NCBI GenBank assembly: GCA_963744145.1 | Contig: CAVUSO010000001.1 | Span: 7,072,001 to 7,136,000 of the forward strand | Direction: 5' to 3' | Source of the DNA: an uncultured cyanobacterium | GTDB taxonomy: Bacteria; Cyanobacteriota; Cyanobacteriia; Cyanobacteriales; CAWUOF01 | DNA length: 64,000 bases | Part shown: piece by piece, positions 1 through 64,000 of the stretch | Layout of the letters: each line of letters begins with the position of its first letter | How positions within the stretch are numbered: the stretch's first letter is position 1 | Translations under genes and position numbers: made by a program | Notes under the pieces: generated by a model | The model's input: only the letters and a program-made list of their open reading frames with translations | Database searches by the model: none | Told to the model about the DNA's origin: nothing

Positions 1-870
1 AACTAATCGCACAACCAGCAACTCCAGCTAACCCAGAACCTAAAGCAAAAGTCAGAGCATCTACTTGCTGAGTAGGGATTCCCAAACAAGCGCTCATACT
101 GCGATTTTGGGTCACAGCTCGAATCCGAAGTCCCCAAACAGAACGCTGTAAAAATAGGTAAATTCCTCCTAAACAAATTACTGTCAAGATAATGATAAAA
201 ACTCGCGCATAAGGTAACTGAAAATTACCTAAAGGCAATCCACCACGTAGCCATTCTGGTGCAGTCACATCCACATTTTGAGCGCCAAACCAAGGCTTAG
301 TCACATCTAGTTGATAAGTTTGTGCTACAACTGCACAAACAGCTCCAGAAACTCCCAAAGATAGGGACAATATTACGGCTAAAACCCAATTGCGAACTCG
401 CTCAAAATCAGGACGACGACGCAACAGCCACATCCCACCAAAAAATAGTAGACAAAATAGGGCTATTCCGATCACTAATACCCAACTGACACTCCGCACA
501 AACTGTTGTAAAATTAGGCTTACCCCCCAAGTGGCTAGGAGAGTTTCTAAAGGTGCCCATAAAGATATCGAATTACTCCTCGTTCTAAAATTAATCCCAT
601 GACTGCGGCAACTAAAAAAGCCAAGGGAAGCGCAAATAAAATATAAGCTTCAAAAGCAAATCCGCCCACACTTTTGAAGTAGTTTTGCACTACAAAAGTA
701 GTGTAAGCTCCCAGCATCATTAATTCGCCATGAGCCATATTAATTACGCCCATCAGCCCGAAAATAATTGCTAAACCTAAAGCGGCAATTAGCAATACAG
801 CACCAATGCTAATTCCGTTGAATATTCCATCTAAAATTTGTAGTACCAATACTTTACTCCTTTTGCCCAC
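1..870 (-). CDS. urtB: Urea ABC transporter permease UrtB; runs off the window start; frameshift at about 551-560
   Basis: N-part GLAIIFGLMGVINMAHGELMMLGAY...RYLYG continues in another frame as LETLLATWGVSLILQQFVRS...GLRIRAVTQNRSMSACLGI; lies directly downstream of urtA. Confidence 0.9.
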
Positions 871-964
871 TACCTTGCTCGCGATCGCGGGTCAGATGCT
901 CATAATCGCGGGCAAGATGCTCGCACTACAGATGCTTAGAATTGAGAGGGCAGTGTTAAAAATT

Positions 965-2306
965 CTAAGTTTGCTTAAACTTGCCGGGATCGGGTGCAGT
1001 CTTATTCGTCCAATCACAAGTGAAACCCTTGGTATCAGTAACAAACTGATTCCAAGGAACAGGTTTAACTGCTTCTGGAGTAGCAAAAACGATTTTAAAT
1101 AAACCGTCTTCTCTCACTTCACCCAATCGCACAAACTTCGCCAGGTGATGGTTATTTTCTAGGGTAACTTTACCCTCTGGAGCCTCAAAAGTTTGACCCA
1201 AAGCAGCGGCTCGTACTTTATCTAAATCATCTGCGGTCCCAGCTTTTTCTACCGCTTGTTTCCACAGGTAAACCATAATATAAGCTGCTTCCATCGGGTC
1301 ATTTGTAACTCGTTCTTTGCCGTATTTTGCCTTGAAAGCTTCAACAAACTTTTTATTAGCAGGACTATCAATTGTCATAAAATAATTCCAGGCTGCATAG
1401 TGGCCTTTCAGATATTCTACGCCAATTGCTTTAACTTCTTCCTCGGCGATACTAACAGACATTGATGGATACTTATCTGGTCCTAATCCTGCACCTTGCA
1501 ACTGTTTAAAGAAAGCTACGTTACTGTCACCATTCAGAGAATTAAAAATTACGCCACCTTCAGGTAAAGCTGCTTTAATTTTGGTGATGATCGGTGTAAC
1601 TTCAGTCCCTCCCAAGGGAATGTAATCTTCTCCAACCACTTCACCACCTTTAGCTGCTAATTGAGCTTTAATAATAGTATTAGCCGTCCGAGGGAAAACG
1701 TAGTCAGAACCGACTAAGAAAAACTTTTTGCCTTTATTTTCTAAGAGCCAATCAACCGCAGGTTCTATTTGTTGATTTGGGGCTGCACCCGTGTAAAAGA
1801 TGTTTTTAGAACATTCTTGACCTTCGTATTGTACGGGATACCAGAGCATATGATTTTTCTGCTCAAATACTGGCTTGACGGCTTTGCGACTAGCGGAAGT
1901 CCAGCAGCCAAAAACTGTGACAACTTTATCTTGATCAATTAATTTTTTGGCTTTCTCGGCAAAAGTAGAGTCAATCCGATGCACCGTCTTCGACGATCGC
2001 TTCAATTTGCTTACCCAGTACACCACCTGATTTATTTATTTCCTCAATGGCTAACTGTTCCGCATCCACAACGCTCTTTTCGCTAATTGCCATAGTGCTG
2101 CTCAAAGAGTGTAGAATCCCAACTTTAATAGTCTTTCCGCTGCTGGCTGCTGGCGAAGACGATGGAGCGGGAGATGCTGACGAGGTTGGAGAAGCACTAG
2201 GACTTACTGGTGGAGGTGCTGTTTTACAAGCTTTTAATAGTATACTGGTGGCTAAGGTCGCAGAACTGTATAAAAGAAATTGCCGCCGATCAAACCGCTT
2301 TGTCAT
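965..2306 (-). CDS. urtA: Urea ABC transporter substrate-binding protein UrtA, split by a frameshift at about 1967-1975
   Basis: ORF 1971-2306 has a Tat/lipoprotein-like signal (RRQFL...LLKAC) and [16 protein letters not shown]...EDGASD; ORF 965-2026 continues [33 protein letters not shown]. Confidence 0.92.
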
Positions 2307-2370
2307 GTCCTTTCTCTAAGTCCTAAATAGATGAGTTAGGTTATATTGCTGCCGATCACATTACGGTGTG

Positions 2371-2412
2371 ATATTAGGACCAGGTCTAGGATTTATTTGT
2401 GTATTTTAATAC
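2371..2412 (-). promoter_or_regulatory. NtcA-activated (class II) promoter of the urt operon
   Basis: Minus strand reads GTA-TTAAAATA-CAC (2412-2399; GTA-N8-TAC variant) followed exactly 22 nt later by -10 box TAATAT (2376-2371), upstream of urtA, a known NtcA target. Confidence 0.75.
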
Positions 2413-2428
2413 AAAAATCAAATTTGAA

Positions 2429-4053
2429 CAAAAATGTTGAGCGCAGTCCCCACCTAAAATCTTTGATTTAGGTGGGGTTAGCGAAACCAACTAAACAAAG
2501 CGAAGCAACATTTTTATATTATTTTTAGATCAATCAATTAGTGATCATCAACAAATCATAGTTTTTTATGTTAGAATAATATCAGTCAAGGTCGAGGCTA
2601 AATATCATGAGTAAACGCAAAGCTAAAAAGAAAGGAAATCCACAAACTATAGTTAGAACTGATGTTTGGGATCTAGTTGCAAATCCTGAACAAAAACATC
2701 AGATGGCTTTAACTGTGGCAGAATACCGTAAATTCCTTAAACATGCCAGTTTTGCTAATAAATGCTCAATGGTTAAACCTAGTTGACTTAAGTGCTAAGA
2801 ATCAGGTTAATGTGGTGGAGAAAATGATTCATCAAACCGCAGATAATCCTAATCCCAAGCATCAATACTTTCAGAATGTCATTGCTAAATACCCATCTTT
2901 TCGGAAATTTCCCAGCTATTTAAGACGTGCCGCTATAGCAGATGCTCTAGGCATTGTGTCTAGTTTTTATACTAGATACCGAGAATGGCAATCGGGAATT
3001 AGGAAACATAGAAAAGCAAAACCGCCAAGATTAACGGCAATGTGTAATGCCTATCCAGCCTTATACAAAGGTGGACAAATTCGCTATGGTGCTAAGTATG
3101 ACAGTGTTGACTTAAAAGTTTGGAATGGGAAAGATTGGGTATGGATTGAATCAATTCAGGTGAAAAAACATGGTTTAAATCGTCATTTGATAGAAGGCAA
3201 TGAATTAAAATCGCCCACGTTGGTAATTAATCAAAAGACTTGTCAACTTTCAATGCCAGTTCAGGTTAAGAAAGTTGCCAAACAGGAATCTGATTTTGTT
3301 TGCAGTGTTGATATGGGCATTAATAATGCTGCTACAGCATCTATTGTTGGTAAAGATGGTACTGTAAAAGCTAGGAAATTTATTAATCCTGCTAGAGACA
3401 TAGACCGTCGCAACCAACGTAGGATGATGATTACTAAGAAGTCTAAGCAGACTCGAAGTATTACAAAGTCAGATTTAGCAAAGGGGTTCTGTAAAGGACT
3501 TTACCGCAAATCTGCTAACATTAATTTAGAAATATCCCGTCAGGTAATGCGTGGTATTATTAAGTTTGCCCAAGCTAATGATGTCAAGGTTATTGTATTT
3601 GAGAACTTGGCGGGATGGAAAGCTAAAGCTGGTCGTAAAGGTTCCTTACAGAAACAAAAATTCCACCTTTGGTGTCATCGAAAAGTAGTAGAGTTGACTC
3701 AGCAAAGATGGGAAGAATTAGGTGGAAAAGTTGTATTTATTAACCCCAAATATACCAGTGCCTATGCTTTTGATAGTAGTGGCAAAGTAAAAAGAAGCCA
3801 AAATAATTATTCCCTTTGTCGCTTCACTACTGGGAAACAATATAACGCGGATCTTAACGCTAGCTACAATATTGGCGCTAGGTATTGGTATGCGTTAATT
3901 GTGGGTGATAAACATTTTTCCAGAGTGTTCATTGGCAAAAGTTCCAAGAACACACTGAGGACGCCAGTAACTCTGGAAACGTTGAGAAATCTAGAGGTTT
4001 CTTAGCGCAAGAATCCCCACCTAAAATCTTTGATTTAGGTGGGGTGCGTTCAA
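2429..4053 (+). mobile_element. IS200/IS605-family element, tnpB-only (IS1341-like, non-autonomous)
   Basis: Identical subterminal hairpins CCCCACCTAAAATCTTTGATTTAGGTGGGG at 2448-2477 and 4015-4044; right end GAAT-hairpin...TCAA as in IS608; TGAA ends 19 nt before the left hairpin; no tnpA inside. Confidence 0.85.
2607..4005 (+). CDS. tnpB: TnpB RNA-guided endonuclease; frameshift near 2740
   Basis: RuvC motifs SVDMGINN, VFENL, NADLNASYNIG; an N-terminus MSKRKAKKKGNPQTIVRTDVWDL starts at 2607 in another frame and joins ORF 2743-4005. Confidence 0.85.
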
Positions 4054-4194
4054 AGATTAGGGACTTGCCAAAAAAATCAAGTACCAGTCGCCTGGTCTGC
4101 ATGGTTGTTATGTCAATATTTACCAAGGATAAAGATTGCCCCTAATTAAACCCAGAGAGTTGAGAGACGTTCCGGTGGAACGTCTCTCTAAGTC

Positions 4195-5136
4195 TTACTT
4201 CGCTAACATTTCTACAGAGACCGAGGAAATTTCGGTGTTCAAATTAGCTCCTCGATCGCTATCGATCGGGTCAACATCTTTGGTCTCGGAAATTGATGGT
4301 GTGATCCACCAAAGAATTAAAGCCGGAACAACACCCAAAAATATACTCATTAAGGTAGGAATCCAGAAACTAGAATCTAAAGCGACAATGGTAATGATTG
4401 CTCCAAAGCCAAAGTTAACTAAATAAATTCCTACTGGTAATCCTAATTGTCCACGGGTCAATCGCAGATCGGTTTTTTGCCACAATAAGGTAGCTACACT
4501 CATAAACAAGATCGCTGTACCCATCCATCCTGTAATGTTTCGGTAGGGCATCCCAAAGAAAGATCCGGGCTGTTGAAATTCCCAAAAGGGAAAAGCTGTC
4601 TGACTCATGGCTGGATCAAGCACAAAGTCCCAAGCGGTTAGTAATATGGCCCCTAACGCGATCGCTGTAATTTGACGTGACCACCCAGGCATTTTGGTCG
4701 TTTCTAACCCAGTTCGAGCTAGTAAGTAAGAGACTAACCCCATATAAAACCAAGAGAGGGGAATCGTAAATGGGACCAATCCAGCAACTTTATAACCCAA
4801 TCCACTCAGATATTGGTATGCACCAAACGGAAACCCAGTGCTAGTTCCCAATAATTCACTCATCAAGGATAGCGTCACCGATGGGAGCAGAAACGATAGC
4901 CATAACCTTAGTCCCAAAACCCGATAAGCATAAATACTTACAGCGATCGCGCCTAAGATAATATAGACTACCCCACCACCAGCCATACTCCACTGGAATA
5001 TGTATTGTCCGATGGTTGATAAGTTAATAATAAATTCTGGATTAGGTAAGACGAACAGTAACCCAACCAACCCAAACACCATTGACAAAATATGAGCAAT
5101 GAGAGATAAGCGTTCGGCCATAACAACTTGTTTCAT
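4195..5136 (-). CDS. cruF: Carotenoid 1'-hydroxylase/hydratase CruF
   Basis: Membrane protein with SELLGTSTGFPFG.Y.YL.GLGYK.AGLVPFTIPLSWFY and LTAWDFVLDPAM motifs. Confidence 0.85.
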   Translation of the reverse strand: MKQVVMAERLSLIAHILSMVFGLVGLLFVLPNPEFIINLSTIGQYIFQWSMAGGGVVYIILGAIAVSIYAYRVLGLRLWLSFLLPSVTLSLMSELLGTSTGFPFGAYQYLSGLGYKVAGLVPFTIPLSWFYMGLVSYLLARTGLETTKMPGWSRQITAIALGAILLTAWDFVLDPAMSQTAFPFWEFQQPGSFFGMPYRNITGWMGTAILFMSVATLLWQKTDLRLTRGQLGLPVGIYLVNFGFGAIITIVALDSSFWIPTLMSIFLGVVPALILWWITPSISETKDVDPIDSDRGANLNTEISSVSVEMLAK

Positions 5137-5363
5137 GGAACTCCGTTAAAAAATATGAACCAGAGAATACACATACTTAAAAGTTTACAAATGTTTAAGA
5201 AAATTTAGTTAATTAATTTAGCATTTATTTAAATTTGTTACAAATTATGGTCTATTGAGGCGATGCGATGGTTAAATGTCCCACCTTCTGTGCTATTAAC
5301 CGGGTGATCTAGACGAGTTAAAATCAGCGCGAAATCGATTCCGGGAAATGAAAGTAAGCGATA

Positions 5364-6596
5364 ATGATTGAAAAATTTGTCTTTCCTCTACCCCCAACTC
5401 TGAATGAAATTATTGGCACAGCTCGCAGTAATATTTATGCGAGTGCCAAAGAAAAACGCAATTGGACTGCGACGATCGCGGTGGGATGTTTGGGTAAACA
5501 GCAATTTCCGGGTCAAGTGTGGATTGAATTTGTCTGGAAAATTAAGAATTTTCGTCGTGACCCGGATAATATTGCAGCTGCGGCTAAGTTTGTGATGGAT
5601 GGTTTGGTCGAAGGTGGGATTATTAAGGATGATAGTTTGAAGTTTATTATGTCTCCTGTGCTGCATTGGTATAAAAAAGGTAAGGATTTAGTAGAAATTA
5701 GAGTCGCTGATCATCCAATTTGGAATGGACAACCTTTAAATTTAGAAGCAATTCAAGCTCAAGACCAGGTTCCATTTGCAGCTATTTCTAATGAAAAATC
5801 GGTTGAGGTTGATTTACCTACCATTATTCCTGTTACGAAAATGTCTGAATCTGATCTATCTAGTTTAAATCCTGTTGCTGAGGTTCCAGAAATAGCTGAA
5901 TTATCAACAACTTCTGAAATCGAAATTGATGAATCGGAAATATCAGTTATTACTCCTGTTGTGGTGGAGATATTGGCGGAAAAACCACCAGTCAAACCTG
6001 TTCAGAAAATGATTGATATTGATGTAGATGTTTTAGAAAATGTTATTCTTGAAAAAGATGAGGAGAAAATACCATCAGTAAATCCGGTAACAGAAGTAAT
6101 TGATGTTGAGCCTAACTTGACTGATGTCGAAGTAGAAACAACTGAAGAGTTATCACCAGTAAACCCGGTGACAGAAGTCACTGATGTTGAGCTTAACTTG
6201 ACTAATATCGAAGCAGAAAAAACTGAAGAGTTAACCTCAGTTAGATCGGTGACAGAAGTAATTGATCTGATAGTATCAATTTTAACAGATCATGAAGAAA
6301 GCGGAGATGAAGCTAGTAAATCTTTACCTGCAATTGTCGAAGAACCTGAGTTAAATATATTTACATTATTTAGATTAAAAGAAATTGCTAATTCCATTAA
6401 TGAACAACATGAAAAATGTAAATCTTCACCACAAACAGGATTACTTCATGGTAGAAATGCTGGAGAATGGCTCTTAAAAGCCAAAAAATTAGTGAGCGAT
6501 GCAAATTGGTCTGATTGGTTGAAGAAAAATTGCCAGATGTCAGAAAAAATGGCAGAAACTTATATGGCGATCGCTAAAAATTGGTTAAGCTTCTAA
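5364..6596 (+). CDS. RusA-like Holliday-junction resolvase domain + acidic repeat linker + DUF3102-like C-terminal domain
   Basis: RRDPDNIAAAAKFVMDGLV..GIIKDD RusA-type motif; C-terminal AGEWLLKAKKLV....WSDWLKKNCQMSEKMAETYMAIA. Confidence 0.6.
   Translation: MIEKFVFPLPPTLNEIIGTARSNIYASAKEKRNWTATIAVGCLGKQQFPGQVWIEFVWKIKNFRRDPDNIAAAAKFVMDGLVEGGIIKDDSLKFIMSPVLHWYKKGKDLVEIRVADHPIWNGQPLNLEAIQAQDQVPFAAISNEKSVEVDLPTIIPVTKMSESDLSSLNPVAEVPEIAELSTTSEIEIDESEISVITPVVVEILAEKPPVKPVQKMIDIDVDVLENVILEKDEEKIPSVNPVTEVIDVEPNLTDVEVETTEELSPVNPVTEVTDVELNLTNIEAEKTEELTSVRSVTEVIDLIVSILTDHEESGDEASKSLPAIVEEPELNIFTLFRLKEIANSINEQHEKCKSSPQTGLLHGRNAGEWLLKAKKLVSDANWSDWLKKNCQMSEKMAETYMAIAKNWLSF
6078..6270 (+). repeat. 81-bp (27-aa) intragenic tandem repeat, about 2.4 copies
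   Basis: VNPVTEVIDVEPNLT.. units start at 6078, 6159 and 6240. Confidence 0.8.
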
Positions 6597-6609
6597 GCAA
6601 TTTGAATAG

Positions 6610-9252
6610 TTATAACCAATTTCCCACTAAGACATAAGGAGCCCAATAAATCGGATGTTCGTATTCAGGATTTTTCAATAAAGAGATTTGAGCGCGACGG
6701 AGTGCTTCTGCTTTGGTTACCTTAGCATCAGATAACTGTTTATAAAATTCAGCCATCAGAGGTACGGTTGCACCATCATCAATATACCAAAGACTGGCTA
6801 AGGTACTGCGAGCTCCTGCACGTAAAGCAACTCCTGCAAGTCCTAAAGCAGCTCGATTATCTCCAGCAGCAGTTTGACAAGCACTTAAAACTAGCAATTC
6901 AATTGCTTTGGCTTTATTACCCTCACTACTACGTAATAAGGTATTTAATTCAGTCACATTGATCCGGTGATCCCAGGTTAAAATAAAAGTATCTTCAGCA
7001 TTAGAGCTAAATTGTCCATGAGTTGCTAAATGAATGATCGGAAAAGGTGAAGAGCCGATTTCTTTTTGCAAAGCAGCACTGGTAAATTGCTGATTTAAAA
7101 ATAGTTCTGTCGGTAATTGCAACTTAATTTTTTCTAATTCCTTAGCCACATTTGGTAACGCAGGAAACCCTTGATTTGCTTTAGTTAAACCAGCAGTTAG
7201 GACTTTTAACTGTCCTCTTAATAAAGGTTTGGGATCAATCAATTGTAACCCAGAAGTAATCGCAATACTGTATTTTTCAATTAAATATTGCTTCCCATCG
7301 TAAAGCGCCCCCATGGGCACATTCCGAAAGAACCCATCAGGAACAAATGCTAAAGTTTTTACCCCACTGGTGGCTAATTGGGTTTCAATTGGACGGATTA
7401 ACCAATTATAGATTTTTTGGGAGGTTTTGAAAAAATCTCGACTAGAACGAGTTACTAACTGTTGACGAAAATTACTAAGAACATCTTCAACTTCTGCACG
7501 GGATAAATAAGTCTGGTAATGTCGCAAAGGTTGATTAGGAAGAGAGACAACTACTTCTAAGCGATCGCTTAAAATAATTGGATAAATAATTGCTGCACTT
7601 GAATCAATTTGGTCAATTTGCTCAGATTTAGCTACTAAACAAGCTTCGCGAAAAAAGTTATCTAATTCTGCTAGTTGGAGAGATTCGATGACTTGACGAG
7701 CTTTATTTAGATTAACTTGACTGGAATTAGAATTTTTCTGATTTTGCTTTTGATTACTAATTTCTGAATTTGCCAATAGCAATGCAACTAACTCCCGGTA
7801 AACAGGTTCTACTGTTTCTCGAAATGAAAATTGCAGGTCGGTATTAATCGATACCAAATCACTCCGAATCGACTTTAAGGTACTCACAGATTCTGTATAA
7901 GCTGCGATCGCAGCTTCATTTTTTCCTCTAGCTTTCAAAATCCGCCCCAGTTGCCATTGCCATCGATAAGCAATATCAGGAGCATTAATCGCTTGAGCGA
8001 TTACTAAAGCTTGTTGAGTAACTTCCTGTGCTTCTGCCCATTGCTGAGTATATTCGTATAATTTGCCTAGTTCTCCTAGTCCATAGGATTGCCCTCTTTG
8101 ATCTCCTAATGTTTGCGCTTCTTTAATTGCTTTAGCTAGTAGCTGACCGATTTCTGGATAGCTACTAATTCCAGAAATTTGATTTTGGTTGTTGTCTTTG
8201 TGGTAAATCCTAAATAGACTATCAGCAAAATTAATTCGGGCATAAATGCTATTATGTGATGTCGGTAAATCTGTTAATAATGGGGATATTTCTGATGAAA
8301 TATTTGCCGCTTCTTCCCATTGTTGATGCTCAATAAATATCTCGAAAATATTCAGCAATGCTTCCACTCTGGTACTAGATACCTGGGATGTGCTGGCACT
8401 TTCTTGATAAAATTTTAAAGCTGCTTGATCATCTTTTTGAAATTGAACTGTATTGCCTAAATCTAGCAAAACTTGGGCGATATTCTCTGGTGATTGTAAG
8501 CGTTTAGCTAGCTCTAAACTAGCTAGAAAAACAGCTCGAGAATCATTCAAATTCCCAACTACGCGCATCGAAGTACCTAGACTGCGTAAACCAGCTAATT
8601 TTAATAATGAATCCGGTTGTTGCTCTAGAATTGGGCGTAAAGCTTGCATATTCTTCAATGATCGTCGATATAATCCTAATTCTTGTAATGCTAAACTTTG
8701 GTTTATTTGACTGCGAATAATGCCATCATTATTACCAGCTTGCTCGTAAGCTTGTTGGGCTAATTGCCAAGTATCTAGTGCTGCTTGGGGTTTACCGATC
8801 GCTAGCTCTAGACTTCCTTTACTATTTAAAATTTGAGCAAAAATTTGACCCCGTTCTTGACCTTTTACTTTGTCGATCAGTTGTAAACTTTGAGTAATTG
8901 CGTCCGTAGCTTGACTCCATTGTCCCAATCCTTGCCAACCCATGGAAATATTGCTCAATACCATTGCTTGGTTGACTACATCTCCTTGGGTTTGATAAGT
9001 TTGAACTGCTGCTTGCCAAACTTTGATTGCTTCTGCATATGCTCCACTTTGGTATAAATCTCTACCTTTTTGGATTAAGGATTGAGGTTGATCGGTCGAA
9101 ATCGCGCTTTGATTTAAGGCTATATTATTAAGTGCTATTTTCCCTATATTTGGGAAATTAACCAAGGCGATCGCTTTGGCTTGGGTCAATATATTAACCC
9201 CCAAAACTAAAGAAATCAACCAGATTTTTGCGGCGATTGTTTTGGCTAACAT
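6610..9252 (-). CDS. TPR + CHAT (caspase-like protease) domain protein with signal peptide
   Basis: TPR-like helical repeats; IHLATHGQFSS and LLVLSACQTAAGD catalytic His/Cys motifs; C-terminus HPIYWAPYVLVGNWL. Confidence 0.9.
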   Translation of the reverse strand: MLAKTIAAKIWLISLVLGVNILTQAKAIALVNFPNIGKIALNNIALNQSAISTDQPQSLIQKGRDLYQSGAYAEAIKVWQAAVQTYQTQGDVVNQAMVLSNISMGWQGLGQWSQATDAITQSLQLIDKVKGQERGQIFAQILNSKGSLELAIGKPQAALDTWQLAQQAYEQAGNNDGIIRSQINQSLALQELGLYRRSLKNMQALRPILEQQPDSLLKLAGLRSLGTSMRVVGNLNDSRAVFLASLELAKRLQSPENIAQVLLDLGNTVQFQKDDQAALKFYQESASTSQVSSTRVEALLNIFEIFIEHQQWEEAANISSEISPLLTDLPTSHNSIYARINFADSLFRIYHKDNNQNQISGISSYPEIGQLLAKAIKEAQTLGDQRGQSYGLGELGKLYEYTQQWAEAQEVTQQALVIAQAINAPDIAYRWQWQLGRILKARGKNEAAIAAYTESVSTLKSIRSDLVSINTDLQFSFRETVEPVYRELVALLLANSEISNQKQNQKNSNSSQVNLNKARQVIESLQLAELDNFFREACLVAKSEQIDQIDSSAAIIYPIILSDRLEVVVSLPNQPLRHYQTYLSRAEVEDVLSNFRQQLVTRSSRDFFKTSQKIYNWLIRPIETQLATSGVKTLAFVPDGFFRNVPMGALYDGKQYLIEKYSIAITSGLQLIDPKPLLRGQLKVLTAGLTKANQGFPALPNVAKELEKIKLQLPTELFLNQQFTSAALQKEIGSSPFPIIHLATHGQFSSNAEDTFILTWDHRINVTELNTLLRSSEGNKAKAIELLVLSACQTAAGDNRAALGLAGVALRAGARSTLASLWYIDDGATVPLMAEFYKQLSDAKVTKAEALRRAQISLLKNPEYEHPIYWAPYVLVGNWL

Positions 9253-9269
9253 TGTTGTTCAAATCCTCT

Positions 9270-11126
9270 CTAAAAAAGATTATATTGGACGGAAAAATAT
9301 AGGCCATTTTCTTGCCAAGTTTTTGGTTTTGTACTGACATCAGTTAAGCCAATACCATAGTCAAAACTGGCAGTTAGGCGATCGCCTTGCTGAAATCTTA
9401 ATCCTAGTCCTACCGCAAACAAGGAGCTAGGACTTGGATCTTGTGTTGCGACATTCCATGCAGTGCCAAAATCAAAAAACGGTACTAATTGGAAAAGACC
9501 ATTATTATGAGGAAGACGGTAAATTGGATAGCGAAGTTCGGCTGAAGCAAATACACCACTATCGCTTAATAATAAGTCTTGACGATAACCACGGACACTT
9601 TCTAAACCACCTAAACCAAATTGTTCAATCGGGACTAAAGCATCTGCGGCTACCTGAATATCAGAACGCAGTAATAAGGTTGTATCTGGTGCTAACAGAC
9701 GTAAATATTGTAACTGACCGCGCCAATAAAAAAAGCGACTATCCGGCAAACTTTTATTAATTGTCGCATCAGCTACTCCGACTCCGACATTAAACTGAGA
9801 GCGACCAGCAAATACTTGTTGAGCATCACGCTGAGTAAATTCTTGATAAAGTCTCAGAGCCATAATCCGAGTTCTTCCCTGAGAATCTGCTCCTGCAGAT
9901 AGAGGAAAGCCCACACCTAATAAAGAAGTATCACTTTCTCTTCTCGCTGCGGTAATTCCTACTGCAAAATCTTTAGTTGGTGTTTGTAATAGAGGTTGAC
10001 GAAAACCGATTTCATAGTTACTAGAATGTGCTTCAATATCTACCGCATCAAAGGGTTTTTCAATAATGGTACTAAAGGTCGTATTATAATCTAAGTTGAT
10101 CGTACCATTCCGAGCATTGACAGGGATTTTGTAGCTAGCATCTAGTTCATTACTACCATCGGTATTAGCATAAGTAACACTGAAACTATCTCCTAATCCA
10201 GTGACATTACCTTCGCTAATTTGTAATCCTCTCCGGAAAGTCCCGACACTGGGCGATCGCCCATTATCTGTCCGTAATTGGACTTGAAAAGTATTTGCTT
10301 CGGTAATCTTTACTTCTAATAAACTTTGTCCTGGACGCGAACCGGCTGATAATTCGGCTGAAAGATTTTTAATCAGGGGGTCTAATTGTAATAATTGTAA
10401 AGCTTCTAACAAACGAGGTACTTTTAAAGGTTTACCTGTTGCTAATGCTAAACGACTCCGAACATAACCGGAATTCAGACGTTTATTTCCCGTCACTTTA
10501 ATATCTTCTAATTCCCCTTCCACTACCTGGATTTTGACCACATCACCTTCTAGAGTTTGGGGAGGAATAAAAGCACCCGAAGTCACATAACCGTTGTCTA
10601 TATATAGTTTTGTTACGGCTGAACGAGCGTTCAATAGTTCCGCAAAACTAATCTTTTTGTCAGTGAACTCTTTGAGGATTTTGTCAAAGTCTGCTTGACT
10701 GAAAACTGTGCTACCTAGAACCTCAAATTTTTTCACTACAATCGTTCCAGGAATATTTGGGATCTCTTGATTTGGGCTGGGAGTTATCGGTGGATTTTTT
10801 AGGAGGTCTTCCGGAGGGGGTAACAGGGGAGGGGTTTGTAGTGGTGGTGGATTAATGGGCTGAATGGGCTGAATTTGGTTTGGTCTAATCTGTCCTAATT
10901 CTACTGTCTGTGCTTGTCCTGGAGTGCCATATAAGGGTAAATAATAAAAACTTAATCCTAATAAACTGCTGATTAAGTATAAATTACTTTTGTTGGTCAT
11001 TTTTTTACTTTCACTTTTTTGTTCTTGATCACTAAATTTTTCACCTTTGAATTGCCAATTAAGACTCGATAAGATATTTGGGCAATCTTGGTGCAGAGTC
11101 AACCTCGGTAAAATTTTGAAGTACAT
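9270..11126 (-). CDS. ShlB/FhaC/HecB-family two-partner secretion outer-membrane transporter (true start probably near 11000)
   Basis: POTRA region LYIDNGYVTSGA, GGLESVRGY (VRGY) motif, terminal aromatic residue (YNLF). Confidence 0.9.
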   Translation of the reverse strand: MYFKILPRLTLHQDCPNILSSLNWQFKGEKFSDQEQKSESKKMTNKSNLYLISSLLGLSFYYLPLYGTPGQAQTVELGQIRPNQIQPIQPINPPPLQTPPLLPPPEDLLKNPPITPSPNQEIPNIPGTIVVKKFEVLGSTVFSQADFDKILKEFTDKKISFAELLNARSAVTKLYIDNGYVTSGAFIPPQTLEGDVVKIQVVEGELEDIKVTGNKRLNSGYVRSRLALATGKPLKVPRLLEALQLLQLDPLIKNLSAELSAGSRPGQSLLEVKITEANTFQVQLRTDNGRSPSVGTFRRGLQISEGNVTGLGDSFSVTYANTDGSNELDASYKIPVNARNGTINLDYNTTFSTIIEKPFDAVDIEAHSSNYEIGFRQPLLQTPTKDFAVGITAARRESDTSLLGVGFPLSAGADSQGRTRIMALRLYQEFTQRDAQQVFAGRSQFNVGVGVADATINKSLPDSRFFYWRGQLQYLRLLAPDTTLLLRSDIQVAADALVPIEQFGLGGLESVRGYRQDLLLSDSGVFASAELRYPIYRLPHNNGLFQLVPFFDFGTAWNVATQDPSPSSLFAVGLGLRFQQGDRLTASFDYGIGLTDVSTKPKTWQENGLYFSVQYNLF

Positions 11127-11501
11127 GGGTGGGAACTTCTCTCAAGGAACATTTTACTTATGCCAAAAATATACATGGGGAAACAGTCTGACTGAGAAAA
11201 TGCTAAGTAAATTTTTGATAACGATTTTTTATCACTTTATGTAGACTTAACTAACCAAAAGCAGGATTATAACAAAAATAAATAAAAAAAAGTTATTCAC
11301 TTCTGCCATAATTTCTTTATTTTTGCAAAAATCGACCATGAAAACGAATTTGGTGATGCAGTTTGATCTGCATATTATTGCACCCTAGATGGAAATTTTG
11401 GATTAGATGGACCCTGAGCTATGATACAAATCCTAAACAAGTAAAGCATATAATAGCTCAAATTGCTCCTAGATTATTCATCTAACCAACTGGATTAAAT
11501 T

Positions 11502-13929
11502 TTGACGGATCTACAAAATCACCAACAAATTCCGCCCTCAAGTTGGCAACGTCCCATTGGTTTAGGTTGGGACAAACCCTATACTGTTCGTTATGCAAGT
11601 AACTTAGATGATGGTCCTTGGCACGGAATGCCCTTGGGAGGGTTTGGTGCCGGGTGTATCGGTCGATCGCCAAGAGGAGATTTTAACCTATGGCATATTG
11701 ACGGGGGAGAACATATTTTCCGCACTCTGCCCGCTTGTCAATTTAGTATCTATGAAGAAGCAAATCATCAGCGACGGGCTTTTGCTCTCTCTACCCAACC
11801 CCCAGAAGATAAAAGTCTAGCCTCATGGAATTGGTATCCTGCTTCAGTCAATGATCGCGATCGCAGCACGGGCACATACCATGCACTTTATCCCCGCAGT
11901 TGGTTTGTTTATCAAAATGTCTTTCAAGCTGAACTAACTTGCGAACAATTTTCACCGATCTGGGCAGGTAATTACCAAGAAACTAGCTATCCGGTAGCCA
12001 TTTTTGAGTGGACAGCACATAATCCTACCGATGCTCCCATTACTTTAAGTATTATGCTGACTTGGCAAAATACCGTGGGATGGTTTACCAATCAGAGCAA
12101 AGAACCAGAAGTAATTGTTCGAGATGATGGTAGTCCAGTTTATCAATATCAACCTAAATGGGGAGAAAGTGCTGGAAATTGTAACATTCTGGTCGAAGAC
12201 TTTCATCGTCTCGGTTGTTTATTAACCAAATTGGATATAGGGGATGAGGTAGAAGAAGGACAAGGACAATGGGCGATCGCCACGGTAACTAATCCCAGTG
12301 TCGAAGTTTATTATCATACACGCTGGAATCCAGCCGGGACTGGGGAAGAACTCTGGAATACTTTTAGTTTAGATGGTTCACTCCCTGATGCCCAAGATGA
12401 AACCCCGGTAACAATTGGACAACAATTAGGAGCAGCGATCGCAGTTCGTTTCACGATCCGACCTGGTAAAACTCGACAAATTCCCTTTATCCTTGCTTGG
12501 GATTTTCCAGTTACCGAATTTTTTCGGAATGTTAAATATTATCGTCGCTACACTGATTTTTTTGGTCGTAATGGGAAAGGCGCTTGGGGAATGATCCGGA
12601 CAGCACTCAAACATTACGAAACTTGGAGAGAGCAAATCAATGAATGGCAACAACCAATCCTTAAGCGTCCAGATTTACCAGATTGGTTCAAAATGGCATT
12701 ATTTAACGAACTCTATAACCTCTCCAGTGGTGGTTCCCTATGGACAGCAGCGACAGAAAAAGATCCGAAAGGACAATTTGCGATTCTTGAATGTCTGGAT
12801 TATCGCTGGTATGAAAGCTTAGATGTTCGTCTATATGGTTCTTTTGGATTAGCCAAACTTTGATCCAGAATTAGAAAAATCGGTGATTCTGGCTTTTGCA
12901 CGGGCCATTCCTACAGCCGATCATACCCAAAGAATCATTGGTTATAACCAAGCGTCAGCAGTACGGAAAATTGCTGGTGCTACTCCCCATGACTTAGGGG
13001 CCCCGAATGAACATCCTTGGGAAAAAACTAATTATACGAGCTATCAAGATTGCAATCTCTGGAAAGATTTACCCTGTGATTTTGTCTTACAGGTTTATCG
13101 AGATTTTTTGTTTACTGGTAGCACAGACTATGAGTTTTTATGGGAATGTTGGCCCGCGATTGTCGCCACCTTAGCCTATCTGAAAACCTTTGATCATGAT
13201 GGAGATGGGATTCCTGAAAATAGTGGGGCTCCTGACCAAACCTTTGATGATTGGCAACTTAAAGGAGTTAGTGCTTATTGTGGAGGTTTATGGTTAGCTG
13301 CATTAGAAGCAGCGATCGCGATCGGTCAAACCTTAGAAGCATCTGGTTATACTGGACCCTTAGTAGCTTATGGGGAAGAAAAAATTACTAATTACCAATT
13401 ACCTATTACCACCTATCAAACCTGGTTGGCTCAAGCCCGTCCTATATATCAGGAAAAATTATGGAACGGACAATATTACCGACTTGATAGCGAAAGTGGT
13501 TCAGATGTGGTAATGGCTGATCAACTTTGTGGACAATTTTATGCCAATTTGCTGAATCTACCAGATCTTGTACCCAGGGAATGCGTAAAATCAGCATTGC
13601 AAACTATTTATGAAGCTTGTTTTTTAAAATTCCATCAAGGTCAGTTTGGTGTTGCTAATGGAGTTAGACCTGATGGTACTCCAGTTAATCCCCAAGCTAC
13701 CCATCCCTTAGAAGTCTGGATTGGGATTAATTTTGGATTAGCTGCTTTGATGAGTCAGATGGAAATGAACACAGAAGCTTTCCAAATTACTGAAGCTGTG
13801 GTACATCAAATCTACGACAACGGTTTACAGTTCCGGACTCCCGAAGCGATTACAGCCCATTCGACGTTTCGTGCTAGTCATTACCTCAGAGCATTGGCAA
13901 TTTGGGCGATTATGTCCTCATCCAAATAA
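11502..13929 (+). CDS. GH116 beta-glucosidase (GBA2-like), split by a frameshift/stop at about 12861
   Basis: GMPLGGFGAGCIGR, LECLDYRWYESLDV, then PELEKSV..PHDLG..WKDL..PDQTFDDW..FRTPEA in the next frame. Confidence 0.88.
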
Positions 13930-13961
13930 TATCGGGGTAATTAGCAGTAGCAAAAATACCT

Positions 13962-14066
13962 AGGACAGTCATCTTGACTGTCCCACAAAAGTCATTTTTT
14001 CTGGTGGGACAGACATCTTGTCTGTCCAGAATCTTGTCTGGTGGGACAGACATCTTGTCTGTCCAA
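13962..14066. repeat. REP-like palindrome cluster (GTGGGACAG.CATCTTG.CTGTCC family), 3 units
   Basis: One inverted and two direct copies; same family recurs at 60830-61201 and about 63627-63682. Confidence 0.75.
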
Positions 14067-14103
14067 ATTCTTGTCTGTCACCCCTACTGGATTTATCTGA
14101 TTC

Positions 14104-15558
14104 ATGGTTCCATTTTTACCTCTCTTTCCGCTAGCACAGGTGACTCCGAGTCCTCAACCACCAGTGATTCCACCCGTAACAGTACCTGTATTACCACCTC
14201 CAGAATCAGTACCACGATTGGAAACATTACCCCAATTAGAACCATTACCACCACAAGAGGTCATCGAATCAACCGAAGTTCGTCCTCTCCCAGGGAAACT
14301 GGATGAAATTCCGGTATTTAATAGCAATAGTCCGGAATTAGTGCAAACAGAAGGCATTTTACTATCTACTTTTCCACCTGACCATAAAAAAGTTCCTGCT
14401 GCACATTTGAATTTTCCTTTTCAAGGACGCTTTGATATTTTTTCTCACCATATCGTTAAAGCGAGAACTTTAGCCCAAACCCGTACTCTGTTTCAGGGCA
14501 TATTAATATATAACCCCAGTGCCAATCCAGTCAAGCTAGATATTTTACAGGGTGCCACTTATTTAACTTCTCCTGATGCACTATTTTTAGATTTACCAGA
14601 TTTGGTGGAAAATCCTGTCGGAAAAGTTTATGCAGGACCCGGAAGTCGCACGGTGAATGATGTTTTACGTCAGCTTAGACAAGCATTTTTACCTCCCTTC
14701 CTGATCATTCCACCACAACAAACAGTCACGTTAATAAATTTGCCTATTCCTTTGGGCAAAGTTGTCCCTACTTCTAATGGTCGCTCAACTCTAATTCGCT
14801 TGTCGAGTAGCGGTCCAGTTTATGTAGCTAATTTAGCCATGTTTGCTCCTCTTAATCCCAATGGTAGTGAAAGACCTCCAACTTCAGCAGAATGGCAAAA
14901 ACTACTCAATGATGGGGGATTAGCAGGACCAAGAGATCAATTACCAACTCCTTTGGAACAGTCATTAGGTAATATAGTTTATGGTCGGGTTGCGGGTGTG
15001 GCTCAGGGATCGCAATGGAATGGGCTGATTACTGATAATCCTCAGATCGATTTTTTAAGTATTCCTCTACCAGGACAATCCTTTTCCTATGTTTTAGATA
15101 CTGTGCCAGAAGTTACCTTTGGTACTGGTCAAATTCAAAGTGCTCCCATGTTAGCTCGTTATCCAGATACGGCTTATTTTGCTCACGGAAATTATGGCAT
15201 TGAATATAATTTGACCTTGCCTTTATCTAATTTAACTGATGAAACCCAGATGGTTATAGTTAAATTATCTACACCTTTGAAAGCTGATGAGCCAGCTGAA
15301 GGTTTATTGTTTGTTAAACCTCGCGATCGCGAGGTTTTCTTTCGCGGTACGGTGAAAGTGAGTTTTAATGATGAGCATGGTCTGACTCAAAGTCGCTATG
15401 TCCATTTAGTCCAGCGACGTGGACAACCAGGAGAACCTTTGGTCAGATTATCTATGGCTCCTAAGTCTCGTACTATGGTACAGGTCGATTTTCTTTATCC
15501 CCCTGATTCTACTCCCCCTCAAGTGTTGATGATCAAAACCTTGAATTTGTCTAATTAA
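14104..15558 (+). CDS. DUF3370-family protein
   Basis: VRPLPGKLD.IPVFNSNSPELVQTEGILLSTFP...AHGNYGIEY...DFLYPPDSTPPQVL. Confidence 0.8.
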   Translation: MVPFLPLFPLAQVTPSPQPPVIPPVTVPVLPPPESVPRLETLPQLEPLPPQEVIESTEVRPLPGKLDEIPVFNSNSPELVQTEGILLSTFPPDHKKVPAAHLNFPFQGRFDIFSHHIVKARTLAQTRTLFQGILIYNPSANPVKLDILQGATYLTSPDALFLDLPDLVENPVGKVYAGPGSRTVNDVLRQLRQAFLPPFLIIPPQQTVTLINLPIPLGKVVPTSNGRSTLIRLSSSGPVYVANLAMFAPLNPNGSERPPTSAEWQKLLNDGGLAGPRDQLPTPLEQSLGNIVYGRVAGVAQGSQWNGLITDNPQIDFLSIPLPGQSFSYVLDTVPEVTFGTGQIQSAPMLARYPDTAYFAHGNYGIEYNLTLPLSNLTDETQMVIVKLSTPLKADEPAEGLLFVKPRDREVFFRGTVKVSFNDEHGLTQSRYVHLVQRRGQPGEPLVRLSMAPKSRTMVQVDFLYPPDSTPPQVLMIKTLNLSN

Positions 15559-15580
15559 TGATGGCGATCATTAATTGTTA

Positions 15581-16120
15581 CTATTTCTCGGCGATCGCTT
15601 GTCTTAATACATTGCAGATTAATTGTTTTTGCTCGTCATCATAACCCCATCCAGCAAAAAATTCTTGATATTTTCCTGTACCAGTAGCAGCACTTTCTGA
15701 TAATTGAGTAGCGATTTCATATACACTCGGAAGTTGAACTAATTTGATTAAATTGGCTGTTCTCTGTTTGACTCGTTCTGACCCTATAGCCATCTCTTCG
15801 TTGCCGTGCCGACGATGGGTCAGGGCCATAGCCGCAGACATGGCCAAATTTTTCACTAATAATTCTGCAACATCATCTCCAGATAACTGTAAGGCTTTGA
15901 TTATTTCTGGTGGAGGTTGATCGGCTAAGATTGATTCAGCAGTGAGATAAGTGACAAAAAATCCTCGCTTCCCGTTATTGGTTGTCACTAAGGTAGTGAT
16001 TGCTTCGATTAATTCGGTGGGGTCGATTTTTCCGGTTTCTACCGCAGCTACTAATGACTGAGTTAGGGCGATCGCTTCGGAAAATGTGATTGTTTTCTGA
16101 CTTTGCCAAACTTTTTCCAT
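15581..16120 (-). CDS. Conserved cyanobacterial hypothetical protein
   Basis: 179-aa ORF with RGFFVTYLT, KNLAMSAAM and WGYDDEQK motifs. Confidence 0.7.
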   Translation of the reverse strand: MEKVWQSQKTITFSEAIALTQSLVAAVETGKIDPTELIEAITTLVTTNNGKRGFFVTYLTAESILADQPPPEIIKALQLSGDDVAELLVKNLAMSAAMALTHRRHGNEEMAIGSERVKQRTANLIKLVQLPSVYEIATQLSESAATGTGKYQEFFAGWGYDDEQKQLICNVLRQAIAEK

Positions 16121-16248
16121 GCCTAATTTTTCTGTGAAAATGTCTTTATTTTTACTTTAGTACATTTTTCTCGATCAAAGATTTTTTGTGCTGACTTGGC
16201 TAGAGCAGATTATAATGAATCATATTAATAGCCACTGGGGTAGCAATC

Positions 16249-16782
16249 ATGGCTTACATATGCGATATTGGCAATGCTCAACAAGTAAAGATGGTGAATC
16301 AGGGACTGCAAACTTTGATTACAGTTTCGATGAGCGCACATGGACAACAACAACAAGCGAGTACCGGTTTTACCACAGGTAATTGGACTACACCACCGAG
16401 AGTTTTTCGGACTGGTGGTAGTGTGGTGTTGGAAATTGATGGAGAACAGGGGCAGTTTTTTGTGTTAGTACAAGGAAATGGAATTAGCACTTTAAATACT
16501 AAACCTTCTTTGGGAAATGCTGATGTTTTACCTTTAGAGAAAGTACCTGATCAATCAGAACCTTTAATTTCCCCCATGTCACCCATGAAACCAATGGAAC
16601 CGATGAAAATGGGAAATATGGAAATACAAATGAATCCCATGCAAATGAAAATGGGAAATATGGAAATGCAAATCGGGACCCCATTGTCACCACCAGCAAA
16701 AAAGAATTTCTGCTCTCAATGTGGAGTCGCGATCGGGATTAGCGATCGCTTTTGTACTAATTGTGGTCAACCTTTACCTTAA
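16249..16782 (+). CDS. Zinc-ribbon domain protein with Met-rich tract
   Basis: C-terminal FCSQCG....DRFCTNCG; MSPMKPMEPMKMGNMEIQMNPMQMKMGNMEMQ. Confidence 0.8.
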   Translation: MAYICDIGNAQQVKMVNQGLQTLITVSMSAHGQQQQASTGFTTGNWTTPPRVFRTGGSVVLEIDGEQGQFFVLVQGNGISTLNTKPSLGNADVLPLEKVPDQSEPLISPMSPMKPMEPMKMGNMEIQMNPMQMKMGNMEMQIGTPLSPPAKKNFCSQCGVAIGISDRFCTNCGQPLP

Positions 16783-17195
16783 TTTGAGCAGATTTAGGCG
16801 ATTGGGATGATTAATATTTTATTGATGCGATCGCAAGTCCCGACCATAGGGATTACTTGGGTGCGATCGCGCTCTAAATAACCCTATTAAATCTGAGGGT
16901 GCATCATATAGGTTTGAACACTGAAATTAAGACATAATAAATTTTTTAGCAAGTAATCTCTCCTATATTTTGGTAAGAAAATATTATTGTGCTGTTAGCT
17001 TTGATTTATTTTAAACAAAAAATTTAATTCCAGACTTTTGAGAATTTCATAATAGAAAAATTCCTGAATGAGTATAATGACTCACAAAAATGAACATACC
17101 TATTTTTTAATAAAAAAACTTCCGGATTAATGTTGATGAGTATGAAATGTTGGTTATAGAAATAACTCACTGCATAAATCTACCATAAAGAAGCT

Positions 17196-18140
17196 ATGGC
17201 CAAAACTGCGACAAAAGTTAACTATGGAAAATGGAGCGTGATTGTAACCCTTATAATCGGGATTCCTGGTGCAATTGCTGGATATTTAACTTTTCCTCAA
17301 GTTGGTTGCGAAATAGGTCTAAATACATCAGCCTGTGCAGTTCCGCAAAAAGACGTTGAATTTGTCACTCAAGCAGAATCAGGAGAACTACTACAAGGTG
17401 TAGCGGTTAATGTGATCGCTAATAAGGGAGCCCCTGAAGTTCAATATAGTGATGCTCATGGTTATGTCAAGGTTAACATTCCAAGTAAAGGAAATGTTCG
17501 GATTATCTTAAGTAAGCAAGGTTATCCAACACAAGATTTCAGTCTTAACTTAGAAAACAACCAAGATACGATTAGAACTATTAAGTTTAGTACATCAGGT
17601 GAACCCAGCGTTCAGCCAGTTGCATCGTTGCCTCCAACCTCTAGCCCTACGGTTTCACCCAGTTCTACTAGTTCACCTAGTCCTACTAGTTCACCCAGTT
17701 CTACTAATTCACCCAGTCCTAATGGTTTAATACTTCCCGGTAATTTTGTAAAAGTGGATGGTAGTGTAACTTGGGAACTAAAAAAATGTGCAAGAAAACA
17801 AACAGATGTTAGTTGCTCTTTTGCACTTACTACTAGTGCCGAACGTGAAAATTATACTTTACAGCTAGATAGTTCCACCAAGATGACAGATCATTTTGGT
17901 CATGAATATTTTGTAAGTAATGCAATTTTTGTGGACAACAAGGCTGGTAAAAATAATAGTTTATCACACGAAATGCAAAATGGTTCAGTTTACCTTACCA
18001 GCATTGATTTTGAAAAAATTCCTATTTCAGTTATTGAAGTAAATTCGTTAATAATAAGAGCAATAGACAACCGGATAGGAGGATATGGTAATGAAATAAA
18101 ATTTGACAAAGTTTCTATCGAAGGAAGTGATAAAAAATAA
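17196..18140 (+). CDS. Hypothetical membrane-anchored/exported protein with carboxypeptidase-regulatory-like beta domain and Ser/Pro/Thr linker
   Basis: 314-aa ORF, N-terminal TM, YSDAHGYVKV..LSKQGY motif, SPSSTSSPSPT repeats. Confidence 0.6.
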   Translation: MAKTATKVNYGKWSVIVTLIIGIPGAIAGYLTFPQVGCEIGLNTSACAVPQKDVEFVTQAESGELLQGVAVNVIANKGAPEVQYSDAHGYVKVNIPSKGNVRIILSKQGYPTQDFSLNLENNQDTIRTIKFSTSGEPSVQPVASLPPTSSPTVSPSSTSSPSPTSSPSSTNSPSPNGLILPGNFVKVDGSVTWELKKCARKQTDVSCSFALTTSAERENYTLQLDSSTKMTDHFGHEYFVSNAIFVDNKAGKNNSLSHEMQNGSVYLTSIDFEKIPISVIEVNSLIIRAIDNRIGGYGNEIKFDKVSIEGSDKK

Positions 18141-18233
18141 CTAGAATGTGAATAGAATGAACATCATAATTCTAGATATTTGCTGATGGATGTATCAAAG
18201 TTTTAATAGCAACAAAAAAATTAGGAGCGCAAC

Positions 18234-18725
18234 ATGAGTCTCAAAGATTTAGGAATCTCTCTAGGAAAAGATGAAGAAATTATCGCAGAATCTTTATTTT
18301 CCTATTCGATTTTATTGTTTTTTATTAAATATAGCGTATATGTAACAAATAAACGCTTTATTGCTCGTATACCTAAAGTAGTTCTCTTTTTGATACCCCT
18401 TGGAGGAGAGTTAGCAACATACCCATTACGAAACATATCCAATGTCACAACTAAAATAAACTATAAGTTAGTCCAATTGTTTGGAGCTGTACTCTTTACA
18501 ATATTTGGTTTTGATAATTTCACTCATACTCAATCTATACTTGGCTTCGCTATATTTCTATTTGGAGTTATAATGGCAGTTGCAAGTTTTGAAACCCTAA
18601 TCACTGTTGTAAGTGCTGGTGCTGTTGGTGCAAAATGCCCAATTGCTCTTTGGGAAAAAGAAACAGCTCTAAAGTTTACTAATAAAGTCAATCAAGCAAT
18701 TACAGAGATTGACTCGAATAGATAA
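18234..18725 (+). CDS. Hypothetical membrane protein (bacterial PH-like YVTNKRFI motif)
   Basis: 163-aa ORF preceded by AGGAG RBS; hydrophobic segments. Confidence 0.6.
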   Translation: MSLKDLGISLGKDEEIIAESLFSYSILLFFIKYSVYVTNKRFIARIPKVVLFLIPLGGELATYPLRNISNVTTKINYKLVQLFGAVLFTIFGFDNFTHTQSILGFAIFLFGVIMAVASFETLITVVSAGAVGAKCPIALWEKETALKFTNKVNQAITEIDSNR

Positions 18726-18826
18726 TATTCAGTCCGTGATTTCGTTCTGAGTAACCCTAGTAAATCTGAAAGTAGCGATCGCACATCCCAGAAAGATAGA
18801 CTGAGGGTCGAGCGATCGCATTTTAA

Positions 18827-19297
18827 TTAGTTAAAAATATTTGCTATAAGAAAAGTCAATAAAGTAGCACATAAAGGCATCATGAATAGTGCCGTAATAA
18901 AAGTTATGGCTAAATATATTATTCCTTTAGCCATTGAGCCTGATTGTGAAGGTTGGTGATCTCCTTTCCACCAATAAATCACCTCAAGTATGATTATGGC
19001 GATCAAAGGTGAACTAAACAATCCTATTAAGAATCCGATAATCCAGCCAAAAGGTAATGAGATTAACTGCCACTCAAACCCAACTTTTATAATTGTCAAA
19101 TAACCAATTAATAGAAATCCTATAGCTGATAATATAAATAAGATCCCACTTAATGCTCCCCCTTTATAAAGTATTTGACTGGCATAATATCCAACAGTAG
19201 AAGCAAAACTATGTGCAAAATTTATCAAGTTTATCAAGTTCCTGCAATAGGTATAAGAAAGTTTAAATCCTTTATTAATTATTGTATTAATATCCAT
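18827..19297 (-). CDS. Hypothetical membrane protein
   Basis: 156-aa ORF with 3-4 hydrophobic segments, GGAG upstream. Confidence 0.5.
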   Translation of the reverse strand: MDINTIINKGFKLSYTYCRNLINLINFAHSFASTVGYYASQILYKGGALSGILFILSAIGFLLIGYLTIIKVGFEWQLISLPFGWIIGFLIGLFSSPLIAIIILEVIYWWKGDHQPSQSGSMAKGIIYLAITFITALFMMPLCATLLTFLIANIFN

Positions 19298-19681
19298 CAG
19301 ATTATCTCCGAAATATTAGGTATTTTGTAGGAAATTTTGATTATGGCTGTGGTGCTAAATATCTTCTAGCTATTTCTATTAAATTAACTTTTCTAGTTTA
19401 TCTGTGAATAATTAAGCTGGTTTTTCAACTGGCACAGTTTAACAGGATCATAGTTAAATAAGTTGGTTAGTTGGTCAAGAACTTTTGCTGCCAATTTGGG
19501 ATCTGGCACATTGACTGGTAAGGTTTTAGGTACTTTTATTCCAGGGGCGATCGCTACAAACTAAAATTTTGCTAGAATAACTGAATTGATTTTCCTAGCG
19601 ATGATTGAGCTATTAACCGATTAAATTATTAATTATGGAGATAGCGATCGCAGTTTCTAGTGGGGCAAAGACGGTAAGTAT

Positions 19682-20521
19682 ATGTCTAAGGTTGAACAAG
19701 AATTAATTAAAGTTGGAGAATTAGAATGGTTTTATCGAGAAGCACAGCCGATAGAAGCAACTGATCAACTACCAGTATTGCTGTTACATGGATTGCCATC
19801 TCAAAGTTATAGCTGGACTCAGATCATGCCGGACTTAGCTGATCAAGGATTTCGGGCGATCGCTCCCGATTGGATTGGTTTTGGCTTTTCGGGAAAACCA
19901 GAGTTATCCAATTTTGCCTATACTCCGGCAGCTTTTCTTTCTAGTTTATCAGATTTTATTGAAACTCTTAAGTTAGAAAAAGTTCACCTGGTTGTTCAAG
20001 GATATTTAGGCTCGGTAGGATTACAATATGCACTCCGAAATCCGGAAAAAATTGCCCGTTTAGCAATTTTAAATACTCCAGTTTCAACTACAGCTAAACT
20101 TCCCTGGATGATTAAACAAATGGGATTACCTTTGATCGGAGAAATGATGACGCAAGATCCTCTATTAGTTGATCGGACTTTAGAAAAAGGTAGTCGTTAT
20201 CAAATCTCTGATCAAGATTTAGATGTCTATCGCAAACCCTTTCTTAAAAGTTCTGCTTCCGGGCGATCGCTGTTAGCTACCATTCGTAATCTTCAACTCG
20301 AAGCAGCAATGGCAGAAATTGAATTTGGTTTACAACAGTGGAGTCAACCAACTTTAATTTTATGGGGAATATTAGACCCTTGGTTACCTATTTCTCAAGC
20401 TAATTTCCTAGCTAGTAAATTAACTAATGGGGAATTTGTGAAAATTCCCAAAGCAGGACACTACCCGCAAGAACATTGGTCAGAAAAAGTTAGTCATGCT
20501 CTGATTAACTTTCTGCGGTGA
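19682..20521 (+). CDS. Alpha/beta-fold hydrolase (haloalkane dehalogenase-like)
   Basis: LLLHGLPSQSYSW, IAPDWIGFGFSGKP, AGHYPQEH. Confidence 0.88.
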   Translation: MSKVEQELIKVGELEWFYREAQPIEATDQLPVLLLHGLPSQSYSWTQIMPDLADQGFRAIAPDWIGFGFSGKPELSNFAYTPAAFLSSLSDFIETLKLEKVHLVVQGYLGSVGLQYALRNPEKIARLAILNTPVSTTAKLPWMIKQMGLPLIGEMMTQDPLLVDRTLEKGSRYQISDQDLDVYRKPFLKSSASGRSLLATIRNLQLEAAMAEIEFGLQQWSQPTLILWGILDPWLPISQANFLASKLTNGEFVKIPKAGHYPQEHWSEKVSHALINFLR

Positions 20522-20568
20522 TGATTTTGACTGGGTAAGAATTGGTGGGAGTGAGCAATCGAAAATAT

Positions 20569-21756
20569 TTAACGAGAAGCTCTCACTAATAACACCATAC
20601 CCATAGCAAATCCCGACAGAGTTGGTAACCAACCAGACATCCAAGGTGGTAAAACATTACTTAAACCTAGTGCATCTCCCACGGACATTAATAAATAATA
20701 ACCAAAAATTACCAATACGCTAATCCCAAAACCAGTTGCTTTGGTAGTGCGTTGTGGTCTAGTTCCTAAAGCTGCACCAACTATTCCAAAAGCAACAGAA
20801 GCAAAAGGAATCGCATATTTTTGGTTAATCCGGATCATCAGTTTCCGAATCTTTTTCTCATCACCACTAACCCGAAGTAATTCTAATTGAGCTTGAGCTT
20901 GAGCAATATTCATTTCCGCATAATCACGGTTTTTACTAGCTAAATCCAAGGGGGTACGCGGAATTTGTAATTCTTGATGTTCAAATCGCATAATATTACG
21001 ATAAGAACCGTCAGGAGCAACAATATAAATTGTGCCATTAAAAAAATCCCAAGTATGTTCAGATTGATTCCATTCAGCACTTTCTGCGATCACAATTTGG
21101 TTAAGACCTGCTTGAGAACGATCTAGGATAGTCAATCCTTTCATAGTTTTACCATCAAACTGTTGAGCATAAAACAAACGGGAAAGCACAGATATTTTTT
21201 CACCATTTGCTTGTTTTACCTCGCGAAATTCGGGAACAATAATATTATTTTCCTGAAAGTCTTTTGTGTCTTCATTTAGTGCCCGATCTAAAGTGAGTCT
21301 AGCTTCATATTGAGCTGCGGGAACGATCGATTCATTTAAAACAAAAGTGGCTCCCGTGACCACAAGACTGACCATAAAAGCTGGTAGAATTAAACGGTAG
21401 ATACTAATTCCACAACTACGCAGAGCCACAATTTCACTATCGCTCGAAAGACGACTGTAAGCAATTAAGGTGGCGAGTAGCATCGCTGTCGGTAAGGAGA
21501 AAGCGACGAAATATGGTAGTTGTAAAAAGAAAACCTTGGTCGCGATCGCGATCGGCAATCCTGATTCTGTGATTTTTCGGACTAAGAAAAATAACGAACC
21601 GATCGCTACTCCCACCGAAGTAAAAGCCCCGACCCCAAAGAAAAATGGGCCAAATAACTCCAGCGCGAGATAACGATCCATAACTGAGATCGTAGGAATT
21701 AGCAACCATTGACGTGGAACTGGACGTTTGAAAGCTTTGGAAATACCTAAGCTCAT
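20569..21756 (-). CDS. LptF/LptG (YjgP/YjgQ) family permease
   Basis: MDRYLALEL, YSRLSSDSEIVALRSCGIS, GFGISVLVIFGYY. Confidence 0.9.
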   Translation of the reverse strand: MSLGISKAFKRPVPRQWLLIPTISVMDRYLALELFGPFFFGVGAFTSVGVAIGSLFFLVRKITESGLPIAIATKVFFLQLPYFVAFSLPTAMLLATLIAYSRLSSDSEIVALRSCGISIYRLILPAFMVSLVVTGATFVLNESIVPAAQYEARLTLDRALNEDTKDFQENNIIVPEFREVKQANGEKISVLSRLFYAQQFDGKTMKGLTILDRSQAGLNQIVIAESAEWNQSEHTWDFFNGTIYIVAPDGSYRNIMRFEHQELQIPRTPLDLASKNRDYAEMNIAQAQAQLELLRVSGDEKKIRKLMIRINQKYAIPFASVAFGIVGAALGTRPQRTTKATGFGISVLVIFGYYLLMSVGDALGLSNVLPPWMSGWLPTLSGFAMGMVLLVRASR

Positions 21757-21869
21757 GATGTGAATTTTAGATTTATGATTTTAGATTAAAGGTTAGCATA
21801 CTCAATCAAGACACTCATGATCAGTTAAATTTTGACTGGGAATTGCCCTTCTTCTGCTTGGTCGGTTAG

Positions 21870-22104
21870 ATTCAAAGAGTAATTGCAGAACATCAACTAA
21901 AATTGCTGATCTTTAATTCTGAACGAGAGGAGGTTGTTCTATGGAAGAATTGAATTATCGCGAAGTAGTACTTGGATTGAACAGGATGGTACAGAAATCG
22001 GAGTGAAGAATGAATTAGTAGAAGCTGGAGTTCCTAAGCAAGATATAGTTCTGGCATTTCAAGCCCCTTATAGACGGAAATTTACAGAGTTTGCTGTTGG
22101 TTAA
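21870..22104 (+). pseudogene. xisI: xisH 3' fragment and internally deleted xisI
   Basis: IQRVIAEHQLKLLIFNSEREEVVLWKN* (XisH-like C-terminus, stop 21953) overlaps MEELNYREVV (ATG 21941), then out-of-frame WIEQDGTEIGVKNELVEAGVPKQDIVLAFQAPYRRKFTEFAVG*. Confidence 0.8.
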
Positions 22105-22174
22105 ATTGGGATGCTTTTAGTTATGATTAGTTCACTGAACTGGATTAAACTATATATATTAAAATCCAATTCAA

Positions 22175-23818
22175 TTATCGTAAACGTCCGGAACGAATAA
22201 TACTCCAAATTAACCATAATCCTAAAAAACAAGCTGCTGCGAATAAAGCATTAATTAAAAACGATAATTGGACAGTTTGTGCTTTACTAGAAATAATTGC
22301 AGCTCCAATAATCAAAGAACCCACTACAATACTAAAAGACAGACGATTAGCTGAATCATCAACACTCCGACGTAAACCATCTACATCTTTAAGAGTAATA
22401 TTCCATCTTAAAGTTTCTGTCGTAATTCTTTCTAACAATAATTCTACTTGACGGGGTGATTGCAAAGATAGATTTTTGAGATCGATCGCAGTTCGCAAAA
22501 GTGCTTGAACTGGATCTTCTCCTAATAACTGTCGTCGAAATAAATCAGTCATTAAAGGCTTAATTTCTTCCAATAAATTCAAATCCGGATTAAAAGTTCG
22601 GGCAACACCTTCTAAATTCGCGATCGTCTTAGCATACAAACCCAAATTACTGGGAACTATAATTTTATTATTCCGAGCAGTGTGCAGCAATTCATAAAAT
22701 ACTTGAGCAAAATTCAGTTGGGATAGACTTAAATTATAATACTTCCTCAGCATCCTAGCATAATCATTTTCTAACTTAATTAAATTCACGGGCTGAGAAG
22801 ATTCCGCTAATTGTAAAGTTAACTGACTACAACGTTGAGCATCTAAATCAACGATCGCTAATAACATCTCAGTTAAAATCTGCTGGGTGCGTGGATCTAA
22901 ACGACCGACCATCCCACAATCTAGCAGTGCTAAACGACCATCATTCAGATAAAATATATTACCAGGATGGGGATCAGCATGAAAAAATCCATCAATATAA
23001 AACTGTTGAAAAAAAGCCCGACATAAAGTTGTAGTTAGCGATCGCTTTTCCGCATTCTTATCCCCATTAAACCCAACCCCTTGCACATCTGCTGCTAAAA
23101 TTTGGACTCCATCTAACCATTCCATTACTAACAACTTTTCCGTAGTTAATTCCCAATAGATTTCTGTAATTACCAATTTTTTGGGATCAAACCATTTACT
23201 GGTAGATAAATTAGATCGTAATTGATTACAGTAACGAGCTTCTTGAGTAAAATCTAACTCCGATCGCAATGCAGTTGCAAATTGGTCAGCAAGAGCTACA
23301 AAATCATAATCTTGTCCCGTTAGATTAACAATTTCTGCTAATCCTTTAATCAAAATAATATCTTGTTCAATAATTACATCAATTCCGGGACGCTGAACCT
23401 TTAAAGCAACTTCTTGACCTCCTTTGAGAGTAGCGCGATGGGTTTGAGCAATTGAACCTGCAGCAACAGGTCGATGATTTATTTTGGTAAAAGTTGCTTC
23501 TAAAGGTTGTTTGAGTTCTTTACGAATAATAGCTTCTACATCTTCCCAAGGAACTGGTGGTACTTCGGATTGTAGAGTAGATAATTCTTCAATATATTCC
23601 GATGGTAATACATCAGGACGGGTGCTTAATAACTGTCCTAATTTCACATAGACCGGACCTAAATCTACTAAAATATTGCGTAAGACAGCAGGTGGAGGTA
23701 ATTGTGGGGCACCTACTTTTCCCCCATTTAAAATTCCCCACATATAGTCCCAACCATTCCGGAAGACAATTTCCAGAATATCTTTCTGACGAGCAGCAGA
23801 TTGAGGTAAAGAAAACAT
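22175..23818 (-). CDS. ABC1/AarF/UbiB-family atypical kinase
   Basis: LGPVYVKLGQLLSTRPD, AAGSIAQTHRA, VALKVQRP, FFHADPHPGN, LLDCGMVG. Confidence 0.92.
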   Translation of the reverse strand: MFSLPQSAARQKDILEIVFRNGWDYMWGILNGGKVGAPQLPPPAVLRNILVDLGPVYVKLGQLLSTRPDVLPSEYIEELSTLQSEVPPVPWEDVEAIIRKELKQPLEATFTKINHRPVAAGSIAQTHRATLKGGQEVALKVQRPGIDVIIEQDIILIKGLAEIVNLTGQDYDFVALADQFATALRSELDFTQEARYCNQLRSNLSTSKWFDPKKLVITEIYWELTTEKLLVMEWLDGVQILAADVQGVGFNGDKNAEKRSLTTTLCRAFFQQFYIDGFFHADPHPGNIFYLNDGRLALLDCGMVGRLDPRTQQILTEMLLAIVDLDAQRCSQLTLQLAESSQPVNLIKLENDYARMLRKYYNLSLSQLNFAQVFYELLHTARNNKIIVPSNLGLYAKTIANLEGVARTFNPDLNLLEEIKPLMTDLFRRQLLGEDPVQALLRTAIDLKNLSLQSPRQVELLLERITTETLRWNITLKDVDGLRRSVDDSANRLSFSIVVGSLIIGAAIISSKAQTVQLSFLINALFAAACFLGLWLIWSIIRSGRLR

Positions 23819-23915
23819 AGTTAATAATTAATGGGGGGTCAAAAGTTAGAGCAATGAAAAAAACTAATCAGCCATTAAAATGGTGAAAAGTTATTCATAA
23901 ATTTGGATCTTTTTT

Positions 23916-24977
23916 TTACAGCAAATCTTGAAATTTGGGATTTTCTTGGATAGATTTTAGGACTTGCTTAATTTCCTGAGTACGATCTTTTTTGACAATT
24001 AGAGTCACTTGGCGATCGCGAACAATTACCACATCATCTAGTCCAATTGTCACAATCAATTCAGCGTCGCTACTGTTATAAACAATCGTCCCCTTAGTAT
24101 CCAATCCCAGATGATTACCTAATTCAACATTAATCTGATCTCCCTTTAATAACCGTTCGATCGCATTCCAGTCACCTAAATCATCCCAACCAAAATCTGC
24201 TGGTAATACAGTTGCGAGTTGAGTTTTTTCCATTAAAGCATAGTCAATACTTTTTTTGGATAATAGGGGATAAGCATCCACTCCTTTTTCCCTTAAAGGA
24301 TTAATAATCTCCGGTGCATGAGTAGAGAGTTCTTTCAGAACGACTCCAGCCCGAAACACAAACATTCCACTATTCCAACTGTAACGACCAGTTGCTAAAA
24401 ATCCTTTTGCTGTTTCTTGATCAGGCTTTTCCGTAAACCGATTTACTTGATACACTGGTAATTCTCCAAAATTACCAATTTGGTTTCCTTGCTCAATATA
24501 ACCATAACCTGTAGATGGGAAATTTGGTTTTACTCCTAAAGTGACGATCGCTTCTTTAGCTCTAGCCAAATCAATTGCAGATTGAATAGTCTTTTCAAAA
24601 GCTGCTTCATCACCAATCCAATGATCAGCCGGAAAAAATCCAATTACAGCCTGATCACCATAGATTTTAGCAATTTCTAAAGTGGTCCAGGCTACAGCTC
24701 GACCCGTATCTCGTCCTTCTGGTTCTACTAATAAATTGCTCAGTGGTAATTGCGGTAATTGTTCTTGTACTCCTGGCGCTAATTGACCAGAAGTTATTAC
24801 CCATAACCCTGTTTCACCTCCAGCCAAATTCAAAAGTCTTTGCGCTGTAGCTTGGAGCAAACTTTGACCACTTCCATCTAAACTTAAAAATTGTTTAGGA
24901 CGACTTTTCCGACTCAGTGGCCAAAAGCGTTCTCCTTTGCCACCAGCGAGAATAACAGGTAGGAATGAGTTAGTCAT
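23916..24977 (-). CDS. manC: Mannose-1-phosphate guanylyltransferase
   Basis: VILAGGKGERFWPLSRKSRPKQFL, PADH, FTEKPD, WNSGMF, SIDYALMEK, GWDDLGDW. Confidence 0.92.
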   Translation of the reverse strand: MTNSFLPVILAGGKGERFWPLSRKSRPKQFLSLDGSGQSLLQATAQRLLNLAGGETGLWVITSGQLAPGVQEQLPQLPLSNLLVEPEGRDTGRAVAWTTLEIAKIYGDQAVIGFFPADHWIGDEAAFEKTIQSAIDLARAKEAIVTLGVKPNFPSTGYGYIEQGNQIGNFGELPVYQVNRFTEKPDQETAKGFLATGRYSWNSGMFVFRAGVVLKELSTHAPEIINPLREKGVDAYPLLSKKSIDYALMEKTQLATVLPADFGWDDLGDWNAIERLLKGDQINVELGNHLGLDTKGTIVYNSSDAELIVTIGLDDVVIVRDRQVTLIVKKDRTQEIKQVLKSIQENPKFQDLL

Positions 24978-25500
24978 TATCCAAATCCAGAATCTAGTTG
25001 ATAATTTCCGAAAATCCGCTATTTAAAAATTTTCCCAAAAAAAAGCCGGCTGCTCCTGATGTTGGTCAACTGCGATCGAACAGTTGCTAACACCGACAAA
25101 CATGGGATTATCCTGATTAATAGCAAATTTAGATCAAATATGTCACAAATATATTTAGGTATATCGTGGTCTTAAAGCCATTTTTTCGATAATGATCAAA
25201 ATATTTTGAGTAAGGCCAATCAGACTAAAGGCCAATCACGGACTTCACGCATTAATTAAGTAGATTCATTGTATCTGATCAGCAATCTTAGTAAGTATGC
25301 AGGGGCAGGTTCATTCTGATCTTGGCTAAGGACTTACTAAATTATCTAAACCTGCCCCATGAGGTTCACCCTGAACTTGACTGATTATCCACTAATTATC
25401 TAAACCTATTCTAGGCTAATCAATGAATAAGGTGGCATTTCATTGTCAATTGGTATTACCTTCCGTTTAATTTGCAGTTTGGCTTGGTTCTTAATAATTC

Positions 25501-26247
25501 TTAATGGGTGATGCCCAGGGGTTGGGCGATCCAGCTCATCACATCATTTAATATCGCTTGATAGCCTGCTACATTGGGATGTAGTCCATCTCCACTCAAA
25601 CGCGATCGCCGCCAATCGCTACTCCGATTCATCCATAAATCAAAAATATCTAAGTAAGGTATTTGATACCTCAAACAAGCCTGCCGACTGGCTTCTTTAT
25701 ATTTATACTGATCCTCATGGTTGAAGTAAAAATGATCCAAAAATGGCATTTTTTCCTCATCTACAGGCACCATCCCTACATAGAAAACTGGGCATAAGCG
25801 TCGGGCTTGGTGCAGTAAGTTGTCTAATTCCAGTTTAAATGTTTCAAAATCCGTGTAATTACGTCCATTTGGTCGAGTGATTCTAGGAGAATCGTTTACT
25901 CCCACCGATAAAATAATCGCATCTGGGACTCGGTTGCGTAATTCCCCTCGATGACGAAACTCATTTTCTAGTCGTTCTGTGACCTGACTCACACGATCGC
26001 CTCTTACTCCTAGGTTATATAGAATATGACCAGGACTATCTGGCGACATCAAGAGTCTTCTTAATCTTTCTACCCAACCACCACCTTCGTGATCGCCAAA
26101 ACCATACACTAAACTATCTCCTAAAGCGATTAGCTTCAAGGGATGACCCTTAGTTTGATTGAGCCCAGGCAAAGAGGATGCTATCAGTGTAGGCATAATC
26201 ATTATTTTCCGGCTAAATACTTTAAGTAATATTAACATATATATCAA
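25501..26247 (-). CDS. GDSL/SGNH-family lipase/esterase
   Basis: ALGDSLVYG, NLGVRGD, GVND, DGLHPN blocks. Confidence 0.9.
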   Translation of the reverse strand: MIYMLILLKVFSRKIMIMPTLIASSLPGLNQTKGHPLKLIALGDSLVYGFGDHEGGGWVERLRRLLMSPDSPGHILYNLGVRGDRVSQVTERLENEFRHRGELRNRVPDAIILSVGVNDSPRITRPNGRNYTDFETFKLELDNLLHQARRLCPVFYVGMVPVDEEKMPFLDHFYFNHEDQYKYKEASRQACLRYQIPYLDIFDLWMNRSSDWRRSRLSGDGLHPNVAGYQAILNDVMSWIAQPLGITH

Positions 26248-26374
26248 TGTCTACACAATAGGGCCAAGGTAATATATGATGATTAGTAGACAATTCATCA
26301 AGAAAGTCATTGTATTTACCTAAGTAAAAGGGATAGAAAGAGTATTTATGACTATGCGAAAACTTTCCATTTCC

Positions 26375-26602
26375 ATGCCAAAGCGGACTCAAATAGATCC
26401 AAATCAATTAATGCGTCGTGCTGAAGATTTAATTAATGGTGCGTCAAATCGCTATCGGATTACAGTCCAAGTCGCAAATCGAGCCAAACGTCGTCGCTAT
26501 GAAGATTTTGATAGTATGGATGACCCAATTATGAAACCTGTGATGCGGGCAATTATTGAAATGTCCGATGAAATGATGCAGGATGATATTATTGGCGATT
26601 AA
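26375..26602 (+). CDS. rpoZ: RNA polymerase omega subunit (Ycf61)
   Basis: [20 protein letters not shown]...[13 protein letters not shown]; start taken at MPKRTQ. Confidence 0.92.
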
Positions 26603-26609
26603 TTTCTAT

Positions 26610-26639
26610 GTAGTAATGGTCTTGAAAATCCATTACTAC
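26610..26639 (+). terminator. Hairpin downstream of rpoZ
   Basis: GTAGTAATGG-N10-CCATTACTAC 10-bp inverted repeat; no clear U-tract. Confidence 0.45.
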
Positions 26640-26682
26640 TGATAAAAAATTGATCATTATATAGCTAAATCAACTATTAGCA

Positions 26683-27345
26683 ATGAACAAAAAACGTTGG
26701 CAAGTGATGAAGTTTTTAGCGATCGCCTTGACTGTATTAGTTTTTATTGTTGGGGGCATGGGTGGAAAAATCGGCTCAAATCAAGTAAAGGTGATCGCTG
26801 CTGAGGAAATCGAAAATACTTCTGAGCCAGTTAGTCAGCCACCTAATAACCAATCTAGACCCCAAGAAGTATGGAAGATCGTCTATCAACGTTTGCCCAA
26901 GTTACCTCCAGAAAATAACTATATTGATAAAGAAACTGGAAAAGCTGCTCCAGAAAATACTCTGATCAGTCGTCTCATCCGCTATCACGTCTTTGTCAAA
27001 GGACGTTCTACTCTTTACCGAATTGATTGGCAATTGACGATCGCGGATTATCTCGGAGCTAATCAACCCATTGAATCAGGAACCTATCCAGGTCACGACA
27101 TCTTAAACAAAAATCCCACAGAATCTGATCTAGCAGCGATGAAAACCTTGACTCGCAAGCAAAGGGCTGAACTGGTCGATACTCTAGTCAGCATTTTTAA
27201 TCCGAATTCTCCTGAACTAGTTGACCCAAACTCAACCCAAACAAAACCTATTAACCCATCTCCATCTGCACCAACATCTTCAGAAACACCTAACACCCCA
27301 CCACCATTACCTCAACCAGGAGATGCAGATTTACTGAAGCCCTAA
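26683..27345 (+). CDS. Conserved cyanobacterial exported hypothetical protein
   Basis: Signal-like N-terminus; VYQRLP.LP.EN.Y, TL.SRLIRYH..VKGR, R.DW.LT.ADYLG motifs. Confidence 0.7.
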   Translation: MNKKRWQVMKFLAIALTVLVFIVGGMGGKIGSNQVKVIAAEEIENTSEPVSQPPNNQSRPQEVWKIVYQRLPKLPPENNYIDKETGKAAPENTLISRLIRYHVFVKGRSTLYRIDWQLTIADYLGANQPIESGTYPGHDILNKNPTESDLAAMKTLTRKQRAELVDTLVSIFNPNSPELVDPNSTQTKPINPSPSAPTSSETPNTPPPLPQPGDADLLKP

Positions 27346-27347
27346 TA

Positions 27348-27713
27348 ATGAACCGAATAATTAAAAGTGGACCAGGTTGGCGTTTGGGTTGGCATCCTGA
27401 AGCTCCTGAATTTCCTGGTTTAGTGGGTGGTGATGATTGGGCGATCGAACTTACTGCCCCAGAGTTAGATGATTTTTGTCGTTTATTGGTGCAATTAGCA
27501 ACCACCATCAGTCAGATCAGTTCGGAATTAATGGAGGAAGAAAAAATCGCCTGTGAAGCTGAAAGTGATTTAGTTTGGTTAGAAGTAGAGGGTGATCCAT
27601 CGGCTTACCATCTGCATTTAATCGTCAATAAGGGACGGAGAGTGGAAGTAACTTGGCCATCGATCGTCGTGCCAGAATTAATTCAAGCAATTCAGTTGCT
27701 AAAAGTGTTTTAA
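27348..27713 (+). CDS. DUF1818-family protein
   Basis: KSGPGWRLGW.P....F.GLVGGDDWAIELT..E..DFCRL. Confidence 0.8.
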   Translation: MNRIIKSGPGWRLGWHPEAPEFPGLVGGDDWAIELTAPELDDFCRLLVQLATTISQISSELMEEEKIACEAESDLVWLEVEGDPSAYHLHLIVNKGRRVEVTWPSIVVPELIQAIQLLKVF

Positions 27714-27748
27714 TTTTCAGATCAGTATGTTATGATAAAAATCTGTGT

Positions 27749-27822
27749 CGGGGCGTAGCGCAGCTTGGTAGCGCACCACTTTGGGGTAGTGGGGGTCGTG
27801 GGTTCGAATCCCGCCGCTCCGA
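27749..27822 (+). tRNA. tRNA-Pro(GGG)
   Basis: Cloverleaf CGGGGCG..., anticodon arm CCACT-TTGGGGT-AGTGG, T-arm GTGGG-TTCGAAT-CCCGC; CCA not encoded. Confidence 0.97.
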
Positions 27823-27884
27823 TTGATCAAAAAAAAGGCCAAGAAGATAGGGGCATTTTCTGACCACTGAAGAAAATGCTCATA

Positions 27885-29030
27885 CTACTCAGTTGAAGCC
27901 AGCATTTTACTTTTCTGATTAGCTTCGAGTTCCTGAAGATAATTAAACTTGCCATGACGGAAAGTGAAAACTAAAGCATTTAAAACCTCCATATCCATCA
28001 AAAATGCGTCGTGACCGTGGGGTGAATGTAACCAGGTTAGTTCAGAATTGGGAATAAACGCAGCGATTTCTTGTTGTTCTGGGGGTGGATAAAGTAGATC
28101 GGAGTCAATCGAAACTACTAAAGTGGGTTGGAAAATACTCCGAAGTGCTGTTTCATAGTCTCCCCTGTCTCTACCTACATCATGAGAATCCATTGCTTGA
28201 GTCAACCGAATATAGCTATTAGCATCAAAGCGATCGACCAACTTTTGACCTTGATGCTGCATATAGTTAGTGATCGCAAATTTACCATCAGCTTGTTGAT
28301 TTCTGCCAAATTTTTCTTGGAAACTAAACCAACTCCGATAGGTACTTAGAGCTATCATCCTAGCTGCGGCTAATCCTTTTGTGGGTGGTTGTTCTAGGTG
28401 ATAATTACCATCTTGCCAATTCGGATCAGCATAAATTGCTTGACGTTGAGCTTCACTTAAGCCAATACACCAACTAGAATGACGCGTAGAAGTAGCAATA
28501 ACCGCGATCGTTTCGACCAGCTCTGGATACATTAAAGCCCATTCTAGCACCTGCATTCCACCCAAAGAACCACCTATTACTAATTTCAGTCGTTTAATCC
28601 CTAACTGATTAACTAAAGCAAATTGCACCCGCACCATATCACGAATAGTAATCAAGGGAAAATCTGATTGATAGGTCGATCCAGTCGCAGGATTAATCGA
28701 TATCGGTCCAGTCGTCCCATAACAACTACCTAACACATTACTACAAACAATAAAATCCTGGTCTGGATCAAACGATCGCCCTATACCAAATAGAGGTTTC
28801 CACCAATCATCTGCATCGGAAGATCCCGTGAGAGCATGACAGATCATCACCGCATTGTCACCAGTTGCATTTAATTTTCCCCAGGTGCGATAAGCTACTT
28901 CTACCTGAGTTAGCAGAGATTTTGATTCCAACAAAATTGGTTCAGGAAGTTGACAAAAATGGGTTTTGTGGGAAATAAAAAAATTATAATTCATCGCTTT
29001 ACTTACGCGATCGCTTTGACCCAGTACCAC
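27885..29030 (-). CDS. metX: Homoserine O-acetyltransferase
   Basis: ICHALTGSS, CSNVLGSCYGTTGP, IGGSLGGMQVLEW, HGHDAFL. Confidence 0.92.
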   Translation of the reverse strand: MVLGQSDRVSKAMNYNFFISHKTHFCQLPEPILLESKSLLTQVEVAYRTWGKLNATGDNAVMICHALTGSSDADDWWKPLFGIGRSFDPDQDFIVCSNVLGSCYGTTGPISINPATGSTYQSDFPLITIRDMVRVQFALVNQLGIKRLKLVIGGSLGGMQVLEWALMYPELVETIAVIATSTRHSSWCIGLSEAQRQAIYADPNWQDGNYHLEQPPTKGLAAARMIALSTYRSWFSFQEKFGRNQQADGKFAITNYMQHQGQKLVDRFDANSYIRLTQAMDSHDVGRDRGDYETALRSIFQPTLVVSIDSDLLYPPPEQQEIAAFIPNSELTWLHSPHGHDAFLMDMEVLNALVFTFRHGKFNYLQELEANQKSKMLASTE

Positions 29031-29198
29031 TACTGATAGTAAGTGTAGAACTTGCTAATAACCATCAGATCTGATCTCAGGGACTAATCGCATCCTCCAA
29101 AAAAACAACAACAAACAATTCCCTGATTTTGCCATTGGATGCAAGCAAGATGCTCGCATTCCTAGGACTAACAAAAATCAGATCATACCGCTCAATTT

Positions 29199-30518
<1,320 letters not shown>

Positions 30519-30770
30519 TTAAGCTTCCTCAATTTTTTTGCTACGATCGATAAATCCATTTACTTGGGCTACCTAAAAGATCAAAAATCCGGGTATGGGA
30601 ACCATTATACACCTAAAACTCTATCGGGAAACCGTAGATTCAAAATTTTATTTTGGCAAGATGTCTAAGTCAGATGGCCCAAGAAACTGATTTGCTGATC
30701 GATCAAGTAAGTATAGGAAAAAATGATGACTATTAACTTTAACAAAATGTAAACTATTTGCTGGTGATTA

Positions 30771-30897
30771 GCGATCGCATTGATGGAGCATGATTAGTGC
30801 GATCGCGTTGGGTGAGGATAATTCGGGCGATCGCATTGATGGAGGATAATTTGGGCGATCGCGTTGATGGAACATAATTTGGGCGATCGCGTTGGGT
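30771..30897. repeat. Tandem array of 28-bp units, each carrying a HIP1 site (5 copies)
   Basis: GCGATCGC(A/G)TTG(AT/GG)..G.AT.ATT.G. repeated with about 28-bp period. Confidence 0.8.
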
Positions 30898-31530
30898 GAT
30901 AATTCAATCCGGATCAATTAAGATTTTTTTGGGAGATCCGGGCAAAGAAGGGCGAAGCATTCGGGTATAATATTATTCGTTGTCAGCGATAATTTTTCGC
31001 CCGAATGCTTCGCCCCTACAGGGAAATACAGGAAACTATGCTGATTTATTATTGTTCGTTACGGCGATCGCGAATTATTAAATATTTTGAGGTTACAATC
31101 GAGAACAAATCCTCGAACTATTTCGGTTAATCGATTGGATGATGGTGTTGCCCCCAGGATTGGAACAAGACTTTCGTGTTGAATATAAACGTTACCAGGA
31201 GGAACAGAAAATGCCTTATATTACCAGTATTGAACGTTTGGCAAAGGAAGAAGGAAAAGAAGAAGGAAGAACCGAAGAAAGATTAGTAACAACTCGTCAG
31301 CATATCATTGCTATCTTGACGATGAGGTTTGGGCAAGTGCCTGAATCATTAACGTCAAAGATTAATCAAATTGAAGATTTAGCTCAACTAGAACAACTTC
31401 ACTTAAAAACTGTTACTATCCTTTCTCTGGCTGATTTTGAACAAGAAATCTCTTCTAATTCTTAGAGATTAGATTTGCTCTGGCTACTCGCGATCGCACT
31501 TTCTAAATCAGATCATTAACTCTGAAGCAA
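30885..31530 (+). repeat. Deleted duplicate of the 34039-35315 segment (REP pair + 3' part of Rpn-like gene)
   Basis: 30885-31081 matches about 34039-34246 and 31092-31525 matches about 34890-35315; the 5' two-thirds of the gene is missing in this copy. Confidence 0.85.
31211..31465 (+). CDS. Stand-alone C-terminal domain of Rpn-like protein (truncated paralog; own RBS)
   Basis: MPYITSIERLAKEEGKEEGR... preceded by AGGAGG (31197-31202); near-identical to the C-terminus of 34290-35252. Confidence 0.6.
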   Translation: MPYITSIERLAKEEGKEEGRTEERLVTTRQHIIAILTMRFGQVPESLTSKINQIEDLAQLEQLHLKTVTILSLADFEQEISSNS

Positions 31531-31632
31531 GATGCGATCGGTATTTGGGGCAATCACAGGTAGATTACTCCTCCAAATTGTGTGGTTTGTTAATAGCATC
31601 CATGAGCGGGGTTTGAGAGCTAGTACAGAATT

Positions 31633-32012
31633 TTGTCCGGATTTGTAGGGGCAAAGCATTTCGGCAGATCAAAATTGCCTAAAACCAGAGAACCATGACC
31701 GAAATGCTTTGCCCTCGGCCATTTATGAATCAAAGCGATCGACTATAGCACAATAGGATTCAGTTAAGAATGTTTTGGGGATCTCGGCGCAGAAAAGGGC
31801 GAAGCATTCGGATCTAGTATTAATTCGTTTAAGTGATCAATTATCGCCCGAATGCTTCGCCCCTACAGTTAACCGAACCGGATTGGATTTTAAGTCCGGA
31901 TTTGTAGGGGCAAAGCATTTCGGCAGATCAGTATTGCTTAAATGAAGAGAACCATGACCGAAATGCTTTGCCCTCGGCCATTTATGAATCAAAGCGATTA
32001 AATTATAGCACA
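31633..32012. repeat. REP-like cluster (GTAGGGGC.AAGCATT.CGG family) with duplicated block of about 115 bp
   Basis: 31633-31750 is nearly identical to 31892-32012; inverted GGGCGAAGCATTCGG...CCGAATGCTTCGCCCCTAC pair between them. Confidence 0.8.
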
Positions 32013-32277
32013 ATACTACCGTCTCCAACTGGCACACTATGACCCAAATCAAATCTGGAAAAATCTGGGGTTCCTTTTTAACCCGATTTAATAATTTAAG
32101 ATTTTTAGCTTGAACTAAGCTGGTTTGTGCTAAAATCCCAATACTCAATTATTATTTGGGGTTTTTCAGGGAAGTAGTCTATTGGCTACAATAGGATTCT
32201 ATCTTTTCCTGAAGCGATCGCTTTTTTTTGTAACTTCCTGATTGCTCGGATTAGTAATTCCTCCTAAAATAAGGGTT

Positions 32278-33129
32278 ATGTCATCAAATAGAATTAATAT
32301 TATCCACCTCTCCGATTTACATTTTGGAACTGAAGACAATGCTAAAATTTGGTCAGGTCAACTTGCAGAAGATGTTGACGAATTGAAGTCGAAGTTTTCC
32401 CATATAGATGTGGTTATTTTATCTGGTGATATTGCTAATAGATCTACACCACCAGAATATAAGGCTGCTAAAATTTTTGTAGATAATATAAAGGAAGAAT
32501 TTAATTTAGAACCTAATCAGATTATTATCGTTCCGGGAAACCACGATCTTAATTGGGATTTAGCAAAAGAATCTTATAATGAATTACAAGATAGACCAAC
32601 ATTTCCAGGTAAAAATCATATTATAAAAACTGAAACAGTAAAAGATATTTTATCCTCAATGATGGCCCTTTTAAATCGTTCTGTTGTAGTTGAAAGATAT
32701 TTTATTAGAGATGACAAAAAATATAAAGATCGCTTCCAACATTTCAGTAAATTCTATGAAGATATCAAAGGAGAACCTTATCCTTTAGAATATGAAGATC
32801 AAGGCATTTTACATTATTATGAGTCCCGAAAACTGCTGATTCTGGGGTTAAATTCTGCTTGGGAATTAGATCATCATTATAAGACTCGTGCTGAAATTAA
32901 CGAAAATGCTATTAATAAAGCATTGAAAACAATTCGCAACAATCCAACTTATCAAGACTGTTTAAAAATCGCAGTATGGCATCATCCACTGCATAGTTCT
33001 TTTGAAGATCGTATTAAAGATCACGGTTTGATCCAAACATTAGCGCGTAGTGGTTTCCGTTTAGCTCTACATGGACATATTCACAAGGTCATGGTGAAAA
33101 TCATTTGTGCGAGTTATTATTGTCTTTGA
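32278..33129 (+). pseudogene. Calcineurin-like metallophosphoesterase domain, apparently truncated after the last metal motif
   Basis: HLSDLHFG, LSGDIAN, VPGNHDL, VWHHP, LHGHIHK motifs; recognisable sequence ends immediately after GHIHK. Confidence 0.7.
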
Positions 33130-33203
33130 ATTTACTAGCTTTTTTATTTCATACTGTTTTGGATTTAGTTAATTACATCTATCAAAAAGTTCGTGAACTA
33201 TTA

Positions 33204-33405
33204 GTACGGGCGTATTGCCATACGCCCCTACTACTTTCTTTAAGGATATTCGGACCTTATTAAAATATTTATGGTTCAAAGATTGGTCAGATTTATTCTC
33301 ATTTATTCTCACCGAGAATGTCCCATTAAAAAAACTAAATTCTAGTTGAAAAATATCAATATATTGAAAGAGGAAGGGTAGGGGCGTATTGCAATACGCC
33401 CGTAC
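33204..33405. repeat. Inverted pair of REP-like palindromes
   Basis: GTACGGGCGTATTGCCATACGCCCCTAC (33204-33231) and GTAGGGGCGTATTGCAATACGCCCGTAC (33378-33405). Confidence 0.8.
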
Positions 33406-33746
33406 TTTTTTATCAAAAAAAACCTAAAAAATGGGTGAGAATTTCATCTGGATGTATCAGTTGAAATCGATTTTTCATGGACAAATTTCTGAAAACTTGT
33501 CTATCTTCAGCGTCGGATGATAATTATCTGTCAAAAAATCATGCTTCGACACAAGTTCTCTATTTAAATAAGAGAATTTTCTCTGATTTTTTTCAAAATG
33601 AGAATTGCTGGTCCGAATGTTCTATAATTGCTTTGTTGTGTTGCTGATGCTGCGATCGGTTTTGGGGCAATTACAGGTAGATTACTCTTACAGATTGTTT
33701 GGTTAGTTTTAGCTATAATATTTTAGAATATAATGGAGTTAGTTAG

Positions 33747-34004
33747 ATGAACAAAATTACCTTAGAAATTCCTGAGAAATTAATGAATCTAATCCGAAAC
33801 AAATCAGAATCGATCGAATCTATTTTACTCAAAGCATTAGAGGATTATTTAGCAAAGGAATCTTTAGATATTACTAAAACTAAAACTTGGGAACTTTGTG
33901 GAAGTTTAGAAATTCCTAATCCTGAACCAGAATTTATTGTTAGTGAGCAAAACTCAGAATTATCCACTAACTACGCTGAAAAAATTGACCAAATTTTATA
34001 TTAA
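33747..34004 (+). CDS. Small acidic hypothetical protein, antitoxin-like
   Basis: 85-aa ORF with GGAG RBS; ITLEIPEKL N-terminus and STNYAEKIDQILY C-terminus resemble cyanobacterial antitoxin-like proteins; no toxin ORF follows. Confidence 0.55.
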   Translation: MNKITLEIPEKLMNLIRNKSESIESILLKALEDYLAKESLDITKTKTWELCGSLEIPNPEPEFIVSEQNSELSTNYAEKIDQILY

Positions 34005-34289
34005 AGTAGAATTATCTGAGCAGTTACAACTACCTGCTGCGATCGCGTTGGGTGATAATTCAATCCGGATCAATTAAGATTTTTTTTGGGAGATACGGGC
34101 GAAGAAGGGCGAAGCATTCGGGTATAATATTAGTCGTTATCAGCGATAATTTTTCGCCCGAATGCTTCGCCCCTACAGGGAAATACAGGGAAATACAGGG
34201 AACTGGGCTGATTGATTGTTGGTTAGGGCGATCGCGAGTCATTAAATAATTTGGTGTAAAATTAAATCAATTCACCGCCAATTGCAAGA

Positions 34290-35252
34290 ATGGATAATCA
34301 AGTTCGCGCTAATTACGATAGTCCTTGGAAAGAAGCTCTCAATTTTTACTTTCCTCAATTTCTGGAGTTTTGTTTTCCCGACATTTACCAAGATATTGAT
34401 TGGGAGCAAGGTTATGAAACCTGGGATACAGAATTACAGGAAATAGTTAGAGATGCCGAAATTGGCGATCGATTAGCGGATAAATTGGTCAAAGTCTATC
34501 TTCGTCAACAGCAACAGGAAGTCTTCCTTTTAGTCCATGTGGAAGTGCAAGGAAGTGTGGACTTAGATTTTCCGAAGCGGATGTTTATCTATAATCATCG
34601 CATTTTCGATCGCTACGATCGCCAAGTAATTAGTCTGGCTGTATTAGGAGACGAGCAAAAATCATGGTCACCCAATAGTTATGGTTATCAGATCCGAGGA
34701 TTTACCAGTTATTTGGAATTTCCAATGGTGAAACTGTTGGACTATCAAGAACAGGGGAACTTACTGGAAGAAAGTACCAATCCCTTTGCTATCATCATTA
34801 TGGCCCATTTAACGGCAAAGAAAACAACCAACCATCCTGAAGAAAGATTTCAAGGAAAATTAAGGATGGTACGCAGATTATATGAACGCGGTTATAATCG
34901 AGAACAAATCCTCGAACTATTTCGGTTAATCGATTGGATGATGGTGTTGCCCCCAGGATTGGAACAAGAGTTTCGGGTTGAATATAAACGTTACCAGGAG
35001 GAACAGAAAATGCCTTATATTACCAGTATTGAACGTTTAGCAAAGGAAGAAGGAAAAGCCGAAGAAAGATTAGTAACAACTCGTCAGCATATCATTGCTA
35101 TCTTGACGATGAGGTTTGGGCAAGTGTCTGAATCATTAACAGCAACGATTAATAAAATTGAAGATTTAGCTCAACTAGAACAGCTTTTACTCCGGAGTGT
35201 TACTATTCTGTCTCTAGCTGATTTTGAACAAGAAATCTCTCCCAATGTTTAG
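34290..35252 (+). CDS. Rpn/YhgA-like PD-(D/E)XK nuclease-family protein
   Basis: YDSPWKEAL..YFPQFLEFCFP, ADKLVKV, LVHVEVQ, FPKRMFIYNHRIFDRY, C-terminal MPYITSIER...EEG domain. Confidence 0.8.
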   Translation: MDNQVRANYDSPWKEALNFYFPQFLEFCFPDIYQDIDWEQGYETWDTELQEIVRDAEIGDRLADKLVKVYLRQQQQEVFLLVHVEVQGSVDLDFPKRMFIYNHRIFDRYDRQVISLAVLGDEQKSWSPNSYGYQIRGFTSYLEFPMVKLLDYQEQGNLLEESTNPFAIIIMAHLTAKKTTNHPEERFQGKLRMVRRLYERGYNREQILELFRLIDWMMVLPPGLEQEFRVEYKRYQEEQKMPYITSIERLAKEEGKAEERLVTTRQHIIAILTMRFGQVSESLTATINKIEDLAQLEQLLLRSVTILSLADFEQEISPNV

Positions 35253-35335
35253 AGAATAAATTTTCTCTGGTTGCTCGCGATCGCGCTTTCTAAATCAGAT
35301 CATTAACTCTGATAAAAATGCGATCGCGTTCAATT

Positions 35336-36232
35336 TTATGCTCCAGCGTGATAAGAACTACGCACTAAAGGACCAGAACGGACATGGGAAAAACCCATAT
35401 TACTAGCGATCGCTCCTAACTGCTCAAATTCTGTGGGAGTCCAATATTTTTGGACGGGAAGATGAGCCAGAGAAGGACGCATATATTGACCAAGAGTCAG
35501 ACGATCGCATCCTACTGCTCGTAAATCTGTCATTGCTGCGATAATTTCTGCTTCAGTTTCCCCATGTCCCAACATTAACCCGGATTTGGTCGGAATAGTT
35601 GGGTCAATTTCCTTGACCCAGCGTAGAACAGCTAGCGATCGCTCGTACTTAGCCCCACGTCGCACTGGACCTTGCAAACGTTGTACGGTTTCAATATTAT
35701 GGTTATAGCAAGCTGGTTGAGCTTGAACTACTGTAGCTACTCTTTGATATTGCTGCTGATCGGCTGTCATCCCAACCGAAACCCCACCCCAGAAATCAGC
35801 CGTCAGGACTTCAATTTGAGTATGGGGATTTAACCGACGTATTGCTTCCATAGTTGCCACAAACCAACTAGCACCAGCATCTGGTAAATCATCTCTAGCA
35901 ACAGAGGTCAGCACTACATATTTTAGTCCTAGCAACTGTACTGATTCAGCTATTTTTTCTGGTTCTTGGGGATCTAACGGTAAGGGGGCATGGCCTTTGT
36001 CTACTTGACAAAAAGCACAGGATCTGGTGCAAATAGGTCCCATGAGGAGAAAAGTTGCCGTTTTTTGGGCATAACATTCGGCTCGATTGGGACAACGACC
36101 TTCCTCACAAATAGTATGAATTTGGCGCTGCTTAATAATTTGTTGTACGGTAGAAATATCACTAGCTTTACCGATCGACCGTCGTAACCAAGGTGGGATT
36201 GTTTCAATCTCAGACCAGCGTTGATTTTTCAT
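35336..36232 (-). CDS. lipA: Lipoyl synthase
   Basis: [20 protein letters not shown] radical-SAM motif, VRSSY C-terminus. Confidence 0.95.
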
Positions 36233-36575
36233 AAGTAGCGTAGATAATTTTCAGTAGATCAGTGGCCATTGTAACCAGAAAAAGATATTTTGATTTGTCC
36301 GTTCCTTGCAGGTGTCGTTAAGTTAGGATAAAAGGCTGAGTATGCTATTGAGTATTTGTGTTAAACATCTAGAAGTTTAGGGAGGCCAAAAAAAATCGTA
36401 TAGTTATTATTACCCTAGTATCAGAGATTTGGTTGAGGTGGGGCTAATTTCTGGGGGGATCGAAACCGTCTCAAAGACTAGATTGATTTTCCCAATATCA
36501 GGATGCAACCACCATCATGTCGTCAAACGACAACTTGAAAATGTAATTTTTACCTAACCACCAGAGGAGTCAGCC

Positions 36576-37178
36576 GTGGCCAATAAGATCCTGGTTATTG
36601 ATGACAGTAAAACCATTCAAAAATTAGTCCGAGATTTATTGCCGAAGGGGAATTTTGAAGTTCTCGAAGCAAAAGATGGCGAAGAAGGACTAAAATTGAT
36701 CGTCCAGGCTCGTCCTAATTTGATTATGTTGGATTTTATCCTACCTAAAGTTACTGGTTGGGAAGTATTTCAGAAAATTCAAAGCCGAAATGAACTGAAA
36801 ACTATTCCCCTGGTAATCATGTCAGGTAGCAAAGAAGAGGTAACGGCGAAAATTCCTGAACCTTTTAAATATTTTGAGTTTATGGGTAAACCTTTTACTC
36901 AGCCCCAAATTGTAGCTGCGATTAAATCTTCAATGGCTAAAGCAGAACTATTGAAGAAAGAGTTAGCCCATGCTGCACCAGCCGCCGCACCAGCCGCCGC
37001 ACCAGCCGCCGCACCAGCCGCCGCACCAGCCACCGCACCAGCCACCGCACCAGCCACCGCAGATAGTGGTGAAATTCAGCAATTAAAAGAACAAATGGCG
37101 AAAATGCAGGCAGAAATAGATGGATTGAAGAAACAATTAACTCAGGTGGTTAACATTATCAAAACTAAGCTGAAATAG
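36576..37178 (+). CDS. Response regulator receiver protein with Ala/Pro linker and C-terminal coiled coil
   Basis: ILVIDDS, IMLDFILP, IMSG, MGKPF receiver motifs. Confidence 0.88.
   Translation: MANKILVIDDSKTIQKLVRDLLPKGNFEVLEAKDGEEGLKLIVQARPNLIMLDFILPKVTGWEVFQKIQSRNELKTIPLVIMSGSKEEVTAKIPEPFKYFEFMGKPFTQPQIVAAIKSSMAKAELLKKELAHAAPAAAPAAAPAAAPAAAPATAPATAPATADSGEIQQLKEQMAKMQAEIDGLKKQLTQVVNIIKTKLK
36975..37058 (+). repeat. 12-bp tandem repeat x7 encoding APAA/APAT
   Basis: GCACCAGCCGCC x4 followed by GCACCAGCCACC x3. Confidence 0.95.
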
Positions 37179-37239
37179 TAGTTAATTACTACGGGTTAGT
37201 CTCAAAATATTAAGCAGTAAAATCAATACTGTTAAGTCC

Positions 37240-38571
37240 ATGTCGTTAAAAATAGCACTGTCTCAACTGTTGTCAGGAACTTCTTTACTGTCGCGGATCA
37301 CGGAAGTGACAGTAAAGTCATCTGTAAAACCACAAAATCCGATCCCGCCTGAACTAGATTATGATTTGGCGATCGCTGGAGGAGGAATTGTGGGCACAAC
37401 TCTAGCCAGTGCTTTGAAGTTATCTGGTTTAAGGGTGCTGTTAATTGAATCACAAAGTAAAGCTGGAGCAGCTAGTAAAGGACAAACCTATGCTATTTCT
37501 TTACTCTCAGGTCGGATTTTTGCTGGGATTGGTGTTTGGGAAAAGATAATTGCTAAAATTGCTACTTTTAGACAAATTCGTCTCTCTGATGCAGATCATT
37601 CTGGGGTGGTACAATTTTACCCCCCAGATTTAGGCACAGAGGAGTTGGGTTATGTCGGAGAACATAGGGCTTTATTAACATCTTTGCAAGAGTTTTTAGA
37701 CCAATGTGCCCATGTCACTTGGTTATGTCCTGCTGAGGTAATTCAGGTAGATTATCAGCCCGATTGGGTAGAAATTGAGGTCAATGTCGCTGGAGAGATC
37801 CGCAAGTTGCGCTCTAAATTGTTAATTGCAGCAGATGGCTCGCGATCGCCCATTCGTGAAGCTGCGGGTATTACTACTCAGGGTTGGAAATACTGGCAAT
37901 CTTGTATTACGACTCGGATTAAGCCAGAAAAACCCCACGATTATATCGCTTATGAGCGATTTTGGCCTAGCGGTCCATTTGCTATTCTCCCTTTACCTGG
38001 CAATTTATGCAATATCGTCTGGACTTCACCTCATGCTGAAGCAAAAGCGTTGATGGAATTAGATGATCAACAATTTATGGCTGAATTGAATCAAAAATAT
38101 GGCGCTCAGATGGGACGCTTAGAAATGGTTGGACCTAGAACGCTGTTTCAAGTCCAGTTAATGCAATGCGATCGCTATGTTTTACCCCGATTAGCTTTAA
38201 TTGGTGATGCTGCCCATTGTTGTCATCCGGTTGGTGGTCAAGGATTGAATATGGGTATTAGAGACGCAGCAGCGATCGCTCAAGTTTTGCAAGAAGCTCA
38301 TCAACGGGGAGAAGATATTGGTGATCTGCGGGTCTTGAAACGCTATGAAAGATGGCGCAAACCAGAAAACTTGGTGATTTTAGGGTTTACAGATTTTTTA
38401 GATCGGTTATTTTCTAATCATTGGTTTCCTTTAGTCCTACTCCGTCGTTTTGGTTTGTGGATCTTGCGAAATATTAGACCGATCAAACTTTTGGCGTTAC
38501 GGTTAATGACGGGTTTGAGTGGTCACAGCCCTAAATTAGCAGTAATTCCCAAAAATTGTCAATCATCCTAA
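37240..38571 (+). CDS. FAD-dependent hydroxylase, UbiH/COQ6 family
   Basis: IAGGGIVG, AADGSRS, IGDAAHCCHPVGGQGLNMGIRD. Confidence 0.9.
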   Translation: MSLKIALSQLLSGTSLLSRITEVTVKSSVKPQNPIPPELDYDLAIAGGGIVGTTLASALKLSGLRVLLIESQSKAGAASKGQTYAISLLSGRIFAGIGVWEKIIAKIATFRQIRLSDADHSGVVQFYPPDLGTEELGYVGEHRALLTSLQEFLDQCAHVTWLCPAEVIQVDYQPDWVEIEVNVAGEIRKLRSKLLIAADGSRSPIREAAGITTQGWKYWQSCITTRIKPEKPHDYIAYERFWPSGPFAILPLPGNLCNIVWTSPHAEAKALMELDDQQFMAELNQKYGAQMGRLEMVGPRTLFQVQLMQCDRYVLPRLALIGDAAHCCHPVGGQGLNMGIRDAAAIAQVLQEAHQRGEDIGDLRVLKRYERWRKPENLVILGFTDFLDRLFSNHWFPLVLLRRFGLWILRNIRPIKLLALRLMTGLSGHSPKLAVIPKNCQSS

Positions 38572-38574
38572 CAA

Positions 38575-38772
38575 TTACTGCTGGGAATACACCAAAGATT
38601 GGTTATATTCTTGGAGATATTTCAGGAAATCTGCCAGCGATCGCAATTTACTTAAAGATAGTTCTTCCTGTTCTTCTACCTGTTCTACAAATCCTAACAG
38701 CGTTGCTGCCCGGAACGCTCCATGCTTATTGATTGATTCTTCCTCACTATTTTGCAAAGTTTTTATCTCCAA
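38575..38772 (-). CDS. Small hypothetical protein
   Basis: 65-aa acidic ORF filling the gap downstream of the ABC-F gene; no motif recognised. Confidence 0.35.
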   Translation of the reverse strand: MEIKTLQNSEEESINKHGAFRAATLLGFVEQVEEQEELSLSKLRSLADFLKYLQEYNQSLVYSQQ

Positions 38773-38794
38773 TATTGGGAAAATATCTCACAAA

Positions 38795-40501
38795 TTAAGT
38801 TTTGCTTTTTGCTTTCTTTTCTTGCTGTTTGGCTTTTTTTGCTGCTGCTTTTGCGTTTTTTTCAGCTTCTAATTTTTCTAAGCGTGCTTTTTCTTTTTCT
38901 TCTTCTATTTTGCTCAAATAATAATGGTAATCACCCCGATATAAAATTAAATCACCATTGCGGATTTCTACAATTTTGTTAGCTACTTGGGAAATAAAAT
39001 AACGATCATGAGAAACCAATATCATCGTCCCATCATAATTTTTGATCGCTGATTCCAGCATCTCTTTCGCAGGAATATCCAGGTGGTTAGTTGGTTCATC
39101 CAAAATTAACAGATTAGCTGGACTTAATAACATTTTTGCCAAAGCTAGACGCGCTTTTTCTCCTCCACTCAAAGCAATAACTTTTTTAAAAACTGTATCA
39201 CCACTAAAAAGAAAACGTCCTAACAGAGTCCGCACTTCTACATCTTTCCACTCTGGTACTTCATCATGGATGGTTTCCATGACAGTTTTATCCAAATCTA
39301 AAGCTTCTGCTTGATTTTGTTCAAAATAACTAGGAATAACGTTATGCTCTCCCAGTTTGACAATTCCTTCTGTCGGTTGCTCCATCCCATTAATTAAATG
39401 TAACAGGGTCGATTTTCCTGCTCCATTTGGACCTAAAAATGCCACCCGATCGCCCCGTTCAATTAATAAGTTTGCTCCTAAAAATAAGATTTTCTCCCCA
39501 TAAGTATGAACTAAATCCTTAATAATTACTACTTCTCGACCACTTCGAGGAGCAGGTGGAAATCGGAAGTGTAAAGTTCTTAAGTCACCTTCCGGTGCTT
39601 CAATTCGCTCAATTTTGTCGAGCTGTTTCTCCCGACTTTTTGCTTGGGTACTGCGTGTAGCACTAGCCCGAAATTTATCAATAAAAACTTGCTGACGTTC
39701 TAATTCTTTTTGTTGACGTTCATAGGCGCTAAATTGAGCTGATTTTTGTTCTTCTTTCTGTTGAAGATAAGCTGAATAATTTCCTAAATAAGTGCTAGAA
39801 ACACCCCGCTCTGTTTCCACTATTTGAGTACAAAGTCGATCTAAAAACTCCCGATCGTGAGAAACAATTACAATCGGAATTGTTAAATTTTTCAAATAAT
39901 TTTCTAACCATTCAATCGTTTCTAAATCCAAATGGTTAGTCGGTTCATCTAATAGCAATAAATCCGGTTTCTGAAGTAAAATTTTACCTAAACTCATCCG
40001 CATTTGCCAACCACCACTAAAGGCACTGACTAAGCGATCGCCATCTTCATTTTCAAACCCCATTTCTGGTAAAATCTTTTCGATTCTTGCTTCTAATTGA
40101 TAACCACTTAATCCTTCAAATTGTCGTTGCAGTTTATCCATTTTATGGATGAGTTGATCTAATTCTTCCCCACTGGAAGTTTCCATTTGGTGATGAACTT
40201 TCGCTAAAGCTGCTTGGACTTCATTTGCTTCTTTAAATACCGTCCAAAATTCCTCTCGCACTGTATGGGCCGGATCTACTTCAAATTCTTGGGTCAGATA
40301 TGCTATATGTAAACTAGCTGGACGAATAATTTCTCCTGCTGTGGGTTCAATTTCACCATTAATGATTTTCAGTTGAGTAGATTTTCCAGCACCATTTACC
40401 CCCACCAACCCAATCCGATCTCCAGGTTTCACCTCCCAGTTGACATCTTTTAAAATTTCTCCAGTTGGATAAACTTTACTTATATGTTCTAAACGTAGCA
40501 T
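38795..40501 (-). CDS. ABC-F family ATP-binding protein
   Basis: Two ABC cassettes (GVNGAGKST/FSGGW/LDEPTNHLD; GPNGAGKST/LSGGE) and no TM segments. Confidence 0.93.
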   Translation of the reverse strand: MLRLEHISKVYPTGEILKDVNWEVKPGDRIGLVGVNGAGKSTQLKIINGEIEPTAGEIIRPASLHIAYLTQEFEVDPAHTVREEFWTVFKEANEVQAALAKVHHQMETSSGEELDQLIHKMDKLQRQFEGLSGYQLEARIEKILPEMGFENEDGDRLVSAFSGGWQMRMSLGKILLQKPDLLLLDEPTNHLDLETIEWLENYLKNLTIPIVIVSHDREFLDRLCTQIVETERGVSSTYLGNYSAYLQQKEEQKSAQFSAYERQQKELERQQVFIDKFRASATRSTQAKSREKQLDKIERIEAPEGDLRTLHFRFPPAPRSGREVVIIKDLVHTYGEKILFLGANLLIERGDRVAFLGPNGAGKSTLLHLINGMEQPTEGIVKLGEHNVIPSYFEQNQAEALDLDKTVMETIHDEVPEWKDVEVRTLLGRFLFSGDTVFKKVIALSGGEKARLALAKMLLSPANLLILDEPTNHLDIPAKEMLESAIKNYDGTMILVSHDRYFISQVANKIVEIRNGDLILYRGDYHYYLSKIEEEKEKARLEKLEAEKNAKAAAKKAKQQEKKAKSKT

Positions 40502-40752
40502 TTATAACCTCTCCATCAATAAGTTAAGCAAAACCGTCACCAGGTATCCACAGTTTCAGGATCACTAAAAACTGTTTGAGCCAAAAAAATAATTATCCCA
40601 GTATTGACCGATTAGATTTTATCTTTACAATAGTTAACAAAATGAGCATCTGTCAAGTTAAATTCGTCCAATTATCCCAATCTTTAACAAGAACTTGCCA
40701 AAGTACAGGTCTAGTGATATCATAGTTGATTGTGTCGAATTAAGGCCAGTCG

Positions 40753-40950
40753 ATGCCCAAACTAAAAACCCGTAAATCTGCCGCTAAACGATTTAGAGCT
40801 ACCGGTAGCGGCAAAATCGTGCGCCGTAAAGCATTTAAAAACCATATGCTCCAGCACAAAACTACTGCTCGTAAAAGTCGTCTATCTAAATTAACTGTAG
40901 TAGATGAACGCGATGAAGAAAATGTGCGGGGTATGCTGCCTTATTTGTAA
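40753..40950 (+). CDS. rpmI: 50S ribosomal protein L35
   Basis: [21 protein letters not shown]...MLPYL. Confidence 0.97.
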
Positions 40951-40986
40951 GTAGCTCACTCAAAATCACTAACTCACTAGAGAAAT

Positions 40987-41343
40987 ATGACAAGGGTAAA
41001 ACGCGGTAACGTTGCTCGCAAACGTCGCAATAAAATTCTCAAACTCGCTAAAGGTTTTCGGGGCTCTCACTCGAAACTGTTTCGGACTGCTAATCAACAG
41101 GTGATGAAAGCATTACGCAATGCTTACCGCGATCGCAAAAAGCGCAAGCGGGATTTCCGTCGTCTGTGGATTACCCGGATTAATGCTACTGCTCGCCTGC
41201 ACGGACTGAGCTATAGTCAATTGATGGGTAAGTTAAAGAAAGCTAATATCGAAATTAATCGCAAAATGTTGGCTCAAATTGCGGTTTTAGATCCCACCGC
41301 TTTCGAGCAAGTCGTGGAATTAGCTAAACAAGCTCAAGCATAA
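40987..41343 (+). CDS. rplT: 50S ribosomal protein L20
   Basis: [26 protein letters not shown]...[14 protein letters not shown]. Confidence 0.97.
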
Positions 41344-41345
41344 AT

Positions 41346-42146
41346 ATGAAGAATGAAGGCAAAAAAATCATTTTTTTCCTTCTTTCTTTAGTGGGGAGTT
41401 GCTGGTTGGTAACTCTAAATCACTACTCTAGGATAGCTGATGCCGCTGAGTTAACCGAAATTTTGCGGCGCGGTTATTTGATTGTGGGTGTGAAGGATAA
41501 TTGGCGTCCTTTGGGTTTTCGGGATGAAACCGGACATTTGCAAGGACTAGAAATTGATTTAGCCCAAAGACTAGCACTAGAAATCTTGGGACGTGCTGAT
41601 GCAGTTAAGTTGCAGCCCGTGATGAATCGCGATCGCTTGGCTGTGGTGTTAGATGGTCAAGTGGATCTAGTTATTGCAGGAGTAAGTATTACCGAGTCCC
41701 GATCGCGGTTGGTCAGTTTTAGCACTCCCTACTATATAGATAGCACTACCTTTATCGCCCAGAAACCGACGATCCAGACCTTAAAGGATTTAGCTGGACA
41801 GAAAATTGCGGTTTTAAATGGTTCCAGTACGATCGCCATTGTCAAATATTTTTTACCGACAGCCAAATTAATTGGAGTTGATTCCTATCAAGAAGGGCGA
41901 TCGCGACTGAATGACCATAGTGTAGCTGCTTTTGCGGGGGATATGAGTGTGCTAACGGGTTGGGTTCAAGAAAGTCCAGCTACTCACCTGCTCATATCTG
42001 TGCAACTTTCCGCCCAAGCTTTATGTATAGTTATGCCCAAAGGAATCCCATCCGATCATTTACGACGAAAAGTTAATAGGGCGATCGCCCAGTGGGAAAA
42101 TCAAGGTTGGTTACCGGAACGAAGGAAATACTGGGGATTACCATAG
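41346..42146 (+). CDS. Amino-acid ABC transporter substrate-binding protein (family 3)
   Basis: RRGYLIVGVKDN.RPLGF, GLEIDLA, SITESRSRLVSFSTPYY. Confidence 0.85.
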   Translation: MKNEGKKIIFFLLSLVGSCWLVTLNHYSRIADAAELTEILRRGYLIVGVKDNWRPLGFRDETGHLQGLEIDLAQRLALEILGRADAVKLQPVMNRDRLAVVLDGQVDLVIAGVSITESRSRLVSFSTPYYIDSTTFIAQKPTIQTLKDLAGQKIAVLNGSSTIAIVKYFLPTAKLIGVDSYQEGRSRLNDHSVAAFAGDMSVLTGWVQESPATHLLISVQLSAQALCIVMPKGIPSDHLRRKVNRAIAQWENQGWLPERRKYWGLP

Positions 42147-42214
42147 AGTAGCTAACGACCAATCAAAGAGATAATAAATTTGGAAAAAACTTGGATCTCG
42201 AAAGTGAAAACCGT

Positions 42215-42745
42215 ATGGATAGTCCTTTACTAATTATCTATCTCTCTATTTTGCTAGTTTTGTTGAGTGGGGCTGCTTGGGCAGTATTGCGACAAATTTT
42301 AAAAACGCGCCAAATCGAAGTTACTCTGTCCCGATTGCAGAAAAAGTTAAGCAAAGAACCAGGTAAAGCCCAAGAGCATTATGAATTAGGCGGGATACTT
42401 TTAGATAAAAAACTTTTCTCTCAATCGATCGAACAATTCCAAAAAGCTTTGAAAGCTAAAGATTTAGAGGGAGACGAAAACATCGCTCGCATTTACAATG
42501 GGTTGGGGTTTGCTTATGCAGCTAAAGAACAGTATGACCTAGCGATTCGTCAATATAAGGAAGCGCTGAAGCATCGACCAGATTATGTGACCGCGCTCAA
42601 TAACATGGGTTTTGCTTATGAGCGGAAAAATTTAACTTCTCAGGCTTTAGAAGCTTATGAGACAGCTTTAGAATACGATGGGAACAACCGAACCGCTAAA
42701 AAACGTTCAGAATCGATGCGGAAACGGACAGTTACTTCTAATTAA
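42215..42745 (+). CDS. ycf37: Ycf37-like TPR protein (photosystem I assembly)
   Basis: N-terminal TM then TPRs (YNGLGFAYAAKEQYDLAIRQYKEAL..PDYVTALNN); typical position after rplT and the SBP gene. Confidence 0.75.
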   Translation: MDSPLLIIYLSILLVLLSGAAWAVLRQILKTRQIEVTLSRLQKKLSKEPGKAQEHYELGGILLDKKLFSQSIEQFQKALKAKDLEGDENIARIYNGLGFAYAAKEQYDLAIRQYKEALKHRPDYVTALNNMGFAYERKNLTSQALEAYETALEYDGNNRTAKKRSESMRKRTVTSN

Positions 42746-42769
42746 TCAATGCTCTATTCTCATATGATC

Positions 42770-42896
42770 GACCTAACCCCCCAACCCCCTTCCCTAAGAG
42801 GGAAGGGGGAGTAATTCAGATGGTTAAATTGATGGGAGATTTATGGGATTGATTCTTGCTCCCCTTTCCTTTGAGGAGAGGGGTTGGGGGAGAGGT
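42770..42896. repeat. Inverted pair of GC-rich REP-like palindromes (CCCCC.ACCCCT.CC...GG.AGGGG family)
   Basis: Two inverted units; a near-identical unit CTCCCCTTTCCTTT.AGGAGAGGGGTTGGGGGAGAGG recurs at about 58495-58538. Confidence 0.8.
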
Positions 42897-42937
42897 TAAA
42901 CAATTGTTTAGACAGGCTAAAACAGCTCTGATCCATC

Positions 42938-43564
42938 TTAACTAGGCTGAATTTGCTGACGAATTTTCTCACGAAACTCTAACAGTGCGGAGAGTGGATC
43001 AGGGTTTACCACATATTCAGCCAACATGGTTAAATCTAGATCGGGTAGTAACTCACTTTTGGGAATTTTTTTGTATTCTTCAGAACAAAGTTGATAAATG
43101 TCAAACTGATTATTCTGCCAGAACCAGATTTCTCTAATGTTAAGTTTTTTGTAAACCGCTAACTTATCTATACCACCCGATGTCAGCACTACCTCAATTG
43201 CCAGATCGGGAAGTTCCTTTTCCTCGTTTATACAGTAGCACTCGTCTGGTTCTGTACCGCCTTTCTTTTCTGGCTGACGAAAAGTCGTTGAACCTAATCC
43301 CCAGAATGGTGTGCGCGTTTCTTCAAAATACACTTCCAATAACCTGCTAATATTCTTCTTGCTGACTTCGTGACGACGACTGGGGGACATAATTTCTAGC
43401 ACTCCCTCCCCATAAGTCACCCGATACCGAGGACGATCGCCCAACTTTACCAGGATTTCCTCGTACTGTTCCCAGCTCACACTACTGGTAATAAATCTTT
43501 CTTCTGGGTCATCGGTAATCAGTTCTAGTTCATTGGCAATGTCTTTGAGCAAAAATACAGTCAT
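42938..43564 (-). CDS. Uma2-family endonuclease (DUF820)
   Basis: LEIMSPSRRHE, LGSTTF, EPDECY, PDLAIEVV, KLAVY..L.I.EIWFW. Confidence 0.9.
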   Translation of the reverse strand: MTVFLLKDIANELELITDDPEERFITSSVSWEQYEEILVKLGDRPRYRVTYGEGVLEIMSPSRRHEVSKKNISRLLEVYFEETRTPFWGLGSTTFRQPEKKGGTEPDECYCINEEKELPDLAIEVVLTSGGIDKLAVYKKLNIREIWFWQNNQFDIYQLCSEEYKKIPKSELLPDLDLTMLAEYVVNPDPLSALLEFREKIRQQIQPS

Positions 43565-44001
43565 TCCGCTTCCTGCTTAATCCTTTTGATCATAGCTCTT
43601 AAAAAACGACATAAAAATTATAAATAAAAAACTACACACAGATCCCCTAATATTCGCCAAAATAGATTGTAAGAGTAAAATGCTGCGAAACTTTTGAGTA
43701 AAGGCTATGCTGGTTCCGTGGACTAAAATTTTGCTAGACCAAGTTGGGAATAATGAATTAAAGGAGAACTCATTGCCCTAAAAGCGATCCGATCGCCCAT
43801 TTTAGGCAAATACCTCAGCCTCTCGCAGGGGTGATCTAAATTAGCTCTGCAAATACAAATATTTAGCTTGGTCGGAGTGATTCAGAGGTAAATACTCAAA
43901 TCATCCCATCACCAGAGATTTACAGACCATCAGGAAAGCTTCACCTAAAACTTGCTTTCCTCACGATCCAAACCAGTTTTTATATCCAGCGAGAAAAATA
44001 G

Positions 44002-46008
44002 ATGACTAACACCTCATCGCAACGACGAGCTCTTGTTGTCCAAAGTAATTTTTCCCCCTTCGGTAATAAGCTGATCCAATCAGGCTACATTAGCCCCGAT
44101 CAGATGCAGCAAGCCCAAGCCCAAAGCCGTAACGAAAAACGCCCTTTAACTGAAGTTTTAGAAGCAATTACTGGAAAACAACTACCTCCAGAATTGCAAC
44201 GTCAGTATAAAAAACAGCAATTATTTGAACTGAAAATTGTATACGGAGTTGAAGCTTTCGATCCGGAGATTAGTCAGATTTCCAATGAGCAAATTGGCCA
44301 ATTGCTCGAAACTTTATCCTTCACTATAGATACTTGTCGGCGGTATCTATTTTTACCATTAACTCAGCCAAATAGCGAACCACCTTCGACTTTAATTGCG
44401 ATGGTGAACCCGGATAATTTAGAAGCACAAGATGAATTAAACCGGGTATTACGTCCCAAAGGCTGGAGTTGGCAACGACGGGTAATTACCAGAGAAGATT
44501 ACGAACAACTAACTTCCGGTTATTTAGACGAACAACTTAAAATAGCAGCAGCTCAAAAGAAAGATGACGAGAGCCGTCGGTTCTCGGAGATCGCGATTGG
44601 AGATGATGGCGAATTAGAAGATGCACCGCTTGATGATAGTATGGACTTAGATAAAGCCATATCTGAATCAGAAGCATCTTCTACCCCGATCGTTGATGCT
44701 GTGAACAAAATCTTGGCGAAAGCTTTGTCAGAAAAAGTCTCCGATATCCACGTTGAACCCCAAGAAGAATTCATGCGGATTCGGATGCGTAAAGATGGGG
44801 TATTGCAAGAATATTTTACTCTACCTAAAAAAATAGTACCAGCCATTACCTCTCGGTTCAAAATCATTTCTGATATGGATATTGCCGAACGTAGACAAGC
44901 TCAGGATGGTCGGATTCGACGGGTATTCCAGGGACGGACAGTAGACTTCCGGGTCAATAGTTTACCAAGTCGCTATGGCGAAAAAATTGTTTTGCGGATT
45001 TTGGATAGTTCTAGCACCCAGTTGGGTTTGGATAAATTAATTTCTGATCCAGATACCCTGGCTTTAGTGCGAGAAACTGCTAGTCGTCCCTTCGGATTAA
45101 TTCTAGTAACTGGGCCAACAGGATCAGGAAAATCAACTAGTTTGTACTCCATCTTGGCAGAACGAAATGATCCAGGGGTGAATATTAGTACCGCAGAAGA
45201 CCCGATTGAATATGCTTTACCTGGTATCACCCAATGTCAAGTAATTCGAGATAAAAACTTGACCTTTTCCAATATCCTGCGGGCATTTTTGCGGCAAGAT
45301 CCAGATGTGCTACTAGTAGGAGAAACACGCGATAAAGAAACAGCAAAAACAGCCCTAGAAGCAGCGTTAACAGGACACTTAGTGTTAACCACCCTCCATA
45401 CTAATGATGCAGCAGGTGCGATCGCCCGTTTAGATGAAATGGGAGTTGAGCCATTCATGGTGTCAGCTGCACTATTAGGTGTATTGGCTCAACGTCTGAT
45501 GCGTCGAGTTTGCGATCAGTGTCGAATTGCTTATACTCCCACTTCAGACGAACTCGCCCACTTTGGTCTGTCTGCTTCAAAGGAAGCAGATATAACCTTT
45601 TATAAAGCCAATACAATACCCCCCGATCAGCGCAAAGCAGCCGATCGCCATAGTCTGTGCGAAAAATGTGGTGGACTTGGCTACAAAGGTCGTGTAGGTG
45701 TCTATGAATTCCTGAAAGTAACGGAACGACTGCAAGGCTTAATCGCTCAAGGTGCAAATACAGAGCGGATTAAAGAAGCGGCAGTAGAAGAAGGGATGGT
45801 AACATTGCTAGCCTACAGCTTAAACCTAGTTCGCCAAGGTCACACTACCCTGGAAGAGGTAGAACGGGTTACTTTTACCGATACTGGGTTAGAAGCAGAA
45901 ATAAAAGCCAAACGCAAAAGCAGTCTTACTTGTCTGACTTGTGGTGCCGGATTACAACAAGAATGGATAGATTGTCCTTATTGCCTAACAGTTCGTTATA
46001 TAGACTAA
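44002..46008 (+). CDS. pilB: Type IV pilus assembly ATPase PilB
   Basis: SDIHVEP, GPTGSGKSTSLY, LRQDPDVLLVGETRD, cyanobacterial C-terminal Cys motif CLTC...CPYC. Confidence 0.95.
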   Translation: MTNTSSQRRALVVQSNFSPFGNKLIQSGYISPDQMQQAQAQSRNEKRPLTEVLEAITGKQLPPELQRQYKKQQLFELKIVYGVEAFDPEISQISNEQIGQLLETLSFTIDTCRRYLFLPLTQPNSEPPSTLIAMVNPDNLEAQDELNRVLRPKGWSWQRRVITREDYEQLTSGYLDEQLKIAAAQKKDDESRRFSEIAIGDDGELEDAPLDDSMDLDKAISESEASSTPIVDAVNKILAKALSEKVSDIHVEPQEEFMRIRMRKDGVLQEYFTLPKKIVPAITSRFKIISDMDIAERRQAQDGRIRRVFQGRTVDFRVNSLPSRYGEKIVLRILDSSSTQLGLDKLISDPDTLALVRETASRPFGLILVTGPTGSGKSTSLYSILAERNDPGVNISTAEDPIEYALPGITQCQVIRDKNLTFSNILRAFLRQDPDVLLVGETRDKETAKTALEAALTGHLVLTTLHTNDAAGAIARLDEMGVEPFMVSAALLGVLAQRLMRRVCDQCRIAYTPTSDELAHFGLSASKEADITFYKANTIPPDQRKAADRHSLCEKCGGLGYKGRVGVYEFLKVTERLQGLIAQGANTERIKEAAVEEGMVTLLAYSLNLVRQGHTTLEEVERVTFTDTGLEAEIKAKRKSSLTCLTCGAGLQQEWIDCPYCLTVRYID

Positions 46009-46045
46009 AAGACATAGCACAATTTTTGATTAAGGAGAAACATCG

Positions 46046-47161
46046 ATGGCTGATTTGATGATTGAAGACATTTTGGAAGCCTTAGTCGAAAAAGGCGGAT
46101 CAGACGTACACATTCAAGCTGGTGCCCCTGTCTATTTCCGGGTGAGTGGAAAATTAACCCCCCAACCACAATTTGGTGAAAATTTTCCACCAGATCAATG
46201 TCAAAGACTGATCTTCCAAATGCTCAACAATTCCCAAAGGAAAGACTTAGAACAAAATTGGGAACTAGATAGCTCTTATGGTGTCAAGGGGTTAGCTCGT
46301 TTCCGTCTCAATGTTTATCGGGAAAGAGGATGCTGGGCAGCTTGTATGCGGGCTTTATCCTCGAAAATTCCTAACTTTGATGTGTTAGGTCTACCAAACA
46401 TTGTGCGGGAAGCAACAGAAAGACCAAGGGGAATGGTATTGGTAACTGGACAAACTGGGTCTGGTAAAACCACCACCATGGCAGCGATGATCGATTTAGT
46501 TAATCGGACTCGTGCTGAACATATTCTCACCGTAGAAGATCCGATCGAATATGTTTTCCCCAATGTCAAAAGTTTGGTTCACCAACGTCAAAAAGGTGAA
46601 GATACTAAGAGTTTTTCTAATGCACTTAAAGGTGCCTTGCGTCAAGACCCAGATATCATTCTGGTTGGAGAAATGCGAGACTTAGAAACCATTAGTCTAG
46701 CAATGTCTGCTGCGGAAACGGGTCACTTGGTATTTGGGACTCTGCACACCAACTCAGCATCAGGAACCATTGACCGGATTCTGGACGTATTTCCCCCGAT
46801 TCAACAACCGCAAATCCGGGCAATGATGTCTAACTCATTAGTAGCAGTTTTCAGTCAATGTTTAGTGTCAAAAGCCAATCCTAAACCAGGAGAATATGGT
46901 CGGGTCATGGCTCAGGAAATTATGATCAATACCCCAGCGATCGCGAACTTAATTCGTGAAGGTAAAACCACTCAAATTTATTCCTCAATTCAGATGGGGG
47001 CTAAAGTTGGGATGCAAACGATGGAAATGGCTTTAGCAGGATTCTATAAAAAGGGATTAATTTCCTATGAAGCGGGAATGAGTAAGTCTTCTCGACCTGA
47101 TGAATTAGCTCGTTTGATCGGTCCAGCACCAGACGGAGTTCCGGCTAAAGCAGCTCACTAA
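46046..47161 (+). CDS. pilT: Type IV pilus retraction ATPase PilT
   Basis: GQTGSGKTTT, EDPIEY, ALRQDPDIILVGEMRD, AIANLIREGK. Confidence 0.95.
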   Translation: MADLMIEDILEALVEKGGSDVHIQAGAPVYFRVSGKLTPQPQFGENFPPDQCQRLIFQMLNNSQRKDLEQNWELDSSYGVKGLARFRLNVYRERGCWAACMRALSSKIPNFDVLGLPNIVREATERPRGMVLVTGQTGSGKTTTMAAMIDLVNRTRAEHILTVEDPIEYVFPNVKSLVHQRQKGEDTKSFSNALKGALRQDPDIILVGEMRDLETISLAMSAAETGHLVFGTLHTNSASGTIDRILDVFPPIQQPQIRAMMSNSLVAVFSQCLVSKANPKPGEYGRVMAQEIMINTPAIANLIREGKTTQIYSSIQMGAKVGMQTMEMALAGFYKKGLISYEAGMSKSSRPDELARLIGPAPDGVPAKAAH

Positions 47162-47311
47162 AGCAGGTGTTAAGGGTGAGGTGTCAGAGATCAGATTTGA
47201 GGTTTCAGGATTGTTTTCTTTGACCATAAAACCTGATTCCTGGCATCGGAAATTTTTTCCTATCATCTGACACCTATTAATAATTTACTAGCATTAATTT
47301 AGAGGTAATTT

Positions 47312-48454
47312 ATGGTTGCAGATGCTAAAATGAAAAAAAAAGGTTTTGATTTCAATGAACTTCAAGACCAGATTAATTGCGCGATGTCCCCGGTGACAAT
47401 TAAGGATTTATCGATTTTTTCGCGCCAATTTGCTGCGATGTTTAATGCTGGCGTAGCAATGATTAGATGTCTTCAGGTATTAACTGAACAATGTCCTAAT
47501 CCGAAGTTAAGAAGAGCATTAATTCAAATTAGTGCTGAAGTCCAAGAGGGAACAAATTTATCTGAAGCAATGCGAAAACATACGGATTGCTTTGATGTAC
47601 TTTTTATCAGTATGGTGGCAGCAGGAGAGGTCGGTGGGGTGCTAGATGAAGTGCTGAACCGAACTGCAAAAATGATGGAAGATGCCGCTAGACTAGAAAA
47701 CGAATTAAAATCAGCGATGTCTTATCCAAAAACTGTTGGTGGGATTGCTGTGGTGATTTTTTTAGGAATGACAATTTTTCTACTCCCAACTTTTACCGGG
47801 ATTTTTGAACAACTAAAAGTGGAACTACCTCCCTTCACTCAAGCGATGATGAATATCAGTGAATTTCTCAGAGGTCCATTTTTACCACCCCCCAAACAGG
47901 GTTATGGAATCGTATTTTTTGTAGCTGGTTTGTTTGGAGCAAAACAACTCTATGAGATGTACTACAAAACACCAATGGGTCGGGTCCAAATTGATGGAAT
48001 ATTGTTGAAAATGCCGATTTTTGGAGATTTAATTGAAAAGACGGCGATCGCCCGTTTTTGTAACGTTTTTGGTACTTTAACTCGTTCCGGAGTGCCGATT
48101 TTAAACTCCTTAGAAATTGTGCGTGAAACCGCAGGAAACCAAGTAATTGCTAATGCAGTTGATGCGGTGCGTACTGATATTCAAAGTGGGGGGATGATTA
48201 GTACAACGATGAAACGAGAAGGAGTTTTCCCAGCTCTAGCGATTCAAATGATTGCGATCGGTGAAGAGACTGGGGAATTAGACAAAATGTTGATGAAAGT
48301 TGGTTCTTTTTATGAAGATGAAGTAGAACAGGCAATTAAAGGACTTACCAGTATGTTGGAACCATTGATGATTGTAGTCATCGGGGGGATGGTAGGTTCA
48401 ATTCTGCTTTCGATGTATCTACCAATTTTCAAAGTTATGGATGCGATCAAGTAG
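47312..48454 (+). CDS. pilC: Type IV pilus platform protein PilC (T2SS F family)
   Basis: FSRQFAAMFNAGV, GEVGGVLDEVL, IGEETGELDKML, LEPLMIV. Confidence 0.93.
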   Translation: MVADAKMKKKGFDFNELQDQINCAMSPVTIKDLSIFSRQFAAMFNAGVAMIRCLQVLTEQCPNPKLRRALIQISAEVQEGTNLSEAMRKHTDCFDVLFISMVAAGEVGGVLDEVLNRTAKMMEDAARLENELKSAMSYPKTVGGIAVVIFLGMTIFLLPTFTGIFEQLKVELPPFTQAMMNISEFLRGPFLPPPKQGYGIVFFVAGLFGAKQLYEMYYKTPMGRVQIDGILLKMPIFGDLIEKTAIARFCNVFGTLTRSGVPILNSLEIVRETAGNQVIANAVDAVRTDIQSGGMISTTMKREGVFPALAIQMIAIGEETGELDKMLMKVGSFYEDEVEQAIKGLTSMLEPLMIVVIGGMVGSILLSMYLPIFKVMDAIK

Positions 48455-48462
48455 ATGAAGAC

Positions 48463-48490
48463 ATATCCGAAAATGTCTATTTTCGGATAT
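48463..48490 (+). terminator. Hairpin after pilC
   Basis: ATATCCGAAAAT-GTCT-ATTTTCGGATAT perfect 12-bp stem. Confidence 0.55.
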
Positions 48491-48616
48491 ATAGCAATCT
48501 GTGAAATTGTCCTCTCTTCTTCTCGGTATTAGAGATTAAATGTAGGGGTATATAGCTTGTCCACGCCAAAAATCCTGCGCTCTGATGTAACCAATTAGAA
48601 ACTAAAACACAGAACT

Positions 48617-49246
48617 ATGTCTGTTAAAAAAATGGACTACGAAGAATTACTAACCCAATATAGCAGTCCTGAAGCTGTGACCAAATTACTGAGGTTATAT
48701 CGTCCCTATTTAGAAATGATTCCCAGTATGCGTCGTCCTCATGAGAGCATAATTGCAATTCCTTTACCAACAGTCAGAATTACTCCTCCTTTAACATGGC
48801 AAAGTTCGCTAACATCGCAATCAGGATCTAAAGAAACAGATAAATCTGGTAGAGCTGCCACAATCCTACCTTGCGATGTAGGAATTTTGATGTGTGATCC
48901 AGAATGGAAAGTAAAACTAGAACCAGAAATTTTGGTTTTCATCCAACGTCCTAAAGAAGATTTTTATGAATTTATCAGTCGATGGCGTCAGACTCAAGTA
49001 TTTTTAGATAAAAGCTATGAGTGGATTATGCCTTTGCGTTATAAACATATTTATGGTGAAGGAGCAGAAAAAGCTTATCCTTTATTTGTTGTTTTTGAAA
49101 AAACTCCAGAACGAATTAAGCGCGGTTTAAAAGGAGCTGGGTTACCTTTTGTTGTTCATGCTTTAGAGCCAGAAATTGAAGCAAAACAAGAATTACCAAC
49201 TGAAATTGCCGAAGCGTTTGAAGAAGAAATGCCCGCTAATGAATAA
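48617..49246 (+). CDS. Conserved cyanobacterial hypothetical protein
   Basis: YRPYLEMIPSMRRP.ES, LPCDVGILMCDPEWKVK, RWRQTQV.L. Confidence 0.75.
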   Translation: MSVKKMDYEELLTQYSSPEAVTKLLRLYRPYLEMIPSMRRPHESIIAIPLPTVRITPPLTWQSSLTSQSGSKETDKSGRAATILPCDVGILMCDPEWKVKLEPEILVFIQRPKEDFYEFISRWRQTQVFLDKSYEWIMPLRYKHIYGEGAEKAYPLFVVFEKTPERIKRGLKGAGLPFVVHALEPEIEAKQELPTEIAEAFEEEMPANE

Positions 49247-49283
49247 TAGGTTGGGGCGAAAATCATCGCCCCTGATTTAACAA

Positions 49284-50300
49284 CTATTTGACAAACTGAG
49301 GCATAATTTCTGCTGCTGTAAATAAACCGTAAATTCCTCGACGATGTAAGGATATACCAGCTTTGAGATAACCAAAAGCAGGTCCACAAACATTAGCAGC
49401 CATACTGGTTTCATCACCGAGAGTGAAGGTATGAGTAGAAATTTTGCCCTCAAAGGTGCGACCGGTGACCTGAACATTAGTGCTAAGTGGTTTTTTCGCA
49501 TTACGGGTATCCACAATTCCCCCAACTGTTACCCGATCGCGATCGCAAATTCCCGCTAACTCTAACATTAAGTCATCGGCGTGTTCCATATTCTCTAAAG
49601 TGATTAAACCGTTAGTAGTATCTAGTAAGGCTGCTACTTCAGCATCACTCATAGCTCGAGCTTTTTCCACATTGTAACCGGGTAAATGGGCGATATCTTC
49701 GCGGATTGTGGCTCGATAAGCTTCCCAATTAGCAATTCCGACCCCAAAGGTAATTTTCACACTATGAATTTCCGCATAACTTTGAGCTGCGATCGCTGCT
49801 GCTGCGGTTAATAATCCGGGAGTTGCTCCACAACCAGTCATGTAAGTAATTTCTGCTGTTTGGAGTTCGTCTTTTAACTCTAGGAGTAATTCTAGAGCGC
49901 TAGTTCGTTTGATCGCATCCACTAATACCCCTTTCCAACCCGATTGGATCAACTCACGGGCAACAGAAGCCATAAAATTATTAGGTAAATTGGGTAAAGC
50001 GAGGAAATATCCATCGACTTGGGTAGGTGGTGAGATGAGTTCGGTAATACTGCGATCGGTAATTTTCCCTCCTGATGCTAAATATCCTAAAGATCCTTGA
50101 GCTTTATAAGTAGCAATACAGGAATCCGGATTTAGCCCTTGACTATCATACACATAACCTTTTTGATCGGCGGCGGCTACCCAAATCATTTCTTGTTTAG
50201 GTGTAATCAGCTTCGCTGCTGCTTGTCCCAGCCCACCAAAACCGAGTATTCCAACTCGAATCGAACTATTGACTTGATTGAGAATTTGCTTGGCACTCAT
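49284..50300 (-). CDS. bioU: BioU, suicide enzyme of biotin synthesis that replaces BioA
   Basis: Rossmann [46 protein letters not shown]. Confidence 0.85.
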
Positions 50301-50473
50301 TACTTAATTATTGCTCATTTTTCTTGATCGATTTTAGGTCAATTGAGCAGATATCAGCGCGTAATACCAGTTTGATAAATTGACCCTACAGATCATACAG
50401 CAGACCTATTTATGAAGTCCAGTAGTGTGAGCGGTGGGGTCAGGTTAACCCAAATACTCCAGCGATCGGATAG

Positions 50474-52462
50474 CTATTTAGTTTTAGATTCAACGGTGAC
50501 TCCCCAAGTATCTAAGGTCGTCCCTAGGGATTGATCGAGATTGGTCAAAGCGTTAAGATAAGTAATTTTAGCAACAAGTTCGTTAATTTTAGCTGTTACT
50601 AAAGCATCTTGATAAGTAACAATTTGAAAAAGGCTAGTAGAAGTTAGTCCTAATTTGTGTTTTTCTTCTTCGTTCTCTAATTGTTTTTCTGATGATTCCC
50701 GTGCTTGTCGAGTAAGTTCCACTTGTTGAAGACTCGAATTCACATTTCTGACGCTATTAGTTATTTCAATATCTATATTTTCCTGCAACTGGGCTAACTT
50801 GTTCTCTGATTCCAATAAATTGACTCGGTTACGTTGAAAGCTGTCTTCCACTGCATAATTATTGCCAAAGGTTCGACTCAATGTAAATTTTGCTTGTAAA
50901 GCTGCGGTTCCTACTTGTGCAGTACCATTCATATTGCCATAACTCGCATTAAAATCTAAATTCCAGCGTCGATTATCTGCTGCTATTAATAGGTTATATT
51001 TGTTCATATCATGGGTAAATTTTTGCTGTAAATAATCTGGTCGATTTTCAAAAGCTAGCTGTTTTAATCTATTTACATCTAAAGATTTTGCGGTGATGGT
51101 GAGATTTTCGATTGGGATAATATTAAGATTACGTTCAATATTCAGAAGATTGAGAAGTTGTAGTCTGGCTGTATCAAGAGCATCTTCTGCACTTAATAAA
51201 CTTGCTTTTTGGTTAGCAACATTAGTTTCATTTTGAACCAGATCAACTCGTGCTGATTTTCCTGCTTCAATAAAAGCCTGAGTAATTTCTAATAATTTCT
51301 GAGCACTAGCTAAGGAAATGCGCTGGATTTCTGCTTGTTGTTGGGCTTGAATTAAAGTTCTATAAGCTACAATAGCGTTAGTAATAGTGGTGATTAGGGT
51401 TGATTTTAAACCTTGAATGTTAGCGCGTTCAGTAAGTCGAGCAATGGCAATAGATGCTTGGTTGATATTAGCACCAAATCCTTGTAATAGGGGTTGATTA
51501 AAAGCTACCTGAAAAGCTTGATTGACGTTACCTTGGGTGATGAGATTACCAGACCCATTTGTCGTTGGTGATTGTCCTATTCCGGTCCAGCTAAAATCAA
51601 ATTCTCCACCCGTAGGAATCTTGACAGCAACTGTTGCTCCTACTCCGATTTGGCTAGAATTTGAGCTACTATAACCAACATCTTGTCGATTAATTGAAGC
51701 TGAGATACTAGGGATAATGCTAGGAACATATTTACTTTCTGCGACGCTGAGGTCTGCTCTTTGTGCTATTCTCTCTAAATAAGCAGTTTTGATATCTCTA
51801 TTATTTGCTAAAGCTAAAGTTACTACGTCAGCAAGGGTTAATTTGATTCCCTGTTGAGGTGGAACTAGAACTGATTTGTCTGGTGCTACACTAGGTTGAG
51901 GTGTGACTGGAACTGATTTGTCTGGTGCTATACTAGGTTGAGGTGTGATTGGAACTGATTTGTCTGGTGCTATACTAGGTTGAGGTGTGATTGGAATTGG
52001 TTGATCTGGTGCTACAGTAGGTTGAGGTGTGACTGGCTCTAGATTACTTACTAATAAATGTTTTGATGGTTGATTAACGGTAATTAATTGTTTGTTGTCA
52101 GAGTCGCGATCGCTTTGAGCCAAAATCACTGGTTGAGCCGTTAATCGATGATCAGTCAATTTTTCGACTTTATGACTAGATGGAGCCAGATCAGTAGTTG
52201 TTTGTTGATGATCTAAATCTAGAGATGAATTAATATTTGCTGATAATGCCCCTAGTAAAGATTTTTCTGGTAATAAGGTTTCAGCGCTAGCTTTAGCAGC
52301 AAATTTTAGATGGGATTTAAACAGAAAAGTAAAAATAGACAAAATACTGACTATCACACTAATTATCGCGATCGCTTTGATCACACTCACCCCGACAGGT
52401 TGAAAAAAGCGATCGCGTTGAACTTTTATTTTTTGGGGAGAACTTGGTGGTAACTCTGGCAT
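50474..52462 (-). CDS. TolC-family outer-membrane efflux protein with long Pro-rich N-terminal extension
   Basis: LTLADVVTLALANNRDIK, FNQPLLQGFG, AFENRPDY, LDQSLGTTL. Confidence 0.88.
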   Translation of the reverse strand: MPELPPSSPQKIKVQRDRFFQPVGVSVIKAIAIISVIVSILSIFTFLFKSHLKFAAKASAETLLPEKSLLGALSANINSSLDLDHQQTTTDLAPSSHKVEKLTDHRLTAQPVILAQSDRDSDNKQLITVNQPSKHLLVSNLEPVTPQPTVAPDQPIPITPQPSIAPDKSVPITPQPSIAPDKSVPVTPQPSVAPDKSVLVPPQQGIKLTLADVVTLALANNRDIKTAYLERIAQRADLSVAESKYVPSIIPSISASINRQDVGYSSSNSSQIGVGATVAVKIPTGGEFDFSWTGIGQSPTTNGSGNLITQGNVNQAFQVAFNQPLLQGFGANINQASIAIARLTERANIQGLKSTLITTITNAIVAYRTLIQAQQQAEIQRISLASAQKLLEITQAFIEAGKSARVDLVQNETNVANQKASLLSAEDALDTARLQLLNLLNIERNLNIIPIENLTITAKSLDVNRLKQLAFENRPDYLQQKFTHDMNKYNLLIAADNRRWNLDFNASYGNMNGTAQVGTAALQAKFTLSRTFGNNYAVEDSFQRNRVNLLESENKLAQLQENIDIEITNSVRNVNSSLQQVELTRQARESSEKQLENEEEKHKLGLTSTSLFQIVTYQDALVTAKINELVAKITYLNALTNLDQSLGTTLDTWGVTVESKTK
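51853..52038 (-). repeat. 42-bp (14-aa VPITPQPSIAPDKS) intragenic tandem repeat, about 4.5 copies
   Basis: 42-bp period seen directly (GGTTGAGGTGTGA at 51894, 51936, 51978, 52020). Confidence 0.9.
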
Positions 52463-52496
52463 AATTACTAAAATTCCCTGATTCTAATAAGTCCAT

Positions 52497-53672
52497 TTAT
52501 GAACTACGCAAAGCTTTAACCGGATCGAGCTGACTAGCACGGAGAGCAGGTAGAAATCCAGACCCCACACCCACCAGTAGTGCTGAACCCAAAGATATGG
52601 TAGCAGTTCCCATATCAAAATGATAGGGTAATTTAAAAGTATCAGATACGACAATGGTCAAACCATGCACAACAATAATAGCAGCCAAACCACCGAATAA
52701 ACTTAAAATAGCTGCTTCTAGAATAAATTGGAACAGGACATCCTGCTGAGTTGCTCCGATCGCAATTCGTAAACCAATTTCTGGAGTACGTTCAATCACT
52801 GCGGCAATGGTAATATTAGCAATACCGACACCACCAACCAATAGGGAAATTGCACCTACTACGGTCAAAGCTCGCGATGCTAATACTAGAGTTTCTCGTT
52901 GTTCAAGAATATCTTTGATATTCTTGAAAATCAATATCTCTGCACCAGGAAACCGCTGTAACAACAGTTTTTTTACCTGCTCTTCGAGTTTGTTCAAATC
53001 TTCTAAATTGTATGGCCTTATTTCAATTGGATTGATCCAACGTCTACCGGTCATTGCAGTAAGGAGGGATAGTGGTACTAACATTTGTCCGCGAGGTTTA
53101 TCGTCTTTATAGAGCAACTTAGTTTCCATAACTCCTACAACAATATAGAGTCTACCGTCAGCATAAATCCGCTGATTGATGGGATTTTGTTGATTAAAAA
53201 GTTGCTCAGATAGCAATTCATCAATAATCACTACGGGTCGATAATTACTAAAATCAGCCTTATTTAAAAATCGTCCTTTTAGAATTAACCTACCTGAAGT
53301 AATTAAATAATTTTCAGAAACAGCAGTGATATCAAGATCAGCCGCTTTATCTTGAAATTTAATTTGATTGGCGGGAAACCAAGTAGAGGTACTCATTGCT
53401 TGCACACCCACTAACCGTCGTTTTAACCATTCCATGTCTTCTAACATCAGCTTTCTACTATCTTTAAACCATACATAAACTGTAACTCTCGGAGCTTCCC
53501 GTTTAGCTAATTGCTGTGCAATCACACTGCTACTAATATTACCAACTTGCAAAGTCGCATTCACCGCAGCCACCCCCATGAATACTCCCACCGTAGTAAG
53601 AACAGAGCGTAAAGGATTACCGCGCAGAGAATCCCAAGTAAGAGTTAGTAAATCTAAAACTGCTAGACTCAT
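52497..53672 (-). CDS. MacB/FtsX-like ABC permease (no fused ATPase)
   Basis: NPLRSVLTTVGVFMGVAAV, ISLLVGGVGIANI..AAVIERTPEIGLRIAIGA, PALRASQLDPVKALRS. Confidence 0.9.
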   Translation of the reverse strand: MSLAVLDLLTLTWDSLRGNPLRSVLTTVGVFMGVAAVNATLQVGNISSSVIAQQLAKREAPRVTVYVWFKDSRKLMLEDMEWLKRRLVGVQAMSTSTWFPANQIKFQDKAADLDITAVSENYLITSGRLILKGRFLNKADFSNYRPVVIIDELLSEQLFNQQNPINQRIYADGRLYIVVGVMETKLLYKDDKPRGQMLVPLSLLTAMTGRRWINPIEIRPYNLEDLNKLEEQVKKLLLQRFPGAEILIFKNIKDILEQRETLVLASRALTVVGAISLLVGGVGIANITIAAVIERTPEIGLRIAIGATQQDVLFQFILEAAILSLFGGLAAIIVVHGLTIVVSDTFKLPYHFDMGTATISLGSALLVGVGSGFLPALRASQLDPVKALRSS

Positions 53673-53701
53673 AATTTAGATCCGGAGCATTAAATAATTT
53701 T

Positions 53702-55304
53702 TTATTTTTCTTTTTTAACAGGTTCTTTTTCAGGACTGGTTTGGAGTGTAATCGGGATTCCTGGTTTTAAAACTGAATCCGGAGAGGGTATTAAAACCTG
53801 ATCTTCTGCTTGCAAACCCTTAGACACTTCTACTGTTGTTAATCCTTCTAATCCCAAAGTAATCGGCTTTTTTTGGGCTTTACCTTCAGCATCTCTTACC
53901 CACACATAAGATGATTTTCCATCTCGCTGAATCGCCTCCGGTTCCTAATACTACTACGTTTTCTCGTCGCGCCAAAACGATTTCTACACTTACCTGACTA
54001 CCAGGTATTAGCTTTCCACTTGGTTCATCTAGTTGTACTGTTGCTGGTACTCCAACTTGACCCCCGGATGAACCGGATGAACCGGATGAACCTTTTGAAG
54101 CATCAGGACCGATCGCTTGGAGAGATATTTTTTTTACCCGTCCGCTAAATTTTTGTTCCTCTGGACCGATTACACTAATTCGGGCTGTTTGGTTCAATTT
54201 AACTTTGGCAGCATTAAGAGTAGAAAGACTAATTTTCACTAATTCTTGAGAGCGATCGCCTACCGTAATTAATTCAGCACCTCGTCCTACTCCATCACCA
54301 TTATTGCACTTAATATTCAAAACTATGCCGTTAATTGGAGAAGTGATAATATTATTTTCCAGTTCCTTTTCCAAAGTTTGTTTTTTAGTTTCAAGTCCTT
54401 GCATGTCTAGGTTACTAGATTGAGCGTCTACTTCAGCATTACGTAAAGTCGATACTGCTGTTGCTAAGTTAGATTGAAAATCTTTTAGAGCAGATTGAAG
54501 CGATTGAATGTCTTCGATGTTTTTTTGCTGATTTTGTTCTCTGGTTATCTGAGCTTGTTGCAGTGAAATCTTACTAGTATTGACTGCTAATTGAGCATCT
54601 CGGAGATTAGATTGAGCAGTACGAACATCGCTTTTTTTGGTATCTAGCTCATCTTCGGAAATAAAACCTCTTTGAAAAAGTTTCTCAGACACCTGAAGTT
54701 TTCGCTGTGCTGTAGCTAAATTGGCTTCGTTTTCAGGTAATTTTTGGATAGACTTTTCCAGGTCGATTTGTTTTTGCTGAATTTCTAATTGATTGTCGTT
54801 GCGTAATTGTTTTTGAATAGTCCGTTTGATCTCAAGTTCTTTGGATTGTAATTTTTGTTTACTTAGCGCCAAATTTTCTTCCGCTTCAGCGACTTTTTGT
54901 CGATTGCGGTTTACCGTGATCACCTGTTTGTTAATTGCAGATTGGATGTCTAGCTCCTTAGTTTTTCCATCTGGATTACGAAGCATAATTAGGGATTGTC
55001 CTGCTTGAACGCGATCGCCAATTTGGACAAGTACCTGATCTACAGTAACATCTCCTGGGGAATTCAGACTTTGTTGTGCTTGCAGTTCTACCACACCACT
55101 TTCATTAATGCTAATTTCCACGTTATCTTTTTTAGCTGTAGTCGCGAGGACTGAAATTGGTGCTAAGGTCGGATTAAGCAGTTTTTGCACTACAAAAAAC
55201 CAACCACCCACAGTAATTATAGCTAGTATGCCTGACCAGACTAACCATTTGAGCCCAATCTGAAATTCTTTTTTCCCCAATTTTCCGATCAAGCTCATTA
55301 CCAT
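53702..55304 (-). CDS. Efflux periplasmic adaptor (MacA/HlyD-like); frameshift at about 53940
   Basis: N-terminal TM, lipoyl halves VLVQIGDRVQAGQ / ITSPINGIVL, long coiled coil; C-terminus continues in another frame as EAIQRDGKSSYVWVRD...ITLGLEGLTTVEVSKGL. Confidence 0.85.
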
Positions 55305-55374
55305 GATTTGCTTTTCGATGATGGTTGTTATCTAAAATCCGAACCAGCTAGCTTGCACAGATTCGGGACTTTAT

Positions 55375-57420
55375 TTAAAGCCGATAAACCCGATCGCACC
55401 CCCGAATTGTACTCTGGCGGTGAGCAACCACAATCCGCGTTATCCCTAATTTTTCCAAGCTTTGAGTCACGACCTCCTGAGTTTGATTATCCAAAGCCGA
55501 AGTAGCCTCATCAAAAATCAGGATACGTGGTTGACGAACTAAAGACCGAGCGATTAATAGCCGCTGTCGCTGTCCGCCGGAAAAATCCCCTCCTCCCTCT
55601 GATACTCTGGTGTGCATCTGCATCGGCATTTCCTGAATATCCCGATCCAATCCTGCCATTTTCGCTGCTTCCCAAGCTTGGTCGAGAGTGATCGGTATTC
55701 CTCCTGCAATTACATTCCAGATTGAACCTCCCATCAACCGACTATTCTGTAACACTACTCCTAACTGACTGCGTACCTTTGATATATCCAATGTCGCTAA
55801 ATCTCGTCCATTATACATTACAGCCCCTTGCGCTGGTCTTTCAAATCCCAACAATAACCGCACAATGGTCGATTTACCACTACCACTAGGTCCAATAATC
55901 CCGATCAACTCTCCTGGTTTCACCTCTAAAGTCAAGTCGGATAATACCCAAGGTTGATTCTGACCGTAACGAAACCAGACCCGCTCCAGTTTTACCTCTC
56001 CAGACAACTCTCCCGGATCAGCTCCTTGGTTAGTGGTTTCTGGAACTGCGTGCAATATTGGTTTTACTCGCTCCCATAACACCGAAATTTCCAACACGCT
56101 CACTACTGTCCTGCTCAGACTAGTAGCTCCACCCACAAATGTGCCAAATGCGGCGTTAAATGCTAAAAACTGTCCTGCTGATAAACCTCCATCTCCTGGA
56201 TTTTTGCCCAGAGTAGCCACAGCGAAAGAATATAAGGCGATCGCTGTCACGACCGGTACGATCGTATTAAACAGGGTCATAAAATCCTCTACCTGTTGAG
56301 TAGATAGGGTCAGCTTCATCTTTTGGCTATACTTCTTAGCCCATTTGCTAAGAGCCCTGTCTTCCGCAGCAGCAACCCGCAACTTAGATATTCCATCTAA
56401 AGTTTGCACCATCAATCCCACAATTTCACCGCTCAATTCTTGTAAGGGTAGGAACTTTTGCCGAGTAATGATGCCGACTATGACAGTGATCACACTGGTG
56501 ATTACCACCACCACAATTGCAACCATTGTCAAGGGAATGCTGTAGTAAAGCAATAAACCCAGATTCAACAGCGAGAAAAAGCTACTCAGCAAGGTGGTCA
56601 TTAAGGTGCTGTTGAGGCGATCGTGAATTTGAGAAATTGCCGATACTCGATTTTGAATATCTCCTGTGTTGTATTGGCGAAAAAATGATGTCTGGAGTCG
56701 CAATAATCTATGCCAAACTGCTGCTTGGATGTCCGCGCTCATCGCAGTTTGCCAGCGCATAGTCAGAATGCTTCTAGTCAGTTGCAGTACGGTCATAGCA
56801 AAGCTTGCTGCTAACAAACCGATCCCGATTTGTAATAATAGTCCGCGATCGCCATTGGGAATAATATAGTCAACCAGTAATGCTGTAGCCTGGGGAACTA
56901 CCATTCCCGCCAAGGAGACTAAAACTCCAAATAAGATGGTCTTGATTATGTCGCCATAACGACCCTGAAACACAAATTGGAGCAGATTTAGAGGAGAAAG
57001 CGATCGATCGGGAAACGGTCGATAAAAGGTATAGGCTTGATGGGATAGATGTTTGGCTGTAGCAAAGCCAACGGTCATGCGCTGGAAATTTACGGGGTCA
57101 AAGATTTCATATCCTCGACCATTCTTAGGTAGCAAAGCTACTGGGCGTTGTTCTGTTTCTGTAGCGATAAATCCGAGCAATGGTCCGTAATCTTGCTGCC
57201 ACCAAATATCATCTAAGGTAATCCGTCGGACTCGAAACCCAGAATTCTGAGCTATTGTCTCTACAGAATTTACTTGGCTTTTATTATTTTTGGGAGGAAT
57301 AATAGGGATGTCTAATACTTTACCCACTGCTCCCATAGCTATTAATAGGGGTTCTGTGGCGGAGTTAGCCTCGAACGCTGGATTGAGAATAGACGCTAGT
57401 TCTCTTAATGCTTCCTTCAT
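55375..57420 (-). CDS. NHLP/bacteriocin-system ABC transporter, permease/ATPase subunit lacking peptidase
   Basis: GFRVRRITL...WWQQDYGPLLGF, AYTFYRPFP, GISKLRVAAAE.RA, GPSGSGKST, FSGGQRQR. Confidence 0.88.
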   Translation of the reverse strand: MKEALRELASILNPAFEANSATEPLLIAMGAVGKVLDIPIIPPKNNKSQVNSVETIAQNSGFRVRRITLDDIWWQQDYGPLLGFIATETEQRPVALLPKNGRGYEIFDPVNFQRMTVGFATAKHLSHQAYTFYRPFPDRSLSPLNLLQFVFQGRYGDIIKTILFGVLVSLAGMVVPQATALLVDYIIPNGDRGLLLQIGIGLLAASFAMTVLQLTRSILTMRWQTAMSADIQAAVWHRLLRLQTSFFRQYNTGDIQNRVSAISQIHDRLNSTLMTTLLSSFFSLLNLGLLLYYSIPLTMVAIVVVVITSVITVIVGIITRQKFLPLQELSGEIVGLMVQTLDGISKLRVAAAEDRALSKWAKKYSQKMKLTLSTQQVEDFMTLFNTIVPVVTAIALYSFAVATLGKNPGDGGLSAGQFLAFNAAFGTFVGGATSLSRTVVSVLEISVLWERVKPILHAVPETTNQGADPGELSGEVKLERVWFRYGQNQPWVLSDLTLEVKPGELIGIIGPSGSGKSTIVRLLLGFERPAQGAVMYNGRDLATLDISKVRSQLGVVLQNSRLMGGSIWNVIAGGIPITLDQAWEAAKMAGLDRDIQEMPMQMHTRVSEGGGDFSGGQRQRLLIARSLVRQPRILIFDEATSALDNQTQEVVTQSLEKLGITRIVVAHRQSTIRGCDRVYRL

Positions 57421-57458
57421 TGCCCCTGATCTCTATGGAATTTAGGTAAGATGGCACA

Positions 57459-58394
57459 TCAGGGTGACGAATTCTGATGGGGAGTAAATCTCGCCAAAAG
57501 TTCAGTCTGAGATAATTGCCAGAGTAAGGGAACTAACTCATCTGTTGATAACTCAATCATTGGTTCAATGATCTGAGCAAGTTCTGGTTCTAAAGAGCCA
57601 AACCGAATCCGCAGCAAATTTTCTACGAATAAGCGTCGTTCCTGCAAACGTCCTTCCAGTCGTCCTTCTTGTCGTCCTTCCAGTCGTCCTTCTTGCAAAG
57701 TAGCTTGCCGCCATTCCACATAAGCTGGTGATAAATTCATCATTAACTCCCTGTCTTCTTCACTAATATTTTGTATGCTTTCTATGTTAATCCGCCACAT
57801 CGAAATCTGTTCTAAGGTTTTCATCCGAAAGGGATGTTCTACTGCTAGTGCTAAAAGTTCATTGATTGCTTGTTGTTGAGTTGCGCCTTTTCCTAAAATT
57901 CTCACCCACAATGTTTCTGGTGTTGTCGGTAATTGGTTGATGGCGACAATTGCTGTTTTGAAGATATCGGCGAGAAAATAGATGCCTTTTGGCCATTTCT
58001 CTCTGGCTGGTTCCGCTCTGGCTGTTGCGATTAATCCTGCCGAAACTGATGGTGTTAACACCCACAGTGAGGCGAGGTTTTCTTCTTCAAGTTGTTGACG
58101 ATCGCGCCTAGATTGGCGCTGTTGTTCTGTCTGTACAGCAATTAGTTTTAGTATACAGGTACGCAGCTCGGTTGGAGTAGGTTGATTCCGAAATGCTTCT
58201 AATAAACAAGTCCGCTCTACCATCTGTCCTAATAATCCTAGCTGATGGGGATTTGCGGTTGGTGCTGGCGCAAAAAATACATCTACTTGGCGGATTTCTG
58301 GGCTGACTTCTCGACTAATTTCTACTGTTCCTAATGGTTCTAGTAGTCCGGCTAAATATTGTTTCGCAAATTGATCGTGTGGTTGTCTGGTCAT
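57459..58394 (-). CDS. Rpn-like PD-(D/E)XK family protein (DUF4351-like C-terminus) inserted in the transporter operon
   Basis: HDQFAKQYLAGLL, QVDVFFAP, LLEAFRN, LPTTPETLWVRILGKG, EGRLEGRQEGRLEGRL repeats. Confidence 0.75.
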   Translation of the reverse strand: MTRQPHDQFAKQYLAGLLEPLGTVEISREVSPEIRQVDVFFAPAPTANPHQLGLLGQMVERTCLLEAFRNQPTPTELRTCILKLIAVQTEQQRQSRRDRQQLEEENLASLWVLTPSVSAGLIATARAEPAREKWPKGIYFLADIFKTAIVAINQLPTTPETLWVRILGKGATQQQAINELLALAVEHPFRMKTLEQISMWRINIESIQNISEEDRELMMNLSPAYVEWRQATLQEGRLEGRQEGRLEGRLQERRLFVENLLRIRFGSLEPELAQIIEPMIELSTDELVPLLWQLSQTELLARFTPHQNSSP

Positions 58395-58582
58395 CCGTCT
58401 AATCTGATTGTTTCCTGACTCTCATTTTATCAATATTTTCGCGATCGCTCACACCACCTTGTTTTCCAAATATAGAAGATTGAATAGCGAGTCATTCTTG
58501 CTCCCCTTTCCTTTTAGGAGAGGGGTTGGGGGAGAGGTATTCTGCTAGCATGAAACAGCCTTGGGATCTAGAAATACTTCCT

Positions 58583-60781
58583 TCATTCTGCTAACTCATC
58601 CATTTTTGCCTCAGCACCCAGTAATTCTTGATAAACTCCCTCAACGGCGCATAATTGTTCATGAGTTCCTCGCTGTACCACTCGTCCGCGATCGAACACA
58701 ATAATTTCATCACAATCAACGATTGTACTTAATCGATGAGCGACTACAATACAAGTACATTGACGTTGGCGCAGATTTGCTACTAGCTGTCTCTCGGTGT
58801 CGGGATCTAATGCACTTGTAGCCTCATCCATAACTAAAATCGTGGGATTATTCACCAATGCACGGGCAATTTCTAAACGCTGACGCTGACCGCCACTGAG
58901 GTTGGCGCTGTGTTCTAATAGTTTAGCATCATATCCACCCAATACCTCCATCACTACATCATGGATCAGTGCATCTTTACAAGCTTTAATTAATTTTTCC
59001 TCTGGCACATTAGCATCCCAAAGGGTGAGATTATCTCGCACTGTTCCCTCAAACTGTAATATCTCTTGTTCCACAAAAGACAGCGATCGCGCCAGCATTA
59101 ATCGCGGAATTTGAGATCGGGGAATACCATCAAACAAGATCTCACCTTGCCAAGGTTGATCCAAACCACAAATCAATTTAGCGATCGTTGATTTCCCTGA
59201 ACCAGTTGCTCCTACCAGTGCTTTTCTTTGTCCTGGTTCTAAAGATAAACTAAAATCTTTAATTAGTGGCGGATTAACTGGAGAATAACCAAAGGTAATA
59301 TTTTTAATATCTACTCGACCTGTAAGTTGGACAAGGGTTTGGCTTGCTGTTGATTTCCTTGGCTCTAATTCGACATCGATGGAATTATCCAAAACGTCAT
59401 CTAAACGGGTTAAGTCTCCCTTTAGCTCCTGCAACAGGTTAGCAAACTGGACTAAAGTATTTACAGGTGCTTGAAACTGCCTCATTAAGACTTGAAAGGC
59501 GAATAACATACCGATTGTTAATCCACCTGACATCACTCGCCACCCACCAACTATTAAGATCATGGTGGTTGTGAGTGCGGTTAACAATGTTGGTACTATC
59601 CCTAGGATTTGGTTGTAAACATCAAGTTCCTGTTGGATGTTAGTCGTATTGGCGTAGGAACCAGACCAGACTGTGAAGAATTCTGACTCTAAACCAGATG
59701 CTTTTATAGTTTCAATGCTTTGAATTGCAGAGATGCCAACTCCGGTCATTCTCCCTTGTTCTTGGAGTAAACGCATCTGTGCATCTACTCTTTTTTGTGA
59801 CATCCATTTTAATACGAGGATATTCGCGATCGCCGAGCTAATACCTATCAACGTTAAGAGCGAGTCATATTCTAACATGATCGCCCCATAAAATACTACC
59901 ATCACTGCATCAATTGCGGTTGTTGCTAATTGCCCCGACAGAATTTCGGCAACTCTAGTATTAATATCAACCCGATTAGCAATTTCCCCTGCATATCGTT
60001 GGGCGTAAAATCGGACAGGTAATTTGAGAACATGATCATAAAAGCGGGCTGACATGACTACGGCTAACTTCACTTTTAGTTGGCGTAACAATCGTAGTCG
60101 TAACAGATTTAGGATACTCTGCAATAGGGTAGCAAAAGACATAGCTAAAAGTAACCCTGGTAACCAGTTGGTATGACTTTCTACCAGGATGCGATCGACA
60201 AATATTTGACTGAATACCGGAAGTGCTAATCCCGGCACAACCAGCAGAAAACCTGCGATGATTAAATACAATACTTCCCCAACCGAACCACGTAACCGAT
60301 CTATTAGGGATAAAAATACATTGGGTTGGCGTCCGCCAGGAATGAATTCTGGACTAGGTTCTATTTCTAAGATGATCCCAGTAAAACTGCGAGCAAATGC
60401 TTTCCAGGAAATCTGTCGCCTGCCGCCCGCCGGATCGTTGAGAAATACCCGAGTGCGATTGTACCCCTCTACTACTAAAAAGTGATTGAAATTCCAATAA
60501 GCAATGCAGGGGAATGTGACTTCGGGGAGTTCTTCTAGTTCGATCGTATAGCCATTAGCGATCATCCCATAGCGTCTCGCTGCTAACACCAGATTAGCAG
60601 CATGAGAGCCATCACGAGATACACCGCATTCAATCCGCAGTTCGGCTAGTGGAACTATGCGACCGTAGTAGGCGAGAATGATCCCAAGAGAGGCTGCGCC
60701 ACATTCGGTCGCTTCCATTTGGATCACGATCGGAGTTTTAACTCGCCAGTTGTTTGATGGCAAAAATTCTGGCAATAGCAT
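58583..60781 (-). CDS. NHLP-family bacteriocin export ABC transporter, C39 peptidase/permease/ATPase
   Basis: VKTPIVIQMEATECGAASL (catalytic Cys), WNFNHFLVVEG..LNDPA.G (His/Asp), GATGSGKST, LSGGQRQRLEIARAL. Confidence 0.93.
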   Translation of the reverse strand: MLLPEFLPSNNWRVKTPIVIQMEATECGAASLGIILAYYGRIVPLAELRIECGVSRDGSHAANLVLAARRYGMIANGYTIELEELPEVTFPCIAYWNFNHFLVVEGYNRTRVFLNDPAGGRRQISWKAFARSFTGIILEIEPSPEFIPGGRQPNVFLSLIDRLRGSVGEVLYLIIAGFLLVVPGLALPVFSQIFVDRILVESHTNWLPGLLLAMSFATLLQSILNLLRLRLLRQLKVKLAVVMSARFYDHVLKLPVRFYAQRYAGEIANRVDINTRVAEILSGQLATTAIDAVMVVFYGAIMLEYDSLLTLIGISSAIANILVLKWMSQKRVDAQMRLLQEQGRMTGVGISAIQSIETIKASGLESEFFTVWSGSYANTTNIQQELDVYNQILGIVPTLLTALTTTMILIVGGWRVMSGGLTIGMLFAFQVLMRQFQAPVNTLVQFANLLQELKGDLTRLDDVLDNSIDVELEPRKSTASQTLVQLTGRVDIKNITFGYSPVNPPLIKDFSLSLEPGQRKALVGATGSGKSTIAKLICGLDQPWQGEILFDGIPRSQIPRLMLARSLSFVEQEILQFEGTVRDNLTLWDANVPEEKLIKACKDALIHDVVMEVLGGYDAKLLEHSANLSGGQRQRLEIARALVNNPTILVMDEATSALDPDTERQLVANLRQRQCTCIVVAHRLSTIVDCDEIIVFDRGRVVQRGTHEQLCAVEGVYQELLGAEAKMDELAE

Positions 60782-61162
60782 TTAGCAACTTGTAACTTAA
60801 TTTTTCTTTAGACTTCTTGCAAAAATAACTAGGACAGGCAAGATGCCTGTCCCACATGATGGCAAAAATTCTGGCAATAGCATTTAGCAACTTGTAACTT
60901 AATTTTTCTTTAGACTTCTTGCAAAAATAACTAGGACAGGCAAGATGCCTGTCCCACATGATGGCAAAAATTCTGGCAATGGCATTTAGCAACTTGTAAC
61001 TTAATTTTTCTTTAGACTTCTTGCAAAAATAACTAGGACAGGCAAGATGCCTGTCCCACATGATGGCAAAAATTCTGGCAATGGCATTTAGCAACTTGTA
61101 ACTTAATTTTTCTTTAGACTTCTTGCAAAAATAACTAGGACAGGCAAGATGCCTGTCCCACA
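60755..61162. repeat. 102-bp tandem repeat x4 covering the start codon of the C39 transporter and half of a MITE/REP element
   Basis: Units start at 60755, 60857, 60959, 61061; identical except one SNP (AATAGCA in copies 1-2, AATGGCA in copies 3-4). Confidence 0.95.
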
Positions 61163-61236
61163 AGAGTTTTTTTGGTTGTGGGACAGGCATCTTGCCTGTC
61201 CAGTAAATTGATCAACATGACTTTTGCAAGAGGTCT
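61116..61236. mobile_element. MITE-like element of about 121 bp with terminal inverted repeats and internal REP pair
   Basis: AGACTTCTTGCAAAA ... TTTTGCAAGAGGTCT termini; internal GGACAGGCAAGATGCCTGTCCCACA / TGTGGGACAGGCATCTTGCCTGTCC. Confidence 0.7.
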
Positions 61237-61238
61237 TT

Positions 61239-61914
61239 TCATTTGTAGATTGGCAACACAAAGGATAGGGGCGGACGCTCTTCGACGGTGACTGTTGCTG
61301 TTATTGTAGTTCCAGCGATCAGATGTAAATCCGGTCCGTTAGAAGCCGTCCATTTCAAACCCGAAGGATTATTGGAATCGGTTTGCAGTTGAGCAATAAC
61401 TTCTATTTTCTCGACCTCCTCACCCACAATCTTCTGGGCTATTCTTGAATTTCCGATTACCTTCGTGGCACTTTCTACGGTGGTGGGATTCTGGGAAACA
61501 TCAATAATTTTGCCTAGAATTGAGCCAAATTTCTCCCGCTTAACAATATCTGGTGTGATCTGAATTTTCATTCCCGGTTTAACTCGCAGACTGTCTGACA
61601 GATCCAGAAAAGCTACTGCGGTCAGAGTTGCGGTTTTGCTCTTGCCGATCGGATGCACTAATACAGCCTCGACCGGAAACAGTAATGGGAATTTTGCCAA
61701 AAATCCCCCAAAGAAGGCTGAAGATTACCATTGTGCCAAATCCTGCCAAGGTCAGCCAATCCATCGGACGCAATAAGCGCATCGCCCGATCGAGTTGCTC
61801 TGTGGAATATAAATAGTCTACGGCTTCTTGACGGAATATCTGTCTGGGTAATTCCTCTGGAGCAGTGGGAGCATCTGACGGGTTTTCGTTTCTCTGTTGA
61901 GTTTCTTCGGTCAT
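61239..61914 (-). CDS. NHLP bacteriocin-system secretion protein (HlyD-like), short form of about 225 aa; frameshift near 61665
   Basis: IFRQEAVDYLYSTEQLDRAMRLLRP.DWL...WGIFGKIPITVSGRG joins VLVHP...VKPGMKIQITPDIVKREKFGSILGKI...GLKWTASNGP...VTVEERPPLSFVLP. Confidence 0.85.
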
Positions 61915-61931
61915 AGAACTCTAAATTTTAT

Positions 61932-62867
61932 TTATGCTGGATAACTCAAATCCCCCTGACGAATGCGCTCAATGAAATATTTTGGCATGGTTCCCACCCA
62001 CTTTTCTTTGATCACTCCATTTTCTAATAGCACGGCTGTAGGTATGATATTGATTCCTAACTTTTCTTGTTGCTTTTGTTCGATTGGTACTATGGGATAG
62101 TTTAATTCATTATTGTCGATAAACTCTTGCCCTTCTGCTATTGATGTTAAGGCGATCGCGCCGATCACTTCTGGTAAGTCCTCTCGATAGTGAACCACAT
62201 TAAGAACATTCAACCAGTTCTTACAAGCTGGGCATTTCATCCCTAAAAATACTATTAGTTTGGAACCAGACATAAATAATGTTGGATCAAACTCATCCCC
62301 TAACCATTCTGGTCGCCAAGTGCGGTTGGCTTTCACTGGGGTTAAATCGATATAGGGACGACTGTTCTGCCCATAATATTCTAGGGAACCAGAAGCTAAA
62401 GCACCGCTAGTAACTAGGGTGGCTAATACTACTAGCCACTGCCACAATACTGTAGGCTGGTTGTTCTCAAGGAAGGTAGCAAATACTAATAGAGCAATAT
62501 AGACCAAATTGAGGATGATACTTTGATTGGGTGTCACATTTAGCCAACCGTTATAACATCCACAGTCCTCTGTGCGTCCCGTCGAAGTGCTCCAGTAGGT
62601 GAGAAACGTAAGGATAATTAATAACAGGATGGTCAGAGGAATTATTCCTGATGGTAGCACTCCTAAAATTAGAGCCACTCCTAATGCACATTCGAGCGCC
62701 GTAAATGTTAATGCTGCCGCTCGAATTGACGGAAATTTCTGCAATAGCTTGAGTTTGGAAATGTGTTCAACAAATTTCCAAGGTTCGATGACTTTGGCTA
62801 CACCAGTCAATAATAAAATGCTCCCTACCAGGAGCGACGGAATTACAGTATATGTGTCTGTAAACAT
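61932..62867 (-). CDS. MauE/DoxX-family membrane redox protein fused to a thioredoxin-fold (CxxC) domain
   Basis: LLLTGVAKV, ECALGVAL, EDCGCY (MauE-type CGC loop), about 5 TM segments; then KCPACK and GINIIPTAVLLENG.IKEKWVG (cis-Pro loop). Confidence 0.8.
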   Translation of the reverse strand: MFTDTYTVIPSLLVGSILLLTGVAKVIEPWKFVEHISKLKLLQKFPSIRAAALTFTALECALGVALILGVLPSGIIPLTILLLIILTFLTYWSTSTGRTEDCGCYNGWLNVTPNQSIILNLVYIALLVFATFLENNQPTVLWQWLVVLATLVTSGALASGSLEYYGQNSRPYIDLTPVKANRTWRPEWLGDEFDPTLFMSGSKLIVFLGMKCPACKNWLNVLNVVHYREDLPEVIGAIALTSIAEGQEFIDNNELNYPIVPIEQKQQEKLGINIIPTAVLLENGVIKEKWVGTMPKYFIERIRQGDLSYPA

Positions 62868-63050
62868 TTGCTGAAAAATTTATTTTGGCTAATTGTTTTA
62901 GTCCTAAATTTATGGCGGTTTTTTTAAACCATTATTCCTAATTATTAGCTTTTTTGCGATTCTCCGCGTGATTATTGTCTCTATCTGCCGATTTTTTGCC
63001 TAATTTATCTATTTTAGATGGCATTTTTTTTGATTTGTTAAAAACAATAG

Positions 63051-63085
63051 AGGGAGAAACAGGCATCTTGGGTCTGCTTCTCCCT
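63051..63085 (-). terminator. Hairpin between precursor locus and MauE-Trx gene
   Basis: Minus strand AGGGAGAAGCAG-N11-CTGTTTCTCCCT followed by CTATTGTTTTT. Confidence 0.6.
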
Positions 63086-63224
63086 GTTGTCACACACCAT
63101 TAAACAGGTAATGAAATCCTCGAGGATTTCGAGGGTTACAACCGCAACCAAGGAAAGGGTAGCGGTTAGAGAGTTAGGTTAGTGGTGTTTAACAACCGCA
63201 ACCAGGGGTATCAAGAAATCAGGG

Positions 63225-63392
63225 TTAGAAAGGGTTAGAGGGTTGGGTTGGTTGTGCGTAACAAGGACAAACAGAATCTCCACAGGCACAAGCCCCAACA
63301 ACCCCTTGCAATTGCTCCATCGCAAGTTGATTGAGTTGCTTCATTCCCCGCTGAGTTCCTGTGCGCTTTAGAGGTTGGTTAGATTTAGCCAT
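63225..63392 (-). CDS. Putative RiPP/bacteriocin precursor, 55 aa: MAKSNQPLKRTGTQRGMKQLNQLAMEQLQGVVGA|CACGDSVCPCYAQPTQPSNPF
   Basis: Hand-translated (below the ORF-track cutoff); purine-rich AAAAGGTACAGGGAT before ATG; L..EQL.GV.GA double-glycine-type cleavage motif; first gene of a cluster with a C39 peptidase exporter. Confidence 0.8.
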   Translation of the reverse strand: MAKSNQPLKRTGTQRGMKQLNQLAMEQLQGVVGACACGDSVCPCYAQPTQPSNPF

Positions 63393-63850
63393 ATCCCTGT
63401 ACCTTTTGAGTATTAATTGGTTGACCTCTTTATTAGAATTCTTTTTTTCTGATCATGCTGTGTTCTTGGCCACAGGCTGTAAGTGTTTCCGATCACTTGC
63501 CAACTACTCGTTCCATGCCTATAATCGCGATTCGTGATGGGGCGTGATGGCAGAGAAAATCAGAAAGCCGCGATCGCCTCAGTCCACTAGAAAATATAGC
63601 GATCGCGATTAGACCAGCAAGCAAAAGTCAGTCCCACCATCAAAAATTAATCTTGTGGGACACTCAGCTTGACTATCCTAGTTATTTTGGCTTTCTTGTC
63701 TATATGTGGATGGAACGCAAGCGATCGCTGGTTGGGGATGAGCATGGCGATCGCCTTGACCAGCCAATTATCTAAGGTACGATAATTTCCATGATTTTCA
63801 GCTACAATTAGTTAATTGGCCAAAAAAATCAATAAAAAAGGATAATCCCG

Positions 63851-64000
63851 ATGACAGAAAGACTAGATAGAATAGAAGCTGTGATCGAAGCCAATTCAGC
63901 CCAAATTCAAGCCAATTCAGCCCAAATTCAAACCAATTCAGCCACAATTGCAGAACTGGGCACTAGGATCAATTCATTGATGCAAGTTGTAGAAATCAAT
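63851..64000 (+). CDS. Partial coiled-coil hypothetical protein with 21-bp heptad repeats
   Basis: MTERLDRIEAVIEANSAQIQANSAQIQTNSATIAELGTRINSLMQVVEIN, open to the window end. Confidence 0.6.
   Translation, partial: MTERLDRIEAVIEANSAQIQANSAQIQTNSATIAELGTRINSLMQVVEIN

Follow-up and report, generated by a model that had tools for sequence, protein, structure and literature searches.

What does a membrane-bound thiol-redox protein do among the genes of a peptide exporter? This question is raised by a gene run in a 64-kb stretch of DNA (the window), in which a fusion of a MauE-type membrane domain and a thioredoxin domain (MauE-Trx) is encoded between a small cysteine-rich precursor ORF and a set of export genes. 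An earlier note on this DNA had proposed that a short peptide is cleaved after a GA motif, exported and oxidatively folded by a dedicated thiol-redox protein, and that the locus might represent a new disulfide-RiPP class. In our analysis, the first part of this interpretation gains support, but the second does not. We consider it probable that the locus serves the export of a double-glycine peptide, belongs to the cyanobacterial 'C39-ABC + second ABC + HlyD' type of cluster and has acquired its own disulfide-forming enzyme.

The ORF list and profile searches across the 64-kb window place all named genes on the minus strand (Table 1), as previously described, and recover both proposed borders, namely bioU and, beyond the precursor end of the run, a divergent ORF starting at 63851. 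The reported lack of tailoring genes is likewise borne out: no LanM, YcaO or RiPP radical-SAM enzyme was found by profile searches anywhere in the window, where lipoyl synthase is the sole radical-SAM match, nor was any NHLP or Nif11 peptide or tailoring enzyme, and the precursor itself matches no NHLP or Nif11 model. The gene list as a whole is thus correct in genes, coordinates and strand, but needs amending in the integrity of the HlyD-like gene, the frame of the adaptor gene and the label 'Rpn-like' for an inserted gene. To call the cluster 'self-contained' is also too strong, given two frameshifted genes, a MacB-type permease without an ATPase and the possibility of trans-acting enzymes encoded outside the window.

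Table 1. Features of the gene run and its bioU border (aa, amino acids).
Feature	Coordinates	Strand	Evidence
Precursor ORF, 55 aa	63225..63392	-	ORF list; leader motif; position
Spacer, precursor to MauE-Trx gene	62868..63224	-	sequence reading
MauE-Trx fusion, 311 aa	61932..62867	-	PF07291, 59 bits (cutoff 27)
Short NHLP-type HlyD-like secretion protein	61239..61914	-	TIGR03794 in pieces, profile positions 4-56 and 290-419
Tandem repeat, 102 bp x 4.0 copies	60755..61162		99% matches
ABC1, C39 peptidase/permease/ATPase, 732 aa	58583..60781	-	TIGR03796, 1075.5 bits (cutoff 853.3)
Inserted ORF, 311 aa, cyanobacterial family	57459..58394	-	weak DUF4351 match, E 0.017
ABC2, permease/ATPase without peptidase domain, 681 aa	55375..57420	-	TIGR03797, 866.9 bits (cutoff 709.4)
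Periplasmic adaptor (membrane fusion protein), long coiled coil	53702..55304	-	HlyD_3, HlyD_D23, RND_mfp and DevB matches
MacB/DevC-type permease, 391 aa	52497..53672	-	MacB_PCD, 80.1 bits; FtsX, 71.4 bits
TolC-like outer-membrane factor, 662 aa	50474..52462	-	OEP, 118.7 bits, two stretches
bioU	49284-50300		628.7 bits (cutoff 600)

Motif, position and modelling together suggest that the precursor is a real gene. It matches no Pfam or NCBIfam family, and no relatives were found in two protein libraries (5.8 billion and 1.84 billion proteins) or among 50 related loci. Residues 1-34 form a leader of the double-glycine type, with the expected residues at seven positions (-1 A, -2 G, -4 V, -7 L, -9 E, -12 L and -15 L) and a predicted cut after G33-A34; a shorter leader starting at Met17 is possible. 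The remaining core of 21 residues holds four cysteines in a CxC...CxC arrangement. The ORF heads the run, 357 nt upstream of the MauE-Trx gene and on the same strand. Its combined leader and cysteine pattern has two matches in the window, the precursor and one 34 kb away on the opposite strand, so that, by a rough estimate, about 0.003 matches with the right strand and a distance of no more than 400 nt from the MauE-Trx gene would be expected by chance. A model of the complex between ABC1 residues 1-150, the C39 domain, and the precursor scored 0.64, against 0.02 for the best of three controls, with a contact agreement of at least 59% and a partner pLDDT of at least 50 across runs. In this model, the leader docks onto the C39 domain, and the contacts include residues 24-28 and 99-101 of C39 and 28-36 of the precursor. 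Of 157 solved complexes, 116 reach the mark applied to such models, as do 2 of 215 mismatched pairs, but, as solved C39-leader complexes exist, this pass may reflect likeness only.

The membrane part of the fusion protein consists of five helices, and the loop joining helices 3 and 4 carries a CGC motif (C102, C104). This part is followed by a C-terminal TlpA/ResA-like thioredoxin fold with a CPAC motif (C212, C215) and a cis-proline (P276). Among 25 sequences, D101-C-G-C-Y105, C212, C215 and P276 are invariant; the membrane domain has one invariant cysteine pair, C60 not being conserved. In the AlphaFold2 model (pLDDT 86.6, pTM 0.74), the CGC loop is separated from the thioredoxin fold by two helices (113-133 and 141-168), so that both redox motifs come to lie on one side of the membrane.

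We therefore propose the following route for the peptide. The leader, whose motif is found in the sequence, would bind the C39 domain of ABC1, as in the complex model. Judging by family membership, ABC1 would make the cut behind G33-A34 and, with ABC2 and the short HlyD-like protein as partners, move the core across the inner membrane. The CPAC domain, located on the side of this membrane that faces the outer membrane, would then oxidize the four cysteines to two disulfides; by analogy to VKOR-Trx fusions and to MauE proteins that replace DsbB, the CGC loop would re-oxidize the reduced CPAC motif and pass the electrons to a membrane quinone. The TolC-like protein would provide the route across the outer membrane. 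Most likely, the fusion locks the four-cysteine peptide with two disulfide bonds, and a bacteriocin-like or signalling role appears most likely for the mature product. This sequence of GA cleavage, export and oxidative folding, as outlined in the earlier note, is favoured by the residues of the leader and of the C39 domain, the complex model, and the locus linkage and MauE-DsbB results described below.

The two transporter subunits pass their curated family cutoffs, as the previous assignment of a C39 ABC transporter and a second ABC subunit would predict. ABC1 has a Peptidase_C39 match of 120.4 bits and intact catalytic residues (Q21, C27, H100 and D116; invariant among 7 sequences), and ABC2 is of full length for its clade, with an orthologue of equally 681 residues in the related locus L001. 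The secretion protein does belong to the TIGR03794 family, but it is not encoded by a single intact gene: an additional base at 61665, absent from the intact 229-residue orthologue in L001, breaks the sequence into two ORFs, at 61579-61914 and 61239-61700. Even when intact, this form is naturally short, with a membrane anchor, a barrel at the C-terminus and no lipoyl or hairpin part (profile positions ~57-289 are missing); in an intact orthologue (P0102), the TIGR03794 score is 186 bits (cutoff 156.2), and further relatives (P0104-P0107) are intact at 221-232 residues. The HlyD-like and ABC1 genes lie 14 nt apart in L001, where the tandem repeat that precedes the C39 transporter in the window, and that the earlier note does not list, is absent. 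In every copy of the repeat, a terminator-like hairpin is found together with the first 27 bases of ABC1, the start of this gene being thereby duplicated; a 150-residue ORF at 60738-61190 was rejected as a gene, being an artefact of this repeat. The inserted ORF between ABC1 and ABC2 is missing from this position in L001 and L002, with a gap of 4 nt between the ABC genes in L001. It has no family assignment at E <= 0.01, and the label 'Rpn-like' falls away, as no Rpn or PD-(D/E)XK model matched it, only, and weakly, DUF4351, which is found on 12% of the members of one of its atlas clusters, all cyanobacterial. The adaptor is present from 55304 as claimed, but its reading frame is not intact: it changes near 53943, and a tblastn search with the L001 adaptor runs on in another frame to the true end at 53702. 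The MacB-like permease and TolC genes were both found where expected, the latter directly after the former in the window as well as in L001; no gene for a partner ATPase lies beside the permease.

The linkage of such fusions to exporters and cysteine-rich peptides, as envisaged previously, was followed over the 50 related loci and holds for a part of them. C39 or NHLP-type ABC genes are located within 10 kb of the MauE-Trx gene in 17 of the 50 loci, and double-glycine peptides with at least two cysteines adjoin it in 14 (13 by pattern within 2.5 kb, and L035, at 1.2 kb, by eye). Peptides with leader and cysteines have a density of 0.106 per kb near the gene and 0.027 per kb far from it (binomial p = 6e-5, a value that overstates independence, as the loci are related to each other). 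By identity to the query, they represent about six lineages: the window with L001/L002, L003, a Nostoc group (L023-L029 and L038), L031, L035, and L045, which belongs to the Acidobacteriota. The closest readable relatives, L001/L002, carry a different, six-cysteine leader-bearing peptide in the same place. Among the listed same-strand leader ORFs within 4 kb of the fusion gene, those with any cysteine in the core have 2, 4 or 6; six listed ORFs have none. The fusion genes of L031 and L035 follow cysteine-rich peptide genes and are flanked by a SurA-type rotamase on one side and C39 ABC genes on the other; L045 shares their ABC-HlyD-ABC order, with the peptide genes on the opposite strand and no match to a rotamase. 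By contrast, 25 loci have neither peptide nor ABC gene in the available DNA, several of these contigs being short. In three loci of the Okeania, Dapis and Trichodesmium type (L004, L007 and L017), MauE-Trx lies beside a UPF0182 gene without peptide context, and L039 has no peptide context either.

Such loci would be expected if the fusion acted as a general oxidase in the periplasm and were no more than a neighbour of the exporter, whose true substrates would be NHLP/Nif11 peptides with genes elsewhere and with modifications made in trans, leaving the 55-residue ORF incidental or no gene at all. The lack of precursor relatives fits this scenario, as does a precedent in Prochlorococcus, where, according to the available text, stand-alone LanM enzymes seem to serve two group V clusters of the same genome (Wang et al. 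2011). Yet the precursor combines its position at the head of the run with a full leader pattern and a positive C39 model, L001/L002 have a six-cysteine counterpart in its place, the linkage recurs as far away as the Acidobacteriota, and the window is free of NHLP/Nif11 peptides and tailoring enzymes, which makes this explanation distinctly unlikely. It is also unlikely, if somewhat less so, that the cluster has the design proposed here but is a decaying remnant without a product in this genome. The one-base insertion in the HlyD-like gene, whose short form is intact in close relatives, the adaptor frameshift, the ORF inserted between ABC1 and ABC2, and the four terminator-like repeats ahead of ABC1 all point in this direction. 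However, urtA and urtB, which are distant from the cluster in the window, are split alike, so that the breaks may be assembly indels or genome-wide rather than cluster-specific, and the precursor, fusion, ABC1 and ABC2 genes are of full length with intact motifs. This copy of the cluster may nevertheless be impaired.

A further consideration is the direction in which the fusion works. Its thioredoxin domain is nearest in fold to TlpA, ResA and CcmG proteins (Foldseek matches of the fusion include FetE, ResA, CcmG and SdbA; best E 2.3e-5), and residues 202-300 weakly match ResA, StoA and MauD in profile searches. As TlpA, ResA and CcmG proteins are mostly reductases, the fold leaves the redox direction unsettled. 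The fusion might accordingly serve as a reductant, an isomerase or a means of self-protection, keeping thiols free, reshuffling disulfides or inactivating the peptide at the producer's membrane. The CxC...CxC core, which resembles metal-binding motifs, could call for free thiols, and MauE was proposed to be a reductase in an earlier study, as related in the available part of a preprint (bioRxiv 10.64898/2026.03.05.709764). Nevertheless, we regard such a role as very unlikely: the single invariant pair in the membrane domain leaves no cytoplasm-facing pair to import electrons, and the even cysteine numbers of the neighbouring peptides are those that full pairing predicts. Moreover, SdbA, one of the fold matches, is an oxidase. 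Finally, MauE took over for the oxidase DsbB in two assays, as far as the preprint is available (bioRxiv 10.64898/2026.03.05.709764).

A disulfide-forming role would also agree with several known systems. In the available text of the same preprint, MauE proteins of two phyla complement dsbB in E. coli, for which the CXC motif is required, and thioredoxin fusions make up 8.2% of the InterPro MauE entries and, as cited there, 9.3% of the VKOR entries; a term search of its main text returned no mention of cyanobacteria, bacteriocins or C39. With the MauE/MauD system of methylamine dehydrogenase maturation, and with MauE as a DsbB-like oxidase, the fusion shares the MauE fold, the CXC motif in the helix 3-4 loop and a thioredoxin-like partner, and the natural MauE client is a small, disulfide-rich polypeptide; however, the window has no mau genes, the partner is fused and its MauD match is weak (E 0.0049). 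Closer in layout are the glycocin clusters of sublancin (sunA-sunT-bdbA-sunS-bdbB) and pallidocin (palA-S-T-dbA-dbB), which, in the accessible text, combine a double-glycine leader peptide and a C39 ABC transporter with dedicated thioredoxin-like and membrane disulfide-forming proteins, and whose core has two disulfides needed for activity (PMC6405829). Their membrane partner is DsbB-like and separately encoded, their defining enzyme is a glycosyltransferase, and their hosts are Gram-positive, without HlyD or TolC; here, the membrane partner is of the MauE family and fused to the thioredoxin domain, and the cluster has two ABC subunits but no glycosyltransferase. The NHLP/Nif11 export trio of TIGR03794, TIGR03796 and TIGR03797 corresponds to the 'group V' cyanobacterial bacteriocin clusters (Wang, Fewer and Sivonen 2011), described in a paper in which a term search for thioredoxin, disulfide, cysteine and MauE returned nothing. 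ABC1 and ABC2 pass the cutoffs of this trio, whereas the precursor matches no NHLP or Nif11 model and the HlyD is a short form. A mauE gene, proposed to modify the peptide, has been reported in candidate decRiPPter families, although these are machine-learning finds from Actinobacteria and putative as described in the available text (Kloosterman et al. 2020, PMC7794033).

A new disulfide-RiPP class is thus difficult to maintain, with thioredoxin-like and DsbB-like genes already known beside C39 ABC genes in glycocin clusters, mauE/mauD already noted in candidate RiPP clusters from Streptomyces, and MauE-Trx fusions tallied before. With a disulfide alone, the product would be an unmodified, class II-like exported peptide without new modification chemistry. 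VKOR-thioredoxin fusions, which occur in cyanobacteria and are thought to be general oxidases, offer a structural parallel: a four-helix quinone-linked oxidase with an extra helix and a periplasmic thioredoxin domain, the location of the latter being predicted from the model in the case of MauE-Trx. The membrane families are unrelated, though, and the MauE-Trx fusion is often cluster-linked.

Two further parts of the locus show features of their own. The spacer holds hairpins, one of them terminator-like (63134-63118), which might attenuate transcription, as well as a putative 37-residue ORF with four cysteines (63038-63151). The TolC-like protein, whose TIGR01844 score of 84.3 bits is under the cutoff of 225, has a proline-rich N-terminal extension encoded by 42-bp repeats (51853-52036).

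The genes that the earlier note had assigned to one cluster indeed form a real and coherent unit, a single minus-strand run that extends from 63392 to 50474 by ORF and sequence reading of the window (see the table). Its claim that the usual maturation enzymes are missing also stands: NCBIfam and Pfam searches found no LanM, YcaO or RiPP-type radical-SAM protein in the cluster or in 43 further ORFs of the 64-kb window, and no class-defining RiPP tailoring enzyme of any other kind (ATP-grasp etc.) among the 13 + 43 ORFs of the window. Positions 50000-64000 gave no Rfam match at the gathering threshold, and a sigma-70 promoter scan returned four sites against a shuffle mean of 6.4, none of which would convincingly serve the precursor. 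A 37-aa ORF (63038-63151) with four Cys and a TTG start occupies part of the same-strand gap from precursor to fusion gene; it overlaps two hairpins, has no leader motif and is probably not a gene. Elsewhere in the window, a gene for a TnpB-family RNA-guided endonuclease (2743-4002) scores 84.8 bits, below the cutoff of 100, and the ORF at 32242-33126 weakly matches a model of an anti-phage phosphoesterase (87.7 bits, where the cutoff is 420).

Features of the gene run and its borders, in window positions
Feature	Position	Strand	Length, matches and remarks
Precursor ORF	63225-63392	-	55 aa
MauE-thioredoxin fusion	61932-62867	-	311 aa; 357 nt beyond the precursor; PF07291
HlyD-like gene	61239-61914	-	two overlapping ORFs; pieces of TIGR03794
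ABC1, C39-peptidase ABC transporter	58583-60781	-	TIGR03796
ABC2, second ABC subunit	55375-57420	-	TIGR03797; 681 aa
Periplasmic adaptor	55304-53702	-	Pfam/NCBIfam matches; frame change near 53943
MacB/DevC-type permease	52497-53672	-	Pfam/NCBIfam matches
TolC-like outer-membrane factor	50474-52462	-	Pfam/NCBIfam matches; 662 aa
bioU	downstream of the run		628.7 bits against a cutoff of 600
Divergent ORF	start at 63851		opposite orientation to the run

Double-glycine leaders are characterized by G at -2, by G, A or S at -1, by hydrophobic residues at -4, -7, -12 and -15 and by an acidic residue at -8 or -9. The precursor conforms to this (GG/GA) consensus: counted from the A34/C35 bond, positions -1, -2, -4, -7 and -9 are A, G, V, L and E, and both -12 and -15 are L. 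The remaining 21 residues form the core, with four Cys arranged as CxC...CxC and a calculated monoisotopic mass of 2182.82 Da when oxidized and 2186.85 Da when reduced. As the earlier note had stated, this is not a leader of the NHLP/Nif11 type; it spans at most 34 residues, as opposed to the long nitrile-hydratase-like or Nif11-like leaders, and the precursor matches no family in NCBIfam or Pfam at E <= 0.01, including the NHLP/Nif11 precursor models. In a phmmer search among 9,567 small ORFs, taken from the window and from 50 related loci that encode relatives of the fusion (prefixed L below), the precursor found only itself at a meaningful E-value; likewise, a word-indexed search of 5.8 billion proteins returned only the query, on a contig of 7.63 Mb, and a HMMER search of 1.84 billion representatives the query and one marginal match. 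This match, a 214-aa repeat protein (E 9.5e-4), was considered as a relative and, after inspection of its sequence, judged to be due to chance. Since short ORFs are often uncalled in public data, this absence of relatives is weak evidence.

In the two loci L001 and L002, a different leader-bearing Cys peptide is encoded at the place that corresponds to the precursor. We further folded residues 1-150 of the C39 domain (alignment of 7) together with the precursor, and the resulting complex scored 0.64, compared with 0.02 for the best of three controls; of 157 solved complexes 116 attain that mark, as do 2 of 215 mismatched pairs. The runs share at least 59% of their contacts, with a partner pLDDT of at least 50, and bring precursor residues 28-36 into contact with C39 residues 24-28 and 99-101, including the catalytic C27 and H100. 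As solved C39-leader complexes exist, this model is to be read as a likeness and not as proof. The leader pattern, the place at the head of the run, the peptide at the same place in L001 and L002 and the complex model are all evidence for the precursor being a real substrate.

Both ABC subunits are clear members of their families. ABC1 reaches 1075.5 bits on TIGR03796 (cutoff 853.3), and its catalytic residues Q21, C27, H100 and D116 are invariant in seven aligned C39 domains, while ABC2 reaches 866.9 bits on TIGR03797 (cutoff 709.4) and has only the Pfam domains ABC_membrane and ABC_tran, without a peptidase domain. A truncation of ABC2, whose profile match ends at position 655 of 686, was considered and dropped, the orthologue in L001 also being 681 aa long. 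The two ORFs of the HlyD-like gene match positions 4-56 and 290-419 of the 421 positions of TIGR03794, where they score 51.2 and 131.9 bits and the cutoff is 156.2, and alignment with L001, the closest readable relative (a Crinalium MAG), shows that a single extra base at 61665 splits the gene. In L001, it is a single ORF of 229 aa, whose product (P0102) scores 186 bits against the same cutoff of 156.2, with a match that comes in two parts and leaves out the central profile positions. Four more intact short forms of 221-232 aa share 75-100% identity with the L001 protein, whereas longer relatives retain the part missing from the short form, and the protein in L003 is full-length (332.9 bits on TIGR03794). 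The window's HlyD-like protein appears to be a naturally short form, predicted to have a membrane anchor and a C-terminal barrel but no middle part.

A tandem repeat of 102 bp (60755-61162; 4.0 copies, 99% identity) lies between the HlyD-like gene and ABC1. Every copy holds a terminator-like hairpin with an 11-bp stem, the repeat contains the first 27 bases of ABC1, including the start codon region, and it creates a spurious ORF of 150 aa (60738-61190). L001 lacks this repeat, and its two corresponding genes are separated by 14 nt. Also absent from L001 is the 311-aa ORF between ABC1 and ABC2; the ABC genes there are 4 nt apart. This inserted ORF had been described as Rpn-like, a label that finds no support: its only Pfam match at E <= 10 is DUF4351 (E 0.017, residues 247-277), and NCBIfam and Pfam contain no family, and thus no Rpn or PD-(D/E)XK nuclease model, that matches it at E <= 0.01. 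Its look-alikes are cyanobacterial clusters.

The split HlyD-like gene is not the only broken reading frame. A shift of one base also alters the frame of the adaptor gene near 53943. Far from the cluster, at 2-2306 of the window, two urea transporter genes are affected too: urtB (ORFs 2-499 and 550-870) and urtA (968-2026 and 1974-2306) each consist of a pair of ORFs whose matches cover successive segments of the respective NCBIfam profile. Since urtA and urtB are split as well, frameshifts or stops occur throughout the window and are not specific to the cluster. They may be assembly indels or real erosion, and the copy of the cluster in this genome may be damaged.

The fusion combines a MauE domain (PF07291, 59 bits against a gathering score of 27) with a C-terminal part that weakly matches ResA, StoA and MauD, below the NCBIfam cutoffs. 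A search of 5.8 billion proteins yielded 101 clusters, 99 of them at E <= 4e-40; where named, they are almost all cyanobacterial, which marks the source organism as a cyanobacterium, with designations such as MauE/DoxX family redox-associated membrane protein, TlpA family disulfide reductase or peroxiredoxin family protein, and the nearest, P0001-P0003 from metagenome contigs, are 78-88% identical. Among 25 of these sequences, aligned with one another, the residues D101-C-G-C-Y105, C212, C215 and P276 do not vary. In an AlphaFold2 model (pLDDT 86.6, pTM 0.74), helices 2-27, 45-68, 72-95, 113-133 and 141-168 precede a thioredoxin fold with the CxxC motif C212-P-A-C215 and the cis-Pro P276, and the CXC motif C102-G-C104 sits in the loop that joins helix 72-95 to helix 113-133. 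Because two helices separate this loop from the thioredoxin domain, both redox motifs come to face one side of the membrane, irrespective of how the protein is oriented. When the model was compared with the PDB in Foldseek, only the C-terminal domain was matched, by membrane-anchored proteins of the TlpA, ResA, CcmG, FetE and SdbA type (best E 2.3e-5; 2.3e-5 to 1e-4 for FetE and ResA), and no DsbB or VKOR match to the membrane part was seen among the matches listed. By its Pfam score and the position of its CXC motif, the fusion is a predicted disulfide-forming membrane protein of the MauE family, similar to DsbB.

According to a preprint of March 2026 (10.64898/2026.03.05.709764), MauE from two phyla restores motility and alkaline phosphatase activity in an E. 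coli dsbB mutant, each Cys of the CXC motif being needed for complementation; a periplasmic location is predicted for the motif, and 8.2% of the MauE entries in InterPro are fused to a thioredoxin-superfamily domain. Cyanobacteria, bacteriocins and C39 go unmentioned in its main text. From complementation in E. coli, MauE has only just been proposed to be a third membrane enzyme that forms disulfides in bacteria. Clusters in which a MauE-Trx gene is linked to the gene for a small client peptide make the direction, partner and specificity of the enzyme directly testable; outside methylamine dehydrogenase, we know of no natural clients of MauE.

How would these parts act together? Visible in the sequence are a double-glycine-type leader, a C39 ABC transporter that is intact and accompanied by its second subunit, and a membrane protein whose CXC motif and CxxC thioredoxin domain share one side of the membrane. 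In the proposed mechanism, ABC1 would cut after G33-A34 and export the 21-aa core, whose four Cys the thioredoxin domain would join in two disulfides; the MauE domain would re-oxidize the thioredoxin domain and pass the electrons to quinone, and the TolC-like protein would provide the passage across the outer membrane. The mechanism inferred in the earlier note is thereby largely retained, with leader, C39 domain and redox motifs in its favor; against it stands a peptide that is predicted only and has no known relatives.

NCBIfam and Pfam place an adaptor, a MacB-type permease and an OEP protein in the run. As neither the adjoining genes nor the rest of the window hold an ATPase partner for the permease, and the same gap is seen in L001, the set falls short of a MacAB/DevBCA-TolC tripartite exporter, which comprises adaptor, permease, ATPase and outer-membrane factor, and its role is open to more than one reading: adaptor and permease could serve peptide export from the periplasm or protection of the producer. 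The TolC-like protein is 662 aa long here, compared with 493 aa for its counterpart in L001, and a 42-bp repeat (51853-52036; 4.4 copies) encodes its Pro-rich N-terminal extension. In type I systems, the lipoyl and hairpin parts of HlyD reach TolC. A short HlyD without these parts implies that the ABC1/ABC2 pump would release the cut core into the periplasm; there, the fusion would oxidize it, and the adaptor, MacB-type permease and TolC-like protein would then expel the folded peptide, much as MacAB-TolC expels the disulfide-bonded enterotoxin STII in E. coli. Such two-step export with a periplasmic stop, together with the notion that MauE-Trx fusions mark an unrecognized group of exported, disulfide-stapled peptides that is widespread in and outside the cyanobacteria, strikes us as rather improbable; if true, the broader set would include chaplin-like and knottin-like peptides.

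The association of MauE-Trx genes with C39 transporters and Cys-rich small ORFs was assessed in the 50 loci, taken with flanks of up to 10 kb, and was borne out in part of them. Searched by tblastn with the window's proteins, NHLP-type ABC genes are present in 14 loci (L001, L002, L003, L009, L011-L014, L016, L020, L022, L040, L041, L042) and more distant C39-ABC pairs in three others (L031, L035, L045), giving 17/50, in nine of which an ABC2-type gene alone was seen. Intergenic ORFs that combine a leader of the double-glycine type with two or more core Cys lie within 2.5 kb of the fusion gene in 13/50 loci, and L035 has an additional peptide 1.2 kb from the fusion gene that the pattern missed. 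Such matches are enriched near the fusion gene (23 in 217 kb, compared with 13 in 473 kb farther away; binomial p = 6e-5, which overstates independence, as the loci are related), and eight of the 13 far matches belong to one array in L045, an Acidobacteriota MAG. On the other side, 25/50 loci have neither peptide nor ABC gene in the sequence covered, six of them on contigs shorter than 5.4 kb. A listing of all small ORFs with at least four Cys near the fusion gene was too noisy, being dominated by shadow ORFs inside genes; all-against-all clustering of small ORFs was noisy as well, yet revealed the leader-peptide family of Nostoc.

By identity to the query, the loci with linked peptides fall into about six lineages: the window with L001 and L002; L003; the Nostoc loci L023-L029 and L038; L031; L035; and L045. 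The peptides are mutually unrelated in sequence. Six-Cys cores occur once in L001 and three times in L031, while those of the Nostoc group have two Cys; the one tested, in L028 (L028:9134-9445), matches the chaplin domain ChpA-C (E 3.5e-25). To our knowledge, chaplin-like peptides with a double-glycine-type leader are new for cyanobacteria. Throughout, the listed same-strand leader-bearing ORFs with any Cys hold 2, 4 or 6, and six listed ORFs hold none. In L024-L029 and L038, tandem genes for double-glycine-leader peptides lie about 60-750 nt upstream of the MauE-Trx gene, and several Nostoc loci come from lichen-associated MAGs.

The neighborhoods were further surveyed with Pfam in 18/50 loci (129 of 152 ORFs; the remainder were 17 fusion genes, four very long ORFs and two ORFs of L036). 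L031 and L035 share the order Cys-rich peptide genes, SurA-type rotamase, fusion, long cNMP-binding C39 ABC, HlyD and C39 ABC. L045 has the ABC-HlyD-ABC part, but no rotamase was matched there and its peptide genes are on the other strand. The fusion genes of L004, L007 and L017 adjoin a UPF0182 gene, and this survey found no peptide context at L039. In L032, L033 and L046, more distant MauE-Trx genes (29-38% identity) have around them, within about 3 kb, genes for PqqD-like proteins and PF14907 nucleotidyltransferases, accompanied in L046 by an HPr-kinase-like gene; such sets are associated with lasso-type or related RiPP clusters, and these loci are predicted to represent a different, RiPP-like setting. 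Within L001, the stretch that separates the six-Cys precursor from the MauE-Trx gene (L001:2923-3737) holds opposite-strand ORFs, one with an HNH-like Cys/His pattern, which suggests an insertion. In an Actinomycetota MAG (L041:10945-15420), the C39 ABC and the second ABC subunit read as one ORF of 1492 aa, which adjoins the MauE-Trx gene and a cNMP-binding protein and resembles the fused 'group VII' form of Wang, Fewer and Sivonen (2011).

The window's exporter is the counterpart of the NHLP/Nif11 trio and of 'group V' in the same paper, where the words thioredoxin, disulfide, cysteine and MauE occur nowhere. In function, glycocin clusters come closest; those of sublancin and pallidocin have thioredoxin-like and DsbB-like genes beside a SunT-type C39 ABC transporter (PMC6405829). 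Similarly, three candidate RiPP families that decRiPPter found in Streptomyces hold mauE homologs, one of them also mauD, and these were suggested to modify the peptide (PMC7794033). A published link between a MauE-Trx fusion and double-glycine peptides or C39 transporters was not found in the literature searched; searches on MauE returned only decRiPPter as relevant to RiPPs and only the preprint 10.64898/2026.03.05.709764 on disulfide formation. Given the glycocin and decRiPPter parallels, this kind of system is already known. The earlier proposal of a new disulfide-RiPP class therefore gives way to a more modest novelty, since the window holds no class-defining tailoring enzyme and disulfide formation alone is ordinary oxidative folding. 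What is new is the fusion of a MauE-family oxidase to its thioredoxin partner, its recurrence beside double-glycine Cys peptides in cyanobacteria and beyond, and, in the window's clade, its company with a shortened HlyD. The clusters point to unstudied exported Cys-containing peptides in cyanobacteria, in Nostoc symbionts of lichens and in Acidobacteriota, which would escape both RiPP miners based on tailoring enzymes and bacteriocin miners trained on Gram-positive bacteria. Three metagenomic relatives of the fusion (P0087, P0089 and P0090, about 535 aa) have an extra C-terminal 2OG-Fe(II) oxygenase or prolyl-hydroxylase-like domain (PF13640, PF13661), which hints at further peptide modification in some lineages.
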